Origin: a virus | Length of the DNA: 64,000 nucleotides | Virus record (IMG/VR): IMGVR_UViG_3300036820_000007 | Coordinates: 1 to 64,000 of that record | Direction: 5' to 3' (one strand) | In this document: positions 1 to 64,000 of the stretch, piece after piece | Position numbering within the stretch: position 1 is the first letter of the stretch | How the letters are laid out: each line of letters opens with the position of its first letter | Made by a program: the position numbers and the translations under genes | Notes under the pieces: model-generated | What the model saw: only the letters and a program-made list of their open reading frames with translations | Databases searched by the model: none | Told to the model about the DNA's origin: nothing

Positions 1-69
1 ACTGATCCGTTCCCCGCAGCGCACGGCCAAGGGTCGCGCGCCACAGCCAGCGGGCCGGTTCGGGCCGTC

Positions 70-453
70 TTACAGTTCCTGGGGCGTAAGCCCCGCGATG
101 CAGTCGGCGATGAGCGTCTGCGACAGGTAGAGCTTGTCGCCGACGTTACGGATTTCGGTCACTACGTCGCCGCCGGGCTCCACTAGCCCTCCTGCGTGGG
201 ATGGGCCGGGGTGGTCCGACTCTGACCACTGCGCCTCGTCGAACCTGCCGTAGACCAGGGTGCGGCCGTCCGCGTGCTGGCGCACCTCCATCTCGTAGGT
301 GTCCGCCTGGCCCTGCTCGACGGCCTGATCGTGGCGTGCGGGATCGCGGATCTCACAGCTGTCGCCGCTGACCCTCACGATCAGGGGCCACTCGTCCTCG
401 CTGATGCTGACCGGCCGCCGGTCCGTCAGCGGGATAGTGATGCGCTTGCTCAT
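70..453 (-). CDS. hypothetical protein (left-arm array)
   Basis: ATG at 453 preceded by GAGAGGAG. Confidence 0.7.
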   Translation of the reverse strand: MSKRITIPLTDRRPVSISEDEWPLIVRVSGDSCEIRDPARHDQAVEQGQADTYEMEVRQHADGRTLVYGRFDEAQWSESDHPGPSHAGGLVEPGGDVVTEIRNVGDKLYLSQTLIADCIAGLTPQEL

Positions 454-547
454 GGGTCTCCTCTCGGGCTGGCCTGGCATCTTCAGCATGCGGCTGGCCA
501 ATTCCGCGCGGACGGCCTTGCGGCCGTTTCGCCTTAGCGGGTCGAAC

Positions 548-802
548 TCAGCGGAAGTGCGCATAGACCCAATCTTCGCCCTGTTCGGCAGTTAGCCTGC
601 CGATCTCAGCGTGGTACTCAGCCTCTCCTTTATCGCTGATAGCTGTGACGTGGGGCCATGCGGGATCGTGCTCCAGCAGCCCGCGATCGTAGAGGTCGTT
701 CGCTATCGCCAGGGCATCTTCCGCCGGCTGGTAATTTTCCCGGTTGCGGTAGGCGGCGTGCAGGACGCTCATTTCGGCAGCCGTTAGGCGTCCGGTCGTC
801 AT
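548..802 (-). CDS. hypothetical protein
   Basis: ORF with AGAGGAG RBS. Confidence 0.65.
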   Translation of the reverse strand: MTTGRLTAAEMSVLHAAYRNRENYQPAEDALAIANDLYDRGLLEHDPAWPHVTAISDKGEAEYHAEIGRLTAEQGEDWVYAHFR

Positions 803-818
803 GCGGGTCTCCTCTTGA

Positions 819-1082
819 TTAGATCCACTGCAGGTCGTTGATTGCCCGCAGGTCCTTATCGGCGCAGAGCTTGTTCAGCTCCAGCGTGGTCATGCCGCGC
901 TTCTGGGCGCCCTCCCAGACCAGCCGCGGCGAGAACGCGCCAACCAGGATCGGCATGATGCTCTCGCAGAACCCTGCCATCGCCTGGGCGTCGGTGCAGT
1001 TCGCCGCGCCTGCCTTCTCGCCGTCGATCAGCGCCTGGGCGTAGGCGGTGCCCTCGTCGCACTTACGGATCTCGGTGGCCAT
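819..1082 (-). CDS. hypothetical protein
   Basis: ORF with GAGAGGAG RBS. Confidence 0.7.
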   Translation of the reverse strand: MATEIRKCDEGTAYAQALIDGEKAGAANCTDAQAMAGFCESIMPILVGAFSPRLVWEGAQKRGMTTLELNKLCADKDLRAINDLQWI

Positions 1083-1159
1083 TCGCAGTCTCCTCTCGAT
1101 TCCATCTTGGGCTGATTACCCAGGCGGACGCATCTGCGAGAGATGCGCCCTGGGGGTGG

Positions 1160-1405
1160 TCAGGCCTTCGAGCGCTCGGCATTCTTCAGCCACCGGTCGA
1201 ACACGCCTGCCGTGACGTCCATGTTCTTCAGCCTCGGCAGCTGCTCGACCCATTGCGGGAAGCCGATCGCCGTGTCCCACGGGATGAAATCCAGCAGGGT
1301 GCCGTCGGCCGCGTAAACGGCGTACGCCCAGCGTGGGCGGCCGCTCGGCCGTTGCATTGGGGCGCTCATGTACTGCGCGAGCGCGGGCTCCAGCTTGCCT
1401 GCCAT
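1160..1405 (-). CDS. hypothetical protein
   Basis: ATG 1405 after GAGAGGAG. Confidence 0.65.
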   Translation of the reverse strand: MAGKLEPALAQYMSAPMQRPSGRPRWAYAVYAADGTLLDFIPWDTAIGFPQWVEQLPRLKNMDVTAGVFDRWLKNAERSKA

Positions 1406-1583
1406 TGAGGGTCTCCTCTCGGTTAGTGGTGGTACCACAGGAACCACGCAATCAGGACCAGCGCGATAACTACGGACGACACATGCCTCCGTCTGTTCAT
1501 CTGCGCTGGCGTGGGCGGTGGCGCGGGGTGGTACTCGATGCCGCGCACGATCATGCGTCCCAGCATTTTTGCCTCCTCTTTTC

Positions 1584-2972
1584 CTAGTCGACTTCGCCGT
1601 CGGCGCCTGTCTCGGATGTCACGCCCGTCACACCCGTCTCGCCTGTCTCAAAGAAGTCGTCCAGGTCGTCCGCGTCCCCGTCGAACAGGGTCCGCGTGTC
1701 GTCCAGGTCGTCCTCGTCCTCATCTTCCGGCGTGTCGGGCTCCTTCGGCAGCCGCTGGGCAGCGATGCGGTCGATGTCCCTCAGCCAGTAGCCGCGCGCC
1801 TGGTCCGGGCAGATGTGCCGGGGGAGCCGCTCCGGCCGCACGGGCCGCATGGCGTCGGCGATGAAGTCCGCCAGCGCCTTCGGCGACATGCCCTCGTACA
1901 GCGGGCTGCGGAACTCCTGGACCGTCTCCACGATGAGACGCCCGGGTACCGGGTCCGTGCCGATCTTCCACGCGGCCAGCTGGATGTCGCGGATCGCGGT
2001 CTGCTTCGGCGTGAGCACCGGCTGATCTGCCTGGTCGATGGCAAGGTCCAGGAACGCCGAGAGGGCGCGCCGTGGCCAGTTTCCGCCAGCTATAGCGGCA
2101 CAGGCCAGGAGCGGCTCCCAGATCTCACGCCGCCGGCCGGTCAGCTTGGGGTGCAGCCCCTTGGCCCGGAACCGCTCCAGCTCGGCCAGGCGGCCTCGTA
2201 CCCAGCAGGACAGCGCGTCGCGCAGCAGGTCAGTCTGCGGGTCATGCTCGCGCACCGTGTAGTCGCAGCGAGGGTGCCCCACCTGCATCTTGATGACCAG
2301 GCAGCGAGAGCGGATGTCGTCCGGGACTGCCACCCCTCGGCCGGCCATGCCTGCTGCGGTGAAGATGTCGGCCTGCTCCGCTACGCGGTTAACCGAGAAG
2401 CTCTGCGTTGCCTTCTGCTTGTAGCCCTTGCGCAGGACCTTGCCGATCGGCGCGCCAGCCCCGGCGCGGCCCGACTTGCCGAACACATCTGAGATCTCGT
2501 CGATGATGATGGTCGGCTTCATGTCCGGCGGGCAGGCCAGCTTGGAGCGCAGCGCGTCCGGAGTCGCGTCCCCGTCCCACTGGTTGGCCGACAGGCCCCC
2601 GACCCGGGCGAGCGATTCCGACTTGCCCGAGCCCATCTCGCCGGCCAGCAGCAGCCGCGGCGTGGCGGGGAAGGCCTGCAGGCCGTGGGTGTGCGCTGCC
2701 CAAAGTGTCATGACGTCCAGCTGTGCCGCAGTGGCGTCGATGAATTTGGCCAGGAATTCCCGGCACTCATCCAGGACTGCCGCCGGGTCGGGCCCTATTC
2801 CGTCCCGCGTGTTGTCCGCGTCAATCTGGGCTACGGTCGCGTCTGCCAGCGCGGTTGCTGCGCCTGCCTCCGCGACGGCGGAGCGGATGTCGCCGTCGTC
2901 AGCCAGCACGGTCCCGCGCAATGTTCCCCCGAACATGGCGGGCGACGGCCGGTCAGTTGTCATTGTCGTCAT
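1584..2972 (-). CDS. DUF3631-like P-loop NTPase (replication/primase-helicase associated)
   Basis: Walker A GEMGSGKS, Walker B IIIDE, DDIRSRC and RRREIWEPLL motifs, acidic C-terminal tail. Confidence 0.75.
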   Translation of the reverse strand: MTTMTTDRPSPAMFGGTLRGTVLADDGDIRSAVAEAGAATALADATVAQIDADNTRDGIGPDPAAVLDECREFLAKFIDATAAQLDVMTLWAAHTHGLQAFPATPRLLLAGEMGSGKSESLARVGGLSANQWDGDATPDALRSKLACPPDMKPTIIIDEISDVFGKSGRAGAGAPIGKVLRKGYKQKATQSFSVNRVAEQADIFTAAGMAGRGVAVPDDIRSRCLVIKMQVGHPRCDYTVREHDPQTDLLRDALSCWVRGRLAELERFRAKGLHPKLTGRRREIWEPLLACAAIAGGNWPRRALSAFLDLAIDQADQPVLTPKQTAIRDIQLAAWKIGTDPVPGRLIVETVQEFRSPLYEGMSPKALADFIADAMRPVRPERLPRHICPDQARGYWLRDIDRIAAQRLPKEPDTPEDEDEDDLDDTRTLFDGDADDLDDFFETGETGVTGVTSETGADGEVD

Positions 2973-3009
2973 GATCTGTGCTCCCCTCCCTCTCTCACGT
3001 TCGTAAATG

Positions 3010-3044
3010 ACTATACCCCCCGTGGCAGCCTAGTCACTTGTGAC
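3010..3044 (-). promoter_or_regulatory. candidate promoter (GTGACT-16-TATAGT) overlapping palindrome GTCAC-TT-GTGAC
   Basis: Upstream of the DUF3631-like gene; near-identical 22-mer recurs at 23956-23977. Confidence 0.45.
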
Positions 3045-3126
3045 GCGCAAACACATGCCTGATCTCTGCACACCCCGGCAGGTACCAGGCATGAGCAGGT
3101 ACCTGCGGGGGTGAACCGGGACCGGG

Positions 3127-3423
3127 CTAGCTGGGCGTGGCGTCCTCTTCCGGTGCGCACTGCCCGGAGGCCAGGTACGTAGCCGCGCTGGCTACGGGCG
3201 CCGCGCGGAGCTGGCTCACTGCCGTGTCCAGCGACCGCAGCGCGTCCTGGTAGTAGGCCGCAACTAGATCGATCGCTTCCTTGCGTCCCTCCGGCGTCAG
3301 CCACACCGTGTCGATTGCGCGCTGCGCCATCCGCAGGCGGTTTACTGCCTGGCCTGCGTTCTCAACGGCCAGGACGGCCGCGTCCTCGATCGTGGACAGG
3401 GCCTCCTTCTCAGTGGGTGCCAT
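3127..3423 (-). CDS. hypothetical protein
   Basis: ATG 3423 after GAGAGGAG. Confidence 0.6.
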   Translation of the reverse strand: MAPTEKEALSTIEDAAVLAVENAGQAVNRLRMAQRAIDTVWLTPEGRKEAIDLVAAYYQDALRSLDTAVSQLRAAPVASAATYLASGQCAPEEDATPS

Positions 3424-3461
3424 GCTGGTCTCCTCTCGACTTGATGAAGCGCTGGTCAGCG

Positions 3462-3851
3462 TCAGTCCCGCGGCGGGGAACCTCGCCACGGCCCGTATTG
3501 CCTGCCGCCCGGATTCACGTCCACGCGCGGGAGCGTGCTCAGGTGAGCTGGCCGGAGTGCCATGCGCACGACGGCCTGGTGCTCGCTCGTAGTGCTGGAG
3601 TAGCGGACATCAGGCAGCCACCATGCATCCACATCGCCCGGCCCCGCCGCGGGAACGTGCCATGCGATTGGCGTCTCGTAGCTGAACACCACGTAATCGG
3701 CGTCCCGCAGGAACCGGTGATACTGCGCGGGCAGGTCACCGCATCCGGTGGCGCCGCCGTCCTCGGTTGGCCGGCCGCTTAGCCAGCGATCCCGGAACTC
3801 CGCACGCGCCGCGATGGCATCGTGCGGGCTAACCCGTTTTGCTGCCGTCAT
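3462..3851 (-). CDS. conserved phage hypothetical protein (YVVFSYETPIAW / YSSTTSEHQ)
   Basis: ORF, RBS, motif pattern familiar from actinophage early proteins. Confidence 0.7.
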   Translation of the reverse strand: MTAAKRVSPHDAIAARAEFRDRWLSGRPTEDGGATGCGDLPAQYHRFLRDADYVVFSYETPIAWHVPAAGPGDVDAWWLPDVRYSSTTSEHQAVVRMALRPAHLSTLPRVDVNPGGRQYGPWRGSPPRD

Positions 3852-3928
3852 GCTGATCTCCTCTCGGTTCTGCCTCTTAGCAGGCACGGCGCGGGCACGA
3901 GTCGCGCCCGGCCGAACCGGTTAAGCGG

Positions 3929-4180
3929 TCACTGAGCTGCGGGCTCCATGGAGATCGCGCCGCCCTGGAGAATCTCCCCGTTGTTGCCGTACCACATTGA
4001 GTCGACGCGGATAACCGCGCCCGTCTGCCGATGGGTAAAGACGGCTTCCGCCATTCCCTCGGCTGCCTCGACTTTGCAGGTGTACTGATCGAGCGGCAGG
4101 CCGAAGCCGGTAAGCCAGTCCGCTCTTAGCTGCTGTTCGATGCGCCGGTTAAGCACGGCGCCGCTGAGCGCGCGAGGCAT
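3929..4180 (-). CDS. hypothetical protein
   Basis: ORF abutting upstream gene. Confidence 0.55.
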   Translation of the reverse strand: MPRALSGAVLNRRIEQQLRADWLTGFGLPLDQYTCKVEAAEGMAEAVFTHRQTGAVIRVDSMWYGNNGEILQGGAISMEPAAQ

Positions 4181-4183
4181 GAC

Positions 4184-4588
4184 CTAGAGCCTCTCGGTGT
4201 GCCAGAGGTAGGCGTCGTACTTGTCACCGAGGAACTGCCGCAACTTGATCGTCTGCGCCTCGGTCTGGTCCCAGACCCTCTCCGGCTTCCGCGAGTCGGT
4301 GTCCCACCCGAATTCGCTGGCCCAGTCCTCGAAGCCGTCCGCGTTCTCGAAGCTGGCGGCCTCGCTGGCCAGGGAGTCCAGAACCTCGGCCGCCTCGGGC
4401 TCGCCCGTGAGTGCTGGCCCCATGCCGTAAGGCACCGTCATCTGCCGGCGTCCCATGCGCAGGGTCACCCGGTACCAGTTGGCCCGCTCGTGCTGGGGCC
4501 GGTCCTGATCCCAGGCGCTCGCTGGCGGGTCGGTCATCACTGACTCTGCCGTGATCTTGTCTCGCTGCACGCGCTCTAGCATGTCCAT
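4184..4588 (-). CDS. conserved phage hypothetical protein (FEDWASEFGWDTDSRK)
   Basis: ORF with GAGAGGG RBS. Confidence 0.7.
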   Translation of the reverse strand: MDMLERVQRDKITAESVMTDPPASAWDQDRPQHERANWYRVTLRMGRRQMTVPYGMGPALTGEPEAAEVLDSLASEAASFENADGFEDWASEFGWDTDSRKPERVWDQTEAQTIKLRQFLGDKYDAYLWHTERL

Positions 4589-4613
4589 TGCTTGCGTGTC
4601 CCCTCTCGGCGTC

Positions 4614-4681
4614 AAGTGCCAGGGCGGCACTTCCGCCGGTCAGGTACAGGATCGACCTGAGCGACGGGCTAGCAGCCCTGG
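4614..4681 (-). ncRNA. intergenic pseudoknot element, GCUAG-linker subtype
   Basis: 5' AGGGC pairs with loop GCCCU of the AAGUGCC/GGCACUU hairpin. Confidence 0.7.
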
Positions 4682-4687
4682 TTAGTG

Positions 4688-4969
4688 CTACTCGCCTTTG
4701 ACCTTGACCACGCGCACCGGTACAGCGTCGATCTGCCAGCCGCCCGGCGCGCTCGGGTCGCGGTGGTGGCCGTGCCAGAGGCCGCCGCGCCCGTCTCCGC
4801 CCCGGCGTTCGTCGTCGGGAATGACGTCAACCCGGGTCATTGGCCGGCCGCGCTCGTCGGTCAGTCCTACGTGGATCTCCACCACGCAGCCGTCTGTTTC
4901 GATGTGCATGACGTTCCCGGAGCGGTTGTGCCCCGCGTAGAACGTTTCCCGCCTCATTGGCGCAGGCAT
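4688..4969 (-). CDS. hypothetical protein
   Basis: ORF with GAGAGGAG RBS. Confidence 0.6.
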   Translation of the reverse strand: MPAPMRRETFYAGHNRSGNVMHIETDGCVVEIHVGLTDERGRPMTRVDVIPDDERRGGDGRGGLWHGHHRDPSAPGGWQIDAVPVRVVKVKGE

Positions 4970-5244
4970 TATGCGGTCTCCTCTCGTGTTGGGTTACTGT
5001 CCGTTGCTACGGGGATGACCACCCCGAGTTCCCGCAATTCCTCCAGGACCGCCGGGGAACTGACCGCGAGGGCAACCGTCCTCCCGGCCGCATCGGTCCC
5101 CAAAACCAGCACCGGGTCCGGGCCGAGATCACGGGTCATTTCTCTGGTGACCGCATCGATATTCATGAAACCTCTTTCCGGTTCTGTGCCTGGCGGCACA
5201 TCCCCGCCTACGGCTTGGTACCGCAGGCGGGAAATGCGCCAGGA

Positions 5245-5514
5245 TCAGGAATAGCGCGCGTTGCGCCGGTCTTCCTTGGCCGCGCTCTCGCTGTAGTCGT
5301 CGTCCTCGTCCTCTTCGGCATCGCTGAACATGGACACCGGGAGCGTTCCGCTGCCGCCGCAGATCGCGCACGGCCCCTCGTAATCCGGTTCGTCGTACGT
5401 ACGGTGCGACTCGCCCCGGTAGGTGCTCTGCCCGCTGCCGTCACAGGTTGTGCAGTAGGTCAGCGGGTTGCCGTCCTGGTCGGTGCCCACGATGGGCAGA
5501 TCGTCAAGCGCCAT
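5245..5514 (-). CDS. small Zn-finger protein (DnaJ-like CxxCxGxG x2)
   Basis: CTTCDGSG and CAICGGSG; RBS GAGAGGAGG. Confidence 0.65.
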   Translation of the reverse strand: MALDDLPIVGTDQDGNPLTYCTTCDGSGQSTYRGESHRTYDEPDYEGPCAICGGSGTLPVSMFSDAEEDEDDDYSESAAKEDRRNARYS

Positions 5515-5575
5515 GGCGGCGCCTCCTCTCGCTGATGCTCTTTGAGTCTCGCCCTGCCTGCCGACAGTCAGCGGT

Positions 5576-5920
5576 CTACGTGGTGCCGGTTATGTCGTAC
5601 TCGCCGATAAAGTTGCCATGGACGCCGCGGACCTTGCCCGTGCCGGTGCCTCCCTGCACGGTATTGGCGACCGTACGCAGAATGCCTCCCAGCGCATCTG
5701 GATGCGCGTCCACGCGATTGTCCAGCCTGATCTTGAGGTTGAACTCCGGCCCAGCGGGGGCCTTCGGGCCTGGGGCCTCGCCGCCGTTGAGGTAGTGGAC
5801 GCGCCCGGCGGCCTCTTCGGTACTGCCGTGGTCGCTCTCCGGCTCCCACCTGCCGTCTGGCCCGTAGAAGCCCACCGTCCAGAGCTGAGGCTCGCTGTGG
5901 ATGTAAACCCATGTCGTCAC
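5576..5920 (-). CDS. hypothetical protein
   Basis: GTG start after GAGAGGAG; SEPQLWTVGFY...VHYLNGG. Confidence 0.7.
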   Translation of the reverse strand: MTTWVYIHSEPQLWTVGFYGPDGRWEPESDHGSTEEAAGRVHYLNGGEAPGPKAPAGPEFNLKIRLDNRVDAHPDALGGILRTVANTVQGGTGTGKVRGVHGNFIGEYDITGTT

Positions 5921-5939
5921 TGCTGTCTCCTCTCATGTT

Positions 5940-6000
5940 GGGGTGAACACCCCGGCACGGTGCGGAGACTCGCGCCTCCGCGCCATGCCCGAACGTTCAC
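5940..6000 (-). ncRNA. intergenic pseudoknot element
   Basis: GUGAAC pairs with GUUCAC; GCGA tetraloop on long stem. Confidence 0.7.
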
Positions 6001-6393
6001 GCGCTCAGCGCCTCCGGCCGGGTGGCCTCCGCAAAGTGCTCCCGGTACTTCCGGTGTGCTGCCTGCTGGTTCATGCGCTCCCCGAACGGCTCCCCGCATT
6101 CGCAGATCCCTGCGTACCCCGGGTAGGTGGGGATGGAGAAATACCGGTGACCGGCATTGCGGGGGAGCGGTGGTGCGGCCTGCCCGGCCGCTGGCGCGTT
6201 CACGGCCTGAACGCGGCGAGGTGGCGAAGGTCGGCCCCGTCCCGCGTGGCTGCCGCTCGCTGTGACCGCTGGCCAGCAGCGAGCCGGATGGCCGCGCGCC
6301 GTACTCGTGGCGGACTTCCCAGAGCGCGCTCGGCTGCTCGGCGCTGTCTGCGCTCGGCTTCCCTCATTGACGGCATGGTGTCTCCTCTCGAAT

Positions 6394-6452
6394 CGCCCCG
6401 TGCGGGCGGGACGTGGCGACCCCCGGAGGGATCGCCCATCCTGTCGGCACGG
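6394..6452 (-). ncRNA. intergenic pseudoknot element
   Basis: CCGUGC pairs with GCACGG at the CGCCC/GGGCG hairpin. Confidence 0.7.
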
Positions 6453-6510
6453 TGACCGCTCAGTCACAAGTTACCATAGCGACCCCGCTCGGCTCGTCAG
6501 TTACGATGGG

Positions 6511-6843
6511 TCAAGGTTTCTCGTCCCACCCTTCGCATCCGGGACTGCCGCACGCGAGCACGCAGGCGCACTCCTCGCCCGGCGCTTTGCCCAGGCAGCG
6601 GGGACACGGCTTGCTGGCCTCTAGCCAGGCGTCGCGGTCGCTGGCCGGCTCCCAGTCGGCGCCGGTCCATTCCAGGCGTGCGCCGCTGTCGCCCTCGATT
6701 ACTGGCGCGTGGGCGTAGCGGGTGGCGTGAAACTGCGGGTCAACCGTGGCCAGCTGTCCGCACGTGAGGCACTTCTTAGCCTCCGCCCGGAGCGCGGCCA
6801 GCTGCTCGGCGGTGATCTCGCCGAAGGTGTCATTCCACGACAT
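6511..6843 (-). CDS. Cys-rich hypothetical protein
   Basis: CxxC pairs; ATG 6843. Confidence 0.55.
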   Translation of the reverse strand: MSWNDTFGEITAEQLAALRAEAKKCLTCGQLATVDPQFHATRYAHAPVIEGDSGARLEWTGADWEPASDRDAWLEASKPCPRCLGKAPGEECACVLACGSPGCEGWDEKP

Positions 6844-6850
6844 GGCGCAC

Positions 6851-7153
6851 CTACCTGACGTAGTGGTAAGCCGCCGGGCCGCCGCTCCACATGCGGGCGG
6901 TCCCGTGGTCCAGGTCGGTAAGGTGCGTCCGCTGCCTCCCGTTGCCGTGGCGCCAGGGGATAGCGGACGGGTCGGCCAGGATTTCGGCCAGCGACCACCG
7001 CCGCGTGACGTTGCCGAAGTTGTCGAGCGTGGCCGCGCCGGTGATCTTCCACTTGCCCGATGCCGTGTTGTACGGCGCTGGCAGTGACGGCCGGGCAATC
7101 GTGCCGTCGTCGTAGAGAGTCATGCTCTCCTCGTTATTAACGATCGTTCGCAC
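6851..7153 (-). CDS. hypothetical protein
   Basis: GTG 7153 after GAGAGGAG. Confidence 0.6.
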   Translation of the reverse strand: MRTIVNNEESMTLYDDGTIARPSLPAPYNTASGKWKITGAATLDNFGNVTRRWSLAEILADPSAIPWRHGNGRQRTHLTDLDHGTARMWSGGPAAYHYVR

Positions 7154-7227
7154 TGCTGTCTCCTCTCGCCTGCCCAAGCGGGCAACGGCCAGCACCCCGC
7201 CTCCATGGGGATGCTGCCCGCAACGCG

Positions 7228-7533
7228 CTAGGGTCGCCGCAACGCAGCCGCACGCTTCTCGTAAGCATCCGGGGGAGTGCGGAAGATCACCCGCAGCCGG
7301 TAGTGGTAGGGCGCGCTTTCCAGCTCGCGCCGCAGTGCCGCGTACTCGCCCGGGTTCGCCGGCCTGGTGGTGCCGATCACGTACGCCGGATCGGCCGCGC
7401 CGTGCTGGCCCATGTGCACAAACGACGTGCACTTGGCAGGCTCGCCCACCTCGGCGGGCAGGTACGGGAATAGCGCGATGATCTCGCCGTCCCGGAACTT
7501 GCGGAACATGACCGCCGTGATCTCTTCGGTCAT
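7228..7533 (-). CDS. conserved phage hypothetical protein (IIALFP / HMGQHGAA)
   Basis: ORF; recognisable small-protein motif. Confidence 0.7.
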   Translation of the reverse strand: MTEEITAVMFRKFRDGEIIALFPYLPAEVGEPAKCTSFVHMGQHGAADPAYVIGTTRPANPGEYAALRRELESAPYHYRLRVIFRTPPDAYEKRAAALRRP

Positions 7534-7536
7534 CGG

Positions 7537-7728
7537 TCAGCCCACGTCCCGGATGGTGACGTTATAGCGCGGCCCGTCGTCCGGGTCCGCACCGGCCGGT
7601 GTCACGATGAACTCCGCGACCCCGGCGCGCTCGTCTACCTCGAATGCTTCCCCCAGCTCGAAATCCGGGCTGGCATCGATCGCCTGCGCGATCTTCTCGG
7701 CGTCTGTTGATACGTTCGTCCATGCCAT
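7537..7728 (-). CDS. hypothetical protein
   Basis: ATG 7728 after GAGAGGAG. Confidence 0.6.
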   Translation of the reverse strand: MAWTNVSTDAEKIAQAIDASPDFELGEAFEVDERAGVAEFIVTPAGADPDDGPRYNVTIRDVG

Positions 7729-8059
7729 CGCTTGCTGTCTCCTCTCGCTGCCCGTACGGGCAGGACAGCCGGCCGGAACATGCCGGCCGGCATCCTGAAC
7801 GTGCGCGCTGGCATCGGTCAGGCCGCCGCGTAAGCGACCTGGCCGTTCCGTACGGTCGCCCGCGCTACTGGCGGGCGCCCATCCTGTACCGGGTGAACGT
7901 GCTGGCCGACGTTGCCCGACCCGCAGGCCGAGCCGTCGCAATCCACGATGCACGCACTAAGCGGCGGGTCGAAAATCATTGCCGTTGCCTTTCTCTCGAT
8001 TGCCCGTACGGGCATGACTCTCGGCCAGGGGAGCCCTAGCCGAGATCAAACGCGCGCGG

Positions 8060-8395
8060 TCAGCTTGGCGGTATCTCGGTAATGCGCAGGAACACAACGC
8101 GCCCGTGCCCGCGCTCCGCCTCTGCCTTGGTCCCGTACGGAAAGCACATTTCCAGCTGCCCGCGCGTATGCCAGATCATGCAAGGCTCGGTGTCCGCCTC
8201 GTGCCACTGGTAGGCGAACCCCATCCATCCCCAGTGCGTAACCGTGTCGCCCTCCGGCACCTCTTCCACGAGCACGCGGAGGATCGGTCCTTTCAGGCCA
8301 TGCATCCGCACGTAGCGCTCCGAGCCGATCGTGTGAAACCGGCCATCGTCGTACCGGTGGGCGTGCATCTCCCAGGACTGCCCTGGATCGGTCAC
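8060..8395 (-). CDS. hypothetical protein
   Basis: GTG 8395 overlapping upstream stop. Confidence 0.6.
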   Translation of the reverse strand: MTDPGQSWEMHAHRYDDGRFHTIGSERYVRMHGLKGPILRVLVEEVPEGDTVTHWGWMGFAYQWHEADTEPCMIWHTRGQLEMCFPYGTKAEAERGHGRVVFLRITEIPPS

Positions 8396-8853
8396 CGTTC
8401 CCCCTCTCGCGTTACCAGGGCCGGCGGATACCCGCCGTCTGGCCTTTGCTCGTCCTCGAAAAACGCGCACAGTCCCACCAGCCATGCCGGGGGATGGCTA
8501 ACCCCCTTGCGGGTGTACGCCCAGACCTGCCCGCCTGGCTTGCCGTCCGGCCGCACGCGAACCGTGGGGGACTCGTAAGGGTCCTCCTCGCGGAACTTGG
8601 TGTTAAGCGCGGCCATGAACAGGTCGTGATGCACGCCGGGCCCGATCTCCAGCACCCATCCCGTTACCGGCCGGATCTCGTAGCTGTACTTGCGGCTGAT
8701 GTGCTCCTCGCGCCATTTGACGCTGGCCTCGGCTTCGGGGCGGGTGAACGTGTCGCCCCACGGGTCGGTTGCCATGTTGTCCAGTCGCCTTGTCGCCCCG
8801 GTGTTGTTGTCGCGCTCGATGACTAGGCAGCGCTCCTCGCCGTGCTCGGTCAA
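8392..8853 (-). CDS. hypothetical protein
   Basis: TTG 8853 after GAGAGGAG. Confidence 0.6.
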   Translation of the reverse strand: MTEHGEERCLVIERDNNTGATRRLDNMATDPWGDTFTRPEAEASVKWREEHISRKYSYEIRPVTGWVLEIGPGVHHDLFMAALNTKFREEDPYESPTVRVRPDGKPGGQVWAYTRKGVSHPPAWLVGLCAFFEDEQRPDGGYPPALVTREGER

Positions 8854-8873
8854 AGCGTTCTCCTCTCGGTTGG

Positions 8874-8940
8874 GATGCCTAGGCGGCATCTCTCCGGCGC
8901 TCGTATCCGCAGACACGAGCGCCAGAGGCTAGCGGCCTGG
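8874..8940 (-). ncRNA. intergenic pseudoknot element, GCUAG-linker subtype
   Basis: AGGC pairs with loop GCCU of GAUGCC/GGCAUC. Confidence 0.7.
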
Positions 8941-9144
8941 GCGTACGGTCAGTAGCTCAGCGAGCCGTCGCCGATGCCTTTTGCGACCTGGTCATAGTCG
9001 GGAAGCTCGGCGCCGTCCCGGCTCTTCTTCAGGCGCATGAGTTCGGCAGCCTCCACCTTGCGCGCGCCGGCCGCCTCGAAGAAGTCCCGGAACTCCCCGA
9101 TCGAGCACTTGCCGTTGCTGTCCACCCTGTGTCTCCTCTCGTTA

Positions 9145-9214
9145 GATGCCGAGGTGGCATCCCCGCGAGGCTCGCACCACAGCGGGCGCGAGCATCACGG
9201 GCTAGCTACCTAGG
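9145..9214 (-). ncRNA. intergenic pseudoknot element, GCUAG-linker subtype
   Basis: AGGU pairs with loop ACCU; compensatory change relative to the 8874 copy. Confidence 0.7.
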
Positions 9215-9298
9215 TCTGCGCGCTAGCGCCCGTTCCGCGAATGCCACGACAAGCGCGGCGAGGATGTTGTCGGCATGCCAGATGATCCGGCGCACGGG

Positions 9299-9514
9299 CT
9301 AGCCTTCGGCCGTGATCTCGGCGATCTGCTCGTCCGTGGCACCCGTCGCCTTGGCCAGCCGGACGGCCAGATCGTGCGGCAGGTCACCGCGCCAGATAGC
9401 GTCCTCCGGCTGCGGGTAGGTTCCCGCCTCCAGCTCTTTGATCACGCTGTCGAGCTGCGGCCCCGAACAGACGATCGCCGGATGCGGCATTGCAAACTTG
9501 CGCTTCATGCTCAT
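9299..9514 (-). CDS. hypothetical protein
   Basis: ORF with GAGAGGAG RBS. Confidence 0.55.
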   Translation of the reverse strand: MSMKRKFAMPHPAIVCSGPQLDSVIKELEAGTYPQPEDAIWRGDLPHDLAVRLAKATGATDEQIAEITAEG

Positions 9515-9528
9515 GTCTCCTCTCGAAT

Positions 9529-9586
9529 TGCCCTAGCAGGGCATGGCGCCCCATCGTGCGAGACGATGGGGGCCAAACGCCGCTAG
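9529..9586 (-). ncRNA. intergenic pseudoknot element, CGUU-linker subtype
   Basis: CUAGCGG pairs with CUGCUAG (G-U only on minus strand). Confidence 0.7.
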
Positions 9587-9910
9587 CTACCTCCCGAGCC
9601 GCGCGTCGCGCTGCGCGTCGTTCTCCACCTGGAGGATGTAGCCGCTCTTGTCGTGCATGGGGACGCGGTAGACGCGCTTGCCCACGTCGCCCGGCAGAAC
9701 GCGGCCCATGAAGTTGGCCACGGGCCAGACTTGCCCGAAGGCGCCGATGGTGGCGCGCCCCACGTCGCGGGGTCCGATCTCGAAAAAACGGCCCGCAGGA
9801 ACCGGGCACAGCTCCACCTCGGTGCCATCGACCGACCGGCCGACGAGCGTGCGGCCCGCTTGAAGGCTGCGCAGCTCTTCCGTGGTTACTTCAATTACGA
9901 TCCTTGCCAT
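9587..9910 (-). CDS. hypothetical protein
   Basis: ORF with GAGAGGAG RBS. Confidence 0.65.
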   Translation of the reverse strand: MARIVIEVTTEELRSLQAGRTLVGRSVDGTEVELCPVPAGRFFEIGPRDVGRATIGAFGQVWPVANFMGRVLPGDVGKRVYRVPMHDKSGYILQVENDAQRDARLGR

Positions 9911-9926
9911 GATCGGCTCCTCTCGG

Positions 9927-9984
9927 TGCCCCTAGCGGGCAGTGAGCCGTACCGGTTGCCCGATACGGCCGGACAGCTCGCTAG
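9927..9984 (-). ncRNA. intergenic pseudoknot element
   Basis: CUAGCG/CGCUAG; 11-bp stem with 2 G-U pairs and a GCAA tetraloop. Confidence 0.7.
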
Positions 9985-10160
9985 CCGCCGTACTTGAGAT
10001 GATGCGCCGGCTTGTCGCCCTCGACTACCGGCAGAATCGCCGCGTCGATCTCGGCGCGGTTGGCGCGGATGAAAGCGCGCTTGGACTGGCGCGAGCGGCG
10101 CCACCAGTCGTAAAGGCCCTCGTCGTTGTCAATCCACTGCTCGCGCTCGGTGTCGTTCAT
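9981..10160 (-). CDS. hypothetical protein (WIDNDEGLY)
   Basis: ATG 10160. Confidence 0.6.
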   Translation of the reverse strand: MNDTEREQWIDNDEGLYDWWRRSRQSKRAFIRANRAEIDAAILPVVEGDKPAHHLKYGG

Positions 10161-10331
10161 ACCGCGATCACCTCGATATCCTTGTATCCCTGGCTGGCCA
10201 GGTGATCGGCCAGCGAATCGGCTTCCCGCTTCGGCCAGGTCTCTTTGCCATCGCCGTCTACCCACGCGATGCCATCCACGATGACCTGATACATGCTGTC
10301 TCCTCTCGCACGGCCGGACGTCTGGATTCCG

Positions 10332-10514
10332 CTAGTTGCGAGCCGGCGTGTTCTCGGCAGTCTCCAGCTCGCATGAAATGAACTTTGGCGCCTCCGCTGT
10401 GCCTTGCATCAGGTAGGCAAGGCGCCAGATAGCGCTATCCCGATCCGCGGCCCGTACCTGGTTAGCGCGCTTGCCGCCCGCCATGTCTTCCCAGGTCACG
10501 ACGTAGGACTCCAT
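10332..10514 (-). CDS. hypothetical protein
   Basis: ATG after GAGAGGAG. Confidence 0.55.
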   Translation of the reverse strand: MESYVVTWEDMAGGKRANQVRAADRDSAIWRLAYLMQGTAEAPKFISCELETAENTPARN

Positions 10515-10602
10515 AGCCTGTCTCCTCTCGCGTACCCCGTACGGGCACCCTCCGCAACCGCTGGCACCCTGGCCAGCGATCACGGGCAGCGTCCGGTCGT
10601 GC

Positions 10603-10779
10603 TCACACTGCCGCTAGAATGCGCTCCGCTGCGGCAGGTACAGTCTCGATCGCCGCAGCCTGCCTGCCGTGGCGGTAGCCGTAGCTGTAGCTTGATCCGG
10701 GCGCCCCGTCATTCGGCCATGGCCTGCCTGCCATGCCATCCGCGTAGCCGTCCCTCTTCCCTGCCTGGTAAGGGGTCAT
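10603..10779 (-). CDS. hypothetical protein (YxxGxxDG repeats)
   Basis: ATG after GAGAGGAG. Confidence 0.55.
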   Translation of the reverse strand: MTPYQAGKRDGYADGMAGRPWPNDGAPGSSYSYGYRHGRQAAAIETVPAAAERILAAV

Positions 10780-10869
10780 TGCTGTCTCCTCTCGCGCGTG
10801 CCTGCCATCGGGCACACTCCGCGCGGCCTGGTCCATTGCTGAGCCAGGCATCACGGGCAGCGTCCGCGG

Positions 10870-11265
10870 CTACTTGCCCTTGAGTGCCCCGCTGATCAGC
10901 TTGCCGAGCTTTTCCAGCTGGCCGCGTACCTCGCTGATCATGTCGGGCACTGGGTGAGTGTTCACGATCTCATCCATGCCGACGTGCCAGCCGGAATGCT
11001 GGCCTCCGCGGAACGGCTCCGTCTCCGCCGGCATGTCGCCGAACTCGACGGACCAGAGCGAATCCTCCGCACCGTCGATTTCCTGGCCATCGATCACCGG
11101 CCGCACAATGACTCCCACGTACTGCCAGTCGCCGCGCTTGAATGCCGCCTTGTCCGACGCGCTGTAGCAGTCCGCGTCATCGGGGGATGAGTCGCAGTCG
11201 GGCGAGATCATCACGCGGTAGCTGATGCCATCGCGCGTGATCGTGCGCTCCTCTATCAGGTCCAA
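10870..11265 (-). CDS. conserved phage hypothetical protein (WQYVGVIV / DSLWSVE)
   Basis: TTG 11265 after GAGAGGAG. Confidence 0.65.
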   Translation of the reverse strand: MDLIEERTITRDGISYRVMISPDCDSSPDDADCYSASDKAAFKRGDWQYVGVIVRPVIDGQEIDGAEDSLWSVEFGDMPAETEPFRGGQHSGWHVGMDEIVNTHPVPDMISEVRGQLEKLGKLISGALKGK

Positions 11266-11356
11266 TTGGTGCTCCTCTCGGTGCGCCTTCTGTCGGGCAC
11301 GCTCCGCAGCGTTCATCCCCCCAATCCGGGGGAGTGAGCGCCACGGGCAGTGTCCG

Positions 11357-11641
11357 CTAGCGCCGGTAGGTGCCGATCAGCTGGAAACGCCAGTTGATCG
11401 ATCCGCCGATGTCCGGCAGCGCGGCCGGCGGTTCGGCTGTCTCCAGCTGCGCGGCCGGGGAGCCGTAGGACACGATTCGCAGTTCGCCCGCATTGCGGCT
11501 TGACAGATCGTGGTTTTCGTACATCGCCGCGCCGTCCCCGCGTGCCAGCCATCGGCCAACTATGGCCATGACTTCGGGCGCCTGGTCCTCGTAACGCTCG
11601 CTCACCCATGCGCCGAACGTCTCATCTGTGAACGTGATCAC
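11357..11641 (-). CDS. hypothetical protein
   Basis: GTG after GAGAGGAGG. Confidence 0.65.
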   Translation of the reverse strand: MITFTDETFGAWVSERYEDQAPEVMAIVGRWLARGDGAAMYENHDLSSRNAGELRIVSYGSPAAQLETAEPPAALPDIGGSINWRFQLIGTYRR

Positions 11642-11663
11642 TTGCGTGCCTCCTCTCGGTTAG

Positions 11664-11728
11664 TCCCCGTACGCGGGAACATGGCAGCCTGCCGGACTAG
11701 CCCAGCAAGCGCCATGAACTAGCGTGCG
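11664..11728 (-). ncRNA. intergenic pseudoknot element
   Basis: ACGC pairs with loop GCGU; AGUU linker. Confidence 0.65.
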
Positions 11729-11733
11729 CCTGG

Positions 11734-12042
11734 TTACTCGGCCGTCGGGAAGCGTTCCGAACCCTCGTCAGCGCTCCCGTTGTGGTCGCCCCTGTAGATG
11801 CACTGCGTGTAGCCGGCTGTGCAGTTACAGCGTGACTCGCACGCAGGGCAGTCGTACAGCCTGCCTGGCTCGTGCGGGTAGTCGGCATGCGGCGGCCCGT
11901 CCAGCTCCCCACGGTCGGCAGCGTCAAGAATCGCGCCGATGGCCGGCGCGCTTGCCGTGAGTTCCGCCTGGAACTTGTCCAGGGCGCGTTCGGTAGCCGC
12001 GCGCCGCTCCTCTGGCGTCATGTCGCCTAGCGTCTTGCCCAT
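11734..12042 (-). CDS. Cys-rich hypothetical protein
   Basis: ATG after GGAGGAG; HADYPHEPGRLYDCPAC. Confidence 0.6.
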   Translation of the reverse strand: MGKTLGDMTPEERRAATERALDKFQAELTASAPAIGAILDAADRGELDGPPHADYPHEPGRLYDCPACESRCNCTAGYTQCIYRGDHNGSADEGSERFPTAE

Positions 12043-12130
12043 GGCCGCATCTCCTCCCGGTGCAGATTTTCTGCACACTCCTGCGTGCTCACACCCCAGA
12101 GCATGAGCACGCAGGGCAGTGCAGACTGCG

Positions 12131-12460
12131 CTACAGCGCGGCCAGGCAGTTGCCGCACTGGCCAGGCATCTCGCCGCCAACGGGCCAGTTGTACGTCTGG
12201 CATGCCGGGCATTCCCGGCCGCGCTCACGGTGCCAGGCGATCCAGGCCGGCCAGTTGGGTGATTCGCGGAAGTCCCGCGGCAGCGTTCCCCCAGCCGCGA
12301 ACCATGCGTCAAGCGCGTCGTGGTAGCTCGTGGCGCTCTCCAGCATCGCTGCCGCAGTGTCCGCGTATCCCAATTCCAGCATTGCGCGAATGTCGCAATG
12401 GCTGTCGTTGCACGGGTGATCCGTCTCGACTGCCGTTGCCAGGTCATCCATGGTTGGCAT
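12131..12460 (-). CDS. Zn-ribbon hypothetical protein
   Basis: CPAC...CGNC; RBS. Confidence 0.6.
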   Translation of the reverse strand: MPTMDDLATAVETDHPCNDSHCDIRAMLELGYADTAAAMLESATSYHDALDAWFAAGGTLPRDFRESPNWPAWIAWHRERGRECPACQTYNWPVGGEMPGQCGNCLAAL

Positions 12461-12671
12461 TGCTGTCTCCTCTCATGTGTGCATGTTCCGCACACTCCAC
12501 AGTGCCCGCACCTAGCGGGCACCATGGGCAGTGCGGACTGCGCGTTACCGGCGTCCTAGAACGTGGTAACGAAACCCGCGACCGCGGCACCGGCAGGCAG
12601 CCCGGTGCAGCTTCCGGTTGTGCAGGTAACTGCGGTAATGGCGCAAGTTCACCGTGCTATCTCCTCTCACC

Positions 12672-12743
12672 ATGCCTACCGAACGTAAGCACGTGGCCAG
12701 CAACGGGGGAGTGCTCCCCGCTCCTGGCCATGCGCCGGCGTCC
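12672..12743 (-). ncRNA. intergenic pseudoknot element, CCGG-linker subtype
   Basis: GGACG pairs with CGUUC. Confidence 0.65.
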
Positions 12744-13271
12744 CTACCGATCTTCCGCGAACAGTGCCAGCCGGTCGGCAGCCGTGGCGATGATCGCGGT
12801 TGCGTCTGTGTCACAGCCGCGCGTCGGCAGGAAACCCGCTAGCTCGCGTGCCATCTGAGCGTGCGTCCTGGGTGCGCCCGACGCGAGGTCATCGCCGTTG
12901 GTGATCTCGGTTCCGTCCGCGTACACCGCGTAGTCCCACCCGTTGTGAGCGTAGGACTGGCCAACCGTCCCCCCGCCATGCGCCGAGATTGCGATGATGA
13001 GTGTTGGCTCATCGCTCGGCGCGCGGTTCATTGCGGGAACCGTGACCTTGTATTCATGCTGTGCCAGCGTGTAGCCGTACAGCGTGTGATCATCCATGGC
13101 GCGTAACTCCCCGTCGTTTCCCTGCAGAGACTGAGGCCACGGGCACGGCGCTATCCCTTTTGCGATCAGCTCGGCATCATGATTACGCAGGTAGTCTGCG
13201 TAATCCTTGCCGAACATCTGCCCGGCCTTCCGGTAGCCCCTTTCGCACTCGGGGCGTTCCGTTACCGCCAT
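12744..13271 (-). CDS. hypothetical protein
   Basis: ATG after GAGAGGAG. Confidence 0.65.
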   Translation of the reverse strand: MAVTERPECERGYRKAGQMFGKDYADYLRNHDAELIAKGIAPCPWPQSLQGNDGELRAMDDHTLYGYTLAQHEYKVTVPAMNRAPSDEPTLIIAISAHGGGTVGQSYAHNGWDYAVYADGTEITNGDDLASGAPRTHAQMARELAGFLPTRGCDTDATAIIATAADRLALFAEDR

Positions 13272-13292
13272 TCCGCTGTCTCCTCTCATTGC

Positions 13293-13356
13293 CGGCCGGT
13301 CTAGGCCGAGTGAGCACGCAGGCTAGCTACAGGCTGCGTGCTCAACTGCCGACCGG
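13293..13356 (-). ncRNA. intergenic pseudoknot element, GGCAGU-linker subtype
   Basis: CCGGUC pairs with GACCGG; related copy near 14725-14790. Confidence 0.65.
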
Positions 13357-13910
13357 ATAGCCGCTCATCATCCCTCGTGCCCCTCCTCCTCGGTATGAGT
13401 GCAGCGATGCTCGCACGTTCTCTCGTGATGCTCGCAACCGCAGCACTCGCAATGGTCGGACCTGCCCTCGGTGGCGCCACAGTGACACCACCATTGACCC
13501 TCGCGCTGTTCCATACGCCCCGTCATCGCCGTCTCCTCTCGCTAGCGTGTCCGTTATGCATTAAGCCTGACCAGGTACACCGTGCTTTTGCTTCCGCAGA
13601 CGGTCCAGGCCGCCTGCCTCCCTGGTACAGATTCGGCGAATACTCCCATCACCGCTGGATTCTCGCCTTTGCCGGTTTCGCCCGGCACGGTCGGCGCATG
13701 CACTAACCGCCCACTTAGGCGGCACGATGGTCACGCGCCGGCGTTGTGCGCGCTTGCCCTGTTGCCAGGGGCGCGCGTTTCTCCCTCATCCCGCATTGGC
13801 CAGGTTCGAACCATCACGCCGATCGGCAGTTATCGCCTAGCGGTCTGCCAGGGCCGTAGCGCTGGCCTGCCTAACACTGCCTGGCTTGCGGGACCTGGCG
13901 GGCCCCCCTC

Positions 13911-14120
13911 TCAGAAAGATATGTCGCCCCACGCTGACCAGTCCTGTACCAGCGTGGCCATGTGATCCTGGAACGCCTGCCAGTCGGCCGCGGTCCAGTC
14001 CTTACGAGGCTTGGTCTGCCAGTCCATGGCGTCCCCCTCTCGCTCGCGCAGTTGCAGCTCGTTCGTGATTTCGTAAAGCGCTTCGTGCAACTCGTCCGTC
14101 GTCATCTTGCCGACGTTCAT
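13911..14120 (-). CDS. hypothetical protein
   Basis: ATG after GAGAGGAGG. Confidence 0.6.
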   Translation of the reverse strand: MNVGKMTTDELHEALYEITNELQLREREGDAMDWQTKPRKDWTAADWQAFQDHMATLVQDWSAWGDISF

Positions 14121-14138
14121 TGCAGCCGCCTCCTCTCG

Positions 14139-14210
14139 GTGCCCACAGAGCGTAAGCACGTGGCCCGGCCAGCGAACCTGAGCACGCTGGCCGGCCATGT
14201 ACCGGCGCTA
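14139..14210 (-). ncRNA. intergenic pseudoknot element, CCGG-linker subtype
   Basis: AGCG pairs with CGCU; compensatory relative to the 12672 copy. Confidence 0.65.
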
Positions 14211-14561
14211 CGGTCCTTCCGTTGCTACCAGCCCGGTACGCGTCCACAGGATCTGATCCCGCGTTCCGGTGTACCAGAAGCATCCCCGCACGCTGAATAC
14301 TTGCTCGCATGCGACTTCCGGTGCTCGCTGAACACACACGTAGGTGTGCCTGTCGATCCCCATGGACGCGCCGCGCTTGCACGCTGCCATGATCTGCCGG
14401 CGCGTGGCGTGGTGAACCGTCGCCGCGTGAGCGCCGCTCAGCCCGTAGCCAGCCAGGCCGCCGGCGATGGCAACCGCAACTGCGGCCGTCCTGACGATTC
14501 GCCGCGACCGGCTAGCCGGTGCAGCATGGCGCCTGGTGACCTTACGGTGATTCCCCCGCAT
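14208..14561 (-). CDS. putative secreted protein
   Basis: Basic N-terminus, hydrophobic stretch, AHA signal-peptidase-like site. Confidence 0.55.
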   Translation of the reverse strand: MRGNHRKVTRRHAAPASRSRRIVRTAAVAVAIAGGLAGYGLSGAHAATVHHATRRQIMAACKRGASMGIDRHTYVCVQRAPEVACEQVFSVRGCFWYTGTRDQILWTRTGLVATEGP

Positions 14562-14793
14562 TGCTGTCTCCTCTCGGTTAGCGCTGATCAGCGCTGCACG
14601 GCGCGCAATCTCGCCGGCCTGGTGGCCGGTGCCTAGGGTGCTTTACCTCCTCCCCGTAGCGGCCTGGAGTGCCTAGGATCGCTCTCCAGGGATTGCGTGC
14701 CATGCCGAACGTGACCAGTGTTCCGATCCGGCCCGGTCAAGGCCGAGTGGGCGCACGTACATGACGCGTGCGCTCAACTGCCGGCCGGACTTG

Positions 14794-15069
14794 CTACAGC
14801 GTCTCGCCCCGCCCGTGGAAAGCCAGGCTGTTCCACGGCATCGTTGCCGTTGTTCCGCCGTCAAACTCCACGGTGACGAAACCGGGCTGCTGCGCGTGCT
14901 GATCGATGACTGTTCCCTCGTCGCCGCTCTTGCGCAGCGTGACGCGCGTCCCGTTCGGGATGAGGGCCGGCCGTTCCCCGCGCGGCCCGCGTGGGCCGGC
15001 GTGAAAGAAATGGCACACCGCGCAGTTGCCCGGATCGGTGCCGTCATCGGTGAACTCGTGAAGCCCCAC
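14794..15069 (-). CDS. hypothetical protein
   Basis: GTG after GAGAGGAG. Confidence 0.55.
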   Translation of the reverse strand: MGLHEFTDDGTDPGNCAVCHFFHAGPRGPRGERPALIPNGTRVTLRKSGDEGTVIDQHAQQPGFVTVEFDGGTTATMPWNSLAFHGRGETL

Positions 15070-15086
15070 AGCTGTACTCCTCTCGC

Positions 15087-15153
15087 TTGCCCTAGCGGGC
15101 AAGGAAACGGCCAGCACCGGTCAGGGTGCTGGCCCTTCGGCCAACTCGCTAGG
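15087..15153 (-). ncRNA. intergenic pseudoknot element
   Basis: CCUAGCG pairs with CGCUAGG; AGUU linker; 10-bp stem. Confidence 0.7.
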
Positions 15154-15382
15154 TCAGGCCGTCGCCGTTGGCGTCCGCGAGCATGATCAGCAGCTCAGCG
15201 ACGGTTGTCACGTCTGTGTAGCGGGTCACGGCGATGCCCGTGCGGTCCGCCAGGACACGCCGCAAGCCGGCCACGGTGTGACCGCCGAGCGACTGATCGA
15301 TCGCGGCGAAAACTGCGCTGGTCACTGCAAAGTGACCGTGAGCATTGGTCAGGCGCAAGATGCCGCGCTGCCTGTCGTTCAT
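15149..15382 (-). CDS. hypothetical protein, first gene of left-arm operon
   Basis: ATG after GAGAGGAG. Confidence 0.6.
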   Translation of the reverse strand: MNDRQRGILRLTNAHGHFAVTSAVFAAIDQSLGGHTVAGLRRVLADRTGIAVTRYTDVTTVAELLIMLADANGDGLT

Positions 15383-15394
15383 CGTTCTCCTCTC

Positions 15395-16028
15395 GATACC
15401 GGGCATGATCGCCCGTGAGAGCACTGAGCGGCGGTATCCGGAAGGCGATCCCCGGCCGCGCGCCTGCGAGTTAGCCCCTAGGCGATTCGCCTAGGCTCGG
15501 TGCGCCTCATGCCGCATGCTCAGTGCTCACACGGGAGCACCGGAACCGCAGGCACGTGCAAGTAGCTGCTTTCGCGCTCGCGGTTCCGGTGTCCCAGTTA
15601 GAGGAGTGCCGGCCATGTCAGGGTGCTGAGCATCGGGCGCTTTCGCGCCGGGAACTGCTCAGGATGCCGATGTGCTGACTCGCGCTTACCTTCCGGGATC
15701 GGTGTGCTGATCCTCGCGGTTTCCCCTATGCGGAAGGTCTTGCCTGACATGGCCGGCTGATCTCACCCGTACCGCTTACCGAGGCGGTACACCCGTCTCA
15801 GCAGTGCGGGCGAGAAGTCTTGTCTTGCTATGTCCCCGGAACGCCGGGGGTTCGGATACTTGCGGCTAGCCGGGACCGGGACACCCGCCAGGCTCTTAAC
15901 CCCTGGCGTCTCACCTTGTCGGCCCTTGCGGGGCGAATCCAGCTGGCGCGTGCTTCAGTTCTCTTGCCCAACCGTGACCCCTTGCGGGGCGGGGCGCCGG
16001 TGCCTGTCACTGCGTGTCCGGCCGATCG
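15395..16028 (-). ncRNA. candidate large structured RNA / 5' leader (~640 nt)
   Basis: Nested long helices (15608-15622 with 15743-15757, 15 bp; 15538-15549 with 15580-15591; 15412-15429 with 15518-15535); several GAAA/GCAA tetraloops on the minus strand; no credible ORF. Confidence 0.65.
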
Positions 16029-16034
16029 ATAGCT

Positions 16035-16062
16035 ACTTTACCCGGGGGTGGCCGAAGTGCAA
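16035..16062 (-). promoter_or_regulatory. sigmaA/HrdB-like promoter TTGCAC-16-TAAAGT
   Basis: Consensus-like hexamers directly upstream of the structured leader. Confidence 0.55.
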
Positions 16063-16489
16063 CCCGTTTTCGCGAAGTTTCTCTGAATCCCTTACGGCAT
16101 AGGGGTTTCTTGGCGTGGCGCCGGGCGTGTCGCTGCGGAGGTGTCTGGCTTGAGGTCAGATCGGCGCGATTTCGCGCGGGTGTGGGTGGGTGCTGAGCTC
16201 GCGTCTGCGCACGGTGGAGCTCAGCACCGTACCCAGCCATCGTGACCGGCATGAATGACCACCCGCCCGTCGGCAGGGTAGTCACATCTGACGTCAAGCG
16301 TTAACTTATGAGAATGAACCTTATCCGTAGTGCACGCGGGTGTCGGTGGGCAGCTACGGGGGATTGTCCGTTAGTATCACCCTATAGCCACTTTAAATAC
16401 CGCATAACCCCCCAAATTTACCCTCCGCGACCCTCAAAAATTTCGCGCATGGTGTTTTCCGCGCGCATATAGCCCCCCGGGAGCAAGGT

Positions 16490-16738
16490 GTGGACTTGGG
16501 CGGCATGACCCTGGTCCTTCCATTCGATTCCGATGAGGCCGAATTCCGCCGTGGTGTCGAAGTTGGCATGCTCTGGACCATGGTGCGTGAGCGCGAGCCT
16601 GCGCCGGCGGCCATGATGATCCACTCCGATAACGCGGAGATGGTGATCCGGATCGCGGAGGCATGCGAGCTTCCGTTCACAGCGGCCCCGGCCAGCGAGG
16701 ACTGGCTTTACATCACGATCGGCCCGAAGGCACCCTGA
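16490..16738 (+). CDS. hypothetical protein
   Basis: ORF with phage-like codon usage. Confidence 0.55.
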   Translation: MDLGGMTLVLPFDSDEAEFRRGVEVGMLWTMVREREPAPAAMMIHSDNAEMVIRIAEACELPFTAAPASEDWLYITIGPKAP

Positions 16739-16821
16739 CCACTTCAGCAGGCCCGTGCGTGCATGTAGCGTTCTCAGGTCACGATGGCCCCAGCGGAGGC
16801 CTAATAGCCTCTGGGCTATCG

Positions 16822-17109
16822 CTAGATGCTGCCGTGCATGCCCGTGAACACGATCAGTGGCCAGGGCCCCGGCTCTCGCCATGATCCGTCGGCCATGAAG
16901 CCCCACGCCCAGTTCTGGATGTAGCCGCAGCCGCAGTGCCAGCCATCTTCGGCGGCCTGCAGTACCTCGCGCCCGGCGAGATGATCCGGCCCCCTGCAGT
17001 CTTCATTGCCGCAAGTGAACGGATGCCCAGCGCCGGAGTGCTGGTAGCCGTTCAGGCTCTCCACCTGGGCGGCTGTGAACGGGGCCAGCGCCCGGATGCC
17101 AGTGCTCAT
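16822..17109 (-). CDS. hypothetical Cys/His protein (HPFTC...WHCGCGYIQNWAW)
   Basis: Conserved-looking phage small protein. Confidence 0.6.
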   Translation of the reverse strand: MSTGIRALAPFTAAQVESLNGYQHSGAGHPFTCGNEDCRGPDHLAGREVLQAAEDGWHCGCGYIQNWAWGFMADGSWREPGPWPLIVFTGMHGSI

Positions 17110-17147
17110 GCTCCCCATCTTCCCTGATGACAGCCGGGGGTGCGCCC

Positions 17148-17774
17148 ATGCCCCGTCGCCGCACCATGTCCGGCCGCAAGGTGGAGCAGGCCCAGATCGA
17201 CGCGAAGGCCGCCGAGCTCGCGGTCCAGGGCCTGACGATGACGCAGATCTCCCAGCGGATGGGCTGGGCAAGCCCGTCTACGGCGAGCACGGCGATCAAC
17301 CGGCACCTGGCCCGGTCGGCTGAACCGGTCAACGAGGCTCTGAGACGCCTGTGGGGCCACCGGATCGAGGAGAGCGTGAAAGTGGTCTGGGAGGCCATGC
17401 ACGCGGAGAACCTGGTGGTCAGCCAGGGCAAGGTGGTCAGCGATCCGAGGACCGACGAACCGCTGATCGACCGGGACCCGAATGTGCGGGCCGCGGACAC
17501 GATGATGCGGCTGGGGGAGCGGGCGTCGAGGCTGTTCGGGCTGGACGCGCCGAAGAAGACGGTCACCCTGACGGTCGACATGATGCGCTCCGAGCTCATG
17601 GAGCTGGGCGGCAAGCTCGGGTTCGACGATCCCCTCAGCGTGGCGAACGCCCTCGCGGAAGCTTCGGCGCTGCAGATCGCGGAGGCGGGCGGGGGAGCGG
17701 TCCCAGAGCCTGCGGACGTCGTCGAGGGCGAGATCGTGGAAGACAGGCCACAGGGCGTGCAGGGAGACGGATGA
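17148..17774 (+). CDS. terS: terminase small subunit (N-terminal HTH)
   Basis: HTH (GLTMTQISQRMGW), RLFGLDAPKK motif, position upstream of terL. Confidence 0.7.
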   Translation: MPRRRTMSGRKVEQAQIDAKAAELAVQGLTMTQISQRMGWASPSTASTAINRHLARSAEPVNEALRRLWGHRIEESVKVVWEAMHAENLVVSQGKVVSDPRTDEPLIDRDPNVRAADTMMRLGERASRLFGLDAPKKTVTLTVDMMRSELMELGGKLGFDDPLSVANALAEASALQIAEAGGGAVPEPADVVEGEIVEDRPQGVQGDG

Positions 17775-18037
17775 CCGAACTGGTACATATCGCAGGCACT
17801 CAGGTCCAGGCTGGCTCGCGACTCCGCCAGCGATGCTCATGGTGCGGCACGATGCTCTGCGATTATGACCTTGAGCGCGTCGCGGTACCCGCCGGCCAGG
17901 ATCCGCGACCGGCGTTGTGGGAAACAGGCACGCTGGTTGCAGTGAACGGGAACGTCTCCTGGGTGGTCGAGCACGAGGACGGTGACGAGATCCCGGGCAG
18001 CGCCTGCGCGCGGCTCGACGATGCAGTGACGGCTTAG
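17771..18037 (+). CDS. hypothetical protein
   Basis: ATG overlaps terS stop; CSWC. Confidence 0.6.
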   Translation: MTELVHIAGTQVQAGSRLRQRCSWCGTMLCDYDLERVAVPAGQDPRPALWETGTLVAVNGNVSWVVEHEDGDEIPGSACARLDDAVTA

Positions 18038-18293
18038 GGTGGCCCGGGCGGTACCCACTCCTCCTGGTAGCCGGGCCGGCGCCGGTATCCCGAGGCGAGC
18101 AGGCGTACGGTCCGGCAATAGCCGTAGCCTTTGACGCCGCCCTGGCCGTAGCAGTGGCAGGTCACGCATCCATGATCCTAGTTTGCGCCGCCGATGGAGA
18201 CGACGGAATAGCCCCCGTACGCCTCGCTCGCGCCGTGGCGCCAGAGGATGTAGTGGATGTAGTGGATGTAGTGCTCATCCAGGATGGCCAGTT
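18034..18293 (-). pseudogene. DUF6221-like gene, C-terminal half
   Basis: LAILDEH...YCRTVRLLASGYRRRPGYQEEW; in-frame TAG at 18178-18180; 9-bp repeat x3 at 18247-18273. Confidence 0.75.
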
Positions 18294-18823
18294 TGATGAC
18301 AACTGGATGAACAGCCCGTCTTGAGGTCAGGGCGGTCTTCGACCCCAGGGTGATTCCCCAGGCGAAATCGCGTCGGGTCCGCGTCTTCAAGCGCCTGGCT
18401 TATATCGAACATGCTGTAGCCGTGAAGACCTTCGATCCTGCTCTTGACGTCGTCGCTCAGGTTGCCGTAAGCCCACACGCTGTCGACAAAGGCGGCAGGA
18501 GGGGAGGTCGGGGAGACTTCGAGGGCATACAGGCATGTCCCCGGGGCGACGCTCTTGCCGTACGCGCCGTCAGCGTGAAACAGCAGACGGCGGGTACCAG
18601 CAAAGCTCGGATTGTCGGGGATGGCGTTGGACATGTACTCCACCGTTCCGCCCCACGGGAAAGTATGCAGCTCACCCAGTGCTTGCGTGCCAGCGGACTG
18701 AGCCACCGCAGGCTGACAGCGGTGGCTCCCTGACCGAACCGCACACTTGCCTGGGCTGGGGTCTGGGCGATAACCACCGCCTGACAGCGCACCAGCGCTA
18801 TCTGCAAGCCCCCTGAGCAGCAC
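18294..18823 (-). pseudogene. TauD/TfdA-family Fe(II)/2-oxoglutarate dioxygenase remnant
   Basis: FHADGAY (HxD), FVDSVWAY, frameshifted AVHPVVIK truncated at the junction. Confidence 0.65.
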
Positions 18824-19073
18824 GAAACCCGTCCGCCACGCCAGGAAAGAGATCCAGGGCCCATGGAACCCCGTCCACCTGGCCCGCCAACGGGGCTGGT
18901 GTCATACCCTGGCCCTAAAGTCGGGCCCGGCCCGGGGTCCGCCCGCCATCTAGCGCCAGCCTTCAGCACCCGGGAAGTTCAGAGCTAGTATGGCTGCGCT
19001 CAGCTGGCCAGAAGGTCACCATGCACGGCGTATACTGCGTGGGCCCACGGGCTCGAACTAATCGGGAGTGCTT

Positions 19074-20954
19074 GTGCGATTGCTGATGATTCACGCCGAC
19101 CGCTTCTCCTTCGAGATTACCGGAAGAAGCAAGGCTACAGAATTAGCGAGCGCGCTTGCCCCTACTGAGGAGTCCGCGCAGGTCAAAGAGGTGCTCGTAA
19201 CTTTCGTCAGCGCTGAGAAAACGGATGAAGCCGCCCCCCGCGATGTCGCCGTCGAGGCCGCAAGCCGCATTCGTGAGACGGCTGGCAAGGTGGGAACGAA
19301 CCGCCTCATGGTCTACCCCTACGCGCACCTTTCGAGCAGTCTTGCCCGGCCAAGAATTGCCTCCGAGATCATTGATACACTCGTTGGCCAACTGCGGGCG
19401 GACCACAACTTTGAAACACACAGAGCACCGTTCGGCTTCTACAAGTCTTTCGATATAGCCGGTAAGGGGCATCCGCTCTCGGAACTGGCTATGACGATCG
19501 TTCCTCCTGAGACCGGGGAAGCGTCGGAGGACCCGTCCGTTACGGAGTCGCGCGCCCTCGCGGCTGAGAAGACTCTTGAATCTGAGTGGCGCATCTACCA
19601 GGCCGATGGCTCATTCGTTCTGGCCGACGAGTTCAACTTCCGCACGGACCAAGGGCTACGCGACCTCTACGCCTATGAGCGTGAGGGCACCCGCATCGCA
19701 GAGGACGCGCCACCTCACATCAGACTCATGCGCGAGCATGAACTCGTCGACTACGAGCCAGCCTCGGACGCAGGGAATCTCCGCTGGTATCCCAAAGGAT
19801 TGCTCGTCAAGCGCCTCCTAGAGCAACACATAACGCGGATGGTTCTCGACTACGGCGCCATGGAAGTCGAGACGCCGATCATGTATGACTACAATTACCC
19901 GGCGCTCCGCAAGTACCTGCAGCGCTTCCCGGCCCGGCAGTATGTCGTCAAGAGTGACGACAAGGACCTCTTCCTACGGTTCGCTGCCTGCTTCGGGCAA
20001 TACATGATCCAACATGACATGGTCACATCGCATCACGACCTCCCGGTTAGGCTATATGAGCTCACACATTTCTCCTTCAGGCGGGAGCAGGGGGGCGAAA
20101 TCGCGGGGTTGCGCCGTCTGCGGGCTTTCACCATGCCGGATATGCACAGTCTCGTGAGCGACATGGAGATGGCCAAGGAGGAATTTCTCAAGCAGGTCCA
20201 ACTGTGCTTGCGATGGCTGGATGATCTGGACCTGTCGTGTGTCCCCGCGATCCGCTTCGTGCGTTCCTTCCTAGGCGAGCACCCGGGGTTTGTAGAGGAT
20301 CTGATGCGGGCCCTTGGCCGTCCCGCCCTCATCGAGGTGTGGGACGACCGCTTCTTTTACTTCGTCGCCAAGTTTGAGATGAATTTCATCGACGCCGCGA
20401 AGAAGGCCGCCTGCCTGTCCACCGTGCAGATCGACGTCGAGAATACCGACCGGTTCGACATCAATTACGTGGCCGAGGATGGCCAGAAGCGGCACCCGCT
20501 CCTCATGCACACCTCGGTCTCCGGATCTCTCGACCGGAACGTCTATGCGATCCTGGAAACCCAGGCGATGCGCATGTCGCGCGGTGAGAAGGGCGCCTGG
20601 CCGGTGTGGATGGCACCGATCCAAGTCCGTCTGGTGCCCGTCACTGACAATCACATCCAAGGTGCCCTGCGCTTGGCGGAGGAAATTCCCTTCCGGGTTG
20701 ACGTTGACGACAGAGACGTCAAGCTGGGGAAGAAAATTCGTGACGCGGAGAAGGAGTGGATTCCGTACACGCTTGTGGTGGGCGAGAAAGAACTCTCTGG
20801 GGGCACCCTGACGGTCCGGCCACGCCTAGGCGCGCAGGAGGAGATGCCGGTCGCCTCCTTTATCGAGAGGCTAGCGACTGAGACGGTCGGGCGGCCGGAG
20901 CGGCCGGCCAACACGCCGCGCCTACTATCGCGGCGCCCCATCTTCGTCGGCTGA
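19074..20954 (+). CDS. thrS: threonyl-tRNA synthetase, archaeal type
   Basis: Archaeal editing domain (MRLLMIHAD, YPYAHLSS, APFGFYK, KGHPLSEL); class II core with RFAAC, FRREQ, FTMPDMH, HTSVSGS; anticodon-binding domain. Confidence 0.93.
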   Translation: MRLLMIHADRFSFEITGRSKATELASALAPTEESAQVKEVLVTFVSAEKTDEAAPRDVAVEAASRIRETAGKVGTNRLMVYPYAHLSSSLARPRIASEIIDTLVGQLRADHNFETHRAPFGFYKSFDIAGKGHPLSELAMTIVPPETGEASEDPSVTESRALAAEKTLESEWRIYQADGSFVLADEFNFRTDQGLRDLYAYEREGTRIAEDAPPHIRLMREHELVDYEPASDAGNLRWYPKGLLVKRLLEQHITRMVLDYGAMEVETPIMYDYNYPALRKYLQRFPARQYVVKSDDKDLFLRFAACFGQYMIQHDMVTSHHDLPVRLYELTHFSFRREQGGEIAGLRRLRAFTMPDMHSLVSDMEMAKEEFLKQVQLCLRWLDDLDLSCVPAIRFVRSFLGEHPGFVEDLMRALGRPALIEVWDDRFFYFVAKFEMNFIDAAKKAACLSTVQIDVENTDRFDINYVAEDGQKRHPLLMHTSVSGSLDRNVYAILETQAMRMSRGEKGAWPVWMAPIQVRLVPVTDNHIQGALRLAEEIPFRVDVDDRDVKLGKKIRDAEKEWIPYTLVVGEKELSGGTLTVRPRLGAQEEMPVASFIERLATETVGRPERPANTPRLLSRRPIFVG

Positions 20955-21173
20955 TCGACCCTTAACCATCTTTGGTCGCGAGAATTGTGGACGTTTGCGT
21001 CAAGTTTCATGCGGCGGAAGAGATTCGCGCGCTCTGAACCCTTGGGCTCTTGATTCTCTATTAGCGCAGGTTGCTGTCTGCCTGCGGCTAAGGGATCGCG
21101 ACTGCCGCCGCGTTCGGTCCCAGCGTTCGGTCCCAGCGGCAGTGACCAGCACCGAACCATCCAGTAGCCGACG

Positions 21174-21411
21174 GTTCCGCTTCGCACCGGGCCAGGGCTG
21201 AGAGCGGCTCATTCTGGGCTATGTGCGCTGCAGCGTAACCGCCGACGCACACGGCGACCGGCCTGCTGCCCCCGTCGCGGATGCCGGTGCCCCACGCCCA
21301 GTCCTCATCATCGACATGCCAGGCGCCGCCCTCGCGGAGGACCTTCGGGCCCGCGGCCCGCTTGCCGGTTTCGATCTGTTCCCGCAGCCACGTCGCCAGT
21401 GCGTCGCTCAC
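21174..21411 (-). pseudogene. DUF6221-like gene, N-terminal half
   Basis: LATWLREQIE...HIAQNEPLSALARCEAE, then sequence switches at the junction. Confidence 0.75.
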
Positions 21412-21437
21412 GCCCTCCATCCTGCCAGGAGGTGAGC

Positions 21438-23054
21438 GTGAGCGAGCCGCCTGCCGACCCGCTGGCTCTCGAACGGTTCCGGATCCTGGCGCAGCTGTAC
21501 GCGGCCCGCCAGCGCTCCGAGCAGGTGTCCAGCACCCTGGCGGGGTATCTGGACGACCCGCTCGCCTTCATCGACAACTGCGTGGTGTTCCGCCCGGGTG
21601 GCGGCCTGACGGCTTACCAGCGGGAGATCATCGAAAGCCTGGTGACGAAGAAACGGGTCGCCGTCCGGGGACCGCACGGCCTTGGGAAGACTACGACCAG
21701 CGCACTGATCATCTTGTGGTTCAGCCTGACCCGGGAAGCAGCTGGCAGGGACTGGAAGTGCGTGGCCACGGCGGGCGGCTGGCGGCAGCTCGAGCACTAC
21801 CTGTTCCCGGAGATCCGCAAGTGGGCTAAACGGCTGAACTGGGAGGCCCTGGAGCGCCCGCCGCTGGATGAGCGCAGCGAGATGATGCGGCTGAACCTGA
21901 AGCTCCGGCACGGGGAAGCCTTCGCCGCGGCCTCGGATAAGCCCGAACTGATCGAGGGCGCGCACGCCGACTCGATCCTGTACGTCTTCGACGAGTCAAA
22001 AGCGATCATCGCCGACACGTTCGACGCGGCAGAGGGCGCGTTCTCGGGCCAGGAGGCCGACGAAGGGCTCGAGGCCTATGCGCTGGCCATGTCGACCCCC
22101 GGCGAGCCGTCGGGGCGGTTTTACGAGATCCACCGGCATGCTCCGGGCCTGGAGGACTGGCACACCCGGCATGTGACGCTCGAGGAAGCGATCGCCGCCC
22201 GGCGGGTGTCCAGGAAGTGGGCTGAGCAGCGTGCAAGACAGTGGGGGACCACTACCGCCGTCTATAACAACCGCGTCCTCGGGGAATTCTGGAGCTCGGA
22301 TGAGGACGCGCTCGTACCGCTGTCGTGGATAGAGGCCGCGCAGGAGCGCTGGCAGGCCTGGGTGGACGACGGTCGGCCGGAGCAGCCCGCGCCGCACATG
22401 ATCGGCGTGGACGTAGCCAGACAAGGTGTAGACAAAACGGTCTTCGCCATCCGCGAGGGGTTCATCATCCGGGAACTGCGCACCAGCGTGCGCGAGGACA
22501 CGATGGCGACCACCGGGCGCGTCAAGGGGCTGCTCGAGGCCGACCAGGATGCTACGGCCATTGTCGACGTGATCGGGATTGGTGCTGGAGTAGTCGACCG
22601 CCTGCGCGAGATGAACATGCGGGTGGAGCCGTTCACTGCCTCGGCAGGGACCAAGCGCCGGGACGCATCGGGCGAACTGGGATTTTCCAACCTCCGAAGT
22701 GCGGCCGCGTGGAACGCCAGGGAACTGCTTGACCCGGCGCGTAATGCCAAACTGGCCCTTCCTCCCGATGATGAACTGCTTGGCGACCTGACGTCAATTC
22801 ACTGGAAGCCGATGTCGGGCGGCAAAATTCAGATCGAGAGCAAGGATGATATCCGCAAGCGCATCGGCCGTTCAACCGACCGGGCCGACGCGGTTATGTA
22901 TGCCCTGTGGGGAACAGGCGTTTCATGGCTGGATGCATATAACGTAATGGTGTGCGAACATTGCGACCGTGGCTTTGTGCGCAAGCCGGACCGCAATAAG
23001 TGCCCGCACTGCAAAAAGATTATTGACAATGACCTCGAAATCGAAAGCGCTTAG
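21438..23054 (+). CDS. terL: terminase large subunit
   Basis: Walker A GPHGLGKT, Walker B YVFDE, nuclease GVDVAR and DRADA, C-terminal Zn ribbon. Confidence 0.92.
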   Translation: MSEPPADPLALERFRILAQLYAARQRSEQVSSTLAGYLDDPLAFIDNCVVFRPGGGLTAYQREIIESLVTKKRVAVRGPHGLGKTTTSALIILWFSLTREAAGRDWKCVATAGGWRQLEHYLFPEIRKWAKRLNWEALERPPLDERSEMMRLNLKLRHGEAFAAASDKPELIEGAHADSILYVFDESKAIIADTFDAAEGAFSGQEADEGLEAYALAMSTPGEPSGRFYEIHRHAPGLEDWHTRHVTLEEAIAARRVSRKWAEQRARQWGTTTAVYNNRVLGEFWSSDEDALVPLSWIEAAQERWQAWVDDGRPEQPAPHMIGVDVARQGVDKTVFAIREGFIIRELRTSVREDTMATTGRVKGLLEADQDATAIVDVIGIGAGVVDRLREMNMRVEPFTASAGTKRRDASGELGFSNLRSAAAWNARELLDPARNAKLALPPDDELLGDLTSIHWKPMSGGKIQIESKDDIRKRIGRSTDRADAVMYALWGTGVSWLDAYNVMVCEHCDRGFVRKPDRNKCPHCKKIIDNDLEIESA

Positions 23055-23347
23055 CGGCGCGGCGGTGATGCTAGCGAATGCACCGGGCAGCCACCTCTGT
23101 AGCTGCCGCGGGCGACAAGATCAGGCGGGCAGATGCATACCGCTTCCCTGAAAAGATCAGCGAGGGAAGCCGCAAGCGACGCCGTCTCGTCCTCGGGCAG
23201 TTCGCCGGCCTCGGCACGCAGTGCATGCAGCGCGAGGTCAACGGTGGGAATGGCTTCGGAGTTGCTCTGCGCCTCGTCGAGCGCCTGCTGGAGCAGCTTC
23301 TCGATCCAGTCGCTCCACGGGCTGCCTGCATCGTCGGCGGCGCTCAT
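23051..23347 (-). CDS. hypothetical protein
   Basis: ORF; CIC...GCPVH. Confidence 0.5.
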   Translation of the reverse strand: MSAADDAGSPWSDWIEKLLQQALDEAQSNSEAIPTVDLALHALRAEAGELPEDETASLAASLADLFREAVCICPPDLVARGSYRGGCPVHSLASPPRR

Positions 23348-23943
23348 GCTGCAGCCCCCTTGCGTTCGGTGACGAGCAGGCTGCCCGCCCGCATCCTGGT
23401 GCCGTAGCCGAGCCCTTCCAGGACTTCGGCGCAGCGGGCTAGCGTCTCCCGCTCGCCGCGGACCGCAGTGCCGCCATCTGCTGCCTTCGCGGCGAAGCCG
23501 GGGCCATCCTTGCCGCGGGCGCGCTGCAGGCCTGCGCTAGCCAGCAAGTGGGAGATGGCATTGGGCTGCACCGCCGCGTCCCCACCGCGCTTCCGGGCGT
23601 AGTAGTCGCGCGATTTTTGCTGGCTGCCGCACCGGGCCGAGCAGAACCTGGCTGCTGAGGCGCCGCTGCCGGCTCCCCAGAACGTTTTGCGGCAGGTGGA
23701 GTTCGCGCACACCTTCTCCGTCGTCCCGGTCGGCCGCAACGCTATGTCGATCTCCACGCCGCCGGTCCTGACCCGCACGCAGCCGGGGGGCGCGTCGTTG
23801 CAGAACGAGACCGCCTTGCTGCGCCCGGCGAGCATCTTCCCGATGCGGGTGCGGATCTGCTCCATTGCGGTCCTGCATTCCGGGGTGCTGGCGGCGGCGG
23901 GATCAGGCTCGATCCACCACGGCCTGCCTGGGTTTGAGTTCAT
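23344..23943 (-). CDS. Zn-finger (CxxxxC...FCSARC) DNA-binding protein
   Basis: CANSTC and FCSARC; TACGCT 6 nt before ATG suggests a leaderless mRNA. Confidence 0.6.
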   Translation of the reverse strand: MNSNPGRPWWIEPDPAAASTPECRTAMEQIRTRIGKMLAGRSKAVSFCNDAPPGCVRVRTGGVEIDIALRPTGTTEKVCANSTCRKTFWGAGSGASAARFCSARCGSQQKSRDYYARKRGGDAAVQPNAISHLLASAGLQRARGKDGPGFAAKAADGGTAVRGERETLARCAEVLEGLGYGTRMRAGSLLVTERKGAAA

Positions 23944-24697
23944 GCGGCCAGCGTATCACAAGTGACCAGGCTGCCACTGGGCGGCTAGTAACATGTAAGG
24001 AGAGTCTGTTGGACGAGCGTCAGGCCGCGAGCCTTCGCGCCTACCTGGCCCAGCGCGGCATCAGCGTCCCCGGCACCGGGGGATTCACCCCTGACCAGAT
24101 GGCCGCGCTGATGCAGATGCTGACCCAGCCCGTACCGCCGTCCGAGGACGCCGCCACGGCCACGCCGATGTTCGCCGCCGCCGTCGGCGTGCACGAGCTG
24201 TTCAAGGTGCTCACTGCGGCAGGGTTCACCGAGGACCAGGCGCTGAAGTACCTGGCCTACGCCGCTACGTCCGGCTCCGGCGGATGATGCCGCCGGGCCG
24301 GGCGTCAACGCCGCCTGCCCGCAGGGGCACCAGCGCGCGCATGCAGCGAAGGCGGGGGGAGGCGCCTGCTTCCTCTCGGGTGCCGTCGACCGCCGCCTGC
24401 GCCCGGCCCGGCATCACCGGCAGCGGCAGCCAGGCCTGACGTGCACCATGTTCCCGCCGGGCAGCGAGTAGCAGGCCGAGTCTCGCGCTGGGGCGTAGCC
24501 ACGCGTCCTGCCCGGCCAGATGAACACCGGCCGCGGGTCGGCATCCGCGCACGTCTGGCAGCCGCCGACTGCGCTCAGGTGACGATGCGGCCCGGGGGTG
24601 CCGCATTCGGGACAAGTCTCAGCGAGAAAGCGCGCCAGCTCGCCGCTGCCCATGTCGTCATTGTTCCACGTCACCGCACCGGGCCGGGGTGAGTCCA

Positions 24698-24960
24698 TGA
24701 TCAGTCAGCACGAGCGTCCGGCCAGCCACGTCCGGATCGCCACGCGCGGCAACGCGGCAACAGTCGAGATCGACGGCCACGAGATCCGCGCCGTGAGCAA
24801 GGTGTCGCTTACCCTGGACGACGACGGCCCCCCGGTACTGAAGCTGGCGCTGCTTGCCGTCAGCGGGCTGGACGTGGACACCGAAGCCATGATCGTGCTC
24901 GACAAAGCCACCCGAAAAGCCCTGGAAGCCATGGGCTGGACGCCGCCGGGTGCCACATGA
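24698..24960 (+). CDS. hypothetical protein
   Basis: ORF with phage codon usage. Confidence 0.55.
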
Positions 24961-25453
24961 GCAAACTTGCCGAGTCGTTCTCGGTTGCAGCCACCGCGCT
25001 GCATGACTTCGCCGTCGCCATGCTTTGCTGCGGCGTGACCGGTGGCGCCCACCCCGAAGGCGCCCCTCCGGCTGAGTACATCTGGACTCACGACCTGCCA
25101 CGCTGGTTTCCCGACGGCCTCGAGACCCCACTTTGCGCGGCGTGCTGCGCCCAATGGCGCACCGATGCAGAAGCGCGCCCGGAACTGACGCCGTTGCGCA
25201 TCCGGTCCATCCCCAAGCCGGTTACAGACTGCGCTGATCCGGTCGCATGGCGTTACGGCAACCGTTAGCATGAGGAATCCGGGAAGAGCGGGATGAGGGC
25301 GGCGCCCCCGGGACCGCCCAGCCCCGCCTGCCGGAACTGGGGCGCGCCGGGAAGCGCGAGAGGCCGGATATGGCAGGGGGGGCTCTGTCTGGCCCGTGCT
25401 TCCCAGCGCACCCCTCCAGTTATGACCGGCAGTAACTAAGAGGAGTCTCCCCG

Positions 25454-25768
25454 ATGCCGAACGCAAGTATCACCGTCCTGCGCGAGCGTGCCGACGAACT
25501 GACCGATGCCGAAATCGCCGAACTCCTCACCGCAGGACTCGGGATCATCCATACCCTGCACCAGGACCACGGCGACATCCGCAAGATCTGGGATCCCGAA
25601 GAGGACGACGACGTGGCCGATGCCCGGCGCTCGTTCAAGGACCTCACCTCGAAGGGCTACCGGATCTACCGGGCTGAAGGCAAGAAGGGCGACCGTGGCG
25701 AGATCATGCGCGAGTTTGAGCCCGCAGCCGGCCGCCTGATCGCAGTGAAGCAGAACGTAGGCGGCTAA
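25454..25768 (+). CDS. small protein ending in Val-Gly-Gly
   Basis: AGAGGAG RBS; C-terminus KQNVGG. Confidence 0.7.
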   Translation: MPNASITVLRERADELTDAEIAELLTAGLGIIHTLHQDHGDIRKIWDPEEDDDVADARRSFKDLTSKGYRIYRAEGKKGDRGEIMREFEPAAGRLIAVKQNVGG

Positions 25769-25770
25769 CT

Positions 25771-26409
25771 GTGGCCGATGTCTGGCCGTACTGGGTGTCG
25801 ACCGCTACCACTGTCCCGCTGATGGTCACATCCAGCACTGCCACCACTACCTGGGTTTCGTGGAACACGACCGCTACCACGGGAACCGTCGGCGTCTGGG
25901 GCAACTGGAATCAGACGTACGTGGTCACGCAGCCCATCATCCTGCAGCCAGGCGAAGTCTGGGGCGCATGGAATATCCAGTGCCAGCCCGTCCAGGTCCA
26001 GCCTGAAACTGCCGAGCAGCGGGCGGCTCGCGAGGAGCATGCGCGCCGGCGGAACGCGGATCAGGCACACAGGCGCCAGGTCCGCGAGCGGGCCCGGGAC
26101 AAGGCGCTGGCCTTGCTGATGTCTTTCCTGGACGACGATCAGCAGCGCACCTACCGCGACCAGGGCTACTTCGACATCGCAGGCTCTCGCGGCCGACGCT
26201 GGCGGATCGAGGACCGCGGGCAGTCCGGGAACGTGCTGCTCCTGCCATCGGACGGGGAGGTGGCTGAGTCGTTCTGCTGCCATCCGCCGGGCGGACTGCC
26301 GGACGCTGATGCTCACCTGGCCCAGATGCTGCACCTGGTCACCGACGAGGACGATTTCGAGCGCACGGCCAACCGGTCCGGCAGGCGGCACCTGACGGCA
26401 GTGGCATAA
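25771..26409 (+). CDS. conserved hypothetical protein (FCCHP...DAHLAQMLHL...FERTAN)
   Basis: Starts 2 nt after upstream stop. Confidence 0.7.
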   Translation: MADVWPYWVSTATTVPLMVTSSTATTTWVSWNTTATTGTVGVWGNWNQTYVVTQPIILQPGEVWGAWNIQCQPVQVQPETAEQRAAREEHARRRNADQAHRRQVRERARDKALALLMSFLDDDQQRTYRDQGYFDIAGSRGRRWRIEDRGQSGNVLLLPSDGEVAESFCCHPPGGLPDADAHLAQMLHLVTDEDDFERTANRSGRRHLTAVA

Positions 26410-26411
26410 CG

Positions 26412-26792
26412 ATGCGCTCGCCGATCGTCCGCCGCCCCGTGTTCGACCAGGTGGTGGGTGCCGTGGTGCGCCTGGAGGCCCAGCTCGAGGGTGCGCGGCG
26501 CGAAGTCATCGTCGCCCGGGAAGAGCTCGCGAAAACGCAGCTGGCCGAGCCGCCGCTGTCGCCTGAAGAGGCCGCCGAGCTGTGGCGGCAATTCCGCGGG
26601 CGGCTCTGCCAGCACTGTCTGGGCGCGCACGCCCGGGCATGCCCGCGGGTGCGGGAGCTGTCGTTCCACCCGGACGCGAAGCTGAGCCGGGTCAGGTTCT
26701 GGCGCGATGGCGAATGGTCCGATGACGGAGTGCTGTGGCCCGAAGACCTGCCGCCGGAGCCGGGCACTGAGATATCGCAGGAGGCAGCATGA
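26412..26792 (+). CDS. hypothetical Zn-binding protein
   Basis: CQHC...HARAC. Confidence 0.6.
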   Translation: MRSPIVRRPVFDQVVGAVVRLEAQLEGARREVIVAREELAKTQLAEPPLSPEEAAELWRQFRGRLCQHCLGAHARACPRVRELSFHPDAKLSRVRFWRDGEWSDDGVLWPEDLPPEPGTEISQEAA

Positions 26793-27436
26793 CGGATGCG
26801 GGGTACCGGCACCTGGTCCTGGTCGTCGACCGGTCCGGATCGATGACGAGCGTCGCCGGCGACATGAACGGCGGCATCCGGAACTTCGTCAGCGAGCAGG
26901 CCGCCGTGCCGAAGCGCACCACGATGTCGCTGTACCAGTTCGACACCGAGCACGACGAGGTGCGCACGTTCGTGCCGCTGACGGCGAATGCCCTTGGGGA
27001 CTGGCAGCTGGTCCCCCGAGGTGCGACGGCCCTGCTCGATGCGGTCGGCACGGCCATCCAGCGCACCGGGGAGTCGCTGGCCGGAAAGCCTGAGGCTGAG
27101 CGCCCAGGCGAAGTGGTCGTCATGATCGTCACCGACGGTTTCGAGAACTCCAGCCGCGAGTACGGGCTGACGCAGGTCAAGGAGATGATCACACGCCAGC
27201 GCGAGCAGTACGGCTGGGTGTTCATGTTCCTCGGCGCTGATCAGGACGCATTCGACGCGGGCTCATCGATGGGGGTGCCCGCCATGAACACGGTCAGCTA
27301 CCGCTCGGCGAACACGGCGGCGGCGTGGACGACCCTGTCCGCCTCGGCGACACGAGGCGCGGCCGGCCAGGGCATGGGATACGGCTTCACTCCGGATGAG
27401 ACGGCTGTGCTGGATGCCGAGCCGTCCCAGCCATGA
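26789..27436 (+). CDS. von Willebrand factor A domain protein
   Basis: MIDAS DRSGSM, TALLDA, TDGFENSS. Confidence 0.88.
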   Translation: MTDAGYRHLVLVVDRSGSMTSVAGDMNGGIRNFVSEQAAVPKRTTMSLYQFDTEHDEVRTFVPLTANALGDWQLVPRGATALLDAVGTAIQRTGESLAGKPEAERPGEVVVMIVTDGFENSSREYGLTQVKEMITRQREQYGWVFMFLGADQDAFDAGSSMGVPAMNTVSYRSANTAAAWTTLSASATRGAAGQGMGYGFTPDETAVLDAEPSQP

Positions 27437-27641
27437 CCGCCACCGTTACCTCGACCCCGGCATCCGCACTGCCCGGCCAGGTGGTCGGCAAGCCGATCCG
27501 GCTTCCCCACGTCATGCTGTGCACCCAGGGCGAAAGCTTCTGCGGGTGGGTGCGCACCGCGAACACGCGTCTCGAGCTCGCCGAGCTCATGGCCGAGCGC
27601 CGCAAGCACGAAGAAAATTGCCTCGGCGGCCTGATAGTGCC

Positions 27642-27914
27642 GTGATCGCCGAAGACGACGTTCGCCGCAAGATTGCCGCCGACCTGCTGACCGCCAACGC
27701 AGACATGCAGCGCGCGCTCGCAGACGACCTGCGCGACTGCGTTGACTACGCCCGGCGTTCGGGCCTGAGCTGGCGGGCCATCGGCAAGGTCCTCGGCATG
27801 CCCTGGACCACCCTGTTCGGCTACATGAAGGCCGGGTCGCCGGTCCCCGTCGTGCGCGGATATCACACACCGAATAGCCGTAACGCTGAGTTATCCAGCG
27901 ACAACAGGGTGTGA
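27642..27914 (+). CDS. HTH DNA-binding protein
   Basis: ARRSGLSWRAIGKVLG. Confidence 0.65.
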   Translation: MIAEDDVRRKIAADLLTANADMQRALADDLRDCVDYARRSGLSWRAIGKVLGMPWTTLFGYMKAGSPVPVVRGYHTPNSRNAELSSDNRV

Positions 27915-27930
27915 CCAATACACTCCCGGC

Positions 27931-28329
27931 ATGGCAGCTATTGTCGCCGCGCTGATCACGGTGGCCGGGACGGTCCTCTCGGCCCTGATCGCCGCCCGCC
28001 ACCGCGATATCCAGCCCGTTCCCCGCAACGGCGGCTCCTGGGAACCGCCCGTACGCGGCCCGTACTCGGTGGTGAGCACCGAGCCGGGCACCAGGCGCCT
28101 GAGCCGCAGCGTGTGGTTCGGTACGGCCAGCCTGATCGCCTGGTTCCTCCCGCTCATCGGGATACCGCTGGCACTGGCCGGGATCGGCATCGGCGTGTCG
28201 GACATCTCCGCCGCGGCCCGGCGGGCATATGCGCGGACCGGGGTCTACCTGGCCGTGATCGGGCTGATGGCCGCGGTGGCCAACTCGGCGATCGGGGCGT
28301 ACCTGGGGGCGCAGGCGGGGCTGCGGTGA
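27931..28329 (+). CDS. membrane protein (DUF4190-like)
   Basis: Three hydrophobic segments. Confidence 0.55.
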   Translation: MAAIVAALITVAGTVLSALIAARHRDIQPVPRNGGSWEPPVRGPYSVVSTEPGTRRLSRSVWFGTASLIAWFLPLIGIPLALAGIGIGVSDISAAARRAYARTGVYLAVIGLMAAVANSAIGAYLGAQAGLR

Positions 28330-28850
28330 TGGCGCTCGCGCTGCTCGGCGGTTATGCGGCGGCATGGGCCGTCACCGCGAGGACGCTGTTCACGCGCTGG
28401 CGGCCAGGACGCGTTCCGGTCAGATGCGATGACGCATGCTGTGCCGACAGTGGCCAGCGCCACGTCGTCCCGTGCTACCGCCAGATGCGCAAAGACCTGA
28501 CCCGGGTGGTCATCGACTACGACCGCGATGCCATTACGTGGGCAATGCTGGCCGCTGTGGTGTGGCCGGTGCTCGCACTGGCCGTCGCCGTCGCATTCCG
28601 CCCGCGGGAACTTGACGCGGAGCGCAAGGCCCGGGAGAAGCGCGAGTGCGAAGAGGCCGAGTCGCGCAAGGCGCGGCTGCAGGCGGAAATCAGCGTCCTC
28701 GAGAAGGAGGCGGATGAGCAGCGGGATCCCGTCCGGATCACAATCGCCCGGCGAGACGGTGGAGTCCCGGATCAGCCAGGACGTGGCGCTGCGCCTGCGG
28801 GCGCTGCAGGCCCTGCTGGCAGACCCGGAGGGGGAGGAGCCGGGGGATGA
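28329..28850 (+). CDS. membrane protein with coiled coil
   Basis: Hydrophobic segments then a charged helix. Confidence 0.5.
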   Translation: MALALLGGYAAAWAVTARTLFTRWRPGRVPVRCDDACCADSGQRHVVPCYRQMRKDLTRVVIDYDRDAITWAMLAAVVWPVLALAVAVAFRPRELDAERKAREKRECEEAESRKARLQAEISVLEKEADEQRDPVRITIARRDGGVPDQPGRGAAPAGAAGPAGRPGGGGAGG

Positions 28851-29240
28851 TCAAATGCGAGATGGCACGAGGCCGGCCACGCGCAGGCCAGAGGGTACAG
28901 CGGGCACCAGAGCCGGCACAGGTCCGTGACTACGTCCATGAATTCACGGTAAGCACCGGTACCGACAATGCCGACGACCTCTAACCAGATCCGCTCGCGC
29001 TGGCGTGAGCGAAGCCCGGAGGCCGTGGCGACGGCGCTCGAAGTCAAATGCCCCCCGCCCGAGGGGTGTGGCTCCCCGCCTGGATCCGAATGCGTCTCGT
29101 CGTCAGGCAAGCCCACCAGGGCGCACATCGCCCGCTTCGAGGCGCGAGCCGCCCAGTTGCGTAACTGGACGGCCATCCGCTGGGCCTGATCGCCTGACTC
29201 TTTTCTGATATCTGAATAGATGCACCTGTGGGGGTGAGCT

Positions 29241-32200
29241 ATGCCGGCCAGCCCCCGCACAATCATGCGCGCGCTCAAGGCGACCGCGCCGACGCCAGCG
29301 CAAGGCGGCTACAGCAGCAGTGCCGGGCCTTTTCTGAGCGGGGGGCCGTCGCCACTGGTCGCCTCGTATTCGGAGTGGGCCTCAGGGCATGCCTACGGGC
29401 AGTCCAACGCCTTGCCGCGGGACTGGCAGTCGTTCCTGTCGGGCATGTTCGGGCCCGGCGTGCCGGTGCGGCCAGTCCCGATCGATGTCCCGAAGCCCGG
29501 GGATGAGCGCCCGGAACCGCGTCGCTGGCAGTATCCCATCTCCTGGGACCTCAATCTAGGACAACCCGGTACAGAAGGTATCGGCAAACTAGCTGATTTC
29601 AATACACTTCGGACGCTGGCGGACATGTATTCGGTCGCCCGCAGCTGCATCCAGCTGCGGAAGTCCGAACTCCGCGGCGTGGGCTGGGACATCGCGCCGA
29701 CCAAGGACGCCAGCAAGGCGATGCGGGGCGACCACAAGGGCATGACCGAGTTCGCCAAGCGCCGGGCAGAGGCCGTGCGCTTTTTCAGGAGGCCGGACGA
29801 GAACTTTGCGGACTTCACCTCATGGTTTGACGCCATGCTTGAGGAGATCTTCGTCACTGACGCGCTCGCGCTTTATGTCCACCCATCGCGCCTGCCGGGC
29901 AAAGGGCTCTTTGGCTCGAACGTGGGGGCTCTCGACCTGATCGATGGGTCCCTTATTAAGCCTTTGGTCGATGTGCGCGGTTCGCGTCCTTCGCCACCGC
30001 AAGTGGCGTATCAGCAGTATTCATACGGCGTGCCCCGTGTGGACCTTATGTCCCTGATTCTGGACCGCGAAGACATGGGCGCCCCCGAAGCCGAATACCG
30101 CGGCGACCAGCTGATGTACCTGCCGCTATGCCAGCGTACGTGGTCGCCTTATGGGGAGTCGCCCGTCGAGAGGGCGATTATCCCGATCATGGCAGGGCTG
30201 CGTAAGCAGCAGTTTGTCCTAAATTACTTCGATGAGCGAAGTATTCCCGGGTGCTTCGTGTCCCCTGGTGACCCGAATATGACACCAAGTCAGATTCGTG
30301 AGCTTCAAGATGCTTTGAACAGCATTGCGGGCGACCAGACCTGGCAGCAGAAGATCATCGTCCTGCCGGGCGGCTCGAAAGTGGACCCGCAGAAGCCGAT
30401 CACGTTGGCGGACGCTTTCGACAACGTTGTCATGATTCAGGTATGTATGGCCTTCGACGTGATGCCGTTCGAGCTCGGCATCATGCCCGAGGTCTCCACG
30501 ACCGTGGCCTCCGGCGCGGCCCGGCAGATGGCGACCGCTGCCCAGGACATCCAGGAGCGCAAAGGCACCGTCCCGTTGCTGCTCTTCCTGAAGATGGCGA
30601 TCTTCGACCGCATCATCCAAGATGTATGTGGTATGTCCGACATGGAGTGGCAATGGGAGGGTTTGGAAGAGGACGAAGACGAACAAATCCTGACAGAACT
30701 CCTAGTCGCCCAGGTTGGCTCCGGCATGTGCTCGATCGACGAGGCCCGCCAGGAGCTCAACCGCGAGCCCTGGGGCCTGCCGATCACCTCCGACCCGGGC
30801 TGGGCCACCCAGTGGGGCGGCTTCGTCCCGCTCACCGGACTGGCGGGCGCGACCGCCCAGCAGCAGGGCGGCTCGCCAGCTCCGGGCAACCCGCAAGGCA
30901 AGCCGAACGCCCAGCCAGGCACTGTGCAGGGAAAGCCCGCCGACCTGACGCTGCCATCCGAAGTCGAGCACCGCGGCGCGCCCTCACCGGTGTCGGCAAC
31001 CGTCCCTGCCACGCGGCCACGTAACCAGCAGTCACGTGGCCAGCGCCGCCAGGTTGCGGCAACCGTCAGCGATCGCCAGCGGCGCACCGGGGCCACCACC
31101 CCCGCTCACGCAGCGGCAATGGCCACCGGTGGCCGCGGACCGAAATCCGGAGCGTCATCCAAGGGAGATGCTACCCGCGAGCTCGGCCTGCTGAAGGCAC
31201 ATCTGCGCCGCGGTGGCAGGGTCACCGACTGGGAGCCGCGTGACATCCCCGGCCACGCCATGGCCACTATCAGCGAGGACCTGGCCAAGGGCCTGACCGC
31301 TGATCAGGCATGCGACATAGTCCGCGACTTGATCACCAAGGACGGCAAGTCGATCACCTTGTCCTCGCCACTCGGCACCGGGTTCGTCCCGTACGACCTG
31401 GTCGGCCAGCGCCGCCCGTCGGCCGAAAGCCCGGCAGCGGCGGGCCTGGCCGTCCTCGCCGCGGACACGGGCCGCGTGCTCATGCTGCAGCGCGCTGCGA
31501 GCGATGACGATCCGGCTTCGGGGTGCTGGGAGTTCCCCGGCGGCTGCCTCGAGGATGGCGAGGACCCGGCGATGGGCGCAATGCGCGAATGGGCTGAGGA
31601 GGTCGGAGCATACTGCCCTGCTGGCGAGCCCGCAGGCGGCTGGACCTCGGCGGACGGTGTGTACGCAGGCCACATCCTGGTCGTCCCGTCCGAGGCGGCA
31701 GTACCCGTGCATGGCGATCGCGACGAGGTGTCCAATCCGGACGACCCGGACGGGGATGCAATCGAGGCAATCGCCTGGTTCGACCCTGCGCAGATCCCCG
31801 GCAACCCCGCGGTCCGCGACGAGCTCCGCGCCGATGCTCTCGCGGTGCTGCGCGCCCTGGCCGCCGCCCTGCCTGGTGGCGTAATCAAGAACGCGGCCGA
31901 TCTCTCGGACCCGAATCCCGTCGAGTCCGAGCACGTGAAGAATCAAATGCGCCGAAATTATCCAGAAAAGGCGCTCGGGTGGATCGACGGTGCCCGGTGG
32001 CTCGGCCCGGTCCGGATCCCGCAGGACCGCATCGACTACGACGACATGGACAAGTGGGCCGCTTCCCACCAGAAGGCCCGCGTTAAGCATTTCGCCCGCC
32101 AGATCGAGGACGACGAGTCTCACCTGCACCCCGTTGTCGCCGTCCAGGAGCCAGGCGAAAACAAGATCAAGGTGATCGATGGCCACCACCGCACCCTTGC

Positions 32201-32390
32201 CTACCGCAAGCTCGGCCAGCCTGTGAAGGCCTACGTCGGCTTCGTCGACCACGACGGCGGCGAGTGGGATGAGACCCACGCCTTCCAGTTCCACCAGGGC
32301 GAGGACCCGGCCAACAAGGGCGGTGGTGCCGGCCCAAAAGTTCGAGCAAGCGGGCCATCTGGCCCGGGCAGTGGCGGGACGAGCAGCTAG
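29241..32390 (+). CDS. portal protein fused to Nudix hydrolase and ParB/Srx-like domains
   Basis: Portal core (YGESPVE, YFDERSIPG, SIDEARQEL); Nudix box GGCLEDGEDPAMGAMREWAEEVG; VIDGHHR. Confidence 0.85.
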   Translation: MPASPRTIMRALKATAPTPAQGGYSSSAGPFLSGGPSPLVASYSEWASGHAYGQSNALPRDWQSFLSGMFGPGVPVRPVPIDVPKPGDERPEPRRWQYPISWDLNLGQPGTEGIGKLADFNTLRTLADMYSVARSCIQLRKSELRGVGWDIAPTKDASKAMRGDHKGMTEFAKRRAEAVRFFRRPDENFADFTSWFDAMLEEIFVTDALALYVHPSRLPGKGLFGSNVGALDLIDGSLIKPLVDVRGSRPSPPQVAYQQYSYGVPRVDLMSLILDREDMGAPEAEYRGDQLMYLPLCQRTWSPYGESPVERAIIPIMAGLRKQQFVLNYFDERSIPGCFVSPGDPNMTPSQIRELQDALNSIAGDQTWQQKIIVLPGGSKVDPQKPITLADAFDNVVMIQVCMAFDVMPFELGIMPEVSTTVASGAARQMATAAQDIQERKGTVPLLLFLKMAIFDRIIQDVCGMSDMEWQWEGLEEDEDEQILTELLVAQVGSGMCSIDEARQELNREPWGLPITSDPGWATQWGGFVPLTGLAGATAQQQGGSPAPGNPQGKPNAQPGTVQGKPADLTLPSEVEHRGAPSPVSATVPATRPRNQQSRGQRRQVAATVSDRQRRTGATTPAHAAAMATGGRGPKSGASSKGDATRELGLLKAHLRRGGRVTDWEPRDIPGHAMATISEDLAKGLTADQACDIVRDLITKDGKSITLSSPLGTGFVPYDLVGQRRPSAESPAAAGLAVLAADTGRVLMLQRAASDDDPASGCWEFPGGCLEDGEDPAMGAMREWAEEVGAYCPAGEPAGGWTSADGVYAGHILVVPSEAAVPVHGDRDEVSNPDDPDGDAIEAIAWFDPAQIPGNPAVRDELRADALAVLRALAAALPGGVIKNAADLSDPNPVESEHVKNQMRRNYPEKALGWIDGARWLGPVRIPQDRIDYDDMDKWAASHQKARVKHFARQIEDDESHLHPVVAVQEPGENKIKVIDGHHRTLAYRKLGQPVKAYVGFVDHDGGEWDETHAFQFHQGEDPANKGGGAGPKVRASGPSGPGSGGTSS
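32333..32339 (+). other. putative -1 frameshift site C CCA AAA (portal to MuF)
   Basis: -1 frame is open from 32273 to 34294 with no start codon before 32606; same GGCCCAAAAG as the tail chaperone site. Confidence 0.75.
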
Positions 32391-34294
32391 CTGACGAGTA
32401 CGCCCAGGACTTCTCCCGCCAGCTGGCCGCCGCGGTCAACGCGGAACTGATCGCTCAGGGCTGGCTGGACGAATGCCAGGCCGCCGAAAAGGCCAGCAGG
32501 CCGCAGCAGAGCCAGAGTCAGCAGCAACGGCAGCAGCAGCAAGCCCGCCAGCAGCAGGCCCGGAGGTACCTGGCGGCGGCCGGGGTCACCGGCGCGATCG
32601 CCTCGGTGATCGGTGGCATCCTCGCCCTTCTCTGGCGCGCTGCGTTCGCGCTCGGCTGGGCCGCGGCCATCCAGATCCTCGGCGTGGGCGGCCTGGTCGG
32701 CGACGAGGCCGCGCTGGGAGACCTGCTCTCGCAGTCCGGGCCGCGGCTGGACGGCATCGTCGAGACACGCATCAAGCGTCTCGAGCAGGCCCTGGCCGCC
32801 GCAGCGGACTCGGGCGTCTCGGCCGGTGAGCTTGCCCAGCAGATCACGGCGATCCTTGGCGGCCGAGCTCCGGCCCGGCTGGTGACCCAGACGGAAACGT
32901 CGTGGGGTGCCGGTCACGCGCAGGTGGCCGCTTACCGAGCAGCCGGAGTGGCGCAAGTTATCTGGCAGACGATGAACGACTCCGAAGTGTGTTTCCCTGC
33001 CGGAACGCCGGTGGCGACGCCCTCAGGCGATGTCCTGATCGAATCCCTGAGGCCCGGTGATCTCGTCCTCACCCCACAGGGGCAGCGTGCCGTCCGTGAT
33101 ACCGGTAGTCGGCTTTACGCGGGCTGCGTCACGGTGCTTGAGGCGGAAGGGGCGACGGTCGCTGCGACGGACGATCATCCGTTCTGGACCGCCGCTGGCT
33201 GGCGGAAGGCGGGACAGCTCGAGCCCGGGGACCTCCTGCAGACGTCCGAGAACCAGTTCGCAGAGGTCGGCCGCGTTGTTCACGTCCGATTCGGCAAGCC
33301 GGACGACGTGCCAGCCCATCTGCCGGAGCGCCCTGTCCTTGATGGCGTCGCTCTCGGGACGCAATTGGTGCCAGTACTCCCCATCGGCCTCAAGGGCGAT
33401 CCATGCTTCCGTGAGAGCGAAGTCGATCGTCCAGTTTTTGACTTGCAGTTCCTGAACGAAGCTGATCCCGAGAGCCGCGAGCGCTTGCCTGACGCGAAAC
33501 TCGAGCATGGTTTCACCCGTGAACTTGCGATAACAGCTGCGGGAGCAAAATCGTCGACCGTTAGCCGGAGCGGAGGGGACGATCCGGAAGCAGTTGCCGC
33601 AGTTGGCGCAGTCCATGTAGACGGGCGGCCGACGGCACTCTTCGGAGCAGTGGTGCCGAGGGTATCGCTTGTCGGCCAGGAACCGGTTGCCGCACCGTTC
33701 GCAGTTGAGGTACTCGGTGTCGGCTGTGGTGCACGCCCTGGAGCAGGTGTTGTACCTGTCAGCGGTGGACTGGCTGACGCTGAATTCCTTCCCGCAGACG
33801 GTGCAGTGCTTAGTGACGCGCCGACTGGAACCCATGCATTCGCGCGAGCAGTAGGCCCGGTCCTGGCGCCCGGTCGTGCAGCCGGGCGCAGGCTGGCGGG
33901 GGTCGAATTGCTTACCGCAGCCGAGGCACTCCCGGGTGGGATAGACGATAGTGTCGGCATGGTAGCAGTCCCTGGAGCAATAGACATGCTCCTTCTTGGT
34001 TCGGCTGCGACGCTGGAAACCTTTGCCACAATGGTCGCAGATGTATGGGAAAGGCATCCTAATGCTCGCGTCCTCGATCTAGGGGAAATCAATGCGCCAT
34101 TGACAGTTTACAATATTGAAGTAGAAGTTGAGCACGTATTTTATGCGTGTCGCTTCCTTGTGCACAATTGCGGTCGATGCCATGGCAATCAAGCAGCAGG
34201 CCCGTGGCCACTGGGCAGCCCATTCCCGAGTGGGGCGCTCAGTCCGCCACAACATCCCAGATGTCGTTGCTTTTTGCGACCTTCCGGACATTAG
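32333..34294 (+). CDS. MuF/gp7-like head morphogenesis protein with intein
   Basis: TETSW; spliced VCGRC; HPRCRC. Confidence 0.82.
   Translation, partial: PKSSSKRAIWPGQWRDEQLADEYAQDFSRQLAAAVNAELIAQGWLDECQAAEKASRPQQSQSQQQRQQQQARQQQARRYLAAAGVTGAIASVIGGILALLWRAAFALGWAAAIQILGVGGLVGDEAALGDLLSQSGPRLDGIVETRIKRLEQALAAAADSGVSAGELAQQITAILGGRAPARLVTQTETSWGAGHAQVAAYRAAGVAQVIWQTMNDSEVCFPAGTPVATPSGDVLIESLRPGDLVLTPQGQRAVRDTGSRLYAGCVTVLEAEGATVAATDDHPFWTAAGWRKAGQLEPGDLLQTSENQFAEVGRVVHVRFGKPDDVPAHLPERPVLDGVALGTQLVPVLPIGLKGDPCFRESEVDRPVFDLQFLNEADPESRERLPDAKLEHGFTRELAITAAGAKSSTVSRSGGDDPEAVAAVGAVHVDGRPTALFGAVVPRVSLVGQEPVAAPFAVEVLGVGCGARPGAGVVPVSGGLADAEFLPADGAVLSDAPTGTHAFARAVGPVLAPGRAAGRRLAGVELLTAAEALPGGIDDSVGMVAVPGAIDMLLLGSAATLETFATMVADVWERHPNARVLDLGEINAPLTVYNIEVEVEHVFYACRFLVHNCGRCHGNQAAGPWPLGSPFPSGALSPPQHPRCRCFLRPSGH
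32990..34168 (+). mobile_element. intein (393 aa) in MuF
   Basis: Block A CFPAGTPV, block B TDDHPFW, block F VYNIEVE, block G VHN followed by Cys. Confidence 0.9.
33023..34057 (-). CDS. Zn-finger-repeat plus DUF559/Vsr-like endonuclease, antisense inside the intein
   Basis: Five CxxC...CSxxC repeats; IDFA, LEADGEYWH, KDRAL, GWHVVRL. Confidence 0.85.
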   Translation of the reverse strand: MPFPYICDHCGKGFQRRSRTKKEHVYCSRDCYHADTIVYPTRECLGCGKQFDPRQPAPGCTTGRQDRAYCSRECMGSSRRVTKHCTVCGKEFSVSQSTADRYNTCSRACTTADTEYLNCERCGNRFLADKRYPRHHCSEECRRPPVYMDCANCGNCFRIVPSAPANGRRFCSRSCYRKFTGETMLEFRVRQALAALGISFVQELQVKNWTIDFALTEAWIALEADGEYWHQLRPESDAIKDRALRQMGWHVVRLAESDVNNAADLCELVLGRLQEVPGLELSRLPPASGGPERMIVRRSDRRPFRLKHRDAARVKPTTGITDGTLPLWGEDEITGPQGFDQDIA

Positions 34295-34376
34295 TTGCGC
34301 AGGCTTGCCTGCACCGGCTTGCTGTTTCGCCGATTCGCCGACCGCAGGCGCAAGCGGCGTCTGCCATGATGGGTAC

Positions 34377-34766
34377 ATGAGCGATGCACTGCGCCTGCGC
34401 GGTACTGCGGCTCGCGCGGGGGAGCCGGACCAGTCGATCGGCCTGGGCGTAACGGTGCCCGAGGAAGTATCGGTGACGATCGAGTTCAGCCGGGATCATA
34501 CTGTCGGTACGGCTGCGCTCTGGAGAGATGAAGCTGGCGACATTCAGGCCGACGTCATGGTGTTCCTGGACAGCGATCCGCTCTTGCGTAAAGGGATGCA
34601 AGGCCGGAGGTTGTGGCCCTACTTCGCGCTAAGCATCGGCCAGACGGTTGTCAGCAAGGACGACGCGCACCCGATGGGCGTCATCAGCTCCGGCGTGGTA
34701 CGTGAACTGGCGCTCGTCACCCGCAACTCTGACCCTGACCTGCCGCCGTACGAGATCGTCCAGTAG
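34377..34766 (+). CDS. hypothetical protein
   Basis: ATG 34377, phage codon usage. Confidence 0.5.
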   Translation: MSDALRLRGTAARAGEPDQSIGLGVTVPEEVSVTIEFSRDHTVGTAALWRDEAGDIQADVMVFLDSDPLLRKGMQGRRLWPYFALSIGQTVVSKDDAHPMGVISSGVVRELALVTRNSDPDLPPYEIVQ

Positions 34767-35110
34767 GGCCCGAGTTACCCTGCTCCGGCGTGTCATCCCA
34801 GGTTGGGGTGACAACGCCCGTATGTGACGTGTACCCTAGGCGTCAGTCGAAGGAGTATGCCCCGAGTTCGGCGTCACGCCAAGTCAGGGGCCTTTTTCAT
34901 GCCCGGGGCCAGCGGCAGGGACTCCCGATTCTCCACCCTGCATACCGGGGCCGCCGGTGTTGCCCCCGGCGCGGGTTCTCGCGAACGCCCGGCGTCCTGA
35001 ATTTGTGGATCGTATCTATTAGACGACGCTGGCCAGCCTGGAGCCTAGCGCAGCCCGTTCCCCCGCGGGCAGGCTAACCCGTTCGCACACTCGCACACTC
35101 GCACATTCGC

Positions 35111-35144
35111 ACGCCCGCCTCCCGGCCGGGCGTTTTTTCTTTGC
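35111..35144 (+). terminator. intrinsic terminator-like hairpin
   Basis: ACGCCCG/CGGGCGT stem followed by a T-tract. Confidence 0.5.
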
Positions 35145-35158
35145 CGGGGGGAGCAATC

Positions 35159-38134
35159 GTGGCGCACACCACTGCCGATGCCCTGACGTACGTCTCGTTT
35201 CCTATCGAGAAATTCGAGGAGGACGACGAGGGCAACCTGATCGTCGTCGGCAAGGCGACGGACGGCAGCGTCGACAGCGACCGCCAGATCGTCGACCCGG
35301 GCTGGAGCGCGAAGGCTCTGGGGGACTGGCACGACACGGGTGGCAACGTGCGTGTGATGCACAATCCGGGCCTCTACCCGGCCGGCCGCAGCCTGAAGGT
35401 GGAGACCTCGGCGGACGGCCACACGGTGAAGGCCCTCGTCGTCGAGGACACGGCGAAGAAGCTGGTCAAGAACCGCGTCCTGCGCGCCTACTCGGTCGGC
35501 ATCGCCGAGCCCGTGATCGAGCGCGACATGACCGGCAAGGCGGTCGGTGGCCGCATCACAGGTGGCCGCATCGTCGAATTGTCCCTAGTTGACCGACCTG
35601 CCAACAAAAATTGCGGTTTGACCCTCGCCAAGGCAGAAGGCCATGACGCGGCCTGGTCATACGGCGACCTGGACGCCCTGCTCGAGAAGGCTGAGAAGGC
35701 CGAGGAGCAGCCCGGCGAGGCAGCCCACGACCCGGCCGATCCGAACGCGCCCAGCGACGGCGAGGAAGTCGACCAGTCGGACGTGGTCAAGGCCGACGGC
35801 GGCGGCGACTCGGGTGGCGAGGGCGGCGGCAGCGAAGGTGCACAGGGAGACTCCGCGTCAGCCGACCAGGCCGACGGCGACGGCGACGATGATGGCGGCG
35901 AGGCCGTGAAGATGGCCGGCGACGCTTACCGGGCCGCGCGCAAGGAGTGGCTTGGCCGCGAGCCGGGCACCAAGGGGATCACCGGCGGCACGGAGTACTT
36001 GGCCAAGCGCGCTGACTGGCACCGGTGGAACGCCGAAGGCGAAGCGGAAGGCCTGGACGGCACCCGCGAAGGCGCTGAGCGCTGGCTGGCGAAGCAGGCG
36101 GCAGAAGCTCCCGCCGCAGACGCAGACAAGCGCGACTTCTCGGCCTCCGAGCGCCGGTCCGCTGCCAGCAGCGGGGCCGCTATGAGCGACGGCAGCTTCC
36201 CGATCAAGACGAAGGAAGACCTCAAAAACGCGATCCATCTGGCCGGCCACGCCAAGGACCCGGGCAAGGCCCGCGCACACATCAAGGCCCGCGCGGCCGC
36301 GATCGGCGCCTCGGACATGATCCCGGACTCGTGGAAGATCGACACCGCTGAGATCCCGGCTGACGTCACGCTGGCCAAGCTCGAGAGCGACGGCGAGGTG
36401 AGCACGGAGATCGCCAAGGCCATGCTCGGTGACGAGCAGTACGGCGTGCTCACCAAGGCGGACTCCACCGCAGCGGCGCCAGGGAAGACGAAGTGCGGCA
36501 CCTGCAGCGGCAGCGGCTCGATCAAAGACGGCAACGTGACCTGCCCGGACTGCAAGGGCAAGGGCAAGATGAAGCCGAAGAAGGCAGCCAAGGCCGCGGC
36601 CCTCGCGGCCGTTGCTGAGATGGTGGCCAAGTCGGTCACCGCCGGGCTGATCTCCGAGAAGGCCGCCCAGGACATCCTGCACCAGGTGCAGCCCGAAGGC
36701 GGATTCCTGCACCAGTCCGGCAAGCGCCCCCTTCCCGCCGACGTGGCTGCGGTAGCGCACCACCGCGAGCCGGACGGCTCCAGCGGCGTCGAGCAGTTCG
36801 AGCACGACTCGGGCCTGCCCACCCAGGCCGACGCGGTCGCCGACAAGGTCCCGTCCTCGGTAGATGCCCTGCAGATGAAGTCTGACGCCCCTTACGCGGT
36901 GGCGCGGATGCACGACGCGTTCTGTGCCGCCTGGAGCGGTGACGCCGTGCTCGGCGAGTACCCGTCCCTGAAGAGCGCCGCCGATGCCGCGGACCCGGCG
37001 TGGTTCACCGCGCAGGCCCAGAAGGCAGTCGATGCTGGCTATGCCAGTGATGCGATAGAGCTGCTCACGCTGGCCAAGGAAGCCGCCGCGGTGAAGTCGG
37101 CGGATGCTGCAGTCATCGCTGACGGGCGCGCGGAACTGCACAAGGCGTTCTCCGACATGTACCCGTCGGAGCGGATCCGGCCGGGCGACCCTCGCAAGCC
37201 AGGCTCGTTCCAGCGGCCCTACCTGTCCGCCGGTCACGCCACTGAGCACGCAGGCGGCAGCACGAACGTCCCGCCGTCCACGGACACGCCCGCGCCGGAC
37301 CAGTTCCACCGCGGCTACCTCAGCGAAGGCCACGCGGACCCATCCCCGGCCGACAACGGGCCGAACAACCGGGCCGCGCCGACGACCGGGTCCGCCAGGA
37401 CCTACTACACGACCTCGGCCAAGGAGCAGGCGCGCGTCGCGATGCAGGCCATGCACGACCACATCGCGGCCAGCCACCCCGAACTCTGCCCGATGGCCCC
37501 GTCCAAGAGCGTCATGCCGCCGGACCTGGGCGCGCGCAACGTGCCGCAGCCGAAGGCCCCGATGGCCATGGGCGGCGTCGCCGGAGTGGGCAAGGCCGCG
37601 GATGCCTCGGCGAACGGCGCGCTGGAGACCCAGAACGAGCAGGCCTTCGGCCAGGCTAAGCCGCCGAAGAACCGCAAGAAGAAGAAGCTCTCCAAGGGCG
37701 AGTTCTTCAGCTACGCACAGCGGCACGGCCTCACCGTCGTGCCCGCCAGCGAAGGCCCGGTTCCGGTGCCGCAGCCAGCTCCCGACCCGGTGGCCGTCAA
37801 GGCCCTGGTCGCCGAGCAGCTGACCCCGCTCACCGAGCACTACGAGAAGCAGATTTCCGAGCTCCGCCTCCAGGTGGACAAGCTCGGGGCACAGCCCGAT
37901 CCGGCCATGGCCCCCGTGCGCGGCCCGATGGCACGGCCCGGTGCGACCGGCGCAGCTCCCGTGGAGAAGCGCAGCCTGGTCGATGAAGCACGCGAGCGCG
38001 CCGACCACATGGCGGCCGCAGAGCGGCGCGACTTCATGGCGTATGTGGAAATGCAGAGCCGCTCACCTGACCCGAAAGTCCGCGAGAAGGCAATGGCCAT
38101 CATCGAGAAGATGGACGCCACCGTTCCCGCCTGA
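35159..38134 (+). CDS. prohead protease / scaffold fusion with DnaJ-type Zn finger
   Basis: HK97-type protease (VRVMH, AYSVGI, ELSLVDRPAN); CGTCSGSG...CPDCKGKG; C-terminal coiled coil. Confidence 0.82.
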   Translation: MAHTTADALTYVSFPIEKFEEDDEGNLIVVGKATDGSVDSDRQIVDPGWSAKALGDWHDTGGNVRVMHNPGLYPAGRSLKVETSADGHTVKALVVEDTAKKLVKNRVLRAYSVGIAEPVIERDMTGKAVGGRITGGRIVELSLVDRPANKNCGLTLAKAEGHDAAWSYGDLDALLEKAEKAEEQPGEAAHDPADPNAPSDGEEVDQSDVVKADGGGDSGGEGGGSEGAQGDSASADQADGDGDDDGGEAVKMAGDAYRAARKEWLGREPGTKGITGGTEYLAKRADWHRWNAEGEAEGLDGTREGAERWLAKQAAEAPAADADKRDFSASERRSAASSGAAMSDGSFPIKTKEDLKNAIHLAGHAKDPGKARAHIKARAAAIGASDMIPDSWKIDTAEIPADVTLAKLESDGEVSTEIAKAMLGDEQYGVLTKADSTAAAPGKTKCGTCSGSGSIKDGNVTCPDCKGKGKMKPKKAAKAAALAAVAEMVAKSVTAGLISEKAAQDILHQVQPEGGFLHQSGKRPLPADVAAVAHHREPDGSSGVEQFEHDSGLPTQADAVADKVPSSVDALQMKSDAPYAVARMHDAFCAAWSGDAVLGEYPSLKSAADAADPAWFTAQAQKAVDAGYASDAIELLTLAKEAAAVKSADAAVIADGRAELHKAFSDMYPSERIRPGDPRKPGSFQRPYLSAGHATEHAGGSTNVPPSTDTPAPDQFHRGYLSEGHADPSPADNGPNNRAAPTTGSARTYYTTSAKEQARVAMQAMHDHIAASHPELCPMAPSKSVMPPDLGARNVPQPKAPMAMGGVAGVGKAADASANGALETQNEQAFGQAKPPKNRKKKKLSKGEFFSYAQRHGLTVVPASEGPVPVPQPAPDPVAVKALVAEQLTPLTEHYEKQISELRLQVDKLGAQPDPAMAPVRGPMARPGATGAAPVEKRSLVDEARERADHMAAAERRDFMAYVEMQSRSPDPKVREKAMAIIEKMDATVPA

Positions 38135-38195
38135 TTCCAAGCGCACGTATTCGAGGCCCCGCGCAGGGGCCTTTTGCATGCCAGGGAGCATGTTT

Positions 38196-40091
38196 ATGAA
38201 CGACGCAAGTAACGCGGCCGGCACTGCGGTGCTGCCGTACGGGTCTGCCGCCTCGGCAGCCCTTGAGCGCGCGGGCTCCGACGACCGCTGGTATGCGGAC
38301 GCCGACTCGAACGCGTACCGCTCTCCGGACCTGATGCTGAGCGACAAGATGCCGACGCTCGTCAAGGGCGCAGGCTATGCGCGGGTCGGCGGCAACATGC
38401 CGCTGTCCGACGACGAGCAGATCTTCCGCCGGTCGATGAAAGCCGAGCACGCTTTCCGCAAGGCAATTAAGCGGGGCATCGAGGAGCCAGCCGAGGTCGT
38501 CAAGGGCATGAGTCCTGACTTCGCCGGCCAGTTCGGCGCTTTCATGAACGCCTCGCCGCAGAATCAGGCTCTCCAGAACCTGGTTGGCCAGCTGAACAAC
38601 CAGCTGTCCGATGCTCTCGGCAAGTCGATCACGCTGACGTCGCCGCTCAACACGGGCTTCGTCCCGTTTGACCTGGTTGCGCCCAGTTCCCTTATCTATC
38701 CGGTATATAGCCCGATTCGCAACAAATTGCCCCGTGTGCCTGGGCAGGGCGTGAACCGGCAGCGCAAGGTGATCACCGGCGTCAGCGGTTCACAGACCGG
38801 CCCGTCGGGCGGCAAGTTCGTCCGCCTGGCGATCCCTGAGCTCGTGCAGTCCGGCGGTTCGGTCAGCGGCGCCAGCGGTTCAGTCAACTGGCCGCTGAAC
38901 CTGCCGGGGACCGGCGCACAGGACAGCGTCGACCTGACGATTCCTTACAGGTTCTGGGGACTTTCCGAAAACCTGTCCTGGCTTGCGCAGTTCGCCGGCC
39001 AAGGGTTCGAAGACATTTCCGCACTGGCGAATCTCTTGCTGCTCCAGGAGTTCATGCTCAACGAGGAAGCGGCCCACCTGGGCGCCACCTCGCTGGCCCT
39101 GTCGGCTCCCGGCGCGCCGACGCTGACCGCCCGTGCGGCCAACTCGGGCGAAGCGGCCATTACGGGTCCAACCAGCGGAAATAATGTATATGTGGAGGTA
39201 GTGGCCAATACCTTCTTCGGGGGTACGGCTGCCGGCTCTTCGCAGAGCACCGTCTGGACCACCGGCCAGGTCGTCGACGTACAGATCGCTCCCGTCGCGG
39301 GCGCTCTGTACTACTCGCTCTACATCACCTACGGTGCCTCCGCGGGCACCTACTACCTGCAGGCCACCAACATCGGCGGCCTGTACTTCACGCTCCAGGG
39401 CGCCCTGGTGTCCACGGGCACGGCCGCTCCGTCCTCGGACACCGGCTCGTACTCGGCGAATGACCAGGAAGGCCTGATCGCCGTCCTGTCCGGCCACTCG
39501 GCCACCGGCGGATCCAAGGTGTACCCGGCGAACTGGCAGGCTGGCTACTTCAACCAGTCAGTGGGAGACACGCTCCGTACTTCGGTGCTGAACAACGCGC
39601 TCCAGAACCTCTGGGACGGGACGGGCAACACCTACGGGGCTTACCGCGCGGACCCCGCGGAGATCATCGCCGAAGGTGGCGATGTCATGCGCCTGAGCAA
39701 CGACATCGTCCAGCAGGGCACCGCGACCAACTACCAGCTGTTCGTCCAGCAGTCCGAGGTTCCGGGCGTCAGGCTCGGTGCTGCGGTCTCCGAGTTCCAG
39801 AACCCGATCACACGCAGCGTCGTGAGGGTCGTGGTTCACCCCTGGCTGCCGCAGGGCAACGTCCTGCTGATGTCCTACACGATGCCGTTCGCATGGTCCA
39901 ACGTGTCGAACGTGGTCGAGTTTGTGGCGGTTCAGGACTATTTGTCCATTTCGTGGCCGGTGATAGATGCCTCGTTTAGGTACTCTATGTTCCTTTTCGG
40001 GGCACTTGTTGTAAACGCACCTTTCTACTGCGGACTCCTACAAGGTATCCAAAAGTCGGACAGGTCGGGCACAACGGGCACCTGGTCCTAG
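38196..40091 (+). CDS. major capsid protein
   Basis: Follows protease; 631 aa; VHPWLPQG; strong terminator downstream. Confidence 0.8.
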   Translation: MNDASNAAGTAVLPYGSAASAALERAGSDDRWYADADSNAYRSPDLMLSDKMPTLVKGAGYARVGGNMPLSDDEQIFRRSMKAEHAFRKAIKRGIEEPAEVVKGMSPDFAGQFGAFMNASPQNQALQNLVGQLNNQLSDALGKSITLTSPLNTGFVPFDLVAPSSLIYPVYSPIRNKLPRVPGQGVNRQRKVITGVSGSQTGPSGGKFVRLAIPELVQSGGSVSGASGSVNWPLNLPGTGAQDSVDLTIPYRFWGLSENLSWLAQFAGQGFEDISALANLLLLQEFMLNEEAAHLGATSLALSAPGAPTLTARAANSGEAAITGPTSGNNVYVEVVANTFFGGTAAGSSQSTVWTTGQVVDVQIAPVAGALYYSLYITYGASAGTYYLQATNIGGLYFTLQGALVSTGTAAPSSDTGSYSANDQEGLIAVLSGHSATGGSKVYPANWQAGYFNQSVGDTLRTSVLNNALQNLWDGTGNTYGAYRADPAEIIAEGGDVMRLSNDIVQQGTATNYQLFVQQSEVPGVRLGAAVSEFQNPITRSVVRVVVHPWLPQGNVLLMSYTMPFAWSNVSNVVEFVAVQDYLSISWPVIDASFRYSMFLFGALVVNAPFYCGLLQGIQKSDRSGTTGTWS

Positions 40092-40099
40092 TCAGTCAG

Positions 40100-40140
40100 A
40101 AAACCCCAGGGCCCGGGAAGCGTGTTCCCGGGCCCTGGGG
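40100..40140. terminator. bidirectional terminator
   Basis: 16-bp perfect stem 40104-40119 / 40125-40140 between convergent genes. Confidence 0.8.
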
Positions 40141-40164
40141 CCTGACTCTGGCCGGCTAGGACTA

Positions 40165-40401
40165 TCAGCCGGATTCGGGCTTGCGGTAGAAGCCGTAGTC
40201 GTCAGCTACCGGGCCATCCAGGACGTAGCCCTGGTCATGCAAGCTCTGCAGGAAGTCCGCGAAGTCGCGGGCCTTCTGCGCCGCCTCAGCGAGCGTCGCG
40301 GCCCCGTCGATGGTCCACTTCGCCCGGACGGTCTCAGTGCCGTCCCCGGCCTCGTCCGCGTCATCCTCAAGATCCGCAACCTCTGGCCTGATACCGCTCA
40401 C
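40165..40401 (-). CDS. small acidic hypothetical protein (moron)
   Basis: GTG after GAGAGGAG, the left-arm type RBS. Confidence 0.7.
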   Translation of the reverse strand: MSGIRPEVADLEDDADEAGDGTETVRAKWTIDGAATLAEAAQKARDFADFLQSLHDQGYVLDGPVADDYGFYRKPESG

Positions 40402-40505
40402 TGCCGATCTCCTCTCGGTTGGGTCGTGCTTCCCAAGCCTGCCAGAAGCCACTGACAACGCGCCGGGGCGACACCGCGCGGCCTTGAAATAAAGGAGCAC
40501 CGAAC

Positions 40506-40847
40506 ATGACGTTCCCGACGCCGCCGGGTGACCAGATCCTGGCATCGCCGACGATCTTCGCCTACCCGCCGCAGATGCCCGGCGTGAACACTTCGACGTT
40601 CCCTGCGGTCACTGCGCCGACTTTCCCGGCCACGACTGTCGCCGTGTCCAACACGACAGGCGTGGACGTGGTGGCCTATGTCACCAACGGCGCTGGCGCG
40701 ATGACCGCCATCAAGGTCAGCGGTACGAACACGGGGCTGGGAGCCGCTGCCTCCACCGGTTTCGCCACGGTGTACATCCCGGCCGGCGCGACGTTCTCCT
40801 GCACCTACGGGTCAGGGACGCCGACCTGGGTGTGGGTCGCGGTCTGA
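40506..40847 (+). CDS. putative virion/decoration protein
   Basis: AAGGAG RBS; Thr/Gly-rich. Confidence 0.6.
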   Translation: MTFPTPPGDQILASPTIFAYPPQMPGVNTSTFPAVTAPTFPATTVAVSNTTGVDVVAYVTNGAGAMTAIKVSGTNTGLGAAASTGFATVYIPAGATFSCTYGSGTPTWVWVAV

Positions 40848-40850
40848 CCC

Positions 40851-41141
40851 GTGGCCGGGTCCCAGCAGTTCAGCGTCACCTCCGCCACGGCTGTTCCGGT
40901 TGCGTCAGCGCCGGGCAGCGGCGTGCCGCAGGCAACCATCCCCGGTCCCGTTGGCTGGTTTTACCTGGCCAACAGCAGTTCCGGTGCCATCTACATCGGC
41001 GGGGCGAACGTGAGCAGCAGCAACGGCGCCCTGGTCGCGGCCAGCGGCACGTTCAGCGGATTCCTGTTCTCCGGCGACACCATCTACGCGATCGCCTCGT
41101 CGACGACCAGCACAGTGTCTGTGCTCCAGACGGGAGCGTGA
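40851..41141 (+). CDS. putative virion protein
   Basis: Ser/Gly-rich ORF in the structural operon. Confidence 0.6.
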   Translation: MAGSQQFSVTSATAVPVASAPGSGVPQATIPGPVGWFYLANSSSGAIYIGGANVSSSNGALVAASGTFSGFLFSGDTIYAIASSTTSTVSVLQTGA

Positions 41142-41144
41142 CCG

Positions 41145-41420
41145 ATGACCCAAGTGCGCCTTCCCGACGGCTGCGGCGGCCTGAAGCTCGAGGACGGCAC
41201 GAAGTACAAGGCCCCGAAGCGCGGCGGCGTCGTCGATGTCGAGCCTGCACACGCCCGTGCGATCACGAAGCAGTACGGGTCGCTGGGGATCATGACCGGC
41301 GGCATGACCTTCCGCATCGGCACCAAGCGCGGCCGCGTTTGCGCGCCGTGCGGCCGGACGTGGAACGCCTGGAACGACTTTTGCCCGCGCTGTAGTGCGG
41401 AAACCGAAGAGGAGCAGTAG
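41145..41420 (+). CDS. Zn-ribbon hypothetical protein
   Basis: CAPC...CPRC. Confidence 0.6.
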   Translation: MTQVRLPDGCGGLKLEDGTKYKAPKRGGVVDVEPAHARAITKQYGSLGIMTGGMTFRIGTKRGRVCAPCGRTWNAWNDFCPRCSAETEEEQ

Positions 41421-41921
41421 ATGACCGGAGCCATCGCGTATGCGATGAGTGATTACGCCCCGTCGCATGACGGCCAGGTAGGCCCGGGCTCGGTGTCCCT
41501 GCCGGCGCATGCTGGCGGGTGCGGCAAGATGCACACCGCGCAGCTGGACGAGGACGGCCACCCCTACGTCGAGTGCGAGCAGTGCGCGCCAGTGTTCATC
41601 GCCAAGCACGCCTCGTTCGCTGGTACCCCAGGTGGTGTGCCGCTGACGCCGGACGAGCTGGGGGAGCGCGAGCTCGCCGAGCGGGACGCCAAGGCCACCG
41701 AGCGCGTGATCCTGCGGTCGGTCACCGATCACCTGGTCGGGGAGATCACCGCGGGCAAGCAGGCAAAGAAGGCGCCGACGCTGATGGAGCAGATCGGCGC
41801 GCTGTCCGCGGCCGACCGGGCCGAGCTGGCGAAGATGCTGGCCGGGGAGCCCGCGGAAGAGTCCGAAGAGCCGAAGGCCGAGGCAAAGCGCGGTCCCGGC
41901 CGGCCCCGTACCGCCCGCTGA
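41421..41921 (+). CDS. hypothetical protein
   Basis: Coupled ORF; C-terminal KRGPGRPR. Confidence 0.6.
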   Translation: MTGAIAYAMSDYAPSHDGQVGPGSVSLPAHAGGCGKMHTAQLDEDGHPYVECEQCAPVFIAKHASFAGTPGGVPLTPDELGERELAERDAKATERVILRSVTDHLVGEITAGKQAKKAPTLMEQIGALSAADRAELAKMLAGEPAEESEEPKAEAKRGPGRPRTAR

Positions 41922-41952
41922 CCGCATCGCAGTACCGGCGCGGGGGTGAGCG

Positions 41953-42903
41953 GTGCCTGAGCTTAACCCTGCCGGTATTCCGGCGAAGTCCGGTACGCCC
42001 TATGTGACCCCAGAAGTGCTGAAGTCGGCCCCTACGGGGATTTTGTGGGACTCCCTGGCGACGCTGGAGCGGCCGGACCCGCAGAAGCTGTTCGCCGAGA
42101 TGCTGAACCTGTGCGCGCGGGCGACAGCGCAGGTCGACGGCTACTGCAACCAGCCACTGCGGGCGACGATCGACACCGAGACCCTTTACGGGCCCGGCGA
42201 TTTCCGCTTCCAGATGCGCCCCAACGGCGTGGCCCGGCTGCTGCTGTCCCGCAGCCCGGTCACCTCGGTCATCTCCGGCCAGGTGTCCCCGGCCTACGCC
42301 TTCCCCGAGCAGTGGGTGTCCATCCCCGGCACCGGGTTCAAGGTGGAACGCCCGCTGATCGGGGTGTACGGCACCACCTCGCCGGGCGGTTCCGGCGACG
42401 GCGGCCAGTCGGTGCTGCTCGGACCCGGGTACGTCTCCTGGTGGGGCGGCCAGTCCGAGGTCCAGGTGACCTACATCAACGGCTGGCCACATGCATCCCT
42501 GCAAGCCGCTGTGGCAGCCGGTGCTACGACGGTCAGTGTGGACGACTGCACTGGCTGGGGACCTCCCACCGGGATGACGTCAGGTGCCGCGGCCACGCTG
42601 TATGACCTGGGACGCCAGGAATCGTTTACGGTGACCGCCGCGAGTGCCGCGTCCGGTCCCGGGACCCTGACCCTGGCCTCGCCGCTGGCGTACCCGCATG
42701 AGGTGGGCGTGATTGCCACCACGCTGCCAGGCACGGTAATGCAGGCGTCCATTCTGTTCGCCACCGCGCTGGCTCTTGTCGGCGGAGCGACGGCGGTCAC
42801 GCAGGAAGCGATTCCCGGCGTGGAGGCGACCGGCGGCAAGGCAGCCGAGAACTACGCCGCGGAAGCCGAGCTGCTGATCCACCCGTATAAGAGAGTTATA
42901 TAG
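41953..42903 (+). CDS. head-to-tail adaptor
   Basis: RATAQVDGYCNQPL, VTYINGW, LLIHPYKR; synteny. Confidence 0.7.
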   Translation: MPELNPAGIPAKSGTPYVTPEVLKSAPTGILWDSLATLERPDPQKLFAEMLNLCARATAQVDGYCNQPLRATIDTETLYGPGDFRFQMRPNGVARLLLSRSPVTSVISGQVSPAYAFPEQWVSIPGTGFKVERPLIGVYGTTSPGGSGDGGQSVLLGPGYVSWWGGQSEVQVTYINGWPHASLQAAVAAGATTVSVDDCTGWGPPTGMTSGAAATLYDLGRQESFTVTAASAASGPGTLTLASPLAYPHEVGVIATTLPGTVMQASILFATALALVGGATAVTQEAIPGVEATGGKAAENYAAEAELLIHPYKRVI

Positions 42904-42916
42904 CCGGGGGTGCCCG

Positions 42917-43837
42917 GTGAAGAAGCGGGGCATCGTCAATCCCGGTGGCACTGTAAAGGTTGCCACCAGCCACCACGTCGCTCACAAGAAGCCACGCAAG
43001 AAGATGATGCCGGCGAAGCAGTACGCCGAGTACATCAAGTACCTGAACAAGCACCACTGGACCAAGCATCAGCGCGCCGAGTTCGACAAGAAGAAGCGCG
43101 AGCGCCAGAAGAAAAAGCGCGCCGAGGAGCGGAAGCGGCGCGCGGTCCAGCTGGCCGGAGGCGATCTGGTGGCGAAAAGGCGCGGCATCAGCACGGTCCG
43201 GATCGGGCCGCCGACCCCTCCGTATACCATGTCGCCCACGCAGTACGGCGGGTACCTGAAGCACCTGAATTCGGTCCAGTACACCCACGCGCAGCGCGCT
43301 GCCTACAACAGGAAAAAGGACGCAGGCCAGCGCCCGCAGCCGACAAGGCGCACCGTGGCCCTGGCCGCACCGCCCCTCCCCGGCGACTGGATTCTCGGCG
43401 GCAACGACCGCTACTCCGACTGCGCTGCCGCAGCGGTGGCCAACAGCCTGCTTGCCTGCACAGGCTTGCGGGCCAGCGACGCGGACATCCTGCGGCTGCA
43501 CCTGGCCGCCGCCGGTGACCCGGATGCGGGCGCCAGCATCGCCGGGATCCTGCGCGCTATCGCGGACCTGGGGCTGGCCGATGCCGGGCCCGCGTCATGC
43601 GAGCTGCTGGACGAAGACGAGCCGCTGGCCGACGCCGGGCTGATTCTGGACCTGGACCTCTCCGAGGCGCAAATGCTCGAGGGTGCCTGGGACTGGGAGC
43701 CAGACCCGGACTGGGGAATGCACGCCGCCGTCCTCGCCGACGGCTGCGTCATCACCTGGGGTGGCGTGATCCCGGTTACCGCCGAGTTCCTGGAGTACCA
43801 GGTGGCCGCAGCGTGGCGGGTGACCTGGGAGGCCTGA
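42917..43837 (+). CDS. basic N-terminal domain plus papain-like cysteine peptidase
   Basis: GNDRYSDCAAAA, GMHAAV, ITWG. Confidence 0.55.
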   Translation: MKKRGIVNPGGTVKVATSHHVAHKKPRKKMMPAKQYAEYIKYLNKHHWTKHQRAEFDKKKRERQKKKRAEERKRRAVQLAGGDLVAKRRGISTVRIGPPTPPYTMSPTQYGGYLKHLNSVQYTHAQRAAYNRKKDAGQRPQPTRRTVALAAPPLPGDWILGGNDRYSDCAAAAVANSLLACTGLRASDADILRLHLAAAGDPDAGASIAGILRAIADLGLADAGPASCELLDEDEPLADAGLILDLDLSEAQMLEGAWDWEPDPDWGMHAAVLADGCVITWGGVIPVTAEFLEYQVAAAWRVTWEA

Positions 43838-44184
43838 TGCTCCCTCTCGCCAACACCAAGGTCAGCATCCTGCGCGGCACCGGCAACGATGCCTACGGCG
43901 ACGAGATCGACACGATGACGCCGTTCGAGACGGACGTGCCCGCCTTGCTGACCGAAGAGGCGCAGACGGTTTTCGATCCCGCGACGCAGGAACCGCGGAC
44001 CGTGCGCACGGCCATGTGCTATGTGCCCCCCTGGCTGGATGTTTTGAACACCGACCAGGTGTATGACCAGCTGACCGGTGACACCTTCATGGTCATCGAT
44101 ATTGTCGCCCAGCCGTGGCTTGCGCCCGGCGGGTCACGGCTCACCACGCTCAAACTCCGCCGCGTATCTGCGGCCGCCCCGTAG
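43837..44184 (+). CDS. head-to-tail stopper/closure protein
   Basis: DAYGDE motif; synteny. Confidence 0.65.
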   Translation: MLPLANTKVSILRGTGNDAYGDEIDTMTPFETDVPALLTEEAQTVFDPATQEPRTVRTAMCYVPPWLDVLNTDQVYDQLTGDTFMVIDIVAQPWLAPGGSRLTTLKLRRVSAAAP

Positions 44185-44564
44185 CCGCAGAGGCCGGGTT
44201 CTCTTCCGCACCCACAGCGATTCCGCCCGCGCAGCCGTAGAGGCCGCGGGCTTTCTTCGCATGCCCGGGGTCAGGCTTTCGTCAGTCGATCGCGTCACAG
44301 CAATTCATCCACGAACAGGCTTCGCCACCGTCGAGCACGAGGCCGTCGCCGCCGGGCCGGACCTCGACGACGATACGGGCTTCGCCGTGGGCGAGGACCC
44401 GGTCGCCGGCCTTCGGGCGCTTGCGCCACTTCCGCGCGTCGTAGTACCAAGTGCGCGGGTACCGGATGACCCACACCAGGCGCCAGAAGCGGCGCTCCCA
44501 AGCCAGTGGGACGATCTTGTTCCTGTCCATCTCCGCCCTGAGCTTAGCCGCGTGGAGGTGCCCG

Positions 44565-44969
44565 GTGGCAGACGTCGTCATGGACCCGGACTTCCTCGCC
44601 AAGGTGGAGGCGGCCGGGCTGACGTTCATGGACGAGCGGCTGGGCCCGTCGATCGCCACCGATGCCCGTACCTACGCCCCGATCGGGGTCAGCACGCCGC
44701 CAACGCGCCGCGTTCCCCCGCACGAAGCCGGCGAGCTGAAGGCGAGCATCGAGCACCACATGAGCGGCACCGAACTGATCGTTGAGGCGCATGCCCCTTA
44801 TGCCGCTTATGTCGAGCTTGGAACCTTCCCGCACGGAATCAGCGCCCAGGGTGACTGGAACCTGCACAACGCGGTGACCAACCAGTACTTCGGGCGGCAT
44901 GTGCACCACCCCGGTAACACCCCACGCCCGTACCTCCGGCCGGCGCTTTACCGGTACCGGACCGAATAG
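44565..44969 (+). CDS. HK97 gp10-like neck protein
   Basis: GELKASI, YAAYVELGT, PRPYLRPAL. Confidence 0.75.
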   Translation: MADVVMDPDFLAKVEAAGLTFMDERLGPSIATDARTYAPIGVSTPPTRRVPPHEAGELKASIEHHMSGTELIVEAHAPYAAYVELGTFPHGISAQGDWNLHNAVTNQYFGRHVHHPGNTPRPYLRPALYRYRTE

Positions 44970-44981
44970 AGGGATGCGCTC

Positions 44982-45344
44982 GTGATCAAGACTGCTGTAG
45001 CCGCTGACGACGGTGACGAAGAGGCTCGCCGCAAGGAGGTCCTCGGCCAGATCCGGGACCTGTTCGGTCAGCTTGGCGAAGCATCCCCGGAAGACGAGCT
45101 CCGCGGCGAAGTCGCCGCTCTTCGTGCCGAGATCAGGGCGCTGCGTGAGTCGCCAGGCGTCCACACTCATCACAACTGCTGCGGCTACCACTGCTGCGGT
45201 TATGTGCACTACTACCCGTATAGCTACGCGCTGGGCACCACCACGTACAACCTGACCGGCGTGCCCACCGGGACTGGCAACTACTCGGTCAGCAACGCCG
45301 CCGCCGGCGGCTCGACAACCATGACCTACCAGATCGACGTCTGA
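44982..45344 (+). CDS. hypothetical His/Cys-rich protein
   Basis: HTHHNCCGYHCCGY. Confidence 0.5.
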   Translation: MIKTAVAADDGDEEARRKEVLGQIRDLFGQLGEASPEDELRGEVAALRAEIRALRESPGVHTHHNCCGYHCCGYVHYYPYSYALGTTTYNLTGVPTGTGNYSVSNAAAGGSTTMTYQIDV

Positions 45345-45374
45345 GCTGGGCGACGCTCGCGGGGAGGGGTCCTC

Positions 45375-45848
45375 GTGACCGTCGTCCTGCTGCCGACCAA
45401 CGAACTCGTTGGCGTTTCCTGGTTGTCCTCGATCGTCGGCCTGGAAGTGGACGGGATCGCCACCCAGCTGCCCTCAGTGGAAGCCGGCTGGAAGAAGTAC
45501 GGCTTCGTTACCGTCGCCGTGGTCGGCGGCAGCCCGGAGAACAACACCTCCATCCGGCGGCCGGTCTACCAGATCGACTGCTGGGCCAATAACAAGAGCA
45601 GCGACAAGCCGCCGTGGTGGCGGGCCAACGTGCTCGCCGAGCAGATCCGGGCCGCGACATTCGACCGGCAGCATTCCCACCGGGGCTGCGCGATCGCCGC
45701 TGGCGGAGCGTCCTACCCCAACGTGATTGTCCTCGCGGCCACGATGATGACCGAGCCGCGGCGTGGTTACGGCGATCCAGCGGACTACGCGCGCTATCAA
45801 TTTGATCTTCAAATGTGGTGGACCCAGGTCCCCGAATATGACCCCTGA
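45375..45848 (+). CDS. tail terminator
   Basis: YQIDCWA, ARYQFDL; synteny. Confidence 0.7.
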   Translation: MTVVLLPTNELVGVSWLSSIVGLEVDGIATQLPSVEAGWKKYGFVTVAVVGGSPENNTSIRRPVYQIDCWANNKSSDKPPWWRANVLAEQIRAATFDRQHSHRGCAIAAGGASYPNVIVLAATMMTEPRRGYGDPADYARYQFDLQMWWTQVPEYDP

Positions 45849-45960
45849 CGGGCCGACCCGCCGGTAAGGGCGCGTGCCGGTTGCAACCCGGCTTAAAGGG
45901 TTTGACCAGCAGACAGGCCGGGTGGTCCCGCGCGCCGCCCGTTCACCGGGGAGGTGCTTC

Positions 45961-47118
45961 ATGGCACTTCCCGGTGACCTGAACACGGTCACGGTGACCG
46001 GGTCGTTCCTGGACGCCTCGGGTACGGCCCTGACCGGTAGCGTCACGTTCACGCCGGTCGCGGTCCTGGCGGCAGGGTCGCCTGCGGTGCCGGTGACGGT
46101 GACCGACTCGACCGGGCATGTGGTCATCGCCGCCGTGGGCGTGACCCGGCTGGTCGGGCCCATTCCGCCCGCTGTCGGCAGGGTGCCGCAGACGCCGCCG
46201 CTGACCTACCCGCCGTCGTGGCCGGCGCAGCCGCTGTCAGTGATCCTGGCGGCCACAGACAACGCTGACCTGTCCCCGCAGAACTGGGCCTACCAGGCGT
46301 CGGTGGTTATCGGCGATGCGCCCGTGGAAACCTTCACCACGCTGCTGCCGCACTCGCCGCCGACGATCGATTTCAGCGACCTGGTCCCGGCTACGCTGGC
46401 CGTGTCGCTGTCGGCGGCGCTGCCGATCACCGGCGGCGTCCTGTCCGGCACGCTCGAGCTCGGCGGCTCGCCACCGCTGCAGATCCCGGCCGGAGCCGCG
46501 GCGGGCGACGTCCTGGTCTCGGATGCTGACGGCAACGCGGCCTGGGACACGCTGAGCGCGGCTGGTCTTGCAACAACGACCGCGCTTGCGGCAGAGACAT
46601 CGCGGGCCGAAGCGGCAGAGGCTCTTAAGGCCCCGCTGGCGTCTCCCGCGCTGACCGGGGTGCCGACCGCTCCGACCGCATCGGCGCTAACCGACAGCAC
46701 GCAACTCGCCACAACCGCCTATGCGGACAGCGCGGTTGCCGTAGAAACCTCTCGGGCTGAGACCGCGGAAGCGCTCAAGGCCCCGCTGGCCAGCCCGGCG
46801 CTAACCGGGACTCCCACCGCGCCGACGAAGACCGCGCTGACGAATAACACCGACATCGCCACGACCGCGTACACCGACTCCGCCGTGGCCGTAGAGACCT
46901 CCCGGGCCGAGACTGCCGAGGCGCTGAAACTGCCCCTCGCGGGCGGCACGATGTCCGGCGCGATCGCCATGGGGTCCAGCAAGATCACGGGGCTGGCGGA
47001 TGGCAGCAACCCTCAGGACGCCGTGGCGTTCAGCCAGCTTCCCTCATCCGCCTCGCCGCTCCTGGTGAGCGAGGGCGGTACCGGGAGCAGCACCGGAATC
47101 GACGGCGGCAATGCCTAA
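45961..47118 (+). CDS. fibre protein with internal repeats
   Basis: Repeated ETSRAETAEALKAPLASPALTGxPTAPT. Confidence 0.7.
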   Translation: MALPGDLNTVTVTGSFLDASGTALTGSVTFTPVAVLAAGSPAVPVTVTDSTGHVVIAAVGVTRLVGPIPPAVGRVPQTPPLTYPPSWPAQPLSVILAATDNADLSPQNWAYQASVVIGDAPVETFTTLLPHSPPTIDFSDLVPATLAVSLSAALPITGGVLSGTLELGGSPPLQIPAGAAAGDVLVSDADGNAAWDTLSAAGLATTTALAAETSRAEAAEALKAPLASPALTGVPTAPTASALTDSTQLATTAYADSAVAVETSRAETAEALKAPLASPALTGTPTAPTKTALTNNTDIATTAYTDSAVAVETSRAETAEALKLPLAGGTMSGAIAMGSSKITGLADGSNPQDAVAFSQLPSSASPLLVSEGGTGSSTGIDGGNA

Positions 47119-47127
47119 GGCGGCGGC

Positions 47128-47493
47128 GTGACCTACAACTACGTGACTGTCACCGGGTCGTTCCCCGGCCAGACGGGCACCATCACGTTCACCCCGTCGT
47201 CGGCGGTCACTGACCTGACCGGCACGATCCCCGTTCTCGGCCCGGGCTCGTTCGCCTGCCCTCTCCCCGGTGGCTCGCTCACGTCCCCGCCTCTGCTGGC
47301 CACCGACAATCCGAGCCTGCTGCCCGCTGGGTGGACCTGGGAAGTCCGGGTTCAGCTGCAGGGCAGCACCCCCTACGGCTACCCGATCCTCGTCCCGTCC
47401 TCGCCCTCCTCGGCGAGCCTGATCACGCTGCCGGTTTCCCCGGGCACGGCGGTCACGGCGGAGACCGGCTCGATCGACGGGGGGAACGCCTGA
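47128..47493 (+). CDS. fibre-associated protein, paralogue of the upstream N-terminal domain
   Basis: Shared VTVTGSF, LATDN and C-terminal IDGGNA. Confidence 0.65.
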   Translation: MTYNYVTVTGSFPGQTGTITFTPSSAVTDLTGTIPVLGPGSFACPLPGGSLTSPPLLATDNPSLLPAGWTWEVRVQLQGSTPYGYPILVPSSPSSASLITLPVSPGTAVTAETGSIDGGNA

Positions 47494-49596
47494 ATGGCTG
47501 TCACGATTCAGGTCCGCCGGGATACGTCAGCCAACTGGGTGTCGGTCAACCCCGTCCTGCACCAGGGCGAGCCAGGCGTCGAAACCGACACCGGCAGATT
47601 CAAGTACGGCGACGGATCGACTACCTGGACATCGCTCGGGTACGCGGCACAGCAGCTCACTCCCACCACGCAGGCCGCGACCTACACCGCCAGCCCAGGT
47701 GACTACGTCAAGGCGAACATCTCGTCAGCCTCCTGGACGATGAAGCTGCCGCAGGCCCCGCCGCCGAACACCATCGTCGGCGCCAAGGTCATCGCCAACG
47801 CTACCGGGAACGCGAATACCCTCACCGTCGCCTGCCAGGGCAGCGACGTCTTCGAGCAGTCCGGCGGCGGCACCTCGGTCACGATGTCGATTCCGCTGCA
47901 GGCTGCGGGCTGGCAGTACAACGGCGGGTACTGGACGCGCCTGTCCGATGACCTGCCGCTCGGCCAGCTGGACGGGCGCTACACCCGCGTCTATTCGCCC
48001 ATGGCGTTCGGCGCGGCCGGGAACGGGACGACGGACGACACGAACGCGGCCAAGGCGGCGTTCACCGCCGCCACCAGCTCGGGCGGCGGCGGCACTGTCG
48101 ATCTCGGCAATTACAACTTTCTGACCTCCTCGCCCATTGACCTCCAGTCGAACGTGATGGTCCGCGGGTCGGTGCCGCTCGCTGCGCCTGGCGTCAGCGC
48201 AGGGCAGCTCGGGGCGATCATCAACAACACCGGCGACATCTTCCAGATGCCGTCTGGCGCCGTGAGCCACGTCGTCTTCGGGAACTGCGCCCTGGTCGCC
48301 TCGGCCGGGCACGTCTTCAACGCCCAGGGTGTGGCATGTTCCAGCTGGAACATCACCAACGTCTACATCAGCCAGACCAGCAACTCCCATGCGATCTGGT
48401 ATCAGCCGAACTCGACAAACGTGGACAGCCAGGCGTACTCGAACATGCTGGTCGGCGACGGCTGCTACTTCCTGGCCATGGGCGGCACTGCCACCATCCC
48501 GGCCTGGCAGGTAGTCACGCTGGACAACATCAACTCCAACACCTGGCGCCGCATGGTCGTCTCCATGGGGAACTCGGAAGCCGAGCCGTTCTTCTACCTG
48601 GAAAACATCGGCACCAACGGCAGCCAGCTGGCCTCCGACGACGTCTTCGAGGACATCACGGCCGAGGAGTGCCAGGGCGGCATCCTGCAGGCCCTGTCGG
48701 TTGACGCGATGACGCTGCGCAACGTCCAGGGCTGGGACGCCGCTTATTACAAGAGCCTCTTCATCATCGGCACGAGCACGACCGGCCTGCAGTCTTCCAA
48801 CGGCATCGTGGCCATCAACTGCGGGCGCCGCGGCGGCACCCTGGAGGGCGCTTATGACTTCCAGGCGTCCTCGGACACGCTGAACCTGGTGCTGATCAAC
48901 TGCATCCCGCAACTGGGCCAGGACGAGACCCCGAGCCTGTCGGTGCCGCAGTCCACGACCATCATTCCCGCGCAGGCATACACCCCGGCGGCCTACGAGA
49001 ACTCGGCCGCCGGGGGCACCAGCGGCACGACGGTGACGACGAGCAACTCGGGGAGCGCTTCCGGCAAGGCATGGAGCGCCGTCGGCGGGACGGTCACGTT
49101 CGACAACAGCGAGATCCTGGCCGCTGGCTCGTCCACCCTGGCCTACAAGCTCGTCGGCTCGGCATCGACGGCCTACCTTGAGTGGTCGGTGCCCAACACC
49201 GTCTTCCCTGCGCCAGTCCAGTACTCGCGGGTGTACTTCTACCTGTCCGGCACCGGCTTCAGCTGCGACCTCCTGACTGGCCCTGGCCTTAACTACCGCG
49301 TGACGTACAGCTCGGGCGCCACCCTTTACGCGGACGCCGGAGGCTCCGCGTCCCTTGGCATCACCACCCTCGCGGCCACTACGTGGTATCGGCTCGAGAC
49401 CGCGGTCAACCAGGCAGCCGGGACGATCACGGCCCGGCTTTTCAACGTCAACGGTGTGCGGCTGGAGACCATGACCGCCACGGGCGGCACGTACCTGTCC
49501 AACGCCACCGCGTACTACGGCTCACAGGACAATTTCACCGGCACCGTATGGCTGGCCTACCCGGCATGGTCCAACGCGGGCTGGATCGGGCCCTAG
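47494..49596 (+). CDS. tail spike / depolymerase-like protein
   Basis: IQVRRDTSANW...GEPG...FKYGDG N-terminus; pectate-lyase-like FGAAGNGTTDDT beta-helix entry. Confidence 0.75.
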   Translation: MAVTIQVRRDTSANWVSVNPVLHQGEPGVETDTGRFKYGDGSTTWTSLGYAAQQLTPTTQAATYTASPGDYVKANISSASWTMKLPQAPPPNTIVGAKVIANATGNANTLTVACQGSDVFEQSGGGTSVTMSIPLQAAGWQYNGGYWTRLSDDLPLGQLDGRYTRVYSPMAFGAAGNGTTDDTNAAKAAFTAATSSGGGGTVDLGNYNFLTSSPIDLQSNVMVRGSVPLAAPGVSAGQLGAIINNTGDIFQMPSGAVSHVVFGNCALVASAGHVFNAQGVACSSWNITNVYISQTSNSHAIWYQPNSTNVDSQAYSNMLVGDGCYFLAMGGTATIPAWQVVTLDNINSNTWRRMVVSMGNSEAEPFFYLENIGTNGSQLASDDVFEDITAEECQGGILQALSVDAMTLRNVQGWDAAYYKSLFIIGTSTTGLQSSNGIVAINCGRRGGTLEGAYDFQASSDTLNLVLINCIPQLGQDETPSLSVPQSTTIIPAQAYTPAAYENSAAGGTSGTTVTTSNSGSASGKAWSAVGGTVTFDNSEILAAGSSTLAYKLVGSASTAYLEWSVPNTVFPAPVQYSRVYFYLSGTGFSCDLLTGPGLNYRVTYSSGATLYADAGGSASLGITTLAATTWYRLETAVNQAAGTITARLFNVNGVRLETMTATGGTYLSNATAYYGSQDNFTGTVWLAYPAWSNAGWIGP

Positions 49597-49605
49597 CGCC
49601 TGGCT

Positions 49606-50094
49606 GTGAGCAACCTCACGTCCGCGGGCGCAGCGGCCACCGGAACGCCGCACGCGGTGAACCAGGGCGGCACCATCCAGAACGCCACCTCGGACCTGCG
49701 GGCTCCGGGCTGTCGAACGCCTACCTGGGGCTGTACAGCGTCGGGTCCACCTGCAGCCTGCTGGCGCAGTGCACCACCGACCAGAGCACGAACATGACCA
49801 CCGGGAGCGGCGGCGTCTACTCGGCCACCCTGAGTTCCTCCTGCGGGCTGGCTGCGAACACCCTGTACCGCGTCGGGCTGGTCCTCGGCACGGTGTCCAC
49901 GACGTTCCCCACCTTCCAGTCGTTCGGCACCGCCTCGGGCGGCCTGTACACCCAACTGGTCCTCGGTTGCCGGGATCACCCAGGAGTATTACGCCGGCGG
50001 GTACATCTCCGGGACGAACACGTCACTGCCGTCGTCGTTCTCGTCCAGCAGCATGTCGGCTTACCCCGGCTCCCCGGTGTTCGTGATCTCCTGA
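49606..50094 (+). pseudogene. frameshifted remnant of a fibre/spike gene
   Basis: Ser/Thr/Gly-rich coding signal changes frame near 49700 and 49970. Confidence 0.5.
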
Positions 50095-50144
50095 CCAGCG
50101 TGAATCACCTGCCGTCATCAAAGAGCGCCCGTAGTATCCACGGC

Positions 50145-51683
50145 ATGACGCGCCAACCCGCTCTGCCCGTGCGCCCAGTTGCTGCCGCGGTACTCGCCGC
50201 TGCCGCTGCCGTCCTGCTCGCAGTTGCGCTGTCAGCCCCTCTGCCCGCTCAGGCTGCGGACTGGGGGGCGGTGGCGCTCGCGGCATGGTGCGGGGCGCTC
50301 CTGGCGGCATGCGCGGCGCTCAGCCACCGCAGCGGCGCCGGCCTGGCGCAGTGGAAACTTGGCTGCTGGTTCCTGCTGTGGTGCGCCCTGACGAGCGGCA
50401 TTACGACCCTCACGCCGCTGACCGGGCTGGCGGCGCAGATCGGGCCGTCCAGCATCACCCGCGCCGAGTGGCTGACCGCCGTGGCAGCAGCAGCGATGGC
50501 GGCAGGCTACTGCGCCGTGCCCCGCCGGGGCGCCGTCGCGAAGGGTGGCCAGTTCATGCGGCGCATGGGTACCCGGCGCCCCGGCGTCATCGCCGGCCCG
50601 CTGGCCCCGTGGCTGCTGTACGGTGCCGGGACCACGGCGAGGCTGGCTGCCGCCGTGCTGACCGGGCGCCTCGGTGACGCCGGCGACCCCGCCACGGCTG
50701 TCGTGTCCGCGGCCTGGTACCAGCAGGCCCTCGCCGACGCCGCTTACGCCTGCCCGCTCGCCGTCGCCGTCGCCGGGTTACGCGCGTTCCGCCAGCAGGC
50801 ACCCGGCGCGAAGGCCGCACTCGCCGTCCTGCTCGCCGCCGAATGCGCGTTCTCCGCCGTGTCCGGCTCCAAGGGCGGCATCGTCACCGCCGCGGTGGCC
50901 GTAGCTATCTCCTATGCTTCAGCGGGCCGCAGGATGCCAGCGAGGCTCGTCCTTGGCGCAGTGGCGTTCTTCCTGGTCATCGTGATTCCGTTCACCGCCG
51001 CCTACCGTTCCGGGATCCATGGCGGCACGGCAGCCGCGGACGGGCAGCCTGCCGTGTCCCTCAGCCCGGCGCAGGCGGCCGCGCAGGCGCCCGCCATCGC
51101 CGGGAACGCACTCGCGGCAGCATCGCTGTCCACCCTCGGCGCGTCGGCAGGCTACCTCGGGCAGCGGCTCCAGGAGATCGACGCCCCCGCGATCGTCGTT
51201 CAGGAAACCCCGTCCCAGATCCCTTACACCAGCGCCGCCCAGCTGCCCGAAGCCCTCGCCGCCGACGTCATCCCCCGCGCCCTGTGGCCCGGCAAGCCCA
51301 TCATCGACCCGGGGTACCAGTTCACCGTCGCCTACTACGGCGACGACCACCTCACCTACTCGGCGATCACGCCGCAGGCCGACCTGTGGCGCTACGGCGG
51401 CTGGGTTCCCGTCATCGCCGGCATGGCGCTGCTCGGATGGCTGATGCGCGTCCTGGACGACGTGCTCGACATCCGGCGTTATCCGCAGGCCGCACTGCTG
51501 GTGCTCCTGCTGTGGCCCATGCTGGCCGCACCGGAGGGGCCGTTCACTACCACACTGGCCGTACTGCCTGGCCTGGTGCTGACATGGCTCGTGGCCTGCG
51601 CCGCAGTGTTCCGCCGGGCACCCGTCTTCACGGCCCGCCTCGCAGGAGCAGCAGCCACAGAGAACCTGCAGCCCACGCCGTAA
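50145..51683 (+). CDS. polytopic membrane protein, O-antigen polymerase (Wzy)-like
   Basis: About 10 hydrophobic segments; SGSKG, IPRALWPGKP, DLWRYGG; TAGTAT 7 nt before ATG. Confidence 0.6.
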   Translation: MTRQPALPVRPVAAAVLAAAAAVLLAVALSAPLPAQAADWGAVALAAWCGALLAACAALSHRSGAGLAQWKLGCWFLLWCALTSGITTLTPLTGLAAQIGPSSITRAEWLTAVAAAAMAAGYCAVPRRGAVAKGGQFMRRMGTRRPGVIAGPLAPWLLYGAGTTARLAAAVLTGRLGDAGDPATAVVSAAWYQQALADAAYACPLAVAVAGLRAFRQQAPGAKAALAVLLAAECAFSAVSGSKGGIVTAAVAVAISYASAGRRMPARLVLGAVAFFLVIVIPFTAAYRSGIHGGTAAADGQPAVSLSPAQAAAQAPAIAGNALAAASLSTLGASAGYLGQRLQEIDAPAIVVQETPSQIPYTSAAQLPEALAADVIPRALWPGKPIIDPGYQFTVAYYGDDHLTYSAITPQADLWRYGGWVPVIAGMALLGWLMRVLDDVLDIRRYPQAALLVLLLWPMLAAPEGPFTTTLAVLPGLVLTWLVACAAVFRRAPVFTARLAGAAATENLQPTP

Positions 51684-51926
51684 GGGCGCCCCAGAACAGC
51701 ATCACCCACACGCATAAGCGGCTGCGGCCCTGACCCTCTAACCGCTCAGCCCACGCCACTGGCAGGCCTCCCTGTAAGCGCATGCCCGCTGACGCTACCG
51801 GTCACCACTCCGTCACGTCCGGTGACCACTGCAACACGGCCCCTCTGGAGAAAGACGCGAACCCTGGCGGGGCCCCTGGCTTCGTGGTCAGGTTCCCTGA
51901 GCGCGCCCTGTAGCAGCGTCCTTCCG

Positions 51927-51956
51927 GCCCGCCTCGCGCGGGCTTTTTTCTTGCCC
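51927..51956 (+). terminator. intrinsic terminator
   Basis: GCCCGC/GCGGGC stem plus T6. Confidence 0.65.
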
Positions 51957-51973
51957 CAGCCACAGGAGGTCGC

Positions 51974-52237
51974 ATGCCCACGGTGCACACCGTCTTCGGT
52001 GACCAGGAAGTCCCCGAGGGCGAGGCGGCCGCGCTGAAAGCGCAGGGCCTGGCCCTTGATGCCGCACCCGCGTCCGAGCCACCGCCGGAGGACGTCGAGG
52101 TGCTCACCGTCTTCAGCGAGCTCCCCATGAAGATGCCAGCCGCTGAGGCGAAGGCCCTCGACGCCCAGGGACTCCTCGTGCACGACGACCCGCCAGCCAA
52201 GTCACGCCGGGACGCCGGCAAGAAGGAGCAGGAGTAA
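51974..52237 (+). CDS. small protein with duplicated TVF...AQGL motif
   Basis: AGGAGG RBS. Confidence 0.65.
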   Translation: MPTVHTVFGDQEVPEGEAAALKAQGLALDAAPASEPPPEDVEVLTVFSELPMKMPAAEAKALDAQGLLVHDDPPAKSRRDAGKKEQE

Positions 52238-52855
52238 ATGGCCGCCCAGACGCTGACCTCGACGACGCTGGCCACCGACGGGACGGGTACCAACCTGACG
52301 GCCCTGCTGGCCGCTCCCACCGCCACGGCGGTGAGCTTCCAGAACACCCTGAACACCATCCTGGTCGTTTCCGCAGGTGCGGCGATCACCACCACCGTCG
52401 CCTCTGGCTCCACCACCGGGGAGATCAGCACCATCGCGTCCTGGTCGTTCCCGTCGGCGGGCGTCCTGGACGTGGCCAGCAGTGCCAGCTTCCCGGCCTC
52501 AGGCACTGTGATCGTCACGACGTCCACCACTCCGGCCACGGTCACCTATACCGGGACGGGCTCGGGGACGCTGACCGGCTGCGCATACGTCAGCGGCTCG
52601 GCCGCCGGGACCGTGACCACGACGACATCCACGGTCACCCTGGTGTCGGAAACGGTGACCGTGAACATCGAGGCCTTGATCGAGGGGCAGAGCGTGACGG
52701 CTTTCCCAGCGGTCACGCTCACCGCGTCAGATGTCTACACCTTCGGTCCGTTCCACTCCGTCCTGGATGCCCCCGGCGGGAACACCATGCAGGTCTCCTT
52801 GTCGTCGATCTCGAACGTCACGCTCGGGCTGATCACCATCCCCGGTGTCTATTAA
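52238..52855 (+). CDS. putative tail decoration protein (long paralogue)
   Basis: Paralogue of the next gene with an internal insert. Confidence 0.6.
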   Translation: MAAQTLTSTTLATDGTGTNLTALLAAPTATAVSFQNTLNTILVVSAGAAITTTVASGSTTGEISTIASWSFPSAGVLDVASSASFPASGTVIVTTSTTPATVTYTGTGSGTLTGCAYVSGSAAGTVTTTTSTVTLVSETVTVNIEALIEGQSVTAFPAVTLTASDVYTFGPFHSVLDAPGGNTMQVSLSSISNVTLGLITIPGVY

Positions 52856-52874
52856 CCCGGCTCATTTCGCACTG

Positions 52875-52902
52875 GCCCGTAAAGCGGGCTTTTTTCTTGC
52901 CC
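52875..52902 (+). terminator. intrinsic terminator
   Basis: GCCCGT/GCGGGC stem plus T6. Confidence 0.6.
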
Positions 52903-52924
52903 GGACCACGAAGGAGCTGGCCCC

Positions 52925-53284
52925 ATGACCGCTGCCCAGACGCTGACCGCTACGGCGCTCGCGACCGATGGCACTGGCACCAACCTCACCGCCCTGCTCT
53001 CGGCCCCGACGAGCACGACGCTGAGCTTCCAGAACACTTTGAACACGGTGCTGCTGGTCCAGCCGGCCGCCTCGGCGGAGACGGTAACGGTGAACATCGA
53101 GGCCCTGATCGAGGGTCAGTCGGTGTCGAGCTTTCCGGCCGAGACGCTGACCAGCACGGACCTGTACAGCTTCGGCCCGTTCCACTCGGTGCTCGACGCC
53201 CCCGGCGGCAACACGATGCAGGTCACGCTGTCGACGACCACGAACATCACCGTCGGCCTGGTCACGATTCCCGGCGTCTACTAA
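52925..53284 (+). CDS. putative tail decoration protein (short paralogue)
   Basis: Shares LATDGTGTNLTALL, FGPFHSVLDAPGGNTMQV, IPGVY. Confidence 0.6.
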   Translation: MTAAQTLTATALATDGTGTNLTALLSAPTSTTLSFQNTLNTVLLVQPAASAETVTVNIEALIEGQSVSSFPAETLTSTDLYSFGPFHSVLDAPGGNTMQVTLSTTTNITVGLVTIPGVY

Positions 53285-53299
53285 ACCCCTTTGGCCTTG

Positions 53300-53327
53300 G
53301 CCCGCGCTGCGGGCTTTTTTCATGCCC
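53300..53327 (+). terminator. intrinsic terminator
   Basis: GCCCGC/GCGGGC stem plus T6. Confidence 0.6.
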
Positions 53328-53349
53328 GTAAACGGACATTAGATAGGAG

Positions 53350-53940
53350 ATGGTTAAAATCGCCATCACTCCCTTCAATATATGCCAAGGCCCCGCAACC
53401 CTCTATTGGGGCGCATTTGGGACAACTGAGCCACTGGACTCGGCTGTCACCTCAACGCCCGGCGCGGGATGGACTGACGTCGGCGGCACCGCGGACGACA
53501 CGCCCGTGGTGCTCGAGGTGGACCTGACCTACACGGACCAGGCTGTGGACCAGCTGGTCGACCCGGTGGGCGGCCGCCTCACCAAGCGCATGGTTCAGAT
53601 CACTGCGTCCATGGAAGAGGCGACGCTCAACAACCTGACGGTGGCCACCAACCAGCTGACGTCGCAGACCACTCAGGCGACCTATTCGACGCTGGATCCG
53701 CTGACCACGTCGTCCGCCACGCAGCCGTCGTATACGGCCTTCATCATCGACGGCTGGGCGCCCACGCTGAACACGGGCGCGGCGGCCAAGCGGCGCATCA
53801 TCGTGCGCAAGTGCCTGACCTCCAGCAAGATCGCGCTGTCGTACGAAAAGAGCAAGCCTGTCCTTTTTGCGACAACTTGGACCGCCTATTATGTTTCGGC
53901 CAGTATACCACTGTATCACATAATTGACGCCACTGCGTAG
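53350..53940 (+). CDS. major tail protein
   Basis: GPATLYWGAFG, WTDVGGT, EATLNNL; directly upstream of the chaperones. Confidence 0.8.
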   Translation: MVKIAITPFNICQGPATLYWGAFGTTEPLDSAVTSTPGAGWTDVGGTADDTPVVLEVDLTYTDQAVDQLVDPVGGRLTKRMVQITASMEEATLNNLTVATNQLTSQTTQATYSTLDPLTTSSATQPSYTAFIIDGWAPTLNTGAAAKRRIIVRKCLTSSKIALSYEKSKPVLFATTWTAYYVSASIPLYHIIDATA

Positions 53941-54081
53941 GTATGTCCGTTTTTGACATCCACGCTTCTCTTCCTGCTCTATCCACCGCCTGCCGCAGCC
54001 TACGCCGCTGCGGCAGGCGTTCTGCTTACCGCCGTTCTCGCCGAGCTGCTTTCCGGGGCCTGGCGATCTGAGAGGAACCCC

Positions 54082-54495
54082 ATGACCGCCGAAGTGCGCG
54101 CTATGCCGCGCCCCGGTCCAGAGGAAGAGCCGGCCGACGCGCCGCAGATCCTGCGGCTGAAGACCGCCCCGAAAGGGGCCAAGCGCAAGCGCGAGACCCT
54201 CTTCTACATCGACGACGTTGAGTACAGCGTCGAAGTCCACCCCTCGCCGGCGCGATCGCTGAAGTACCTGAAGCTGATGCGCGACGAAGGCGCTGACATC
54301 GCCACCCAGTACATGCTCGAGAACTTGCTCGGCACCGAGGGCTACCAGGCGCTCATGGAGTACGAGGACCTGACCGACGAGCAGTTCGAGCAGGTGGTCA
54401 CCGCCGCCAGCAAGATCATGCTGGGATCGTTCGAAGGCCCAAAAGAGCAGCAGAAGAGGCCGCAGCGCCGGTCGCGTGGGTCCTCTCGTACCTAG
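54082..54495 (+). CDS. tail assembly chaperone (G)
   Basis: Position before tape measure; slippery GGC CCA AAA near the end. Confidence 0.8.
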   Translation: MTAEVRAMPRPGPEEEPADAPQILRLKTAPKGAKRKRETLFYIDDVEYSVEVHPSPARSLKYLKLMRDEGADIATQYMLENLLGTEGYQALMEYEDLTDEQFEQVVTAASKIMLGSFEGPKEQQKRPQRRSRGSSRT

Positions 54496-54860
54496 ACGAC
54501 GTCTGCTCAGACCTGAGCGTCTTCCACGGCATCCGTGACGCAGGCGAAGAACTCGACGGGCCCACCTTTTTTGCCCTGGCCATCCGGCTGCCCGCCTATC
54601 AGGGGGCCATGGCCGCCCGGCTGGCGAACGAAATCGCCGAAGAAGAGCAGGCAAGCCCATCCGTGCGCGCGGCCGTGCCGAGGTCTTCGCCGGGCGCGCC
54701 CAGCGGCAGCGGGGGAGACGCGGCCGCCCGGTTCCGGGCCCAGGCGAGCGCGCCCATCGCCACTGCGGCAGAACTCGCGTCCATGTCCGCGCCGGTGGGC
54801 AGTATGCCGGCCCTCGGGGACGTAGTTCAGGTGAAGGCGCCCGGGGCCGGCTCCCCGTAA
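54438..54860 (+). CDS. tail assembly chaperone -1 frameshift extension (GT)
   Basis: -1 frame from CCCAAAA (54438-54444) reads ...WVLSYLDDVCSDLSVFHGI...LPAYQGAMAARL to the stop at 54860. Confidence 0.8.
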   Translation, partial: PKRAAEEAAAPVAWVLSYLDDVCSDLSVFHGIRDAGEELDGPTFFALAIRLPAYQGAMAARLANEIAEEEQASPSVRAAVPRSSPGAPSGSGGDAAARFRAQASAPIATAAELASMSAPVGSMPALGDVVQVKAPGAGSP

Positions 54861-54866
54861 GAGGGG

Positions 54867-57800
54867 GTGCTTGCGATCCCGGACGGATTTCGCATCGCTA
54901 GCGCGTACGTAGATGTCAGCCTTAATCAGGACGAACTGCTGCGCCAGCTCGGCGAAGTCGAAGCCGAACTCGACGACCTGACGGCAACGGTCAAGTTCGA
55001 CATCGACCAGAGCAGCCTGGCGGACGCGATCGAGAAAGCCAAGCAGGAGTTTGCGTCCCAGGCTGCCGGGATGCCTGTCGGGTTCGACATCTCCGCGGCG
55101 AGTGTCGCCAAGGCCATCGAGGACGCGAAGGAACTCTTCAGGGCCGCGGGCGTGGCCATGCCGGTCACATTCAATGTGATGCAGCGCAGCATGGGCGCTG
55201 CAGTTTCTGCGGCAAAGGCGTACTTCAGGGCGAACCCGGCGATTATGCCGGTCACATTCAGCGTGACGCAGCGCAGCATGCAAGCTGCCCGCTCTGCCGC
55301 GAATGCGTACTTCAGGGCGAACCCAGTGTCGGTTCCGCTGACGTTCGATGTCAGCCTCGCCAGCCTGGCGAGGGCCACCTTCGGGATATCCCGGTTCGTC
55401 AACGGGCTCTCGGTTCTCACCGGAAGGGCCTACGACGCCACCGGCGCCCTGGTGGTGCTGGACGCAGAACTGGATCGCAAGCAGGCCGCGCTTGCGGGGA
55501 CCGCTTTCGACGCGGGCGCCCTCGGTGCCGTTATCGCCGCCCTGAAGGTCAGAACGGACGGCGCTACCGCAGCAGCCGCGCGCGGCGCGCGCGGCTGGAC
55601 CATCTGGGGCCAGAACGCGGCCACTGTCATCCACTGGATCATCAGCGGATCGGCCGAACTGCTGGCGGTTCTGGTCCCGGCCACGGTCGCCGCTGGGGCG
55701 TGGGCATTCGCCTGGGTTCAGGGTGCGACCAACGTTTACCAGCACCTGAATGCCCTGTTTACCGCTACCGAAGCGCTTGGCCAGGCGTCTGGGCAGACGT
55801 ATGGCGAAATGCTGGGCCTCAAAGGCGTCTGGCAGCAGATTCAGAACGAGGCTAACCCGGACGTCTACCAGGCGCTCGGGGGTGCCCTGAACGTCATTAA
55901 AGAGCAGTTTGGCGGTCTTGCTGAGACGGGCCTGCAGGTCGGCCAGGTATTCGACACGTTCATGGCCAAGCTGGTCTACGACTTCTCGGCCGCAGGGGGC
56001 GCTGGCCAGACCACGGACAAGATCCTGCAGAACATGATTCCTGACCTTACCCGGGTCGGGCAAGTGTTCGGGAACCTAGGGCATTTCATTGCCTCCGCCG
56101 CCTCCCAGATGCCCGGGCTGGCCGAACTCCTCTTGCGCATCCTGGCGGATGGCATCGGTCTCGCATCGGCCCTTGCGCAACTGGCGGCCAGGTTCCAGGT
56201 CGCCGGCATTTCGATCCTCACCTTGGTCATGGGCCTGGAGGAATTCAACCGCTGGGGCTCCCTTATCGTGACCGTGCTGGGCAAGATGGGCCTCGCCACT
56301 GCCGAGCTCAGCGGCGGAACGGGCAGCTACTTCCTTGTCGGCGACCGGTTCCTCGGCATTCTCAAAAACATTTACGGCATCGTGCCAAACCTGGCATTCG
56401 GGATCGCCAGCTTGGCCAGCAGAATCCCCTTGTTTGGTGCCGCAGTCGTGGGTGCCACGGATGACGTTGAGGCCGCAAGGGCCGCATTCATTGGCTGGAT
56501 CGACGACCTGAGCGCTCTGCAGACGCTCGGGATTCTCGTGGTCGCCGTCGGCCTGGGCATCCTGATCGACAAGTGGGTTACGGCCACTTCGGCCGCTCAG
56601 AACTTCACGGCCGCGATCAACAAGCAGGTCGAGGCAGCCCGGGGGCTGAACACCCTCCCCGCCCTCGGTAATGCCCTGGACGATCTTACCCAGAGGCTGA
56701 ATCAGTCGCAGCATTCTGTCGCGGCGCTCCAGGCGTCGATGCCAGCGCTGGCGTCATCGACCACCAGGGCCGGGGTGGCTGCATACGGTTACCGGGCCGG
56801 GCTGGCAGCACAGGCCAGTGGCCTGGACACGGCCAGGGCGGCAAGCCAAACCTACCTGAAGTCGCTGGACCAGCAGGCCCAGAACGTGGGGCTCGCCACG
56901 CACAACGCCCAGATGCTGGCGAACACCTATCACATCTCGGTGCCAGCGGCGATGGCCCTGGCGGGTGCGGCGAACGTGTCGCTGGTCGGCCAGCTGAAGA
57001 CCCAGAGCGGTGCATGGACTGCTGCGGGAGAGCAGATCCGCGACTACGTCACCGGCCTGGGTGCGATGGGCACCGCGTCCGGGATGGTCGGTAACGACAT
57101 GCTGGCCCTGGCGATCCAGGAGGGCGAGCAGGGGACAAAGGTTGAGCAGCTCAACCAGGCCTGGGACTCGTTCATGCAGAACCTGACCGGCGGCACCTCG
57201 GACCTTGGCTCCTTTATCCAGGCCATGGGCAATCTGACCAATATCACCAACACCACGAAGTTCACCCTTTCGCAGTCGACCGAGGGAATGTCGCTGTCGG
57301 TATCACAGTTCGCCAAGGCGCTGACCGGCACCAGCCAGACGTCCGCCCAGGCATGGCAGAACTTCGACCAAGTCCTCGGGTCGACGATGCCGCAGCTTAC
57401 GGACTGGTTCCGCATTGCCCAGGCGGAAGGGGCCGCTACCGGACCCCAGGTTTCCAAGTCCGTCCTGGACATGGCCGCGTCCCTGGTGAAGTACGCGGCC
57501 GACAGTAAGCCCGCGCAGGCTGAACTTCTCGGATTCGTCAATGCCGCTGGCATGAACATCCAGACCTTCCCTCAGCTGGAGAAGGCCATCAAAGCCACGG
57601 GTGCCAGTACCGGGAATCTGTCGAAGAATGTCGATCAGGCCACGATCAAGATGGGCGACATGGCGCAGATCGCCCAGAATCTTGGCGACGTTATGAACTC
57701 GCAGGTTACCAGTTCGATTTCCAATGCCTCGCTGAAAGCTTCTGGGTACTACAACGATGTAAAGAATCTGACCGAAGCCCTGCACGACAACGGCACGGTC

Positions 57801-59108
57801 GGCGGCCACGATGCTGCGTACTGGGCGAACCAGACTGCCATTGCTTATCAGAATGCGCAGACTATCGCAGATGAGGCGACCGGCTCGATCGGCAGGAACT
57901 CGGCCGCGATGCAGCACAATGCTGCCGTCACCGCCGCCAGCCAGTCGATTCGCGAAAAGCTCGCTGACGACCTGGAGAAAGTCAAGACCAATTCGCAGGG
58001 CGCAGAAAGCCTTCTGGAGGCCTACACCCGCGCCGTGCTGCTGAACGGCTCCAACACTGACGCCACGAAGAGCCAGCGGGCGCAGCTGATCAAGGACCTT
58101 GAGCAGACAGGGCTGACCGCCAAGCAGGCCACGGCGCTGGTCAACAACCTGACCAGCTCCATCAAGCACCTCCCGCCATCCGGCGCCTGGGAACTGCTGA
58201 TGACCGGCAAGGGTACCTACACGATCGCCCAGGCGGCTCAGGCCTACACCCATCCCTCGGGCTATCAGGGCACCGGGCCGCCCGTGCCAAACGCCAAGGG
58301 CGGCATGATCGCCGGGCCGGGTGGCCCGACCGACGACAAGGTGCCCGCATGGCTGTCCGCGGGGGAGTACGTCGTCCGGGCGGCCAGCGTCGACAAGTAC
58401 GGCAAGGAGCTCTTCGACGCGCTGAACACCGGCCACTATGCCGCCGGCGGCCTGGTCGAGCAGGGCACCAACGTGCTGACCGGCCAGTACATCAGCACGA
58501 TGCAGGGCGCGATGAAGACGACGGTCCAGAACGCGCTGGTAGGCGCCATGCTGGCGGCTCTGCACTCATCCGAGAAAGCCGCGGCATCGAGCGGCGGCGG
58601 GGGGTACGCCGGGCCGGGTGGCGGCAGCGCGTCCGCCAACGAGGCCCTGGCGCGATCGCTGTTCCCGTTCGGGTCCTCCCAGTGGCAGGACTTCGTCAAC
58701 ATTGCGATGCGCGAGTCCGGTTTCAGCAATACGGCCATGAACCCTTCGGGTGCCTACGGGATCGCGCAGGCGCTGCCGTCGAGCAAGTACCCGCTGGCCG
58801 GCCGCCCGCCGAGCGAGGGAGGCTCGTCCAACCCGACCGCTCAGATCACCTGGATGTTCGATTATATCCGTGGTCGGTATGGTACGCCCGCAAATGCGTG
58901 GGCTCACGAGCAAAGTGCCGGATGGTACGATAAGGGCGGTTTGCTCATGCCCGGCGTCACCACGGCGGTGAACACGACGGGGCGGCCGGAGACGGTGCTG
59001 CCGAACAGCGGCGGCATCAACGTCAACTTTTACGGCACGCAATTCCCCGGGCCCGAGCAGATCCAGGCTTTCACCATGGCCCTCACAAGCGCTATTGCTC
59101 ACGCCTGA
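54867..59108 (+). CDS. tape measure protein with C-terminal lytic transglycosylase-like domain
   Basis: 1413 aa, Ala-rich; RESG...GAYGIAQALP...YIRGRYG. Confidence 0.9.
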   Translation: MLAIPDGFRIASAYVDVSLNQDELLRQLGEVEAELDDLTATVKFDIDQSSLADAIEKAKQEFASQAAGMPVGFDISAASVAKAIEDAKELFRAAGVAMPVTFNVMQRSMGAAVSAAKAYFRANPAIMPVTFSVTQRSMQAARSAANAYFRANPVSVPLTFDVSLASLARATFGISRFVNGLSVLTGRAYDATGALVVLDAELDRKQAALAGTAFDAGALGAVIAALKVRTDGATAAAARGARGWTIWGQNAATVIHWIISGSAELLAVLVPATVAAGAWAFAWVQGATNVYQHLNALFTATEALGQASGQTYGEMLGLKGVWQQIQNEANPDVYQALGGALNVIKEQFGGLAETGLQVGQVFDTFMAKLVYDFSAAGGAGQTTDKILQNMIPDLTRVGQVFGNLGHFIASAASQMPGLAELLLRILADGIGLASALAQLAARFQVAGISILTLVMGLEEFNRWGSLIVTVLGKMGLATAELSGGTGSYFLVGDRFLGILKNIYGIVPNLAFGIASLASRIPLFGAAVVGATDDVEAARAAFIGWIDDLSALQTLGILVVAVGLGILIDKWVTATSAAQNFTAAINKQVEAARGLNTLPALGNALDDLTQRLNQSQHSVAALQASMPALASSTTRAGVAAYGYRAGLAAQASGLDTARAASQTYLKSLDQQAQNVGLATHNAQMLANTYHISVPAAMALAGAANVSLVGQLKTQSGAWTAAGEQIRDYVTGLGAMGTASGMVGNDMLALAIQEGEQGTKVEQLNQAWDSFMQNLTGGTSDLGSFIQAMGNLTNITNTTKFTLSQSTEGMSLSVSQFAKALTGTSQTSAQAWQNFDQVLGSTMPQLTDWFRIAQAEGAATGPQVSKSVLDMAASLVKYAADSKPAQAELLGFVNAAGMNIQTFPQLEKAIKATGASTGNLSKNVDQATIKMGDMAQIAQNLGDVMNSQVTSSISNASLKASGYYNDVKNLTEALHDNGTVGGHDAAYWANQTAIAYQNAQTIADEATGSIGRNSAAMQHNAAVTAASQSIREKLADDLEKVKTNSQGAESLLEAYTRAVLLNGSNTDATKSQRAQLIKDLEQTGLTAKQATALVNNLTSSIKHLPPSGAWELLMTGKGTYTIAQAAQAYTHPSGYQGTGPPVPNAKGGMIAGPGGPTDDKVPAWLSAGEYVVRAASVDKYGKELFDALNTGHYAAGGLVEQGTNVLTGQYISTMQGAMKTTVQNALVGAMLAALHSSEKAAASSGGGGYAGPGGGSASANEALARSLFPFGSSQWQDFVNIAMRESGFSNTAMNPSGAYGIAQALPSSKYPLAGRPPSEGGSSNPTAQITWMFDYIRGRYGTPANAWAHEQSAGWYDKGGLLMPGVTTAVNTTGRPETVLPNSGGINVNFYGTQFPGPEQIQAFTMALTSAIAHA

Positions 59109-59128
59109 GCGGTCCCAGGAGGCGCTGA

Positions 59129-60397
59129 GTGTCGACGCCGCTGCCACCTTCGCCGCCGACCCCGGCAACACCCGGCGAGGACTACGTCCTGGATTTCAGC
59201 TTCGCTGATTACCAGACGGGCAGCGCGGTCGACCCGAGTCAGGTCGAGCTCGACATCACTTACGGCGAGGCGGTCGGCCTCACCACGGACGTGACCGGGC
59301 CGTTCACCTGGACGGGCGCTACCGCGGCGGCACCAGGGACGCTGTGGCGTACCGGGGTGGGCCAGTACTCGTTCTGGTGGGCCATCCCGGCCAGCGCGCT
59401 GCCAGGCGTCTACGTCGCCAACTGGACCAGCACCTACGGCCCGGCCGGCGACACATTCCTGGCCTTCGAGAACTTCCCGGTCATCGGCGGCGCCCCGTTC
59501 GTCACCCCACCGCCGGGCGACGTCGGGTTCTGGACCGGAAGCCTCACCTACTCGCCAAGCTGGGCCACCTCGCCGATCGTCATCCCGTTCGGGTCGGTCG
59601 ACGCCAACGGCATCTGCTGGCAGTGGCAGTCCATCCAGGGCTGGGACTCGCCGCCGACCGCTGGGCAGGGCGTCATTCAGCGCTCGGCCGACCAGGGCGG
59701 CTGGGCGGCCCCGCAATTTTACGGCCCCAGGATCATCACGCTGACGATCATGGCCAGCGCGCCCACCCAGGCAATGCGCGACTACGCGCGGGCTCTGCTG
59801 CAGCAGGCAGTCCCGGTCAATGATCTGGCCGTCCTGCTGTTCAATGAGCCCATACCAAAGGTGGCATACGTCCGCCGCAACGCCACGGCGTCGGTGACCG
59901 AGTCCTGCCCGACCCTGACCGACGTGATCTTCACCATCCCCATGGTCGCGCCGGATCCGCGCAAATACGCCGTGCCTGCGCAGTCGGCGGGCCTGGTCAT
60001 CGGGCCGCCGCCGGCGGGCAACCTGGCGCTGCCGTTCTCGCTGCCGGTGTCGTTCCCCGGCAACATCCCGCCGTCGGCGACGTCGATCACCGCCTACAAC
60101 ACCGGGACGTTTGAGACCCGGCCGAATCTGGCGATCGGCGGCCCGATTACCAGTCCGGCCGTCGTCAACGCGAACACCGCGGAGACGGTCAGCTTCACCG
60201 GCCTGACGCTCGGCCCCACCGACCAGCTCGTCCTGGACATGGACAACCGGCAGCCTCTATTGAACGGCACGTTCTACCCGGCGGACGTTTCGTCCGCTTG
60301 GTGGGTATTGGAGCCGGGTGCAACCCAGATATACCTAAATGGGATCACCACCGGGGGAGCTAGCTTGACCGTTTCGTACAATCCCGCCTACATCTAG
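59129..60397 (+). CDS. distal tail (Dit)-like minor tail protein
   Basis: Follows tape measure; GPRIITL, APDPRKY, NTGTFETRP. Confidence 0.7.
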   Translation: MSTPLPPSPPTPATPGEDYVLDFSFADYQTGSAVDPSQVELDITYGEAVGLTTDVTGPFTWTGATAAAPGTLWRTGVGQYSFWWAIPASALPGVYVANWTSTYGPAGDTFLAFENFPVIGGAPFVTPPPGDVGFWTGSLTYSPSWATSPIVIPFGSVDANGICWQWQSIQGWDSPPTAGQGVIQRSADQGGWAAPQFYGPRIITLTIMASAPTQAMRDYARALLQQAVPVNDLAVLLFNEPIPKVAYVRRNATASVTESCPTLTDVIFTIPMVAPDPRKYAVPAQSAGLVIGPPPAGNLALPFSLPVSFPGNIPPSATSITAYNTGTFETRPNLAIGGPITSPAVVNANTAETVSFTGLTLGPTDQLVLDMDNRQPLLNGTFYPADVSSAWWVLEPGATQIYLNGITTGGASLTVSYNPAYI

Positions 60398-60405
60398 GAG
60401 GGATT

Positions 60406-61479
60406 GTGGCGACAAGCGCGAATTGTGGTATTCCGCTATGGGTTGATGACCCCACGATGGACGCCTCGGCGCCATTTCGCAACTACGAAATCGGGACAAA
60501 GGTATATAACGGCGGCACGACGTCGGCCAACCAGATTCCCGGCGGAGTTTTCCCCGGCATGGGCGCCATGGCCGTCAACGCCGCTGGCGGCATGAATGTC
60601 TCTGTTAATGCGGGTTATTGCTGCTGCCCGAACTCAAGCTCGGCCCTCCAGGGCGCCTATGTGTTCGGCTTGATGAATGCCCAGACATTCGCCCTGAACA
60701 CCGCCAGCGCCACGTTCCCGCGGATCGACACCATCGTCGCCAACGTGGCTGACCTGGGCACCGACGCCTCTGCGGCCTACGTCCAGGTAGTCACCGGCGC
60801 CCCGGCTGCCGCGCCCACGCCTCCCGCGTCCCCTGCCAACTCGATCACGCTGGCGCAGATCCTCGTCGGCGCCGGGGTCACCAGCGTCACGGCCGCGAAC
60901 GTGACCGACGCGCGCAGCTATGTGGTCGCTCCCGGCGGCATTCTGCCCATCCCCAATGAGGCTGCCGCCCCCGCAGTGCCGGCCACGCAATTTCTTTACA
61001 ACATCGCCACCAATCAGCTGGTCACCGGCAGCGGGACCGCGGGCTCAGTGGTCCTGCCGTCGATCCTGCCCTGGGCACCGCAGGTCGCCGTCGGCACCGC
61101 CAACGTCTTCGCCGCATCGGCGGGTGCCTCAACCGGCGTCTTGTCAGCGTCGGTGACCACCGCCGGCGAAGACATCGAGATGTACATCAAGTGGACTGGT
61201 ATCGAGGGGTCCGCCCAGTACATCGCAATGAACGTGACGGTCGACAGCGCGCTGGCCGGAAGCCTGGACGTGGTCTCACTGGGGACCACCTCGTACGCGA
61301 CCGCGGGCGGGTCGGCCCACTTCTACACCTCATCGGCGCAGGGCAACACGCCTGTCGCGGGCACCCACACGATCGCCTGGAAGTTCCAGGCCGGGGGCAC
61401 GGGCACCTCCGTGCACGACGGGATCATCGCCACGTCCACGTCGCCGTCGATCCTGCGGATCGCACCAGTCACCACCTGA
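60406..61479 (+). CDS. minor tail protein
   Basis: PRIDTIV, LAQILV, TDARSY. Confidence 0.7.
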   Translation: MATSANCGIPLWVDDPTMDASAPFRNYEIGTKVYNGGTTSANQIPGGVFPGMGAMAVNAAGGMNVSVNAGYCCCPNSSSALQGAYVFGLMNAQTFALNTASATFPRIDTIVANVADLGTDASAAYVQVVTGAPAAAPTPPASPANSITLAQILVGAGVTSVTAANVTDARSYVVAPGGILPIPNEAAAPAVPATQFLYNIATNQLVTGSGTAGSVVLPSILPWAPQVAVGTANVFAASAGASTGVLSASVTTAGEDIEMYIKWTGIEGSAQYIAMNVTVDSALAGSLDVVSLGTTSYATAGGSAHFYTSSAQGNTPVAGTHTIAWKFQAGGTGTSVHDGIIATSTSPSILRIAPVTT

Positions 61480-61515
61480 CATCTTCCTGAACTCGCGAGG
61501 GGCGGTGCGCCCTTC

Positions 61516-63867
61516 GTGTCCTACCCCGTGCCGGGCTATCCGCTTTACGTCGACGGCGCCTACTACACCGCCGCGCAGTGGCGCGAGCTCGACGGCGGCA
61601 CTTCGGTGCAGGACGCGGGCTCCCCGTCCTCGGTGTTCCCGGCCAGCGGCGTCTACCCGGACTCCGGCACCGCCATGCAGGTGCTGCCCGGCGGCGGCAT
61701 GACCGCAACCGTCAACGCGGGCTACTGCTCGATCGCCTCCTCGGCCGGGGTGGGCGCGTACCGGTTTGGCCTGATGCAGCAGGCCACGCTGACCGTGGCA
61801 GCCAACTCGACCGGGTCGACCCGGCTGGATTATGTGATCGCCGGGGTCAGCGACGACGGGTCCGGGTCCACGTCTGCCGTCGAGTACCTGGCCGGCACCA
61901 CCTCACCCCCCGCTCAGCCCGCCAACTCGCTGCTGCTCGCCGAGATCTCGGTCCCCAACGGCGCCTCCTCGGTCACCTCCGGGGACATCACCGACCTGCG
62001 GACGTTCGTGGCCGCGCCCGGGTGCATCGTGCCGGTCATCTCCGCGGCGGACGCGCCGTCGGGCCCGACGGGCCAGCTGTACTACAACGTCGCCAACGGG
62101 CAGCTTCTGTACTCGCCGGTGACTGACGTCGTGGAAGAGCTCACCGGAACCGGCAACTGGACCTGCCCCTCGTACGTGTCCGCAGTGGCCGCCCGGGCAA
62201 TCGGCGGCGGCGGCGGGGGTACAGGGGTCGTCTCAGGCGCCGGCGGATCAGCCACGTTCACCGCCTCGTCCAGCTGGACCGCCCCTACCGGGGTGAGCGC
62301 TGTCACGGTGGAATGCTGGGGCGCGGGCGGCTCGGGCGGAGGCAGCGAGCAATACTACTACGGCTCTGGCGCCGGTGGCGGCGGCGGCGGCGGCGGCTTC
62401 TCGGCCGGGACCGTGCCGGTCACCGCCGGGAGTTCTTACCAGGTCACCGTTGGTGTGGGCGGCAACTCAGCCAGCGGAACCGCTTCCGGTAACAACGGGG
62501 GCCCGTCTTCGTTTACCGGGGATGCGGGATCAGGCGGGGCACCCGCAACGATCACCGCAGGCGGCGGCCAGCGGGGGTTCTCGTCTTCGGCCGGCAACTC
62601 CGGAGAAGGCGGAGCTGGTGGCAGCGGGGACTGGACGGGCGGCACCGGCGGCCAGGGCGGAAGTTACGACGGCGGCGGCGGCGGGGGCGGCGCCGGGGAC
62701 GGGTCGGATGGCGGCTCGGGCGGCCATCCAGCCGCAGGCGCCGGCGGCGCCGGCGGCGGCAGCGGCGGTGCTGGCGGCAATACCGGCGGCGAGTACGGCG
62801 GCAGCGAGGCAGGCGGCGCCAACGGCGGCTCGCCCGGGGGTGGCGGTGGCGGTGGCGGCACGCCGCAAATTCCCGACTCCGGTCCTTCCGCATCCGGCGA
62901 CGGCGCCAGGGGCATGGTCATCTTGTCCTGGACCCCGTTCGGGTCCGGCGGGGGGGGCGGGGGCGGGGGCGAGGAAGCCTACGAGCCCGCGATGGCCGTC
63001 AGTTCCGGCCAGTCATATTCCTACTCGGTAGGAACAGGCGGCGGCGACAGCGCCGACGGGACGGCCACAACATTCACTGCCAGGACAGTGACCCTGGCTG
63101 CCAGCGGCGGCCAGGCCACCGATGAGCTGGCCACCGGAGGAGCCGGCGGTACCGGCAGTTCCAACACTCAGCATTTCGACGGCGGCGCCGCGGGCACTGG
63201 CTCCACGGGATCGGGCCAGGAAGGCTTCGGCGGCGGCGGCGGTGCTTCCGGGTCGACGACCGGCACCGGCGGTGCTGGAGGTAACGCAACCGCTACTGCG
63301 GCGGGGGCCGGGGGAACGGCAGGACCTTACGGGGGCGCCGGGGGCACCGGTGGCGGCGGCAACGGCGCCAACGGGGCCGCGCCTGGCGGCGGCGGGGGAG
63401 GAAGCAGCGGGGAAAGCCTCGGCTACTCCGGCGGCACCGGCGGCGGCGGGTCGCTGACCCTCACTTACACGATCGCGCCGGGGGCCATCCCGTACCAGCT
63501 GGCCAGCACCCGGTCCTGGTACCAGTACGAGCCCGCGGGCTCCCTGTCGTCGGTGAGCCTGTCCATGACCGCCGACGGGATCAGCGACTACGAGATCAGC
63601 GTGTGGGCGGCCAACACTGGCCCCAAGGTGAGCGCCACCCACGGCCAGCTGCAGATCCTCGCCGACGGCAAGCAGCTCGACGCGATCAGCGCCCAGTCCT
63701 CGACGGGCGTAACCAAATCCGGGTACTGGAACGCAGGCTGGACGTTCTATACCTCCGGCGCGCAGGGCACCACCCTGTCCCAGGGTGCCCACACGATCGA
63801 ATTCACTTCGTCGTTCGGCACCCTGGAAGGCCCGGCATACGTCCGCGTCACGCAGGTGCTCGCGTAG
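61516..63867 (+). CDS. glycine-rich minor tail protein
   Basis: N-terminal domain paralogous to 60406; long GGxG-rich region. Confidence 0.75.
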   Translation: MSYPVPGYPLYVDGAYYTAAQWRELDGGTSVQDAGSPSSVFPASGVYPDSGTAMQVLPGGGMTATVNAGYCSIASSAGVGAYRFGLMQQATLTVAANSTGSTRLDYVIAGVSDDGSGSTSAVEYLAGTTSPPAQPANSLLLAEISVPNGASSVTSGDITDLRTFVAAPGCIVPVISAADAPSGPTGQLYYNVANGQLLYSPVTDVVEELTGTGNWTCPSYVSAVAARAIGGGGGGTGVVSGAGGSATFTASSSWTAPTGVSAVTVECWGAGGSGGGSEQYYYGSGAGGGGGGGGFSAGTVPVTAGSSYQVTVGVGGNSASGTASGNNGGPSSFTGDAGSGGAPATITAGGGQRGFSSSAGNSGEGGAGGSGDWTGGTGGQGGSYDGGGGGGGAGDGSDGGSGGHPAAGAGGAGGGSGGAGGNTGGEYGGSEAGGANGGSPGGGGGGGGTPQIPDSGPSASGDGARGMVILSWTPFGSGGGGGGGGEEAYEPAMAVSSGQSYSYSVGTGGGDSADGTATTFTARTVTLAASGGQATDELATGGAGGTGSSNTQHFDGGAAGTGSTGSGQEGFGGGGGASGSTTGTGGAGGNATATAAGAGGTAGPYGGAGGTGGGGNGANGAAPGGGGGGSSGESLGYSGGTGGGGSLTLTYTIAPGAIPYQLASTRSWYQYEPAGSLSSVSLSMTADGISDYEISVWAANTGPKVSATHGQLQILADGKQLDAISAQSSTGVTKSGYWNAGWTFYTSGAQGTTLSQGAHTIEFTSSFGTLEGPAYVRVTQVLA

Positions 63868-64000
63868 ATGCCTCTCACTGCGGCCCAGCTGGCCGCGATC
63901 GGCGCCCCTCCGGCAAACCCCACGTCCGAATACAGATACATTGCAACTGATCTTTTGTCGGGCGCCATTCTCGGCGACTGGATCCCGATGGACGGCACCT
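63868..64000 (+). CDS. minor tail protein, 5' part (truncated by window)
   Basis: ATG directly after stop; YRYIATDLLSGAILGDWIP. Confidence 0.55.
   Translation, partial: MPLTAAQLAAIGAPPANPTSEYRYIATDLLSGAILGDWIPMDGT

Follow-up and report, generated by a model that had tools for sequence, protein, structure and literature searches.

RNase III processing signals (R0.3-R1.3) are found between the early genes of phage T7. In Bacillus phage SP82, an RNase III site is reportedly combined with a polypurine 5′ stabiliser, as Hue is said to have described in 1995. RNase III requires about two helical turns of duplex. Actinobacterial RNA polymerase requires a U-tract at intrinsic terminators, and integron attC sites are characterized by an adjacent tyrosine recombinase and by RYYYAAC/GTTRRRY cores.

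Messenger RNAs are stabilised by 5′-terminal hairpins and strong ribosome sites (PMC7509114, a review citing Emory 1992 and Hue 1995). In Cluster K phages, SAS is a 13-bp consensus found 3-7 bp 5′ of start codons, always in the same orientation and confined to the non-structural arm, while ESAS consists of imperfect inverted repeats of 17 bp that are 4-13 bp apart; departures from the repeats do not support RNA pairing, and they have been proposed as DNA-binding sites (PMC3203893). The PeSL (promoter-early stem-loop) cassettes of T4-type phages combine a sigma-70 promoter with a terminator (PMC2839356, PMC4122927).

Here we describe the early arm of an uncultured soil actinophage, in which about 20 small genes are separated by one kind of folded RNA spacer. 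Positions refer to the window, the stretch of 64,000 nucleotides that was analysed. An earlier note on this DNA had proposed a covarying, pseudoknotted RNA element repeated gene by gene on the sense strand. The repetition, the covariation and the strand bias are all borne out below. As the claimed knot turns out to be two competing folds, and as it is exactly at these spacers that whole genes differ between related phages, we regard the element as a novel form of the connector signals already described in early operons of phages.

Results

An array of small genes with a common ribosome site

The 8-nt ribosome-site motif (SD) of this phage, GAGAGGAG, is present in 30 copies in the 98.5-kb record. 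All but two (28/30) fall within 458-15394 of the minus strand, each 4-11 nt 5′ of a start codon. The motif is frequently extended in this phage, and the probability of being unpaired averages 0.62 at the ribosome site vs 0.38 for the region overall. The tetranucleotide CTAG is enriched 4.6-fold in the arm.

A scan for sigma-70-like promoters gave 2 sites (vs 1.7 expected), both outside the modules, and T-run terminators were likewise not enriched (9 vs 7.5 expected); the spacers contain neither. DUF3631 was the only Pfam domain matched among the 20 array and flanking proteins scanned, which contained no RNA-binding, nuclease or recombinase domain. The early arm is probably one long operon of orphan genes read as a single transcript.

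Twenty-one modules between consecutive genes

We identified 21 well-formed modules, all within 3858-15155 of the minus strand, in agreement with the roughly 20 copies that had been proposed in front of the small left-arm genes. Each comprises, in order, the upstream stop codon, a 5′ flank (X), a long hairpin (HP1), a short hairpin (HP2), GAGAGGAG and, after 4-11 nt, the start codon. Module boundaries were curated, not automatically parsed. The features are as follows.

458-15394, minus strand: early-arm array of small genes, with 28 of the 30 genome copies of GAGAGGAG
15077-15152, minus strand: type A module; SD 15077-15084, HP2 15086-15103, HP1 15109-15134, flank X and upstream stop codon 15135-15152; 43 bits
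14130-14215, minus strand: module; SD 14130-14137, HP2 14139-14159, HP1 14161-14197, flank 14198-14215
13280-13362, minus strand: module; HP2 13292-13309, HP1 13311-13344
12661-12748, minus strand: module, kin to the copy at 14130-14215; one X/X′ pair altered on both sides between the two copies
12467-12545, minus strand: type B module, in which the 5′ strand of HP2 doubles as the long hairpin's outer 3′ strand
12051-12133, minus strand: type B module, SD variant GGGAGGAG
11650-11734, minus strand: module with a weaker X/X′ helix
11272-11364, minus strand: type B module
10786-10874, minus strand: type B module
10522-10603, minus strand: type B module
9917-9988, minus strand: type A module; 37 bits
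9517-9593, minus strand: type A module; paired indel, one extra base on each side of X/X′
9133-9218, minus strand: module
8860-8941, minus strand: module
7990-8065, minus strand: orphan module, not followed by a gene, its SD degenerate; 38 bits; a run X2 contig joins 7999 to 7540
7739-7809, minus strand: type A-like module
7160-7234, minus strand: type A module; top match to a model built only from the related phage (60.6 bits, E 1e-12)
6382-6454, minus strand: module
5927-6007, minus strand: module
4600-4685, minus strand: module, SD variant GAGAGGGG
3858-3932, minus strand: type A-like module

HP1 alone measures 9-17 bp, HP2 loops are 3-8 nt long, and HP2 ends 1-6 nt before the ribosome site. 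The helices enclose a hypervariable central hairpin of 25-45 nt. The upstream stop codon is located at the 5′ edge of X, as had been noted, in 17/21 modules, its first base lying 13-28 nt 5′ of the HP1 base; the other four have no nearby stop codon. When upstream regions of both phages were pooled, 37 of 53 folded better than dinucleotide shuffles (z < -2).

Covariation and strand bias

All three helices (HP1, HP2 and X/X′, the pairing of X with its downstream partner) are above chance. In HP1, 12/13 pairs have changed on both sides, and the observed covariation was reached by 0/500 shuffles. An earlier duplex test with 45-nt and 28-nt windows had given no signal (p = 0.38) because the GC-rich background swamped it, and it was therefore replaced by an anatomy-based test. 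The mean X/X′ duplex energy is then -12.95 kcal/mol for cognate vs -9.29 kcal/mol for non-cognate partners, a cognate value reached in 0/100,000 permutations (p about 1e-5). HP2 stems are cognate-specific by permutation as well (p about 1e-5). The X/X′ helix shows two compensatory substitutions in L224 and paired indels both in L206 and in the window, and at least 10 unrelated X/X′ and HP2 sequences coexist inside one genome. Every pairing between X and an HP2 loop listed in the earlier note was recovered, but X′ always extends beyond the loop into stem or junction bases of HP2.

The folds are better on the sense strand than on the antisense strand (Wilcoxon p = 2.7e-5), with 56 G-U pairs vs 20 A-C oppositions. 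Model matches reach 60-86 bits in the sense direction but stay below 28 bits in the antisense direction, and all whole-genome matches are on the minus strand at 3858-15155. The strand preference from which the earlier note argued for RNA holds for these measures, whereas its GNRA component is weak (GNRA or UNCG loops, 5/42 sense vs 1/42 antisense). G-T pairs also form in single-stranded DNA, so that the strand bias argues only in part against a DNA hairpin.

Two competing folds

Two mutually exclusive folds are open to each module. The first is an extended hairpin of 20-27 bp, whose basal helix is formed by X with the HP2 5′ strand, loop and first 3′-strand bases. The second consists of HP1 and HP2, with HP2 just 5′ of the accessible 8-nt ribosome site, which neither fold sequesters. 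The extended helix averages 23.2 ± 1.9 bp, a length partly set by the 18-nt limit imposed on the 5′ flank, and the stems contain about 9 unpaired bases on average. X′ overlaps the HP2 stem in 21/21 modules, the loop alone never sufficing. Because X/X′ uses these stem bases and is nested around HP1, X/X′ and HP2 are alternatives, and ordinary folding places X/X′ in the lowest-energy structure of most modules. On average, only 0.3 kcal/mol separates the two folds; this near-equality could be a by-product of the element's origin.

Related phages and proposed gene exchange

Two related phage contigs carry the same module family. G001 and the window phage have terminases 73% identical and capsid proteins 81% identical. 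Their arrays have just one gene family in common, yet that of G001 contains 20 modules of the same two types. The boxes, including two conserved 1×1 mismatches, are nearly identical across the three phages. The UAG of the conserved 5′ box frequently provides the stop codon in L206; some L206 modules, as well as the orphan module at 7990-8065, keep this box when it is not a stop codon. L224 uses a class-specific motif of its own, and an additional hairpin whose loop is conserved is present in several L224 modules.

In contigs of run X2, a second soil metagenome, the breaks fall at stop codon or ribosome-site edges; at the six better joints, 11/12 end points are no more than 8 nt away from a stop codon or a ribosome-site edge. 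Since nothing in the array other than the modules is conserved in sequence, they would also serve as cassette-exchange joints between phages, as the earlier note had suggested in proposing shufflable cassettes. Breaks at gene borders are however common in phage mosaics generally.

Among viral contigs, the combined box and SD pattern was found in G001 only. In genome contigs it gave ten single matches in unrelated bacteria, about the estimated chance number, and exact motif scans of viral contigs returned single chance matches only. No nucleotide match to the window was obtained among GenBank phages in near or distant mode. As anticipated, no Rfam family matched at its gathering score, the sole match with E < 1 being a miRNA hairpin, far below the cut-off and attributable to chance. 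L207 and L223 contain no clear modules. Threonyl-tRNA synthetase proved a poor marker: the 90%-identical loci L126 and L127 have no synteny to the window, and are probably cellular.

Discussion

Comparison with known connector signals

The T7 and SP82 signals are irregular hairpins of about two turns, with interrelated copies, between consecutive early genes of one transcript, and have a purine-rich strong ribosome site just downstream. The modules likewise lie between co-oriented genes of what is probably a single transcript, with an irregular duplex of at least 20 bp. They differ by the lack of sequence or Rfam relation, by a second, competing hairpin that shares bases with the basal helix, and by a built-in stop codon; cleavage is here putative.

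SAS is similarly an asymmetric conserved motif with a ribosome-site core a few bases before the start codon, confined in a single orientation to the non-structural arm, at genes with unusually long spacers; about half of the sites have upstream inverted repeats. However, GAGAGGAG is not the SAS consensus given in PMC3203893, and strong covariation is seen in the module helices, whose centre is the hypervariable hairpin of 25-45 nt. PeSL cassettes also are short conserved regulatory units, set among the small orphan genes of a hyperplastic region; like the modules, they mark the joints where whole genes are gained, lost or replaced from one relative to another. In contrast to PeSL, the modules lack a promoter and a T-run terminator, the unit being a hairpin and ribosome site inside one transcript.

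A tentative processing model and its alternatives

The reading that we favour, although only tentatively, is that the modules are intercistronic connectors combining an RNase III-type processing signal, a refolding step that yields a protective 5′ hairpin beside the 8-nt ribosome site, and a cassette-exchange joint. The extended two-turn helix would be the processing signal, as in T7 early mRNA. Cleavage of this helix, or its opening by a ribosome that terminates on X, would free the 3′ strand to refold into HP2, which together with the strong ribosome site would shield the new 5′ end from 5′-end-dependent decay. Each cassette would thereby become a separately stable, well-translated unit. The unpaired bases of the stems may nevertheless block RNase III.

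In a rival reading, the ribosome itself operates the module. Because the stop is at the 5′ edge of X in most modules, a terminating ribosome would open X; the basal helix would then be lost, HP2 would form, and the subunit would be handed to the next cassette, the hairpin base holding the next ribosome site near the stop codon. We consider such a coupling switch unlikely, even though a terminating ribosome could span the distances involved, selection acts on both of the alternative helices, which are nearly equal in energy, and the L206 stop is so often part of the 5′ box. Four modules have no nearby stop, the 5′ box can be retained where it is not a stop codon, and, with the ribosome site free in both folds, no on/off logic is visible. 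Less likely still is a relay of ribosome-operated two-state switches, each stop-codon termination flipping a nuclease-sensitive two-turn duplex into HP1 plus HP2. If true, the fate and translation of each cassette in the 15-kb operon would depend on translation of the preceding one.

We see only a small chance that the boxes are a binding or cutting site for a phage or host RNA-binding protein controlling the whole gene class, in the manner of T4 RegB or RegA. Box sequences are near-identical in three phages although pairing alone would permit any sequence, the ribosome-site motif is confined to the arm, and L224 has its own class-specific motif and, in several modules, the additional conserved loop. 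No single sequence-specific reader would fit all of the unrelated X/X′ and HP2 sequences of one genome, however, and no candidate RNA-binding or nuclease domain was found in the scanned proteins.

A similarly small probability attaches to a DNA-level element, with hairpins in single-stranded DNA or boxes acting as recombination sites like integron attC or REP, and with secondary effects on RNA. Like attC, the modules have conserved complementary ends around a variable palindromic centre and lie between promoterless co-oriented orphan genes; breakpoints are located at them, and CTAG is enriched in the arm. But the boxes do not match the attC core consensus, no integrase or other recombinase was seen among the 20 proteins, and the modules are closely tied to the stop codon, to transcription direction and to the ribosome site, which is part of the conserved unit.

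Terminators devoid of U-tracts, read through by an antitermination system, are very improbable: a strong GC-rich hairpin does stand behind each gene, but no U-run follows it, T-run terminators are not enriched, and there are no internal promoters to restart transcription. Hardly credible, too, is the H-type pseudoknot of the earlier note, in which X would pair with the HP2 loop while HP2 stands and block a 5′-3′ exonuclease like an xrRNA. The complementarity is real and covarying, but base usage and loop length both reject the knot: the cognate helix always takes HP2 stem bases and belongs to an ordinary nested fold, and full pairing would wholly consume the 3-8-nt loops, leaving 0-1 nt to cross a helix of 4-7 bp, contrary to the known geometry of H-type pseudoknots. 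The xrRNA analogy falls with it.

The modules form a covariation-backed RNA family for expressing and exchanging dozens of orphan early genes in a high-GC soil phage, each gene being plugged in behind a standard connector. They tie together three partly understood phenomena, namely T7-type processing sites, Cluster K SAS/ESAS and PeSL shuffling. Two selected, competing helices with shared bases and an included stop codon are an unusual and directly testable design, and the family could provide a portable insulator where several genes are to be expressed together in actinobacteria.

TurkishDelight has gene-by-gene hairpins as well, but neither HP2 nor GAGAGGAG. Further relatives are P0122, P0124 and P0129.

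The phage and its early gene array

The source record is a 98.5-kb soil virus in IMG/VR (66% G+C), of which the window covers the first 64 kb. From ~19 kb onwards the plus strand carries the terminase, portal, tape-measure and tail genes. Among cultured phages, Actinoplanes phiAsp2 and Streptomyces TurkishDelight are the closest (terminase identity 53%). About 37 small minus-strand genes fill positions 1–15400. A Pfam scan of 20 array and flanking proteins returned a single protein with a match:

1584–2972, minus strand: 462-aa DUF3631 protein, the sole Pfam-matching array protein among those scanned

A threonyl-tRNA synthetase gene (19068–20954, plus strand) adjoins the terminase gene. Its product is full-length, has an editing domain of archaeal type and is 86–93% identical to metagenome proteins. 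Recent capture from a host-like actinobacterium is suggested, since the two examined contigs carrying a 90%-identical synthetase lack synteny to this phage.

The genome has 30 copies of the sequence GAGAGGAG. Of these, 28 belong to the minus strand of 458–15394, and each copy lies 4–11 nt upstream of a start codon. The motif can form eight contiguous pairs, one of them G-U, with the 3′ tail of actinobacterial 16S rRNA. Most spacers measure 60–100 nt and fold strongly. When this phage and the related phage G001 were pooled, 37 of 53 upstream regions had z < -2 against dinucleotide shuffles. The ribosome site itself is mostly unpaired (mean unpaired probability 0.62, versus 0.38 for the whole region). 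Neither sigma-70-like promoters (2 seen, 1.7 expected) nor T-run terminators (9 seen, 7.5 expected) were enriched.

Modules in the window and in related phages

With curated boundaries, 21 modules within 3858–15155 show the layout that the earlier note had described for about 20 copies, namely upstream stop codon, 5′ flank (X), long hairpin (HP1), short hairpin (HP2), ribosome site and start codon. The stop codon starts 13–28 nt upstream of the HP1 base in 17 of the 21. One of the 21 is an orphan, found by the covariance model described below:

7990–8065, minus strand: ribosome site degenerate, no gene following the module

G001 (IMGVR_UViG_3300036821_000178, array at locus L206) was reached via a 131-aa array protein; its identity to the present phage is 73% for the terminase and 81% for the capsid protein. 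Its array holds 20 copies of the GAGAGGAG motif, and ahead of each stands a repeat of one of two types, in which a hypervariable hairpin lies between conserved 5′ and 3′ boxes. The 5′ box often supplies the stop codon through its own UAG. A covariance model trained solely on 11 L206 copies of one class, type A, gave its best match in the window at 7160–7234 (60.6 bits, E 1e-12) and six more left-arm sites at E below 0.001, all on the sense strand. A third contig, L224 (IMGVR_UViG_2866673921_000001), has the same boxes with another start-associated motif.

CTAG is 4.6 times commoner in the early arm (2.69 per kb in 1–16000, versus 0.58 in 16001–64000) because both module boxes contain it.

Support for each helix

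HP1 shows both-sided changes at 12 of 13 pairs; 84% of cells pair, against 35–52% with the partner slid, and its covariation score was matched by none of 500 shuffles. HP2 takes the form of 20 distinct stems within the window, whose cognate halves pair at -9.8 kcal/mol versus -5.35 for chimeras (permutation p ~1e-5). The proposed covariation of X with the HP2 loop was upheld for X and its partner X′ in the HP2 region: an 18-nt flank paired with its cognate HP2 region at -12.95 kcal/mol, versus -9.29 for non-cognate combinations (p ~1e-5), and independent compensations were found in all three phages. In L224 element 6334–6396, two X positions and both matching X′ positions have changed while adjacent box bases are constant; L206 copies 7803 and 9974 have an additional G in X matched by an additional C in X′; and window copy 9524 has an additional G facing an additional U. 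As had been proposed, G-U pairs favour the minus (sense) strand (G-U versus A-C, 56 to 20), whose fold is more stable than the antisense fold by 2.6 kcal/mol (p = 2.7e-5).

Two alternative folds

The cognate X/X′ duplex takes in junction or HP2 5′-strand bases in every module and loop bases in all modules except one, and it usually extends into the start of the HP2 3′ strand. Loop bases make up only about four-tenths of the paired X′ bases. Because X/X′ encloses HP1, the two make up a single extended hairpin of 20–27 bp (23.2 ± 1.9) with X/X′ at its base, HP1 alone measuring 9–17 bp. Ordinary nested folding places the helix in the lowest-energy fold of most spacers, and the ensemble probability of HP2 stays under 0.3 for 14 of the 21 modules, exceeding 0.75 for 5. 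When the extended hairpin and HP1 + HP2 were each forced, the mean energy change was 0.3 kcal/mol; of the L206 copies, 9 reach their energy minimum as the extended form and 8 as HP1 + HP2. The pseudoknot between X and the HP2 loop put forward in the earlier note is thus not borne out, as X/X′ consumes junction and HP2 stem bases, encloses HP1 and folds as a nested helix. Given these shared bases, the nesting and the near-equal energies, the element is a pair of alternative folds with common bases, not a pseudoknot.

Exchange of gene cassettes

Despite close structural genes, the arrays of this phage and G001 have one gene family in common, which follows different module types in the two. Contigs of a second soil metagenome match parts of the arm at 85–99% identity, with segments skipped or replaced relative to this phage. 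Read from contig summaries, the six better joints have 12 end points, of which 11 fall no more than 8 nt from a stop codon or ribosome-site edge. Two of the six have short anchors (23 nt); a seventh (5130/6791, 22-nt anchor) was left out. Examples are:

13367/13542
11728/12050
5572/5940
7540/7999
9525/10166

Both comparisons agree with the earlier idea of shufflable gene cassettes. One contig links 7999 straight to 7540 at the orphan module, as if segment 7541–7998 (gene 7537–7728 with its own module) had been inserted there.

Proposed function and known systems

The analyses above show the module structure and its connector behaviour. As to function, we infer RNase III-type processing followed by HP2 refolding and 5′-end stabilisation. 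The two-turn duplex would serve as an RNase III-type processing signal; the cut, or a ribosome opening the basal helix, would free a strand that refolds as HP2; and HP2 with the strong ribosome site would make the new 5′ end more stable and insulate translation. Four features are accounted for jointly by this model: a duplex of constant length, the sharing of bases, the placement of HP2 and a class-specific extended ribosome site. Its rivals are a coupling switch worked by the ribosome, an RNA site recognised by a protein, a recombination site acting at the DNA level, and terminators lacking a U-tract.

An Rfam search found no family matching the modules, in keeping with the initial impression that the motif is not a described one. 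The closest described systems are the T7 and SP82 processing sites, the Cluster K SAS/ESAS repeats, for which RNA pairing lacks support and function is still unknown (PMC3203893, PMC12699233), and PeSLs, which combine promoter and terminator (PMC2839356). Particular to the present modules are two competing helices, both selected, and a built-in stop codon.

Further features of the relatives

The L224 start-associated motif is GAAGGGAGCA (9 copies, minus strand, 1690–6786), and several L224 modules have an extra short hairpin between long hairpin and ribosome site, with a variable stem and a kept UCAUCA loop. At L206 4100–4206 (plus strand), a CU-repeat tract stands ahead of the first module of that array; the lowest-energy fold has the tract base-paired to the ribosome site of this module, so it may provide anti-SD control of the first gene. 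In TurkishDelight (L125, record 74.5–90 kb), spacers of 75–200 nt carry, gene by gene, one strong hairpin directly after the stop codon, some also with repeated TTGACA-type promoter-like sequences; in this cultured relative the arrangement thus seems to resemble that of PeSLs.

Follow-up and report, generated by a model that had tools for sequence, protein, structure and literature searches.

A candidate structured mRNA leader with a conserved 3' module and a lineage-specific 5' part heads the leftward small-gene operon of an actinophage-like virus

What is the role of ~640 nt of strongly folding DNA, with no credible open reading frame (ORF), lying between a promoter and the first gene of a long viral operon? 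The stretch belongs to the IMG/VR virus record IMGVR_UViG_3300036820_000007 (98,488 bp, G+C content of ~65%, completeness of 83% according to CheckV), the first 64 kb of which (64,000 nt) constitute the window, that is, the whole piece of DNA that was analyzed. Between ~3.4 and 15.4 kb, the window is packed with small minus-strand genes, which form a leftward block, while terS-like, ThrRS and terL genes are found on the plus strand from 17.1 kb. The region of interest is part of the 1.1-kb divergent gap that separates the first leftward gene from the first rightward ORF (16490). The original prediction, made from the letters alone, left two main options, namely a large phage noncoding RNA (ncRNA) and a cis-acting leader of the leftward operon. 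The account that we favor, to which we would give an even chance of being correct as a whole, is that the stretch is a ~646-nt 5' untranslated leader of the leftward small-gene operon of an uncultured soil actinophage-like virus, composed of a conserved 3' module and a lineage-specific 5' accretion, and probably cut by RNase III. A search of sequencing runs returned a single run with this sequence, its probable source sample, whose contigs display no variants, and no RNA run containing the sequence. No tRNA or tmRNA was found.

The coordinates of the features discussed here are collected in Table 1. The announced TTGCAC-16-TAAAGT promoter is indeed present on the minus strand and is kept, as TTGACA-17-TAATGT, at the same place in the metagenome contig L021, a relative of this virus, with a spacer core (GCCACCCCCG) identical to that in the window. 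A simple consensus promoter scan did not list the window's version, and the spacer has no other copy within the window. From this promoter, we infer that transcription starts near 16028 which, together with the positions of the Shine-Dalgarno (SD) sequence and ATG of the first gene, gives a leader of ~646 nt. The SD sequence, GAGAGGAG, is common to ~27 left-arm genes. From 16028 to this SD, the minus strand is devoid of terminator-like sites, and the leader is continuous into the first gene.

Table 1. Features of the leader region, with positions in the window
Feature	Position	Strand	Remarks
Terminator-like small hairpin followed by a T-run, just beyond the promoter	16089..16113	+	Stem kept in L021, loop differs; weak on its own (z -1.3, -0.4)
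Promoter: TTGCAC (16062-16057), 16-nt spacer, TAAAGT (16040-16035)	16035..16062	-	Sigma-70/SigA-type; from sequence
5' segment, H1-H3	16034-15866 (leader part 15866..16028)	-	z +0.4 (minus), +1.4 (plus); not above shuffles; absent from L021
H4, small hairpin CCCCGG-CGUU-CCGGGG	15834..15849	-	z ~-1.9; absent from L021
H5, 20-pair hairpin	15762..15814	-	z -4.3; absent from L021
H6, three-way junction closed by a perfect 15-bp helix (15608-15622/15743-15757)	15608..15757	-	z -6.6; absent from L021
Anti-Shine-Dalgarno CUCCUCU	15600..15606	-	Predicted pairing with AGAGGAG (15393-15387)
H7, hairpin with apical 13-mer GCAGCUACUUGCA (15569-15557)	15538..15591	-	z -7.1; 13-mer identical in L021
H8, long hairpin; basal duplex of 18 bp with one U-U mismatch (15412-15429/15518-15535)	15412..15535	-	z -5.0
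Short hairpin GGGC-GAUCAU-GCCC	15401..15414	-	From sequence; kept in L021
SD GAGAGGAG (15394-15387), 4-nt spacer, ATG at 15382 of the first leftward gene	15380..15394	-	From sequence
First leftward gene	15149-15382	-	77 aa, orphan

The claim that these ~640 nt hold no credible ORF was borne out. Minus-strand ORFs in the leader are at most 60 aa long, lack an SD and use rare codons, while those on the plus strand, of 70 and 90 aa, have the appearance of spurious frames in GC-rich DNA. An exact look-up of the ORFs of the region in the protein collection returned no match, a test that is weak owing to start-codon choice. One minus-strand ATG ORF of 50 codons (15598-15750) coincides exactly with H6, starting at an ATG within the 5' arm and ending at a TAA immediately past the 3' arm. 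This ORF has no GAGAGGAG-type SD, shows a GC3 of ~73% and is absent from the protein collection, and we judged it to be noncoding. As for the opposite strand, we considered an antisense RNA that would end at the conserved terminator-like hairpin beyond the promoter, and rejected it because no conserved plus-strand promoter could be seen by eye.

The region folds better than expected by chance, though not evenly along its length. Folded as minus-strand RNA, the whole region reaches -314 kcal/mol, compared to -274 kcal/mol for shuffled sequences (z -5.85). Its complement folds even better (-335 kcal/mol, z -6.55), and folding energy thus does not tell which strand matters. The signal is carried by H5-H8 (15814-15412), the 3' module having a z of -7.4, while the first 170 nt at the 5' end fold no more stably than shuffled sequences (z +0.4). 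In a genome-wide folding scan of 300-nt windows, the picture is likewise uneven, with 15301-15900 being among the most stable parts and 15700-16200 being unremarkable on the minus strand. The same scan picked out other strongly folded 300-nt windows, at 39901-40300 (plus strand) and 30801-31300 (minus strand), and further along the genome at 84501-86400 and 88701-89100, with GC-corrected folding energies 2.5-3.9 SD below the genome trend. The named helices are all there: a repeat finder recovers 15608-15622/15743-15757 (15 nt, 100%), 15412-15429/15518-15535 (18 nt, 94%) and the arms of H7, and the inner stems are found in the minimum free energy (MFE) fold. The count of "about five" GAAA/GCAA tetraloops was too high, since only three GNRA tetraloops sit on stems of at least 3 bp (~1.1 expected) and two on stems of at least 5 bp (~0.16 expected). 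These stem-borne loops are all on the minus strand, and the enrichment is mild.

Could the whole ~640 nt be a free-standing large structured ncRNA like GOLLD, ROOL or OLE? Its size, its phage context, the strong overall folding score and the few GNRA-capped hairpins would be in keeping with this. Rfam, including GOLLD, ROOL, OLE, HEARO, raiA and group I/II introns, returned no match at the gathering score over the whole 64-kb window, and at E<=10 (15000-16500) only chance miRNA-type matches of 15-23 bits. Similarly, blastn revealed no similarity of the region to 50,697 phage records or to plasmids, and a search of IMG/VR with terS, the 77-aa gene, a terS alignment and four leader DNA patterns uncovered no relative of the leader. 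The relatives present in IMG/VR are distant, with terL proteins 50-58% identical (L002-L011), and none of them resembles the leader in sequence. L002, the best one, shares the divergent layout, but has its promoter immediately ahead of small genes and no long leader. The protein database contains terS homologs at 68-92% identity, the closer ones being at 85-92% (P0003-P0006). GTDB genomes searched with the terS alignment yielded nothing. No homolog was found either among 301 Actinomycetota genomes, where the leader gave only chance-level matches of 20-45 nt. Moreover, two thirds of the region are missing from L021, the 5' third shows no structure, folding is equally good on the two strands, and the RNA has no discrete 3' end since, lacking a terminator, it runs into the SD of the first gene. 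This large-ncRNA option, which the original prediction had put first, is therefore very improbable. The leader resembles GOLLD, ROOL and other large ornate RNAs in size class and phage occurrence. Unlike them, it has no covariance-model match, is not conserved even in a close relative, is built mostly from palindromes that are simple and perfect, not from conserved junctions and pseudoknots, and is continuous with an mRNA. A very strong folding score in GC-rich phage intergenic DNA is thus, by itself, no sign of a conserved large ncRNA.

The most telling comparison is with L021 (3,431 nt, terS 77% identical), the only readable relative compared, which comes from a single metagenome scan. The two sequences share a series of colinear blocks, namely the connector after the first gene, the SD and short hairpin, both arms of H8, the 13-mer of the H7 loop, the promoter, the small plus-strand terminator-like hairpin and several blocks further upstream. 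Each leader precedes a different, unrelated gene. In the window, 465 nt separate the -10 box from the H7 loop, compared to 36 nt in L021, which therefore lacks 429 nt (H1-H6) and has a leader of ~208 nt instead of ~646 nt. Conservation is consequently limited to the last third of the leader, its 3' ~220 nt, and structural conservation in a related phage, which the original prediction had made a touchstone, was found for this part and not for H1-H6.

Within the conserved part, the stem of H7 is formed by CCGGAACCGC/GCGGUUCCGG in the window and by GGAA(C)GCAC/GUGCUUCC in L021, which produces the same hairpin in both, with three pairs changed on both sides in a compensatory manner. The loop 13-mer, which is invariant between the two, has no other copy within the window. 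The 5' arm of H8 lies within a 21-nt block identical in L021, and the two H8 hairpins share a 13-bp base that is extended by UGAGC/GCUCA in the window and by CGGGGCAGG/CCUGCCCCG in L021, leading to basal duplexes of 18 bp with one mismatch and 22 bp without any, respectively. RNAalifold finds a common structure for the two sequences with 10 pairs changed on both sides, the alignment inside H8 being unreliable. These changes, seen in a comparison of two sequences only, are suggestive of selection on the structure of the 3' module.

The divergent junction displays other differences and similarities between the two genomes. An 82-aa ORF (16490-16738) and the next ~390 nt are missing from L021, with 16478-17135 in the window (659 nt) corresponding to 2418-2554 in L021 (138 nt), which makes for a second indel at this junction. 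Two AT-richer blocks (16378-16398 and 16430-16468, G+C ~0.5) that immediately precede the rightward genes are near-identical in the window and L021; the promoter and control signals of these genes are probably located there. A 14-nt site, GCTTGA(C/G)GTCAGAT, occurs upstream of the leftward promoter as an inverted pair, at 16148-16161 (plus) and 16286-16299 (minus), 124 nt apart. In L021, its core ACGTCAGAT is tandemly repeated at ~2228-2273, as two copies of CTCACGTCAGAT. Within the divergent control region, such a site could serve as an operator, an iteron or a packaging site.

How might the 3' module act on the first gene? A pyrimidine-rich anti-SD just upstream of H7 is predicted to pair with the SD of the first gene, with a probability of 0.92-1.0 in the ensemble of the full leader, and the same pairing is found in the MFE and centroid structures of the 3' module. 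CUCCUC occurs only once on the minus-strand RNA of window 1-17000, despite the ~27 genes with GAGAGGAG. The counterpart in L021, an anti-SD-like CUCUCG, spans positions of about -4 to +2 relative to the inferred start and may be missing from the transcript, so that conservation of the clamp on the SD is uncertain. The short hairpin and H8 are mutually exclusive, because the same GGG is used by the short hairpin and by the 3' arm of H8.

This layout is not confined to the leader, since a long hairpin followed by a short hairpin and the SD GAGAGGAG recurs before ~27 left-arm genes. When leader and inter-gene connectors are compared by eye, GAGAGGAG and a short G/C hairpin are spaced identically in both, and a longer hairpin upstream competes with the short one, which is the layout of the last ~160 nt of the leader. 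In contrast to the connectors, the leader has a much longer H8 (124 nt versus ~30-50 nt), swapped arms in the short hairpin (GGGC...GCCC instead of GCCC...GGGC), and additional elements in H7 with its invariant loop and the unique anti-SD. Moreover, it follows a promoter, while connectors follow a stop codon.

The 5' part is rich in short internal direct repeats, as revealed by the repeat finder. The 13-nt CGCCCCGCAAGGG is present in two identical copies that form GCAA-capped hairpins (plus-strand coordinates 15923-15935 and 15979-15991), and GCGCGAAAGC also has two copies in the 5' part, a third variant being found upstream of the promoter. UCAGCAC units occur three times in H6 and once more in a 12-bp perfect hairpin at 16189-16228; the corresponding plus-strand word GTGCTGA is found 4 times in 918 nt versus 17 times in 98 kb. 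Hairpin modules of the same kind are thus also present upstream of the promoter, at 16160-16228, and their occurrence on both sides of it weakens a purely RNA reading of these modules. Since H6 has 51 Watson-Crick pairs and not a single G-U pair, and since both strands fold equally well, selection at the RNA level is not proven for H5 and H6.

These same properties invite a reading at the DNA level, in which the nested inverted repeats and half-sites of the 1.1-kb gap (GTGCTGA/TCAGCAC and GCGCGAAAGC) would be protein-binding sites, an origin or a packaging signal acting in double- or single-stranded DNA. The equal folding of the two strands, the all-Watson-Crick H6 and the modules at 16160-16228 would fit well, as would the position of the region, which adjoins terS where divergent operons meet, and the 12-13 nt that the outer arms of H6 share with a REP-like palindrome from an Actinomycetota metagenome-assembled genome (MAG). 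Several features are nevertheless difficult to reconcile with DNA sites. With arms 88-120 nt apart and branched interiors, the repeats would make poor cruciforms; H7 and H8 lie between a conserved promoter and an SD and covary like RNA hairpins; the GNRA loops are all on the minus strand; and complementarity between anti-SD and SD is meaningful only in RNA. We therefore think a DNA-level element rather unlikely.

The REP-like palindrome came to light when the pattern of the H6 arms was searched in bacterial genomes, which returned one match (MAG JBKOXJ010000064.1, L022 1605-1741; G006). It is 33 nt long (GGCCATGTCAGGGGTCAGACCCCTGACATGGCC), and MAG and phage show no similarity beyond it. Its 12-nt arm is present in 11 copies in the 1.9-Mb MAG and, at low copy and frequently in pairs with a distance of 21 nt, in 81 of the 301 genomes of the order to which the MAG belongs, where it is ~5 times commoner than a reversed control word. 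The 301-genome tallies include four unpublished genomes (G245, G189, G182 and G066), on which nothing else rests. The match to H6 may be a coincidence.

The extra segment of 405-430 nt might alternatively be a small non-autonomous mobile element, MITE- or REP-derived, inserted just downstream of the promoter. The indel relative to L021 is clean, the segment resembles both junctions, with GGACAC on each side, and its ends show weak inverted similarities (TG(A/T)CAGG), to which the REP-like match in the MAG can be added. The size is near that of the MPME ultra-small mobile elements of mycobacteriophages (Sampson et al. 2009), reportedly 439-440 bp long, with which the segment also shares the character of a ~430-nt presence/absence polymorphism between related actinophage-like genomes. 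Unlike MPME, the segment lacks a 123-codon ORF, is present once only and resembles no phage record by BLAST. More generally, a mobile origin is improbable given that the segment is single copy in a 98-kb genome, turned up in none of the phage, plasmid, IMG/VR and genome collections and contains no transposase-like ORF, and that it is only weakly similar to its junctions and matches the REP-like palindrome over no more than 12-13 nt.

Another view of the 5' 430 nt is that they are non-functional filler, generated by duplications, template-switch palindromes or decayed gene-plus-connector cassettes, only the 3' 220 nt being functional. Their absence from L021, the lack of structure beyond chance in the first 170 nt and the many short direct repeats all agree with this, as do the resemblance of the H6 units to ribosome-site spacers (GAGUCAGCACAUCGGC versus GGAGUCAGCACGAUGGC of L021) and the existence of other indels at this junction, such as that of the 82-aa gene. 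What speaks against it is that H5 and H6 are very stable and free of mismatches, which neutral decay would erode, and that an ungapped ribosome-site matrix scores the H6 units no higher than background. By the same measure, we rejected H6 as a carrier of decoy ribosome sites. We consider pure filler unlikely, while recognizing that it overlaps with the lineage-specific accretion in our preferred account. At the other extreme, H5-H6 (15814-15608) might, after processing at H7 or H8, accumulate as a stable phage ncRNA that displays the three UCAGCAC units as mimics of an SD-start spacer and titrates a defense sensor or a factor, from host or phage, that binds RNA or acts in translation, the outer helix coming perhaps from a host REP-like palindrome. 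We regard this as a long shot.

We return to the leader account, which distinguishes two parts. The conserved module of ~220 nt (15606-15383), made of the pyrimidine anti-SD, H7, H8, the competing short hairpin and GAGAGGAG, would be an enlarged first copy of the hairpin connectors found between downstream genes. The anti-SD clamp, closing around H7 and H8, would keep the first gene's ribosome site locked as long as the transcript is unprocessed. A double-strand-specific nuclease, the RNase III of the host, would then cut H8 within its duplex of 18-22 bp, and perhaps also H6 or H7, which would remove the upstream RNA together with the anti-SD, free the ribosome site and leave a 5' end protected by a hairpin. 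Both the cleavage and the resulting translational control are proposals, built on the anatomy and thermodynamics of the leader and on its conservation and covariation with one relative. The ~430-nt 5' part (16028-15607) would consist of duplicated palindromic modules inserted between promoter and clamp, which include the GCAA and GAAA hairpins, the UCAGCAC units and the H5 and H6 palindromes, and no function of its own is demonstrable for it. A cis-acting processing or regulatory leader, the second option of the original prediction, fits what is kept in L021: a promoter followed by H7, H8, the short hairpin and the SD, with compensatory changes.

If this is true, the ~15-kb array of swappable small genes in this lineage would be headed by an enlarged connector that locks the first ribosome site until processing, and such leaders could triple in length by accreting palindromic modules, which would be useful to know when annotating the early regions of phages. 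No new class of RNA is opened by these observations, because structured and probably processed phage mRNA leaders, and connectors, are of a known kind.

The unmasking of occluded ribosome sites by RNase III is established for adhE and lambda cIII, as are RNase III cuts in lambda and T7 RNAs (PMC5371410), and the lambda N gene leader appears among the references of that paper (Steege 1987). As these systems are presented there, with citations to Steege 1987, Altuvia 1987 and Dunn & Studier 1973, the leader described here resembles the lambda N-gene leader, lambda cIII, E. coli adhE and the T7 early R sites in the great length of the 5' leader or spacer, in the near-perfect duplex, roughly two helical turns long, that adjoins the ribosome site, in the predicted occlusion of that site by structure, and in being an element that is independent of the gene that follows. 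H8 is in line with what is expected of an RNase III-processed leader, a near-perfect duplex of ~20 bp or more by the ribosome site and kept in relatives. In contrast to the lambda, adhE and T7 systems, to which it has no sequence relation, the leader is a proposed, not an established, target of cleavage. It is also three times longer than in its relative, and its clamp is a predicted long-range anti-SD/SD pairing, spanning ~210 nt, that encloses two hairpins.

What the first reader, a model, noticed from the sequence alone, without database searches (positions are those of the whole stretch)
19074..20954. Intact archaeal-type threonyl-tRNA synthetase between terS and terL
Seen: a full-length ThrRS with the archaeal DTD-like editing domain rather than the bacterial TGS/SAD domains, Zn ligands intact and its own RBS, while both neighbours are decayed. 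Established: aaRS genes are rare in phages of this size, and extra ThrRS copies can confer resistance to ThrRS inhibitors (borrelidin, obafluorin). Inference: captured from a bacterial biosynthetic or resistance locus (adjacent TauD-like dioxygenase). It may be kept as a lysogenic-conversion gene or to protect translation against inhibitors or Thr analogues.
Basis: partly seen in the sequence, partly recalled or inferred. Interest (0 to 1): 0.78.

Follow-up and report, generated by a model that had tools for sequence, protein, structure and literature searches.

The report
Host-derived archaeal-type ThrRS in soil actinophage
A temperate soil phage of actinobacteria carries a complete, apparently working threonyl-tRNA synthetase that it took from an actinobacterial chromosome together with a scrap of the neighbouring dioxygenase gene. 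This is an unusual cargo for a 98-kb phage, and its benefit (inhibitor-insensitive or extra tRNA charging) is still untested.

Summary
Window 19074-20954 (+) encodes a full-length archaeal-type ThrRS with a DTD-like editing domain, class II core and anticodon domain. Zn ligands, motif 2/3 arginines and editing residues are all present.

The record is a real 98.5-kb tailed actinophage with a tyrosine integrase and no tRNA genes. Contigs from a second assembler bridge both junctions.

The gene is part of a ~3-kb block (about 18178-21174) that splits a small DUF6221-like phage gene lying between the probable terS and terL. The block also holds an internal fragment of a TauD-family dioxygenase. 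terS and terL are intact; the decayed neighbours are the TauD fragment and the split DUF6221 gene.

In a tree the phage ThrRS nests deep inside an actinobacterial clade of "archaeal-type" ThrRS. It is 93% and 90% identical to metagenome copies, and the 90% one sits in a chromosomal context. dN/dS is 0.085 and the phage branch is not accelerated.

This ThrRS type occurs in about 1% of Pseudonocardiaceae genomes, as an extra copy or apparently the only ThrRS. It is linked to the same TauD subfamily. Positions that contact borrelidin carry the archaeal, insensitive-type residues.

Capture from a bacterial TauD-ThrRS locus is supported. A resistance or lysogenic-conversion role is plausible but untested.

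The parts
17127..17774 (+). Probable small terminase (HTH protein), intact, 215 aa
   Evidence: High-GC3 ORF. PHROG 645 at 1e-18. A homologue lies upstream of terL in the related viral contig L162. Weak similarity (E 1e-4) to gp1 of Streptomyces phage TurkishDelight, which directly precedes its terminase. The terS role is inferred from position and the HTH.
17771..18037 (+). Small 88-aa ORF of unknown function with a CxxC motif, overlapping the terS stop
   Evidence: Translation. No Pfam hit.
18034..18177 (-). C-terminal fragment of a split DUF6221-like phage gene
   Evidence: Pfam DUF6221 positions 102-122 of 122, E 2.9e-6, 28.4 bits, above the cut-off. It matches the C-terminus of the intact DUF6221-like gene upstream of terL in L165.
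18278..18688 (-). Internal fragment of a TauD/TfdA-family Fe(II)/2OG dioxygenase (pseudogene), part of the inserted block
   Evidence: Pfam TauD positions 64-161 of 267, E 1.8e-6. 85% identity to residues 38-174 of the full-length 258-aa TauD P0258, with nothing matching residues 1-37 or 175-258 in that frame. 54% identity to the TauD of G549.
19014..19073 (+). Upstream stretch carried over with thrS: -10-like TATACT (19031-19036) and RBS GGGAG (19064-19068)
   Evidence: Nucleotide homology to chromosomal contigs L082 and L083 starts at 19014. TATACT aligns with TATGCT in L083. Sequence. Promoter function is inferred.
19074..20954 (+). Archaeal-type threonyl-tRNA synthetase, intact (alternative starts at 19068 and 19086)
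   Evidence: for domains and catalytic residues. for the tree. for constraint.
20958..21174 (.). Right-hand remainder of the inserted block. Origin unknown. Holds a 13-nt tandem duplication at 21112-21137
   Evidence: Homology to bacterial thrS loci ends at 20957. No match in any fetched locus. No Rfam family.
21175..21420 (-). N-terminal fragment of the split DUF6221-like gene
   Evidence: P0136 matches Pfam DUF6221 positions 2-72 of 122, E 4e-5, below the cut-off.
21438..23054 (+). Large terminase, intact. Start GTG 21438 behind AGGAGG at 21427-21432
   Evidence: PHROG 2 terminase large subunit, 1e-37. 53% identity to the terminases of Streptomyces phage TurkishDelight and Actinoplanes phage phiAsp2. 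Relatives are 520-556 aa. Sequence.

Best explanation
A temperate siphovirus-like actinophage from soil acquired a ~3-kb piece of actinobacterial chromosome. The phage genome is about 98 kb. Its terL is 53% identical to those of Streptomyces phage TurkishDelight and Actinoplanes phage phiAsp2.

The piece landed, probably by illegitimate recombination, in a small non-essential DUF6221-like gene between terS and terL. It carried a divergent gene pair: a TauD-like dioxygenase and thrS. Only an internal fragment of the dioxygenase remains. thrS is complete, with about 60 nt of its native upstream region including the RBS and a -10-like hexamer.

The product is most likely an active homodimeric class II ThrRS of the archaeal type. 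That type has a cis editing domain that clears Ser-tRNAThr. It would charge the host's tRNAThr, as its relatives apparently do as the sole ThrRS in some Pseudonocardiaceae.

In an infected or lysogenised cell it would add a second ThrRS activity. Its active-site pocket carries the archaeal residues that published work links to borrelidin insensitivity. The most likely benefit is therefore to keep Thr-tRNA charging going when the resident ThrRS is inhibited or limiting.

Shown here: the gene's integrity, its phage location, its bacterial origin, the linkage to TauD, and purifying selection. Inferred: enzyme activity, expression, and the benefit.
For: Phage identity: terL, a portal fusion, head-tail adaptor, tail fibres and tape measure. 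Tyrosine integrase at 95622-96134 of the record. Relatives sit on contigs of about 90-98 kb.

Junctions: in the best-holding soil run, which is probably the source sample, a 10.7-kb Logan contig covers 15000-19754 and a 2.1-kb contig covers 20168-22251, both with 0 differences. The two flanks are halves of one DUF6221-like gene, which argues against a chimeric join inside thrS.

Origin: homology to chromosomal contigs L082 and L083 is 86.6% nt and 90% aa, and is limited to 19014-20957. L083 carries a SARP regulator, Opp-type ABC transporter genes, YccF and a GFO/IDH/MocA oxidoreductase. In the tree the phage copy is sister to P0002 (support 97). It lies inside a 6-row clade (100) and an 8-row clade with a Pseudonocardiaceae MAG (95). 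All of this sits within a 34-row actinobacterial clade (100) and a bacterial clade separate from archaea.

Constraint: dN/dS is 0.085 against L083, compared with 0.09-0.12 for bacterial pairs. The phage end branch is 0.047, against 0.037 and 0.058 for its nearest relatives. Only 1 private change falls in columns that are otherwise invariant, against 0-6 in the other homologues. All catalytic, Zn and editing residues are present.

Possible role: Fang et al. 2015 (PMC4389257) report that archaeal ThrRS resist borrelidin. They name Met for human Q460 and Ser for human A592, and say E. coli H309 and L489 mutations raise Ki 300-1000-fold. The phage enzyme has M356, S483, Y283 and N459 at those positions (mapped).

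Accessory status: PF08915 occurs in 5 of 401 Pseudonocardiaceae genomes. In a phylum-wide sample of 401, the only full-length carrier was the search centre itself. This ThrRS co-exists with a canonical ThrRS in G002, G003 and G757. Its contexts include a DrrA-like ABC exporter with TauD (G549) and a ThrRS-like biosynthetic cluster (G757, M. qiuiae).
Against: No expression data: no RNA run holds the stretch. The consensus promoter and terminator scans found nothing useful.

Purifying selection cannot be assigned to the phage branch alone. If the capture was recent, intactness says little. thrS GC3 is 0.75, close to the 0.74 of the L083 copy, while most phage genes lie at about 0.8-0.9. That would fit a fairly recent arrival.

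In G001, G750 and G549 only the archaeal-type ThrRS was found. The donor gene may therefore be plain housekeeping rather than a resistance gene, and in such a host the phage copy would add only dosage.

The phage has no tRNA genes. No second phage with this gene was found.
Confidence: 0.72

Rival explanations
1. Neutral passenger. The block was picked up recently by illegitimate recombination (a packaging or excision accident) and thrS is intact only because too little time has passed. It gives the phage and host nothing and will decay like the TauD fragment.
For: The insertion disrupts a phage gene and carries junk: an internal TauD fragment and about 480 nt of unassignable DNA. thrS keeps donor-like GC3 (0.75, against 0.74 in L083), below most phage genes. 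No other phage with this gene turned up in 50,697 phage records or in IMG/VR. A related phage in another soil run shows terS and terL but no thrS cover, which is a weak hint only.
Against: Within the same block TauD has lost both ends while thrS has no stop, no frameshift, and only 1 private change at otherwise invariant columns. Amino-acid change on the phage branch is not faster than in its cellular sisters. The block is trimmed to 3 nt past the thrS stop and about 60 nt upstream as far as bacterial homology goes. The phage genome is otherwise compact.
Confidence: 0.22
2. Assembly artefact or host flank. On this reading thrS belongs to a bacterial chromosome and was joined to phage DNA by mis-assembly, or it lies in host DNA beside a prophage.
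For: In the Logan assembly the middle of thrS (19725-20197) breaks into short unitigs with raised depth. Another genome in the same sample therefore shares k-mers with it. The best-holding run is probably the source sample, so it is not independent data.
Against: Both thrS ends are joined to phage DNA in contigs from a second assembler with 0 differences. Depth is even, about 10-11 on either side. The flanks are the two halves of one phage DUF6221-like gene. Phage genes lie on both sides for tens of kb. A chimera would need two phage variants, each with an insertion in the same gene.
Confidence: 0.04
3. The protein is not a tRNA-charging enzyme here. Instead it would act as a biosynthetic or regulatory ThrRS paralogue, for example an aminoacyl-tRNA-dependent tailoring enzyme or a decoy.
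For: ThrRS-like domains fused to an aminotransferase lie next to the archaeal-type thrS in G757. The same cluster lies on the same contig in M. qiuiae.
Against: The phage protein scores 740 bits on the thrS equivalog model (cut-off 484) and has all three domains and every catalytic and editing residue. Close relatives appear to be the only ThrRS in three genomes. The fused paralogues are only about 23-24% identical to it.
Confidence: 0.02

Closest known systems
Archaeal threonyl-tRNA synthetase (NCBIfam NF003068/PRK03991; editing-domain structures from Pyrococcus abyssi, e.g. PDB 1y2q, 2hl0)
   Same: Same three-domain layout: DTD-like N-terminal editing domain, class II core with a Zn site, and HGTP anticodon domain. 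About 45-52% identity to archaeal proteins. The editing domain matches the P. abyssi structures at 1e-30.
   Different: It belongs to a bacterial offshoot of that family (Actinomycetota, Gemmatimonadota and others) that separates from archaea with full support. It is encoded by a phage.
Self-resistance ThrRS copies in antibiotic gene clusters: BorO (borrelidin, Streptomyces parvulus) and ObaO (obafluorin, Pseudomonas fluorescens)
   Same: An additional ThrRS that could keep translation running in the presence of a ThrRS inhibitor. The pocket residues differ from sensitive bacterial enzymes (PMC4389257; bioRxiv 10.1101/704981, listed).
   Different: According to Fang et al., the S. parvulus enzyme differs from sensitive bacterial ThrRS at only 4 of 18 contact residues, so it reads as bacterial-type. 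The phage gene is archaeal-type and sits in no biosynthetic cluster. Resistance is inferred from sequence only.
Aminoacyl-tRNA synthetases of huge phages (Al-Shayeb et al. 2020, PMC7162821)
   Same: Host-related aaRS genes carried in phage genomes and thought to support or redirect translation.
   Different: Those phages are over 200 kb, carry up to 15 aaRS and many tRNAs, and are not described as temperate. This one is about 98 kb and temperate, with a single aaRS and no tRNA genes. In the phage collection searched, ThrRS hits were all bacterial-type cores at 48% identity or less, and none covered the editing domain.
Phage 'morons' and lysogenic-conversion cargo genes
   Same: A host-derived gene with its own upstream region, inserted between functional phage genes of a temperate phage.
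   Different: The cargo is a core translation enzyme rather than a toxin, exclusion or surface-modification gene. It lies in the packaging module and disrupts a phage gene. Independent transcription has not been shown.

Membership tests
Archaeal-type ThrRS (NF003068) | N-terminal DTD-like editing domain (Pfam PF08915) in place of the TGS and SAD/N2 domains | tested here: met
   PF08915 at 5e-39 over residues 4-144; no TGS or tRNA_SAD hit at E<=0.01. PDB editing-domain hits at 1e-30.
Archaeal-type ThrRS (NF003068) | Whole-protein score above the curated equivalog cut-off | tested here: met
   740.4 bits against a cut-off of 484; profile positions 2-612 of 613.
Archaeal-type ThrRS (NF003068) | Class II core with a Zn-binding Cys/His/His triad and motif 2/3 arginines | tested here: met
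   C308, H360 and H481 align with the Zn ligands of E. coli and S. aureus ThrRS. R338/E340 and R490 are present. All are invariant in 22 homologues.
Archaeal-type ThrRS (NF003068) | Editing-site residues (His, Tyr-Lys, Glu of the P. abyssi domain; residue roles recalled from the literature) | tested here: met
   H87, Y125, K126 and E139 are present and invariant or nearly invariant in alignment A1.
Archaeal-type ThrRS (NF003068) | Threonylation of tRNAThr and deacylation of Ser-tRNAThr | not testable with these tools
   Needs enzyme assays or complementation.
Inhibitor-resistant (self-resistance type) ThrRS | Substitutions at inhibitor-contact residues | tested here: met
   Y283, M356, N459 and S483 stand at the positions of E. 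coli H309, Q381, L489 and A513. This is the archaeal pattern described in PMC4389257. It is a prediction from sequence only.
Inhibitor-resistant (self-resistance type) ThrRS | Location in or beside a gene cluster that makes a ThrRS inhibitor | tested here: not met
   In the phage the neighbours are terS, terL, a TauD fragment and a split DUF6221 gene. Some cellular homologues lie by a ThrRS-like cluster or an ABC exporter; L083 does not.
Inhibitor-resistant (self-resistance type) ThrRS | Measured resistance conferred on a sensitive host | not testable with these tools
   Needs MIC or Ki measurements.
Phage-encoded auxiliary gene of host origin | Embedded in a bona fide phage genome, with junctions supported | tested here: met
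   Phage structural genes and an integrase. Contigs from a second assembler bridge both junctions. The flanks are two halves of one phage gene.
Phage-encoded auxiliary gene of host origin | Nested within cellular homologues of the host group | tested here: met
   Tree. 86.6% nt identity to a chromosomal contig.
Phage-encoded auxiliary gene of host origin | Kept across related phages (evidence of selection in the phage) | tested here: inconclusive
   No relative closer than 58% TerL identity was available in IMG/VR. No other phage ThrRS of this type was found.

The most novel reading that the evidence does not exclude
A temperate actinophage spreads a naturally inhibitor-insensitive (archaeal-type) ThrRS among soil actinomycetes. 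Lysogens with an ordinary bacterial ThrRS would become tolerant to borrelidin-like ThrRS inhibitors made by their neighbours. This would be phage-borne target-replacement resistance to a natural product, acting on a core translation enzyme.
Probability: 0.25. Interest if true: 0.75.

Novelty: new member of a known kind. Interest (0 to 1): 0.5.

Why it matters
Phage-borne aminoacyl-tRNA synthetases are known mainly from huge phages and giant viruses, where they come with many tRNAs. Here a mid-sized temperate actinophage carries one complete synthetase and nothing else from translation. The event can be read in detail: the donor-type locus (a TauD-thrS pair), the target (a split DUF6221 gene) and the boundaries.

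The enzyme is of the type reported to be insensitive to borrelidin. It is a rare accessory gene in Actinomycetota, sometimes next to exporter or ThrRS-like biosynthetic genes. The case therefore offers a testable route by which target-replacement resistance to a natural product could move between antibiotic-producing soil bacteria. If the gene turns out to be a silent passenger, it is still a clean example of how phages sample host housekeeping genes.

Tried and rejected
The contexts of the closest protein hits (P0002 at 93%, P0018, P0107, TauD P0258-P0270) could therefore not be read.
- Scans of IMG/VR for relatives of the ThrRS found nothing, either with the single protein or with an alignment. 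These are pattern-limited searches, so this is not proof of absence.
- Flanks of the insert (17775-19013, 20958-21438) matched none of about 180 fetched loci by blastn or tblastx, apart from the 51-nt DUF6221 tail in L165.
- No direct repeats or target-site duplication at the junctions. The only shared word is an inverted 9-mer (18139 / 21190) lying within the DUF6221 fragments.
- No RNA holder is listed for the stretch, so expression is unknown.
- Soil run X2 holds a related phage (terS about 92%, terL about 95% identical) with no cover over thrS, and its terS contig diverges after 17738. Contig holes prove nothing.
- Consensus promoter and terminator scan: nothing beyond chance.
- Rfam scan of 17700-21500: no family. 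The fold of 20950-21060 is no better than shuffles.
- No tRNA or tmRNA gene in the whole record.
- A haloarchaeal-virus origin was considered at first because of the high GC and acidic protein. It was rejected on the terL relatives and the tree.
- Two literature searches for archaeal-type ThrRS in bacteria and for prophage aaRS cargo gave nothing specific.
- Structure and complex prediction were not run, because sequence evidence already settled family membership.
Full report
**What the record is.** The window is the first 64 kb of a 98,488-bp IMG/VR virus record. The record is linear, CheckV estimates 83% completeness, and GC is about 0.67.

It is a genuine tailed phage:
- The ORF at 21438-23054 is a large terminase (PHROG 2, 1e-37). 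It is 53% identical to the terminases of Streptomyces phage TurkishDelight (93.6 kb, temperate) and Actinoplanes phage phiAsp2.
- Downstream lie a portal fusion, a head-tail adaptor, tail fibres and a tape measure.
- The record also encodes a tyrosine integrase at 95622-96134.
- It has no tRNA genes.
- Metagenomic terL relatives sit on contigs of about 90-98 kb, and one lies in a Streptomyces genome contig.

The host is therefore an actinobacterium and the phage is probably temperate.

**The observation.** The ORF 19068-20954 (+) has no stops.
IMG used ATG 19086.
- Domains: Pfam finds the archaea-specific editing domain, the class II core and the HGTP anticodon domain, and no TGS or SAD. NCBIfam NF003068 scores 740 bits against a cut-off of 484.
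- Catalytic residues: in the printed alignments to S. aureus and E. coli ThrRS, the Zn ligands align with C308, H360 and H481, motif 2 with R338/E340 and motif 3 with R490.
- Editing residues: H87, Y125, K126 and E139 are present. They are invariant or nearly so in 22 homologues.

Residue numbers count from 19068.

**The neighbours.**
- The gene upstream at 17127-17774 is an open 215-aa HTH protein. It hits PHROG 645, has a homologue upstream of terL in the related viral contig L162, and resembles weakly the protein that precedes the terminase in TurkishDelight. It is a probable terS and is not decayed.
- terL is full length.
- The decayed items are closer in. On the minus strand, 21175-21420 matches DUF6221 positions 2-72. 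18034-18177 matches positions 102-122.
- 18034-18177 also matches the C-terminus of an intact DUF6221-like gene in the minus-strand block upstream of terL in contig L165.

A small phage gene has therefore been split by about 3 kb of foreign DNA, roughly 18178-21174. I confirmed the split but found no meaningful terminal repeats. Illegitimate recombination is therefore more likely than transposition.

**Content of the inserted block.** Besides thrS, the block holds an internal fragment of a TauD-family dioxygenase on the minus strand (18278-18688). It is 85% identical to residues 38-174 of a full-length 258-aa metagenome TauD (P0258). The first 37 and last 84 residues are missing. The remaining roughly 260 nt on the left and 217 nt on the right match nothing I could fetch.

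**Is the assembly right?** Only one run holds the stretch well, and it is probably the source sample.
- Its Logan contigs, made by a different assembler, cover 15000-19754 and 20168-22251 without a single difference.
- Depth is even, about 10-11.
- The middle of thrS breaks into short unitigs with raised depth, so another genome in that soil shares k-mers with it.
- A chimeric join there is unlikely because the two flanks are halves of the same phage gene.

**Where the gene came from.**
- Nucleotide homology to two chromosomal metagenome contigs (L082, L083) is 86.6% nt and 90% aa. It runs from 19014 to 20957 only.
- L083 carries a SARP regulator, Opp-type ABC transporter genes, YccF and a GFO/IDH/MocA oxidoreductase, so it is an actinobacterial chromosome.
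- In a maximum-likelihood tree of 59 sequences, bacterial 'archaeal-type' ThrRS form a clade apart from archaea (support 100). Actinobacterial sequences form a 34-row clade (100).
- The phage protein is sister to metagenome protein P0002, which is 93% identical (support 97).
- The pair lies inside a six-row clade with L083 (100), next to a Pseudonocardiaceae MAG.

That MAG is G001/L002, which is unpublished. Four things rest on it: its placement in the tree, the dN/dS pairs involving L002, its use as centre of the family searches, and the statement that only the archaeal-type ThrRS was found in it.

**Link between TauD and thrS.**
- TauD hits P0270, P0259 and P0263 come from contigs of exactly the same lengths (34,872; 14,511; 331,409) as ThrRS hits P0002, P0018 and P0107.
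- Among 401 Pseudonocardiaceae genomes, this TauD subfamily was found in one (G549). G549 is one of the five that carry the archaeal-type thrS, and there the TauD lies 6 kb from it.

**Is the gene under constraint?**
- dN/dS against L083 is 0.085 (dS 0.57), as low as between bacterial copies at 0.09-0.12.
- The phage end branch (0.047) is no longer than those of P0002 (0.037) or L083 (0.058).
- The phage protein has one private change at columns otherwise invariant in 21 homologues, against 0-6 for the others.
- thrS keeps donor-like GC3 (0.75 against 0.74 in L083, while most phage genes lie at about 0.8-0.9).

These figures fit a working gene. Because the GC3 is still donor-like, a recent capture cannot be excluded. 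That is why the passenger reading keeps about one chance in five.

**What the family does in bacteria.** It is rare.
- PF08915 was found in 5 of 401 Pseudonocardiaceae genomes.
- In a phylum-wide sample of 401, the only full-length carrier was the search centre itself. Five small genomes had free-standing editing domains.
- In G002 (Micromonospora qiuiae), G003 and G757 it co-exists with a canonical ThrRS. In G001, G750 and G549 it was the only ThrRS found. The enzyme can therefore evidently serve actinobacterial translation.
- Contexts differ from genome to genome. In G549 it lies by a DrrA-like ABC exporter and TauD. In G757 it lies directly beside a ThrRS-like fusion protein with two dioxygenases and a PLP enzyme. 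In M. qiuiae the same cluster has a remnant of an archaeal-type thrS 3' end and an extra bacterial-type ThrRS.

This pattern suggests a link with ThrRS-directed chemistry, but it does not prove a resistance role for the subclade that gave rise to the phage copy.

**Likely mechanism.** Fang et al. (PMC4389257) report three things. Archaeal ThrRS resist borrelidin. Met replaces human Q460 and Ser replaces human A592 in archaeal enzymes. Changes at E. coli H309 and L489 raise Ki 300-1000-fold. Mapping through the printed E. coli alignment, the phage enzyme has Y283, M356, N459 and S483 at these four positions, which is the archaeal pattern.

The about 60 nt upstream that came with the gene hold the RBS and a -10-like TATACT. 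This aligns with TATGCT in L083, so transcription independent of the late operon is conceivable. The gene also lies in the same orientation as terS and terL.

My reading is that the phage supplies an additional, probably inhibitor-insensitive ThrRS to the cell it infects or lysogenises. The enzyme's activity, its expression and any benefit are inferred, not shown.

**Comparison with what is known.**
- Phage aaRS are documented in huge phages, which carry up to 15 synthetases and many tRNAs (PMC7162821).
- In 50,697 phage records, the only ThrRS matches were bacterial-type cores at 48% identity or less. None covered the editing domain. Several were tiny or unannotated records.
- Self-resistance ThrRS genes such as BorO and ObaO lie in producer clusters. 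By the description in PMC4389257, the S. parvulus enzyme is bacterial-type.

This case is a new member of the class 'host-derived translation gene in a phage', with an unusual enzyme type and phage size. It is not a new kind of system.

**Verdict.** Interest is moderate at 0.5. The most novel reading still open is phage-spread target-replacement resistance to ThrRS inhibitors, with a probability of about 0.25.

Noticed in passing
L195:10684-17826 (G757) and L197:2743-14758 (Micromonospora qiuiae contig C64): A conserved cluster. It holds a ~1000-aa fusion with a ThrRS-like class II core and anticodon domain (the N-part is a class I/II aminotransferase in M. qiuiae), a PF10014 2OG-Fe dioxygenase, a PhyH dioxygenase, a GFA protein and a Cys/Met-type PLP enzyme. 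In G757 the archaeal-type thrS abuts it. In M. qiuiae a 95-nt remnant of such a thrS and an extra bacterial-type ThrRS paralogue lie there. It looks like an uncharacterised biosynthetic cluster with spare ThrRS copies.
   Followed up: partly
L196:23-8683 (G549): Archaeal-type thrS, a 407-aa unknown protein, a DrrA-like ABC ATPase, two ABC-2 permeases and a full-length TauD lie in one 8.7-kb stretch. This TauD subfamily was found in only 1 of 401 genomes of the family.
   Followed up: partly
genomes G001, G750, G549: Only the archaeal-type ThrRS was detected, with no canonical bacterial thrS. The archaeal type may have displaced the native gene in some Pseudonocardiaceae. Genome completeness is unknown.
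   Followed up: partly
L183-L187: Five small (~1.3-1.8 Mb) actinobacterial genomes encode free-standing tRNA-Thr_ED editing domains in open frames of 142-153 aa.
   Followed up: no
window 20968-21017: A ~50-nt stretch just after the thrS stop is matched by otherwise unrelated contigs in two other soil metagenomes, one at depth 23. It has no Rfam family and no significant fold.
   Followed up: partly
window 18247-18273 and 21112-21137: Short tandem repeats inside the inserted block: GATGTAGTG three times and GTTCGGTCCCAGC twice.
   Followed up: no
proteins P0138, P0144, P0176, P0183: Several close terL relatives are 878-938 aa, some with a LAGLIDADG_3 hit. These are terminases interrupted by inteins. 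The window's terL has none.
   Followed up: no
window 17148-17738 versus soil run X2: A related phage (terS ~92%, terL ~95% identical) exists in another soil metagenome. Its terS contig diverges from the window right after 17738, so the terS-terL interval is a variable region in this phage group.
   Followed up: no
L005:8001-9894 (G004) and G004:C9:590164-591360: In this 7.7-Mb MAG the archaeal-type thrS reads as two overlapping frames, either a frameshift or an assembly error. The other ThrRS match is a 435-aa frame covering only the catalytic and anticodon parts.
   Followed up: no

What the first reader, a model, noticed from the sequence alone, without database searches (positions are those of the whole stretch)
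31344..31403. Portal fusion carries a 20-aa copy of a major-capsid peptide just before its Nudix domain
Seen: portal GKSITLSSPLGTGFVPYDLV versus capsid (38619-38678) GKSITLTSPLNTGFVPFDLV, 17/20 identical. Six of the identical residues use different codons, which suggests selection on the peptide rather than a recent DNA copy. In the capsid it follows a ~140-aa leader, where a K/S maturation cut and mature N-arm would be expected for an HK97-type protein. Inference: a shared prohead-protease site and/or N-arm mimic that releases the Nudix-ParB enzymes and docks them inside the shell, similar in concept to encapsulin cargo loading.
Basis: partly seen in the sequence, partly recalled or inferred. 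Interest (0 to 1): 0.82.

Follow-up and report, generated by a model that had tools for sequence, protein, structure and literature searches.

The report
Capsid-junction peptide reused in head proteins
This soil actinophage's portal-enzyme fusion carries a 20-residue copy of the place where its capsid protein's removable leader meets the shell fold; related phages put similar copies in other internal head proteins, so it is probably a maturation or loading signal, but nothing has been tested at the bench.

Summary
In detail: 17/20 residues and 48/60 bases match, with 6 synonymous codon differences (pairwise BLASTP E=6e-7).

**Capsid context.** The peptide starts where a helical ~141-residue leader ends and the HK97-fold core begins. 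It is the most conserved N-terminal block in 43 capsid relatives. A T4 gp21-like prohead protease, fused to an ~800-residue scaffold, is encoded just upstream of the capsid gene.

**Portal copy.** It sits at the 5' edge of a peptide+Nudix insertion. Portals about 60% identical lack that insertion; four portals at least 91% identical keep it.

**New result.** Similar in-frame copies occur in four other uncultured phages. Three are in protease-scaffold proteins of one clade and one is in a distant ParB fusion. All five non-capsid copies are followed by Gly-Gln. In 61 of 66 unique capsid-type contexts, x-Pro follows instead.

**Best reading (0.55).** It is a reusable short motif that marks internal head proteins for the prohead protease and/or for docking to the shell.

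**Weaknesses.**
All three substitutions occur in natural capsid variants, so an unsampled donor capsid could explain them.
- Neither cleavage nor docking is shown.
- This scan has noted a similar portal-tail copy on other DNA (e1-5985797).

Verdict: a new variant of a known kind.

The parts
29241..32390 (+). Portal polyprotein, 1049 aa: portal core, conserved linker, capsid-like peptide, Nudix, ParB-like domain
   Evidence: ORF and translation. Pfam Phage_portal at residues 177-507 and NUDIX at 733-855. The ParB-like part matches relatives.
31173..31343 (+). Conserved portal C-terminal linker (RELGLLKAHLRRGG...W.P...), which precedes variable cargo in relatives
   Evidence: Found in many relatives in front of ParB, 2H+Nudix or MuF. 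Aligns to L101 at E=2e-12.
31344..31403 (+). Portal copy of the capsid-junction peptide, GKSITLSSPLGTGFVPYDLV
   Evidence: Kept in four portal homologues at least 91% identical, with changes only at positions 1, 7 and 8.
31404..31409 (+). Gly-Gln dipeptide that follows every non-capsid copy
   Evidence: GQ follows all five non-capsid copies (window, L024, L041, L088, L101). In 61 of 66 unique pattern contexts x-Pro follows instead.
31344..31892 (+). Insertion relative to L014-type portals: peptide + 10-residue spacer + Nudix domain, lying between ...KD and AADLSDPNP
   Evidence: The L014 portal reads ...ARDVLAKD|AADLTDPNPVEAEHV without this segment. AAGGAC and AAGAAC flank the insertion.
35141..38134 (+). 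Prohead protease (about residues 1-155) fused to a long scaffold-like region with a zinc ribbon
   Evidence: The AlphaFold model of residues 1-190 (pLDDT 80) matches T4 gp21 protease 5jbl (probability 1.00, TM 0.60-0.68) and then herpesvirus assemblins. H74 and S118 are invariant in 36 homologues.
38196..38618 (+). Capsid N-terminal leader, about 141 aa, predicted helical (delta-domain-like)
   Evidence: AlphaFold helices 44-62, 73-96, 98-104, 107-119 and 122-141. Arthrobacter phages Sonali and Mufasa8 lack it.
38619..38678 (+). Capsid copy of the peptide, GKSITLTSPLNTGFVPFDLV, at the start of the N-arm
   Evidence: K143, G154, V156, P157 and L160 are invariant in 43 capsids. Predicted extended with low confidence, lying before the E-loop strands and the spine helix.
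38679..40091 (+). HK97-fold capsid core with an inserted beta-rich domain
   Evidence: Foldseek hits to the SPO1, SU10, Pa223, HK97 and T5 capsids and to encapsulins. phrog_13692 at E=1.6e-69.

Best explanation
The 20-residue peptide is a reusable short linear motif taken from the capsid protein's leader/N-arm junction. In the capsid it marks where the helical assembly leader ends and the shell-forming fold begins. This is the place where HK97-type phages trim the leader with their prohead protease.

The same motif, followed by Gly-Gln, has been placed in frame in proteins that lie inside the procapsid. Here it sits between the portal's C-terminal linker and the Nudix-ParB cargo. In other phages it sits in the protease-scaffold protein or in a ParB fusion.

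Most likely the phage's own gp21-like protease, or the surface that normally holds the N-arm, recognises the copy as it recognises the capsid junction. The enzyme cargo would then be cut from the portal inside the head at maturation. It might stay attached to the shell through its N-arm-like end until it is ejected into the host.

Shown: the sequence match, its position in the fold, the protease gene, and the recurrence in relatives. Inferred: cleavage, the scissile bond, and docking.
For: - **The match is real and sharply bounded**.
- **Position in the capsid.** It begins exactly at the end of the last leader helix and precedes the E-loop and spine helix of an HK97 fold. It is the most conserved N-terminal block of 43 capsids.
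- **A protease is present.** A prohead protease with a gp21 fold and invariant His74/Ser118 is encoded between portal and capsid.
- **Recurrence.** Scans of IMG/VR, JGI metagenomes and GTDB genomes found the motif almost only in capsids. The exceptions are in-frame copies in L024, L041 and L088 (scaffold proteins) and L101 (ParB-linker fusion), each followed by GQ.
- **At least two origins by gene and clade.** The scaffold copies belong to one capsid clade. The window lies in another and its copy is in a different gene.
- **Selection across distance.** Between the window and L101, the motif plus GQ..P is 16/24 identical, while the adjacent linker is 17/74.
- **Precedent.** Prohead proteases cut capsid, portal and internal proteins at a shared motif in SPN3US, phiKZ and T4 (PMC10052503). 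Effectors fused to portal or MuF need processing (PMC5512222). No zincin peptidase domain is found in this polyprotein.
Against: - No cleavage, packaging or binding data exist.
- The motif is sporadic. This phage's own scaffold has only a degenerate remnant at the homologous place, and most relatives' scaffolds and portals lack it.
- Among portals at least 91% identical, the peptide is no better conserved than its surroundings.
- Twenty residues is long for a protease site.
- The portal copy could be a capsid fragment brought in with the Nudix insertion.
- Covariation with the phage's own capsid is weak for L041 and L088, at 11/20.
Confidence: 0.55

Rival explanations
1. The copy is a recombination relic. 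The Nudix module entered the portal gene by illegitimate or microhomology-mediated recombination and carried a 60-base fragment of some relative's capsid gene at its 5' edge. It stays in frame only because it lies in an essential ORF, and it has no role of its own.
For: - The peptide is exactly the 5' end of an insertion absent from L014-type portals, with AAGGAC and AAGAAC at the two junctions.
- All three substitutions occur in natural capsids.
- The region just after the peptide is a hot spot for group I introns in relatives, so it undergoes frequent DNA breakage and repair.
- The Nudix domain is a shuffled module.
- The motif is absent from most relatives.
Against: - Five of five non-capsid copies are in frame, all lie in internal head proteins, and all are followed by GQ, which no capsid context has.
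- The motif is about three times better conserved than the flanking linker between the window and L101.
- The scaffold copy is retained across the L024/L041/L088 clade while its downstream flank varies.
- No sampled capsid is closer than 48/60 bases, so no recent donor is in sight.
Confidence: 0.22
2. The copy is an N-arm mimic used only for docking. It is not cut. It binds the groove on neighbouring capsid subunits that normally receives an N-arm. For example, it could fill the sites left empty where the portal replaces a penton, or tether scaffold and cargo to the shell, much like encapsulin cargo-loading peptides.
For: - Conservation extends over all 20 residues with a pattern of hydrophobic residues and Pro/Gly (K, I/V, T, P, G, VP, F/Y, D/N, L). 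That suits an extended binding strand better than a short protease site.
- The segment is predicted to be disordered in the monomer, as N-arms are until assembled.
- Portal C-terminal extensions face the capsid interior (general knowledge).
Against: - Every capsid subunit brings its own N-arm, so free sites are few.
- The window's own scaffold lacks the motif.
- There is no structural or covariation evidence.
Confidence: 0.15
3. The copy is a by-product of mobile introns. The 60 bases are part of the target of a homing endonuclease from the introns that sit right after this peptide in relatives' capsid genes. They reached the portal gene through ectopic homing with exon co-conversion.
For: Group I introns interrupt relatives' capsid genes at residues 160/161, 163/164 and 169/170, next to the 3' end of the peptide.
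Against: - No intron or endonuclease remnant lies beside the portal copy, and Rfam finds nothing in 28000-41000.
- Only the upstream exon is copied.
- This idea does not explain the scaffold copies or the GQ.
Confidence: 0.05

Closest known systems
Shared prohead-protease cleavage motifs in capsid, portal and internal proteins (T4 gp21 at L/I-x-E; phiKZ and SPN3US gp245 at A-x-E; PMC10052503)
   Same: One head protease processes the capsid leader, the portal and the packaged proteins through a common sequence element. Here too a gp21-fold protease is encoded in the head module, and the same element lies in the capsid and in a portal-cargo fusion.
   Different: The known motifs are 3-5 residues long and remove N-terminal propeptides. 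Here the shared element is 20 residues, copies the capsid's own leader/N-arm junction, lies internally between portal and cargo, and cleavage is unproven.
HK97 gp5 delta-domain removal by gp4 at K103/S104 and T5 pb8 scaffolding-domain removal by pb11 (PMC5292684 for T5; HK97 from general knowledge)
   Same: An N-terminal helical leader fused to an HK97-fold capsid, a dedicated protease gene, and an invariant Lys followed by a small polar residue at the junction.
   Different: This phage has both a leader on the capsid and a separate, very large protease-scaffold protein. No copy of the junction in other head proteins has been reported for HK97 or T5.
T4 capsid-targeting sequence (CTS) of internal proteins IPI-III and Alt
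   Same: A short portable peptide that brings non-structural proteins into the prohead and is handled by the prohead protease.
   Different: The CTS is an N-terminal leader with no resemblance to the capsid protein. This motif is internal and is derived from the capsid.
Encapsulin cargo-loading peptides
   Same: A short peptide on enzyme cargo that binds the inside of an HK97-fold shell. The capsid model also matches encapsulin shells.
   Different: Encapsulin peptides are terminal, are not copies of the shell protein, and are not linked to a protease. Binding was not shown here.
Polyvalent proteins of phages: portal- or MuF-anchored effector arrays (Iyer et al. 2017, PMC5512222)
   Same: Nudix, ParB-like and 2H domains are fused to portal or MuF and are presumed to be packaged and injected.
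   Different: Those proteins are proposed to be processed by an embedded zincin-like peptidase. None is found here, and a capsid-junction motif sits at the portal-cargo boundary instead.

Membership tests
HK97-fold major capsid protein with a removable N-terminal leader | HK97 fold (N-arm, E-loop, spine helix, P and A domains) | tested here: met
   AlphaFold model (pLDDT 71.5). Foldseek hits to the SPO1, SU10, Pa223, HK97 and T5 capsids at probability 1.00.
HK97-fold major capsid protein with a removable N-terminal leader | Helical N-terminal domain ahead of the N-arm | tested here: met
   Helices span residues 44-141 and the peptide begins at 142. The leader is moderately conserved in 43 relatives.
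HK97-fold major capsid protein with a removable N-terminal leader | Leader removed by the prohead protease at the junction | not testable with these tools
   Needs virion N-terminal sequencing or mass spectrometry.
Prohead serine protease (T4 gp21 / HK97 gp4 / herpesvirus assemblin fold) | Assemblin-like fold | tested here: met
   Residues 1-190 of the 35141-38134 product match 5jbl (T4 gp21) at TM 0.60-0.68 and E=2e-5, followed by herpesvirus proteases.
Prohead serine protease (T4 gp21 / HK97 gp4 / herpesvirus assemblin fold) | Conserved catalytic His and Ser | tested here: met
   H74 and S118 are invariant in 36 homologues. Their spatial superposition on the gp21 catalytic residues was not checked.
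Prohead serine protease (T4 gp21 / HK97 gp4 / herpesvirus assemblin fold) | Match to a curated sequence family (Pfam S77/S78) | tested here: not met
   No Pfam hit even at E<=5. Only phrog_21715, of unknown function, matches.
Prohead-protease substrate motif / capsid-targeting signal | Same sequence element present in the capsid precursor and in other internal head proteins | tested here: met
   Portal fusion in the window, scaffold proteins in L024, L041 and L088, and a ParB fusion in L101.
Prohead-protease substrate motif / capsid-targeting signal | Cleavage at the element, or element-dependent packaging | not testable with these tools
   No proteomic data exist for this uncultured phage.
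Encapsulin-type cargo-loading peptide | Peptide binds a defined pocket on the shell interior | not tested
Polyvalent protein (Iyer et al. 2017) | Several effector domains fused to a portal or MuF anchor in a head-gene context | tested here: met
   Portal + NUDIX + ParB-like domain. Relatives add 2H and MuF domains.
Polyvalent protein (Iyer et al. 2017) | Embedded zincin-like metallopeptidase for self-processing | tested here: not met
   Pfam finds only Phage_portal and NUDIX in the 1049-aa protein.

The most novel reading that the evidence does not exclude
The motif is a true N-arm mimic. Internal head proteins (the portal extension, the scaffold, the enzyme cargo) would plug into the capsid lattice by presenting a copy of the capsid's own N-arm. 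This would include the N-arm sites left vacant around the portal vertex. It would amount to an encapsulin-like, lattice-encoded cargo-loading system in tailed phages, with the Gly-Gln marking the release point.
Probability: 0.15. Interest if true: 0.8.

Novelty: new variant of a known kind. Interest (0 to 1): 0.55.

Why it matters
Phages that deliver enzymes with their DNA must load them into the head and free them from their anchors. In T4 and the jumbo phages this is done with short leader tags and a three-residue protease motif. Here the tag appears to be a 20-residue copy of the capsid's own maturation junction, reused in portal, scaffold and cargo proteins of several soil actinophages. 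If that is confirmed, it gives three things:
- a simple sequence rule for predicting which proteins are packaged and processed in this large uncultured group;
- a portable tag for loading foreign proteins into HK97-type capsids;
- a possible evolutionary bridge to encapsulin cargo loading.

It also identifies the likely maturation site of a capsid family (phrog_13692) that has no experimental data.

Tried and rejected
- **Complex prediction.** I modelled the protease domain (alignment A3) with portal residues 690-735. The verdict was no answer, score 0.00. This counts neither for nor against binding.
- **Protein database search.** The search for homologous proteins with portal residues 690-730 returned only the query's own cluster. 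The peptide is too short for a database of that size.
- **Contig look-ups.** I could therefore compute no dN/dS on portal copies and could not pair them with their capsids.
- **L101 capsid.** The genome search on the L101 record was not possible, so the L101 capsid is unknown.
- **Donor search.** No capsid is closer to the portal copy than 48/60 bases.
- **A 'GQ-specific' DNA pattern in IMG/VR** found only L024's contig.
- **Pfam.** It gave nothing for the protease domain, the linker or the capsid leader.
- **Rejected remnant.** I first took 'SGMISLDL' in L006 for a motif remnant. It is the start of a 2H-phosphoesterase-like domain.
- **Cleavage after the peptide.** Cleavage at DLV|AP or DLV|GQ seems less likely than K|S, because the residue before AP or GQ varies freely while the Lys is invariant. 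Neither is tested.
- **Tree.** The careful tree search did not finish, so the quick tree was used. Capsids split by introns and the two Arthrobacter phages were left out of it.

Full report
**1. The observation**

- They share 17 of 20 residues. BLASTP gives E=6e-7 for the two whole proteins, and nothing else between them is significant.
- They share 48 of 60 bases, with six synonymous and three non-synonymous codon differences. DNA similarity ends abruptly on both sides.
- A profile built from capsid copies of relatives finds the portal copy at E=4e-10 among all six-frame ORFs of about 125 loci.

**2. The genes involved**

The window is a virus record. It is high in G+C, and its capsid relatives occur in Streptomyces, Actinoallomurus, Cellulomonadaceae, Acidimicrobiaceae and Dormibacteria assemblies.

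*Portal polyprotein (29241-32390, 1049 aa).*
- portal core, Pfam residues 177-507
- low-complexity stretch
- conserved ~60-residue linker (RELGLLKAHLRRGG...)
- the peptide, residues 702-721
- Gly-Gln and a short spacer
- Nudix domain, residues 733-855
- ParB-like domain

I did not test that.

*Protease-scaffold protein (35141-38134, 997 aa).*
- Its first ~155 residues fold like the T4 gp21 prohead protease (5jbl, TM 0.60-0.68, probability 1.00), with herpesvirus assemblins next.
- His74 and Ser118 are invariant in 36 homologues.
- No Pfam model matches it.

*Capsid gene (38196-40091).*
- It gives an HK97-fold model. Foldseek matches the SPO1, SU10, Pa223, HK97 and T5 capsids and encapsulins.
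- The model has a helical leader up to residue 141.
- An extended, low-confidence segment follows at 142-166. By HK97 topology this is the N-arm.
- The E-loop strands, a spine helix at 271-296 and an inserted beta-rich domain come next.

The peptide therefore begins exactly where leader turns into N-arm.

In an alignment of 43 capsids, K143, G154, V156, P157 and L160 are invariant. The block 142-185 is the best conserved part of the N-terminal half. Arthrobacter phages Sonali and Mufasa8 have a related capsid that lacks the leader and starts about 20 residues before this block. Their portal-Nudix-MuF fusions have no copy.

**3. Where the portal copy came from**

IMG/VR relatives with portals about 60% identical (L003, L004, L007, L014, L025) keep the linker and then go straight into ParB. 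L014 reads ...ARDVLAKD|AADLTDPNPVEAEHV. The window has peptide + spacer + Nudix inserted at that point (31344-31892), with AAGGAC and AAGAAC at the two junctions.

The Nudix domain is a shuffled module:

| Locus | Nudix follows |
|---|---|
| L023 | MuF |
| L024 | ParB |
| L006 | a 2H-like domain |

Four portal proteins 91-100% identical to the window's all keep the peptide, with variation only at positions 1, 7 and 8. At that distance the peptide is no better conserved than its surroundings.

No capsid gene in the sample is closer to the portal copy than 48/60 bases, so there is no recent donor in view. However, all three amino-acid differences occur in natural capsid variants:
- S7 in L005
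- G11 in L009-L011 and L021
- Y17 in L018, L019 and L023

**4. The new evidence: recurrence**

I scanned three collections with a codon-level DNA pattern for K.[IV][TS]...PL..G[FL]VP[FY][DN]L.

| Collection | Stretches matched |
|---|---|
| IMG/VR | 46 |
| JGI metagenomes | 54 |
| GTDB genomes | 5 |

I also ran the peptide profile over all fetched loci. Of 66 unique contexts, 61 are capsid N-arms followed by x-Pro (usually APS.LIYPVYSP). Two more are capsid contexts that break off at an intron.

The exceptions are in-frame copies in other head proteins:

| Locus | Sequence | Host protein |
|---|---|---|
| L024 | VKNITTTQPLSSGLVPFNLQ-GQ | protease-scaffold |
| L041 | NKDITLTSPDPDGMAPFNLQ-GQ | protease-scaffold |
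| L088 | TKDITLSAPDPQGLVPYNLA-GQ | protease-scaffold |
| L101 | DKSITLSQPLASGLVPFDLA-GQ | after ParB and the same linker domain as in the window |

All five non-capsid copies, including the window's, are followed by Gly-Gln. No capsid context is.

On a capsid tree, L041 and L088 are sisters. Together with L024 they lie in a six-member clade. The other three members have lost the whole scaffold segment. The window lies in a different clade, and its copy is in a different gene.

Between the window and L101, the motif plus GQ..P is 16/24 identical while the neighbouring linker is 17/74. If these two copies are homologous, the motif has been kept under constraint. If they are independent, the shared GQ is convergent. 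Both cases argue for function.

The limits of this evidence are:
- The motif is sporadic.
- The window's own scaffold has only ADVTLAKLESDG at the homologous place.
- Similarity to the phage's own capsid is high for the window (17/20) and L024 (15/20), but ordinary for L041 and L088 (11/20).

**5. Mechanism**

Portal C-terminal extensions, scaffold proteins and the prohead protease all sit inside the procapsid (general knowledge). In T4, phiKZ and SPN3US one protease trims the capsid, the portal and the packaged proteins at a common motif (PMC10052503). Polyvalent effector arrays anchored to portal or MuF are thought to need processing (PMC5512222). This polyprotein has no peptidase domain of its own.

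The simplest reading is that the copied junction lets the head protease treat the portal-cargo boundary like the capsid leader-core boundary, releasing Nudix-ParB inside the head. The invariant Lys followed by Ser, Asn or Asp recalls the HK97 K103/S104 cut (general knowledge), but the bond is unproven.

Conservation over all 20 residues suggests that the segment is also bound as an extended strand. Docking to the shell or to the protease may therefore be part of the function.

I give 0.55 to 'functional maturation or loading motif' as a whole. A recombination relic (0.22), docking without cutting (0.15) and an intron-homing by-product (0.05) remain open.

**6. Comparison and novelty**

The logic is that of the T4 CTS and of shared protease motifs, so the kind is known. 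Four features are unusual:
- the signal is a long copy of the capsid's own junction;
- it lies internally at a portal-cargo boundary;
- it carries a private Gly-Gln mark;
- it recurs in scaffold proteins.

I found no paper describing this. The scan itself has noted a similar portal-tail copy of a capsid junction in another genome (e1-5985797) and a capsid N-arm mini-gene (e1-5338774). Those notes are unchecked and are not evidence, but they suggest the theme is wider.

Verdict: a real feature, a new variant of a known kind, of moderate interest, needing proteomics.

Noticed in passing
L006 11738-11997; L020 5202-5546; L021 9688-9947; L017 12610-12880; also L014, L015, L016, L025, L073, L078, L090, L093, L106, L107, L111, L117, L118, L121: The capsid genes of many relatives are split by group I introns (Rfam RF00028). 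There are up to four per gene (L021), at recurrent sites. Three of those sites lie within ten codons after the peptide. Of 66 unique motif contexts, 11 break off within 15 codons. The window's own capsid gene is uninterrupted.
   Followed up: partly
window 31173-31343 and homologous places in L003, L006, L007, L009, L014, L024, L025, L042, L064, L084, L099, L101: A conserved ~60-residue linker (RELxLLRxxLRKGG...W.P) follows the portal in many relatives. It precedes whatever cargo is fused: ParB, 2H+Nudix or MuF. It has no Pfam family and may be a docking or hinge domain for portal-anchored cargo.
   Followed up: partly
L023 ~1900-2350; L024 3589-4038; L006 1674-2102: The Nudix domain changes place among relatives. 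It comes after MuF in L023, after ParB in L024 and after a 2H-phosphoesterase-like domain in L006. In L024 a single 1805-aa ORF holds portal, ParB, Nudix and MuF.
   Followed up: partly
window 36359-36394: At the place where L024, L041 and L088 scaffolds carry the motif (just after the IPDSW anchor), the window's own protease-scaffold protein reads ADVTLAKLESDG. This may be a decayed remnant of the motif.
   Followed up: no
L024 7389-9935 and L113 (scaffold ORFs): The scaffold proteins carry another recurrent short motif, PFPGAAPPF.KK. It appears twice in L113 and is embedded in acidic and basic low-complexity sequence.
   Followed up: no
L101 8486-10561 (- strand): The gene after the ParB-motif protein in L101 is a large MuF fusion. 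It has an N-terminal acetyltransferase-like segment and an unassigned C-terminal domain. No protease or capsid gene follows it, so this phage's head module is arranged differently.
   Followed up: no
window 32606-34294: The MuF-like protein contains a Hint-type intein (Pfam Hint_2 at E=1e-11). Earlier notes of this scan treat the intein and a possible frameshift that joins portal and MuF.
   Followed up: no
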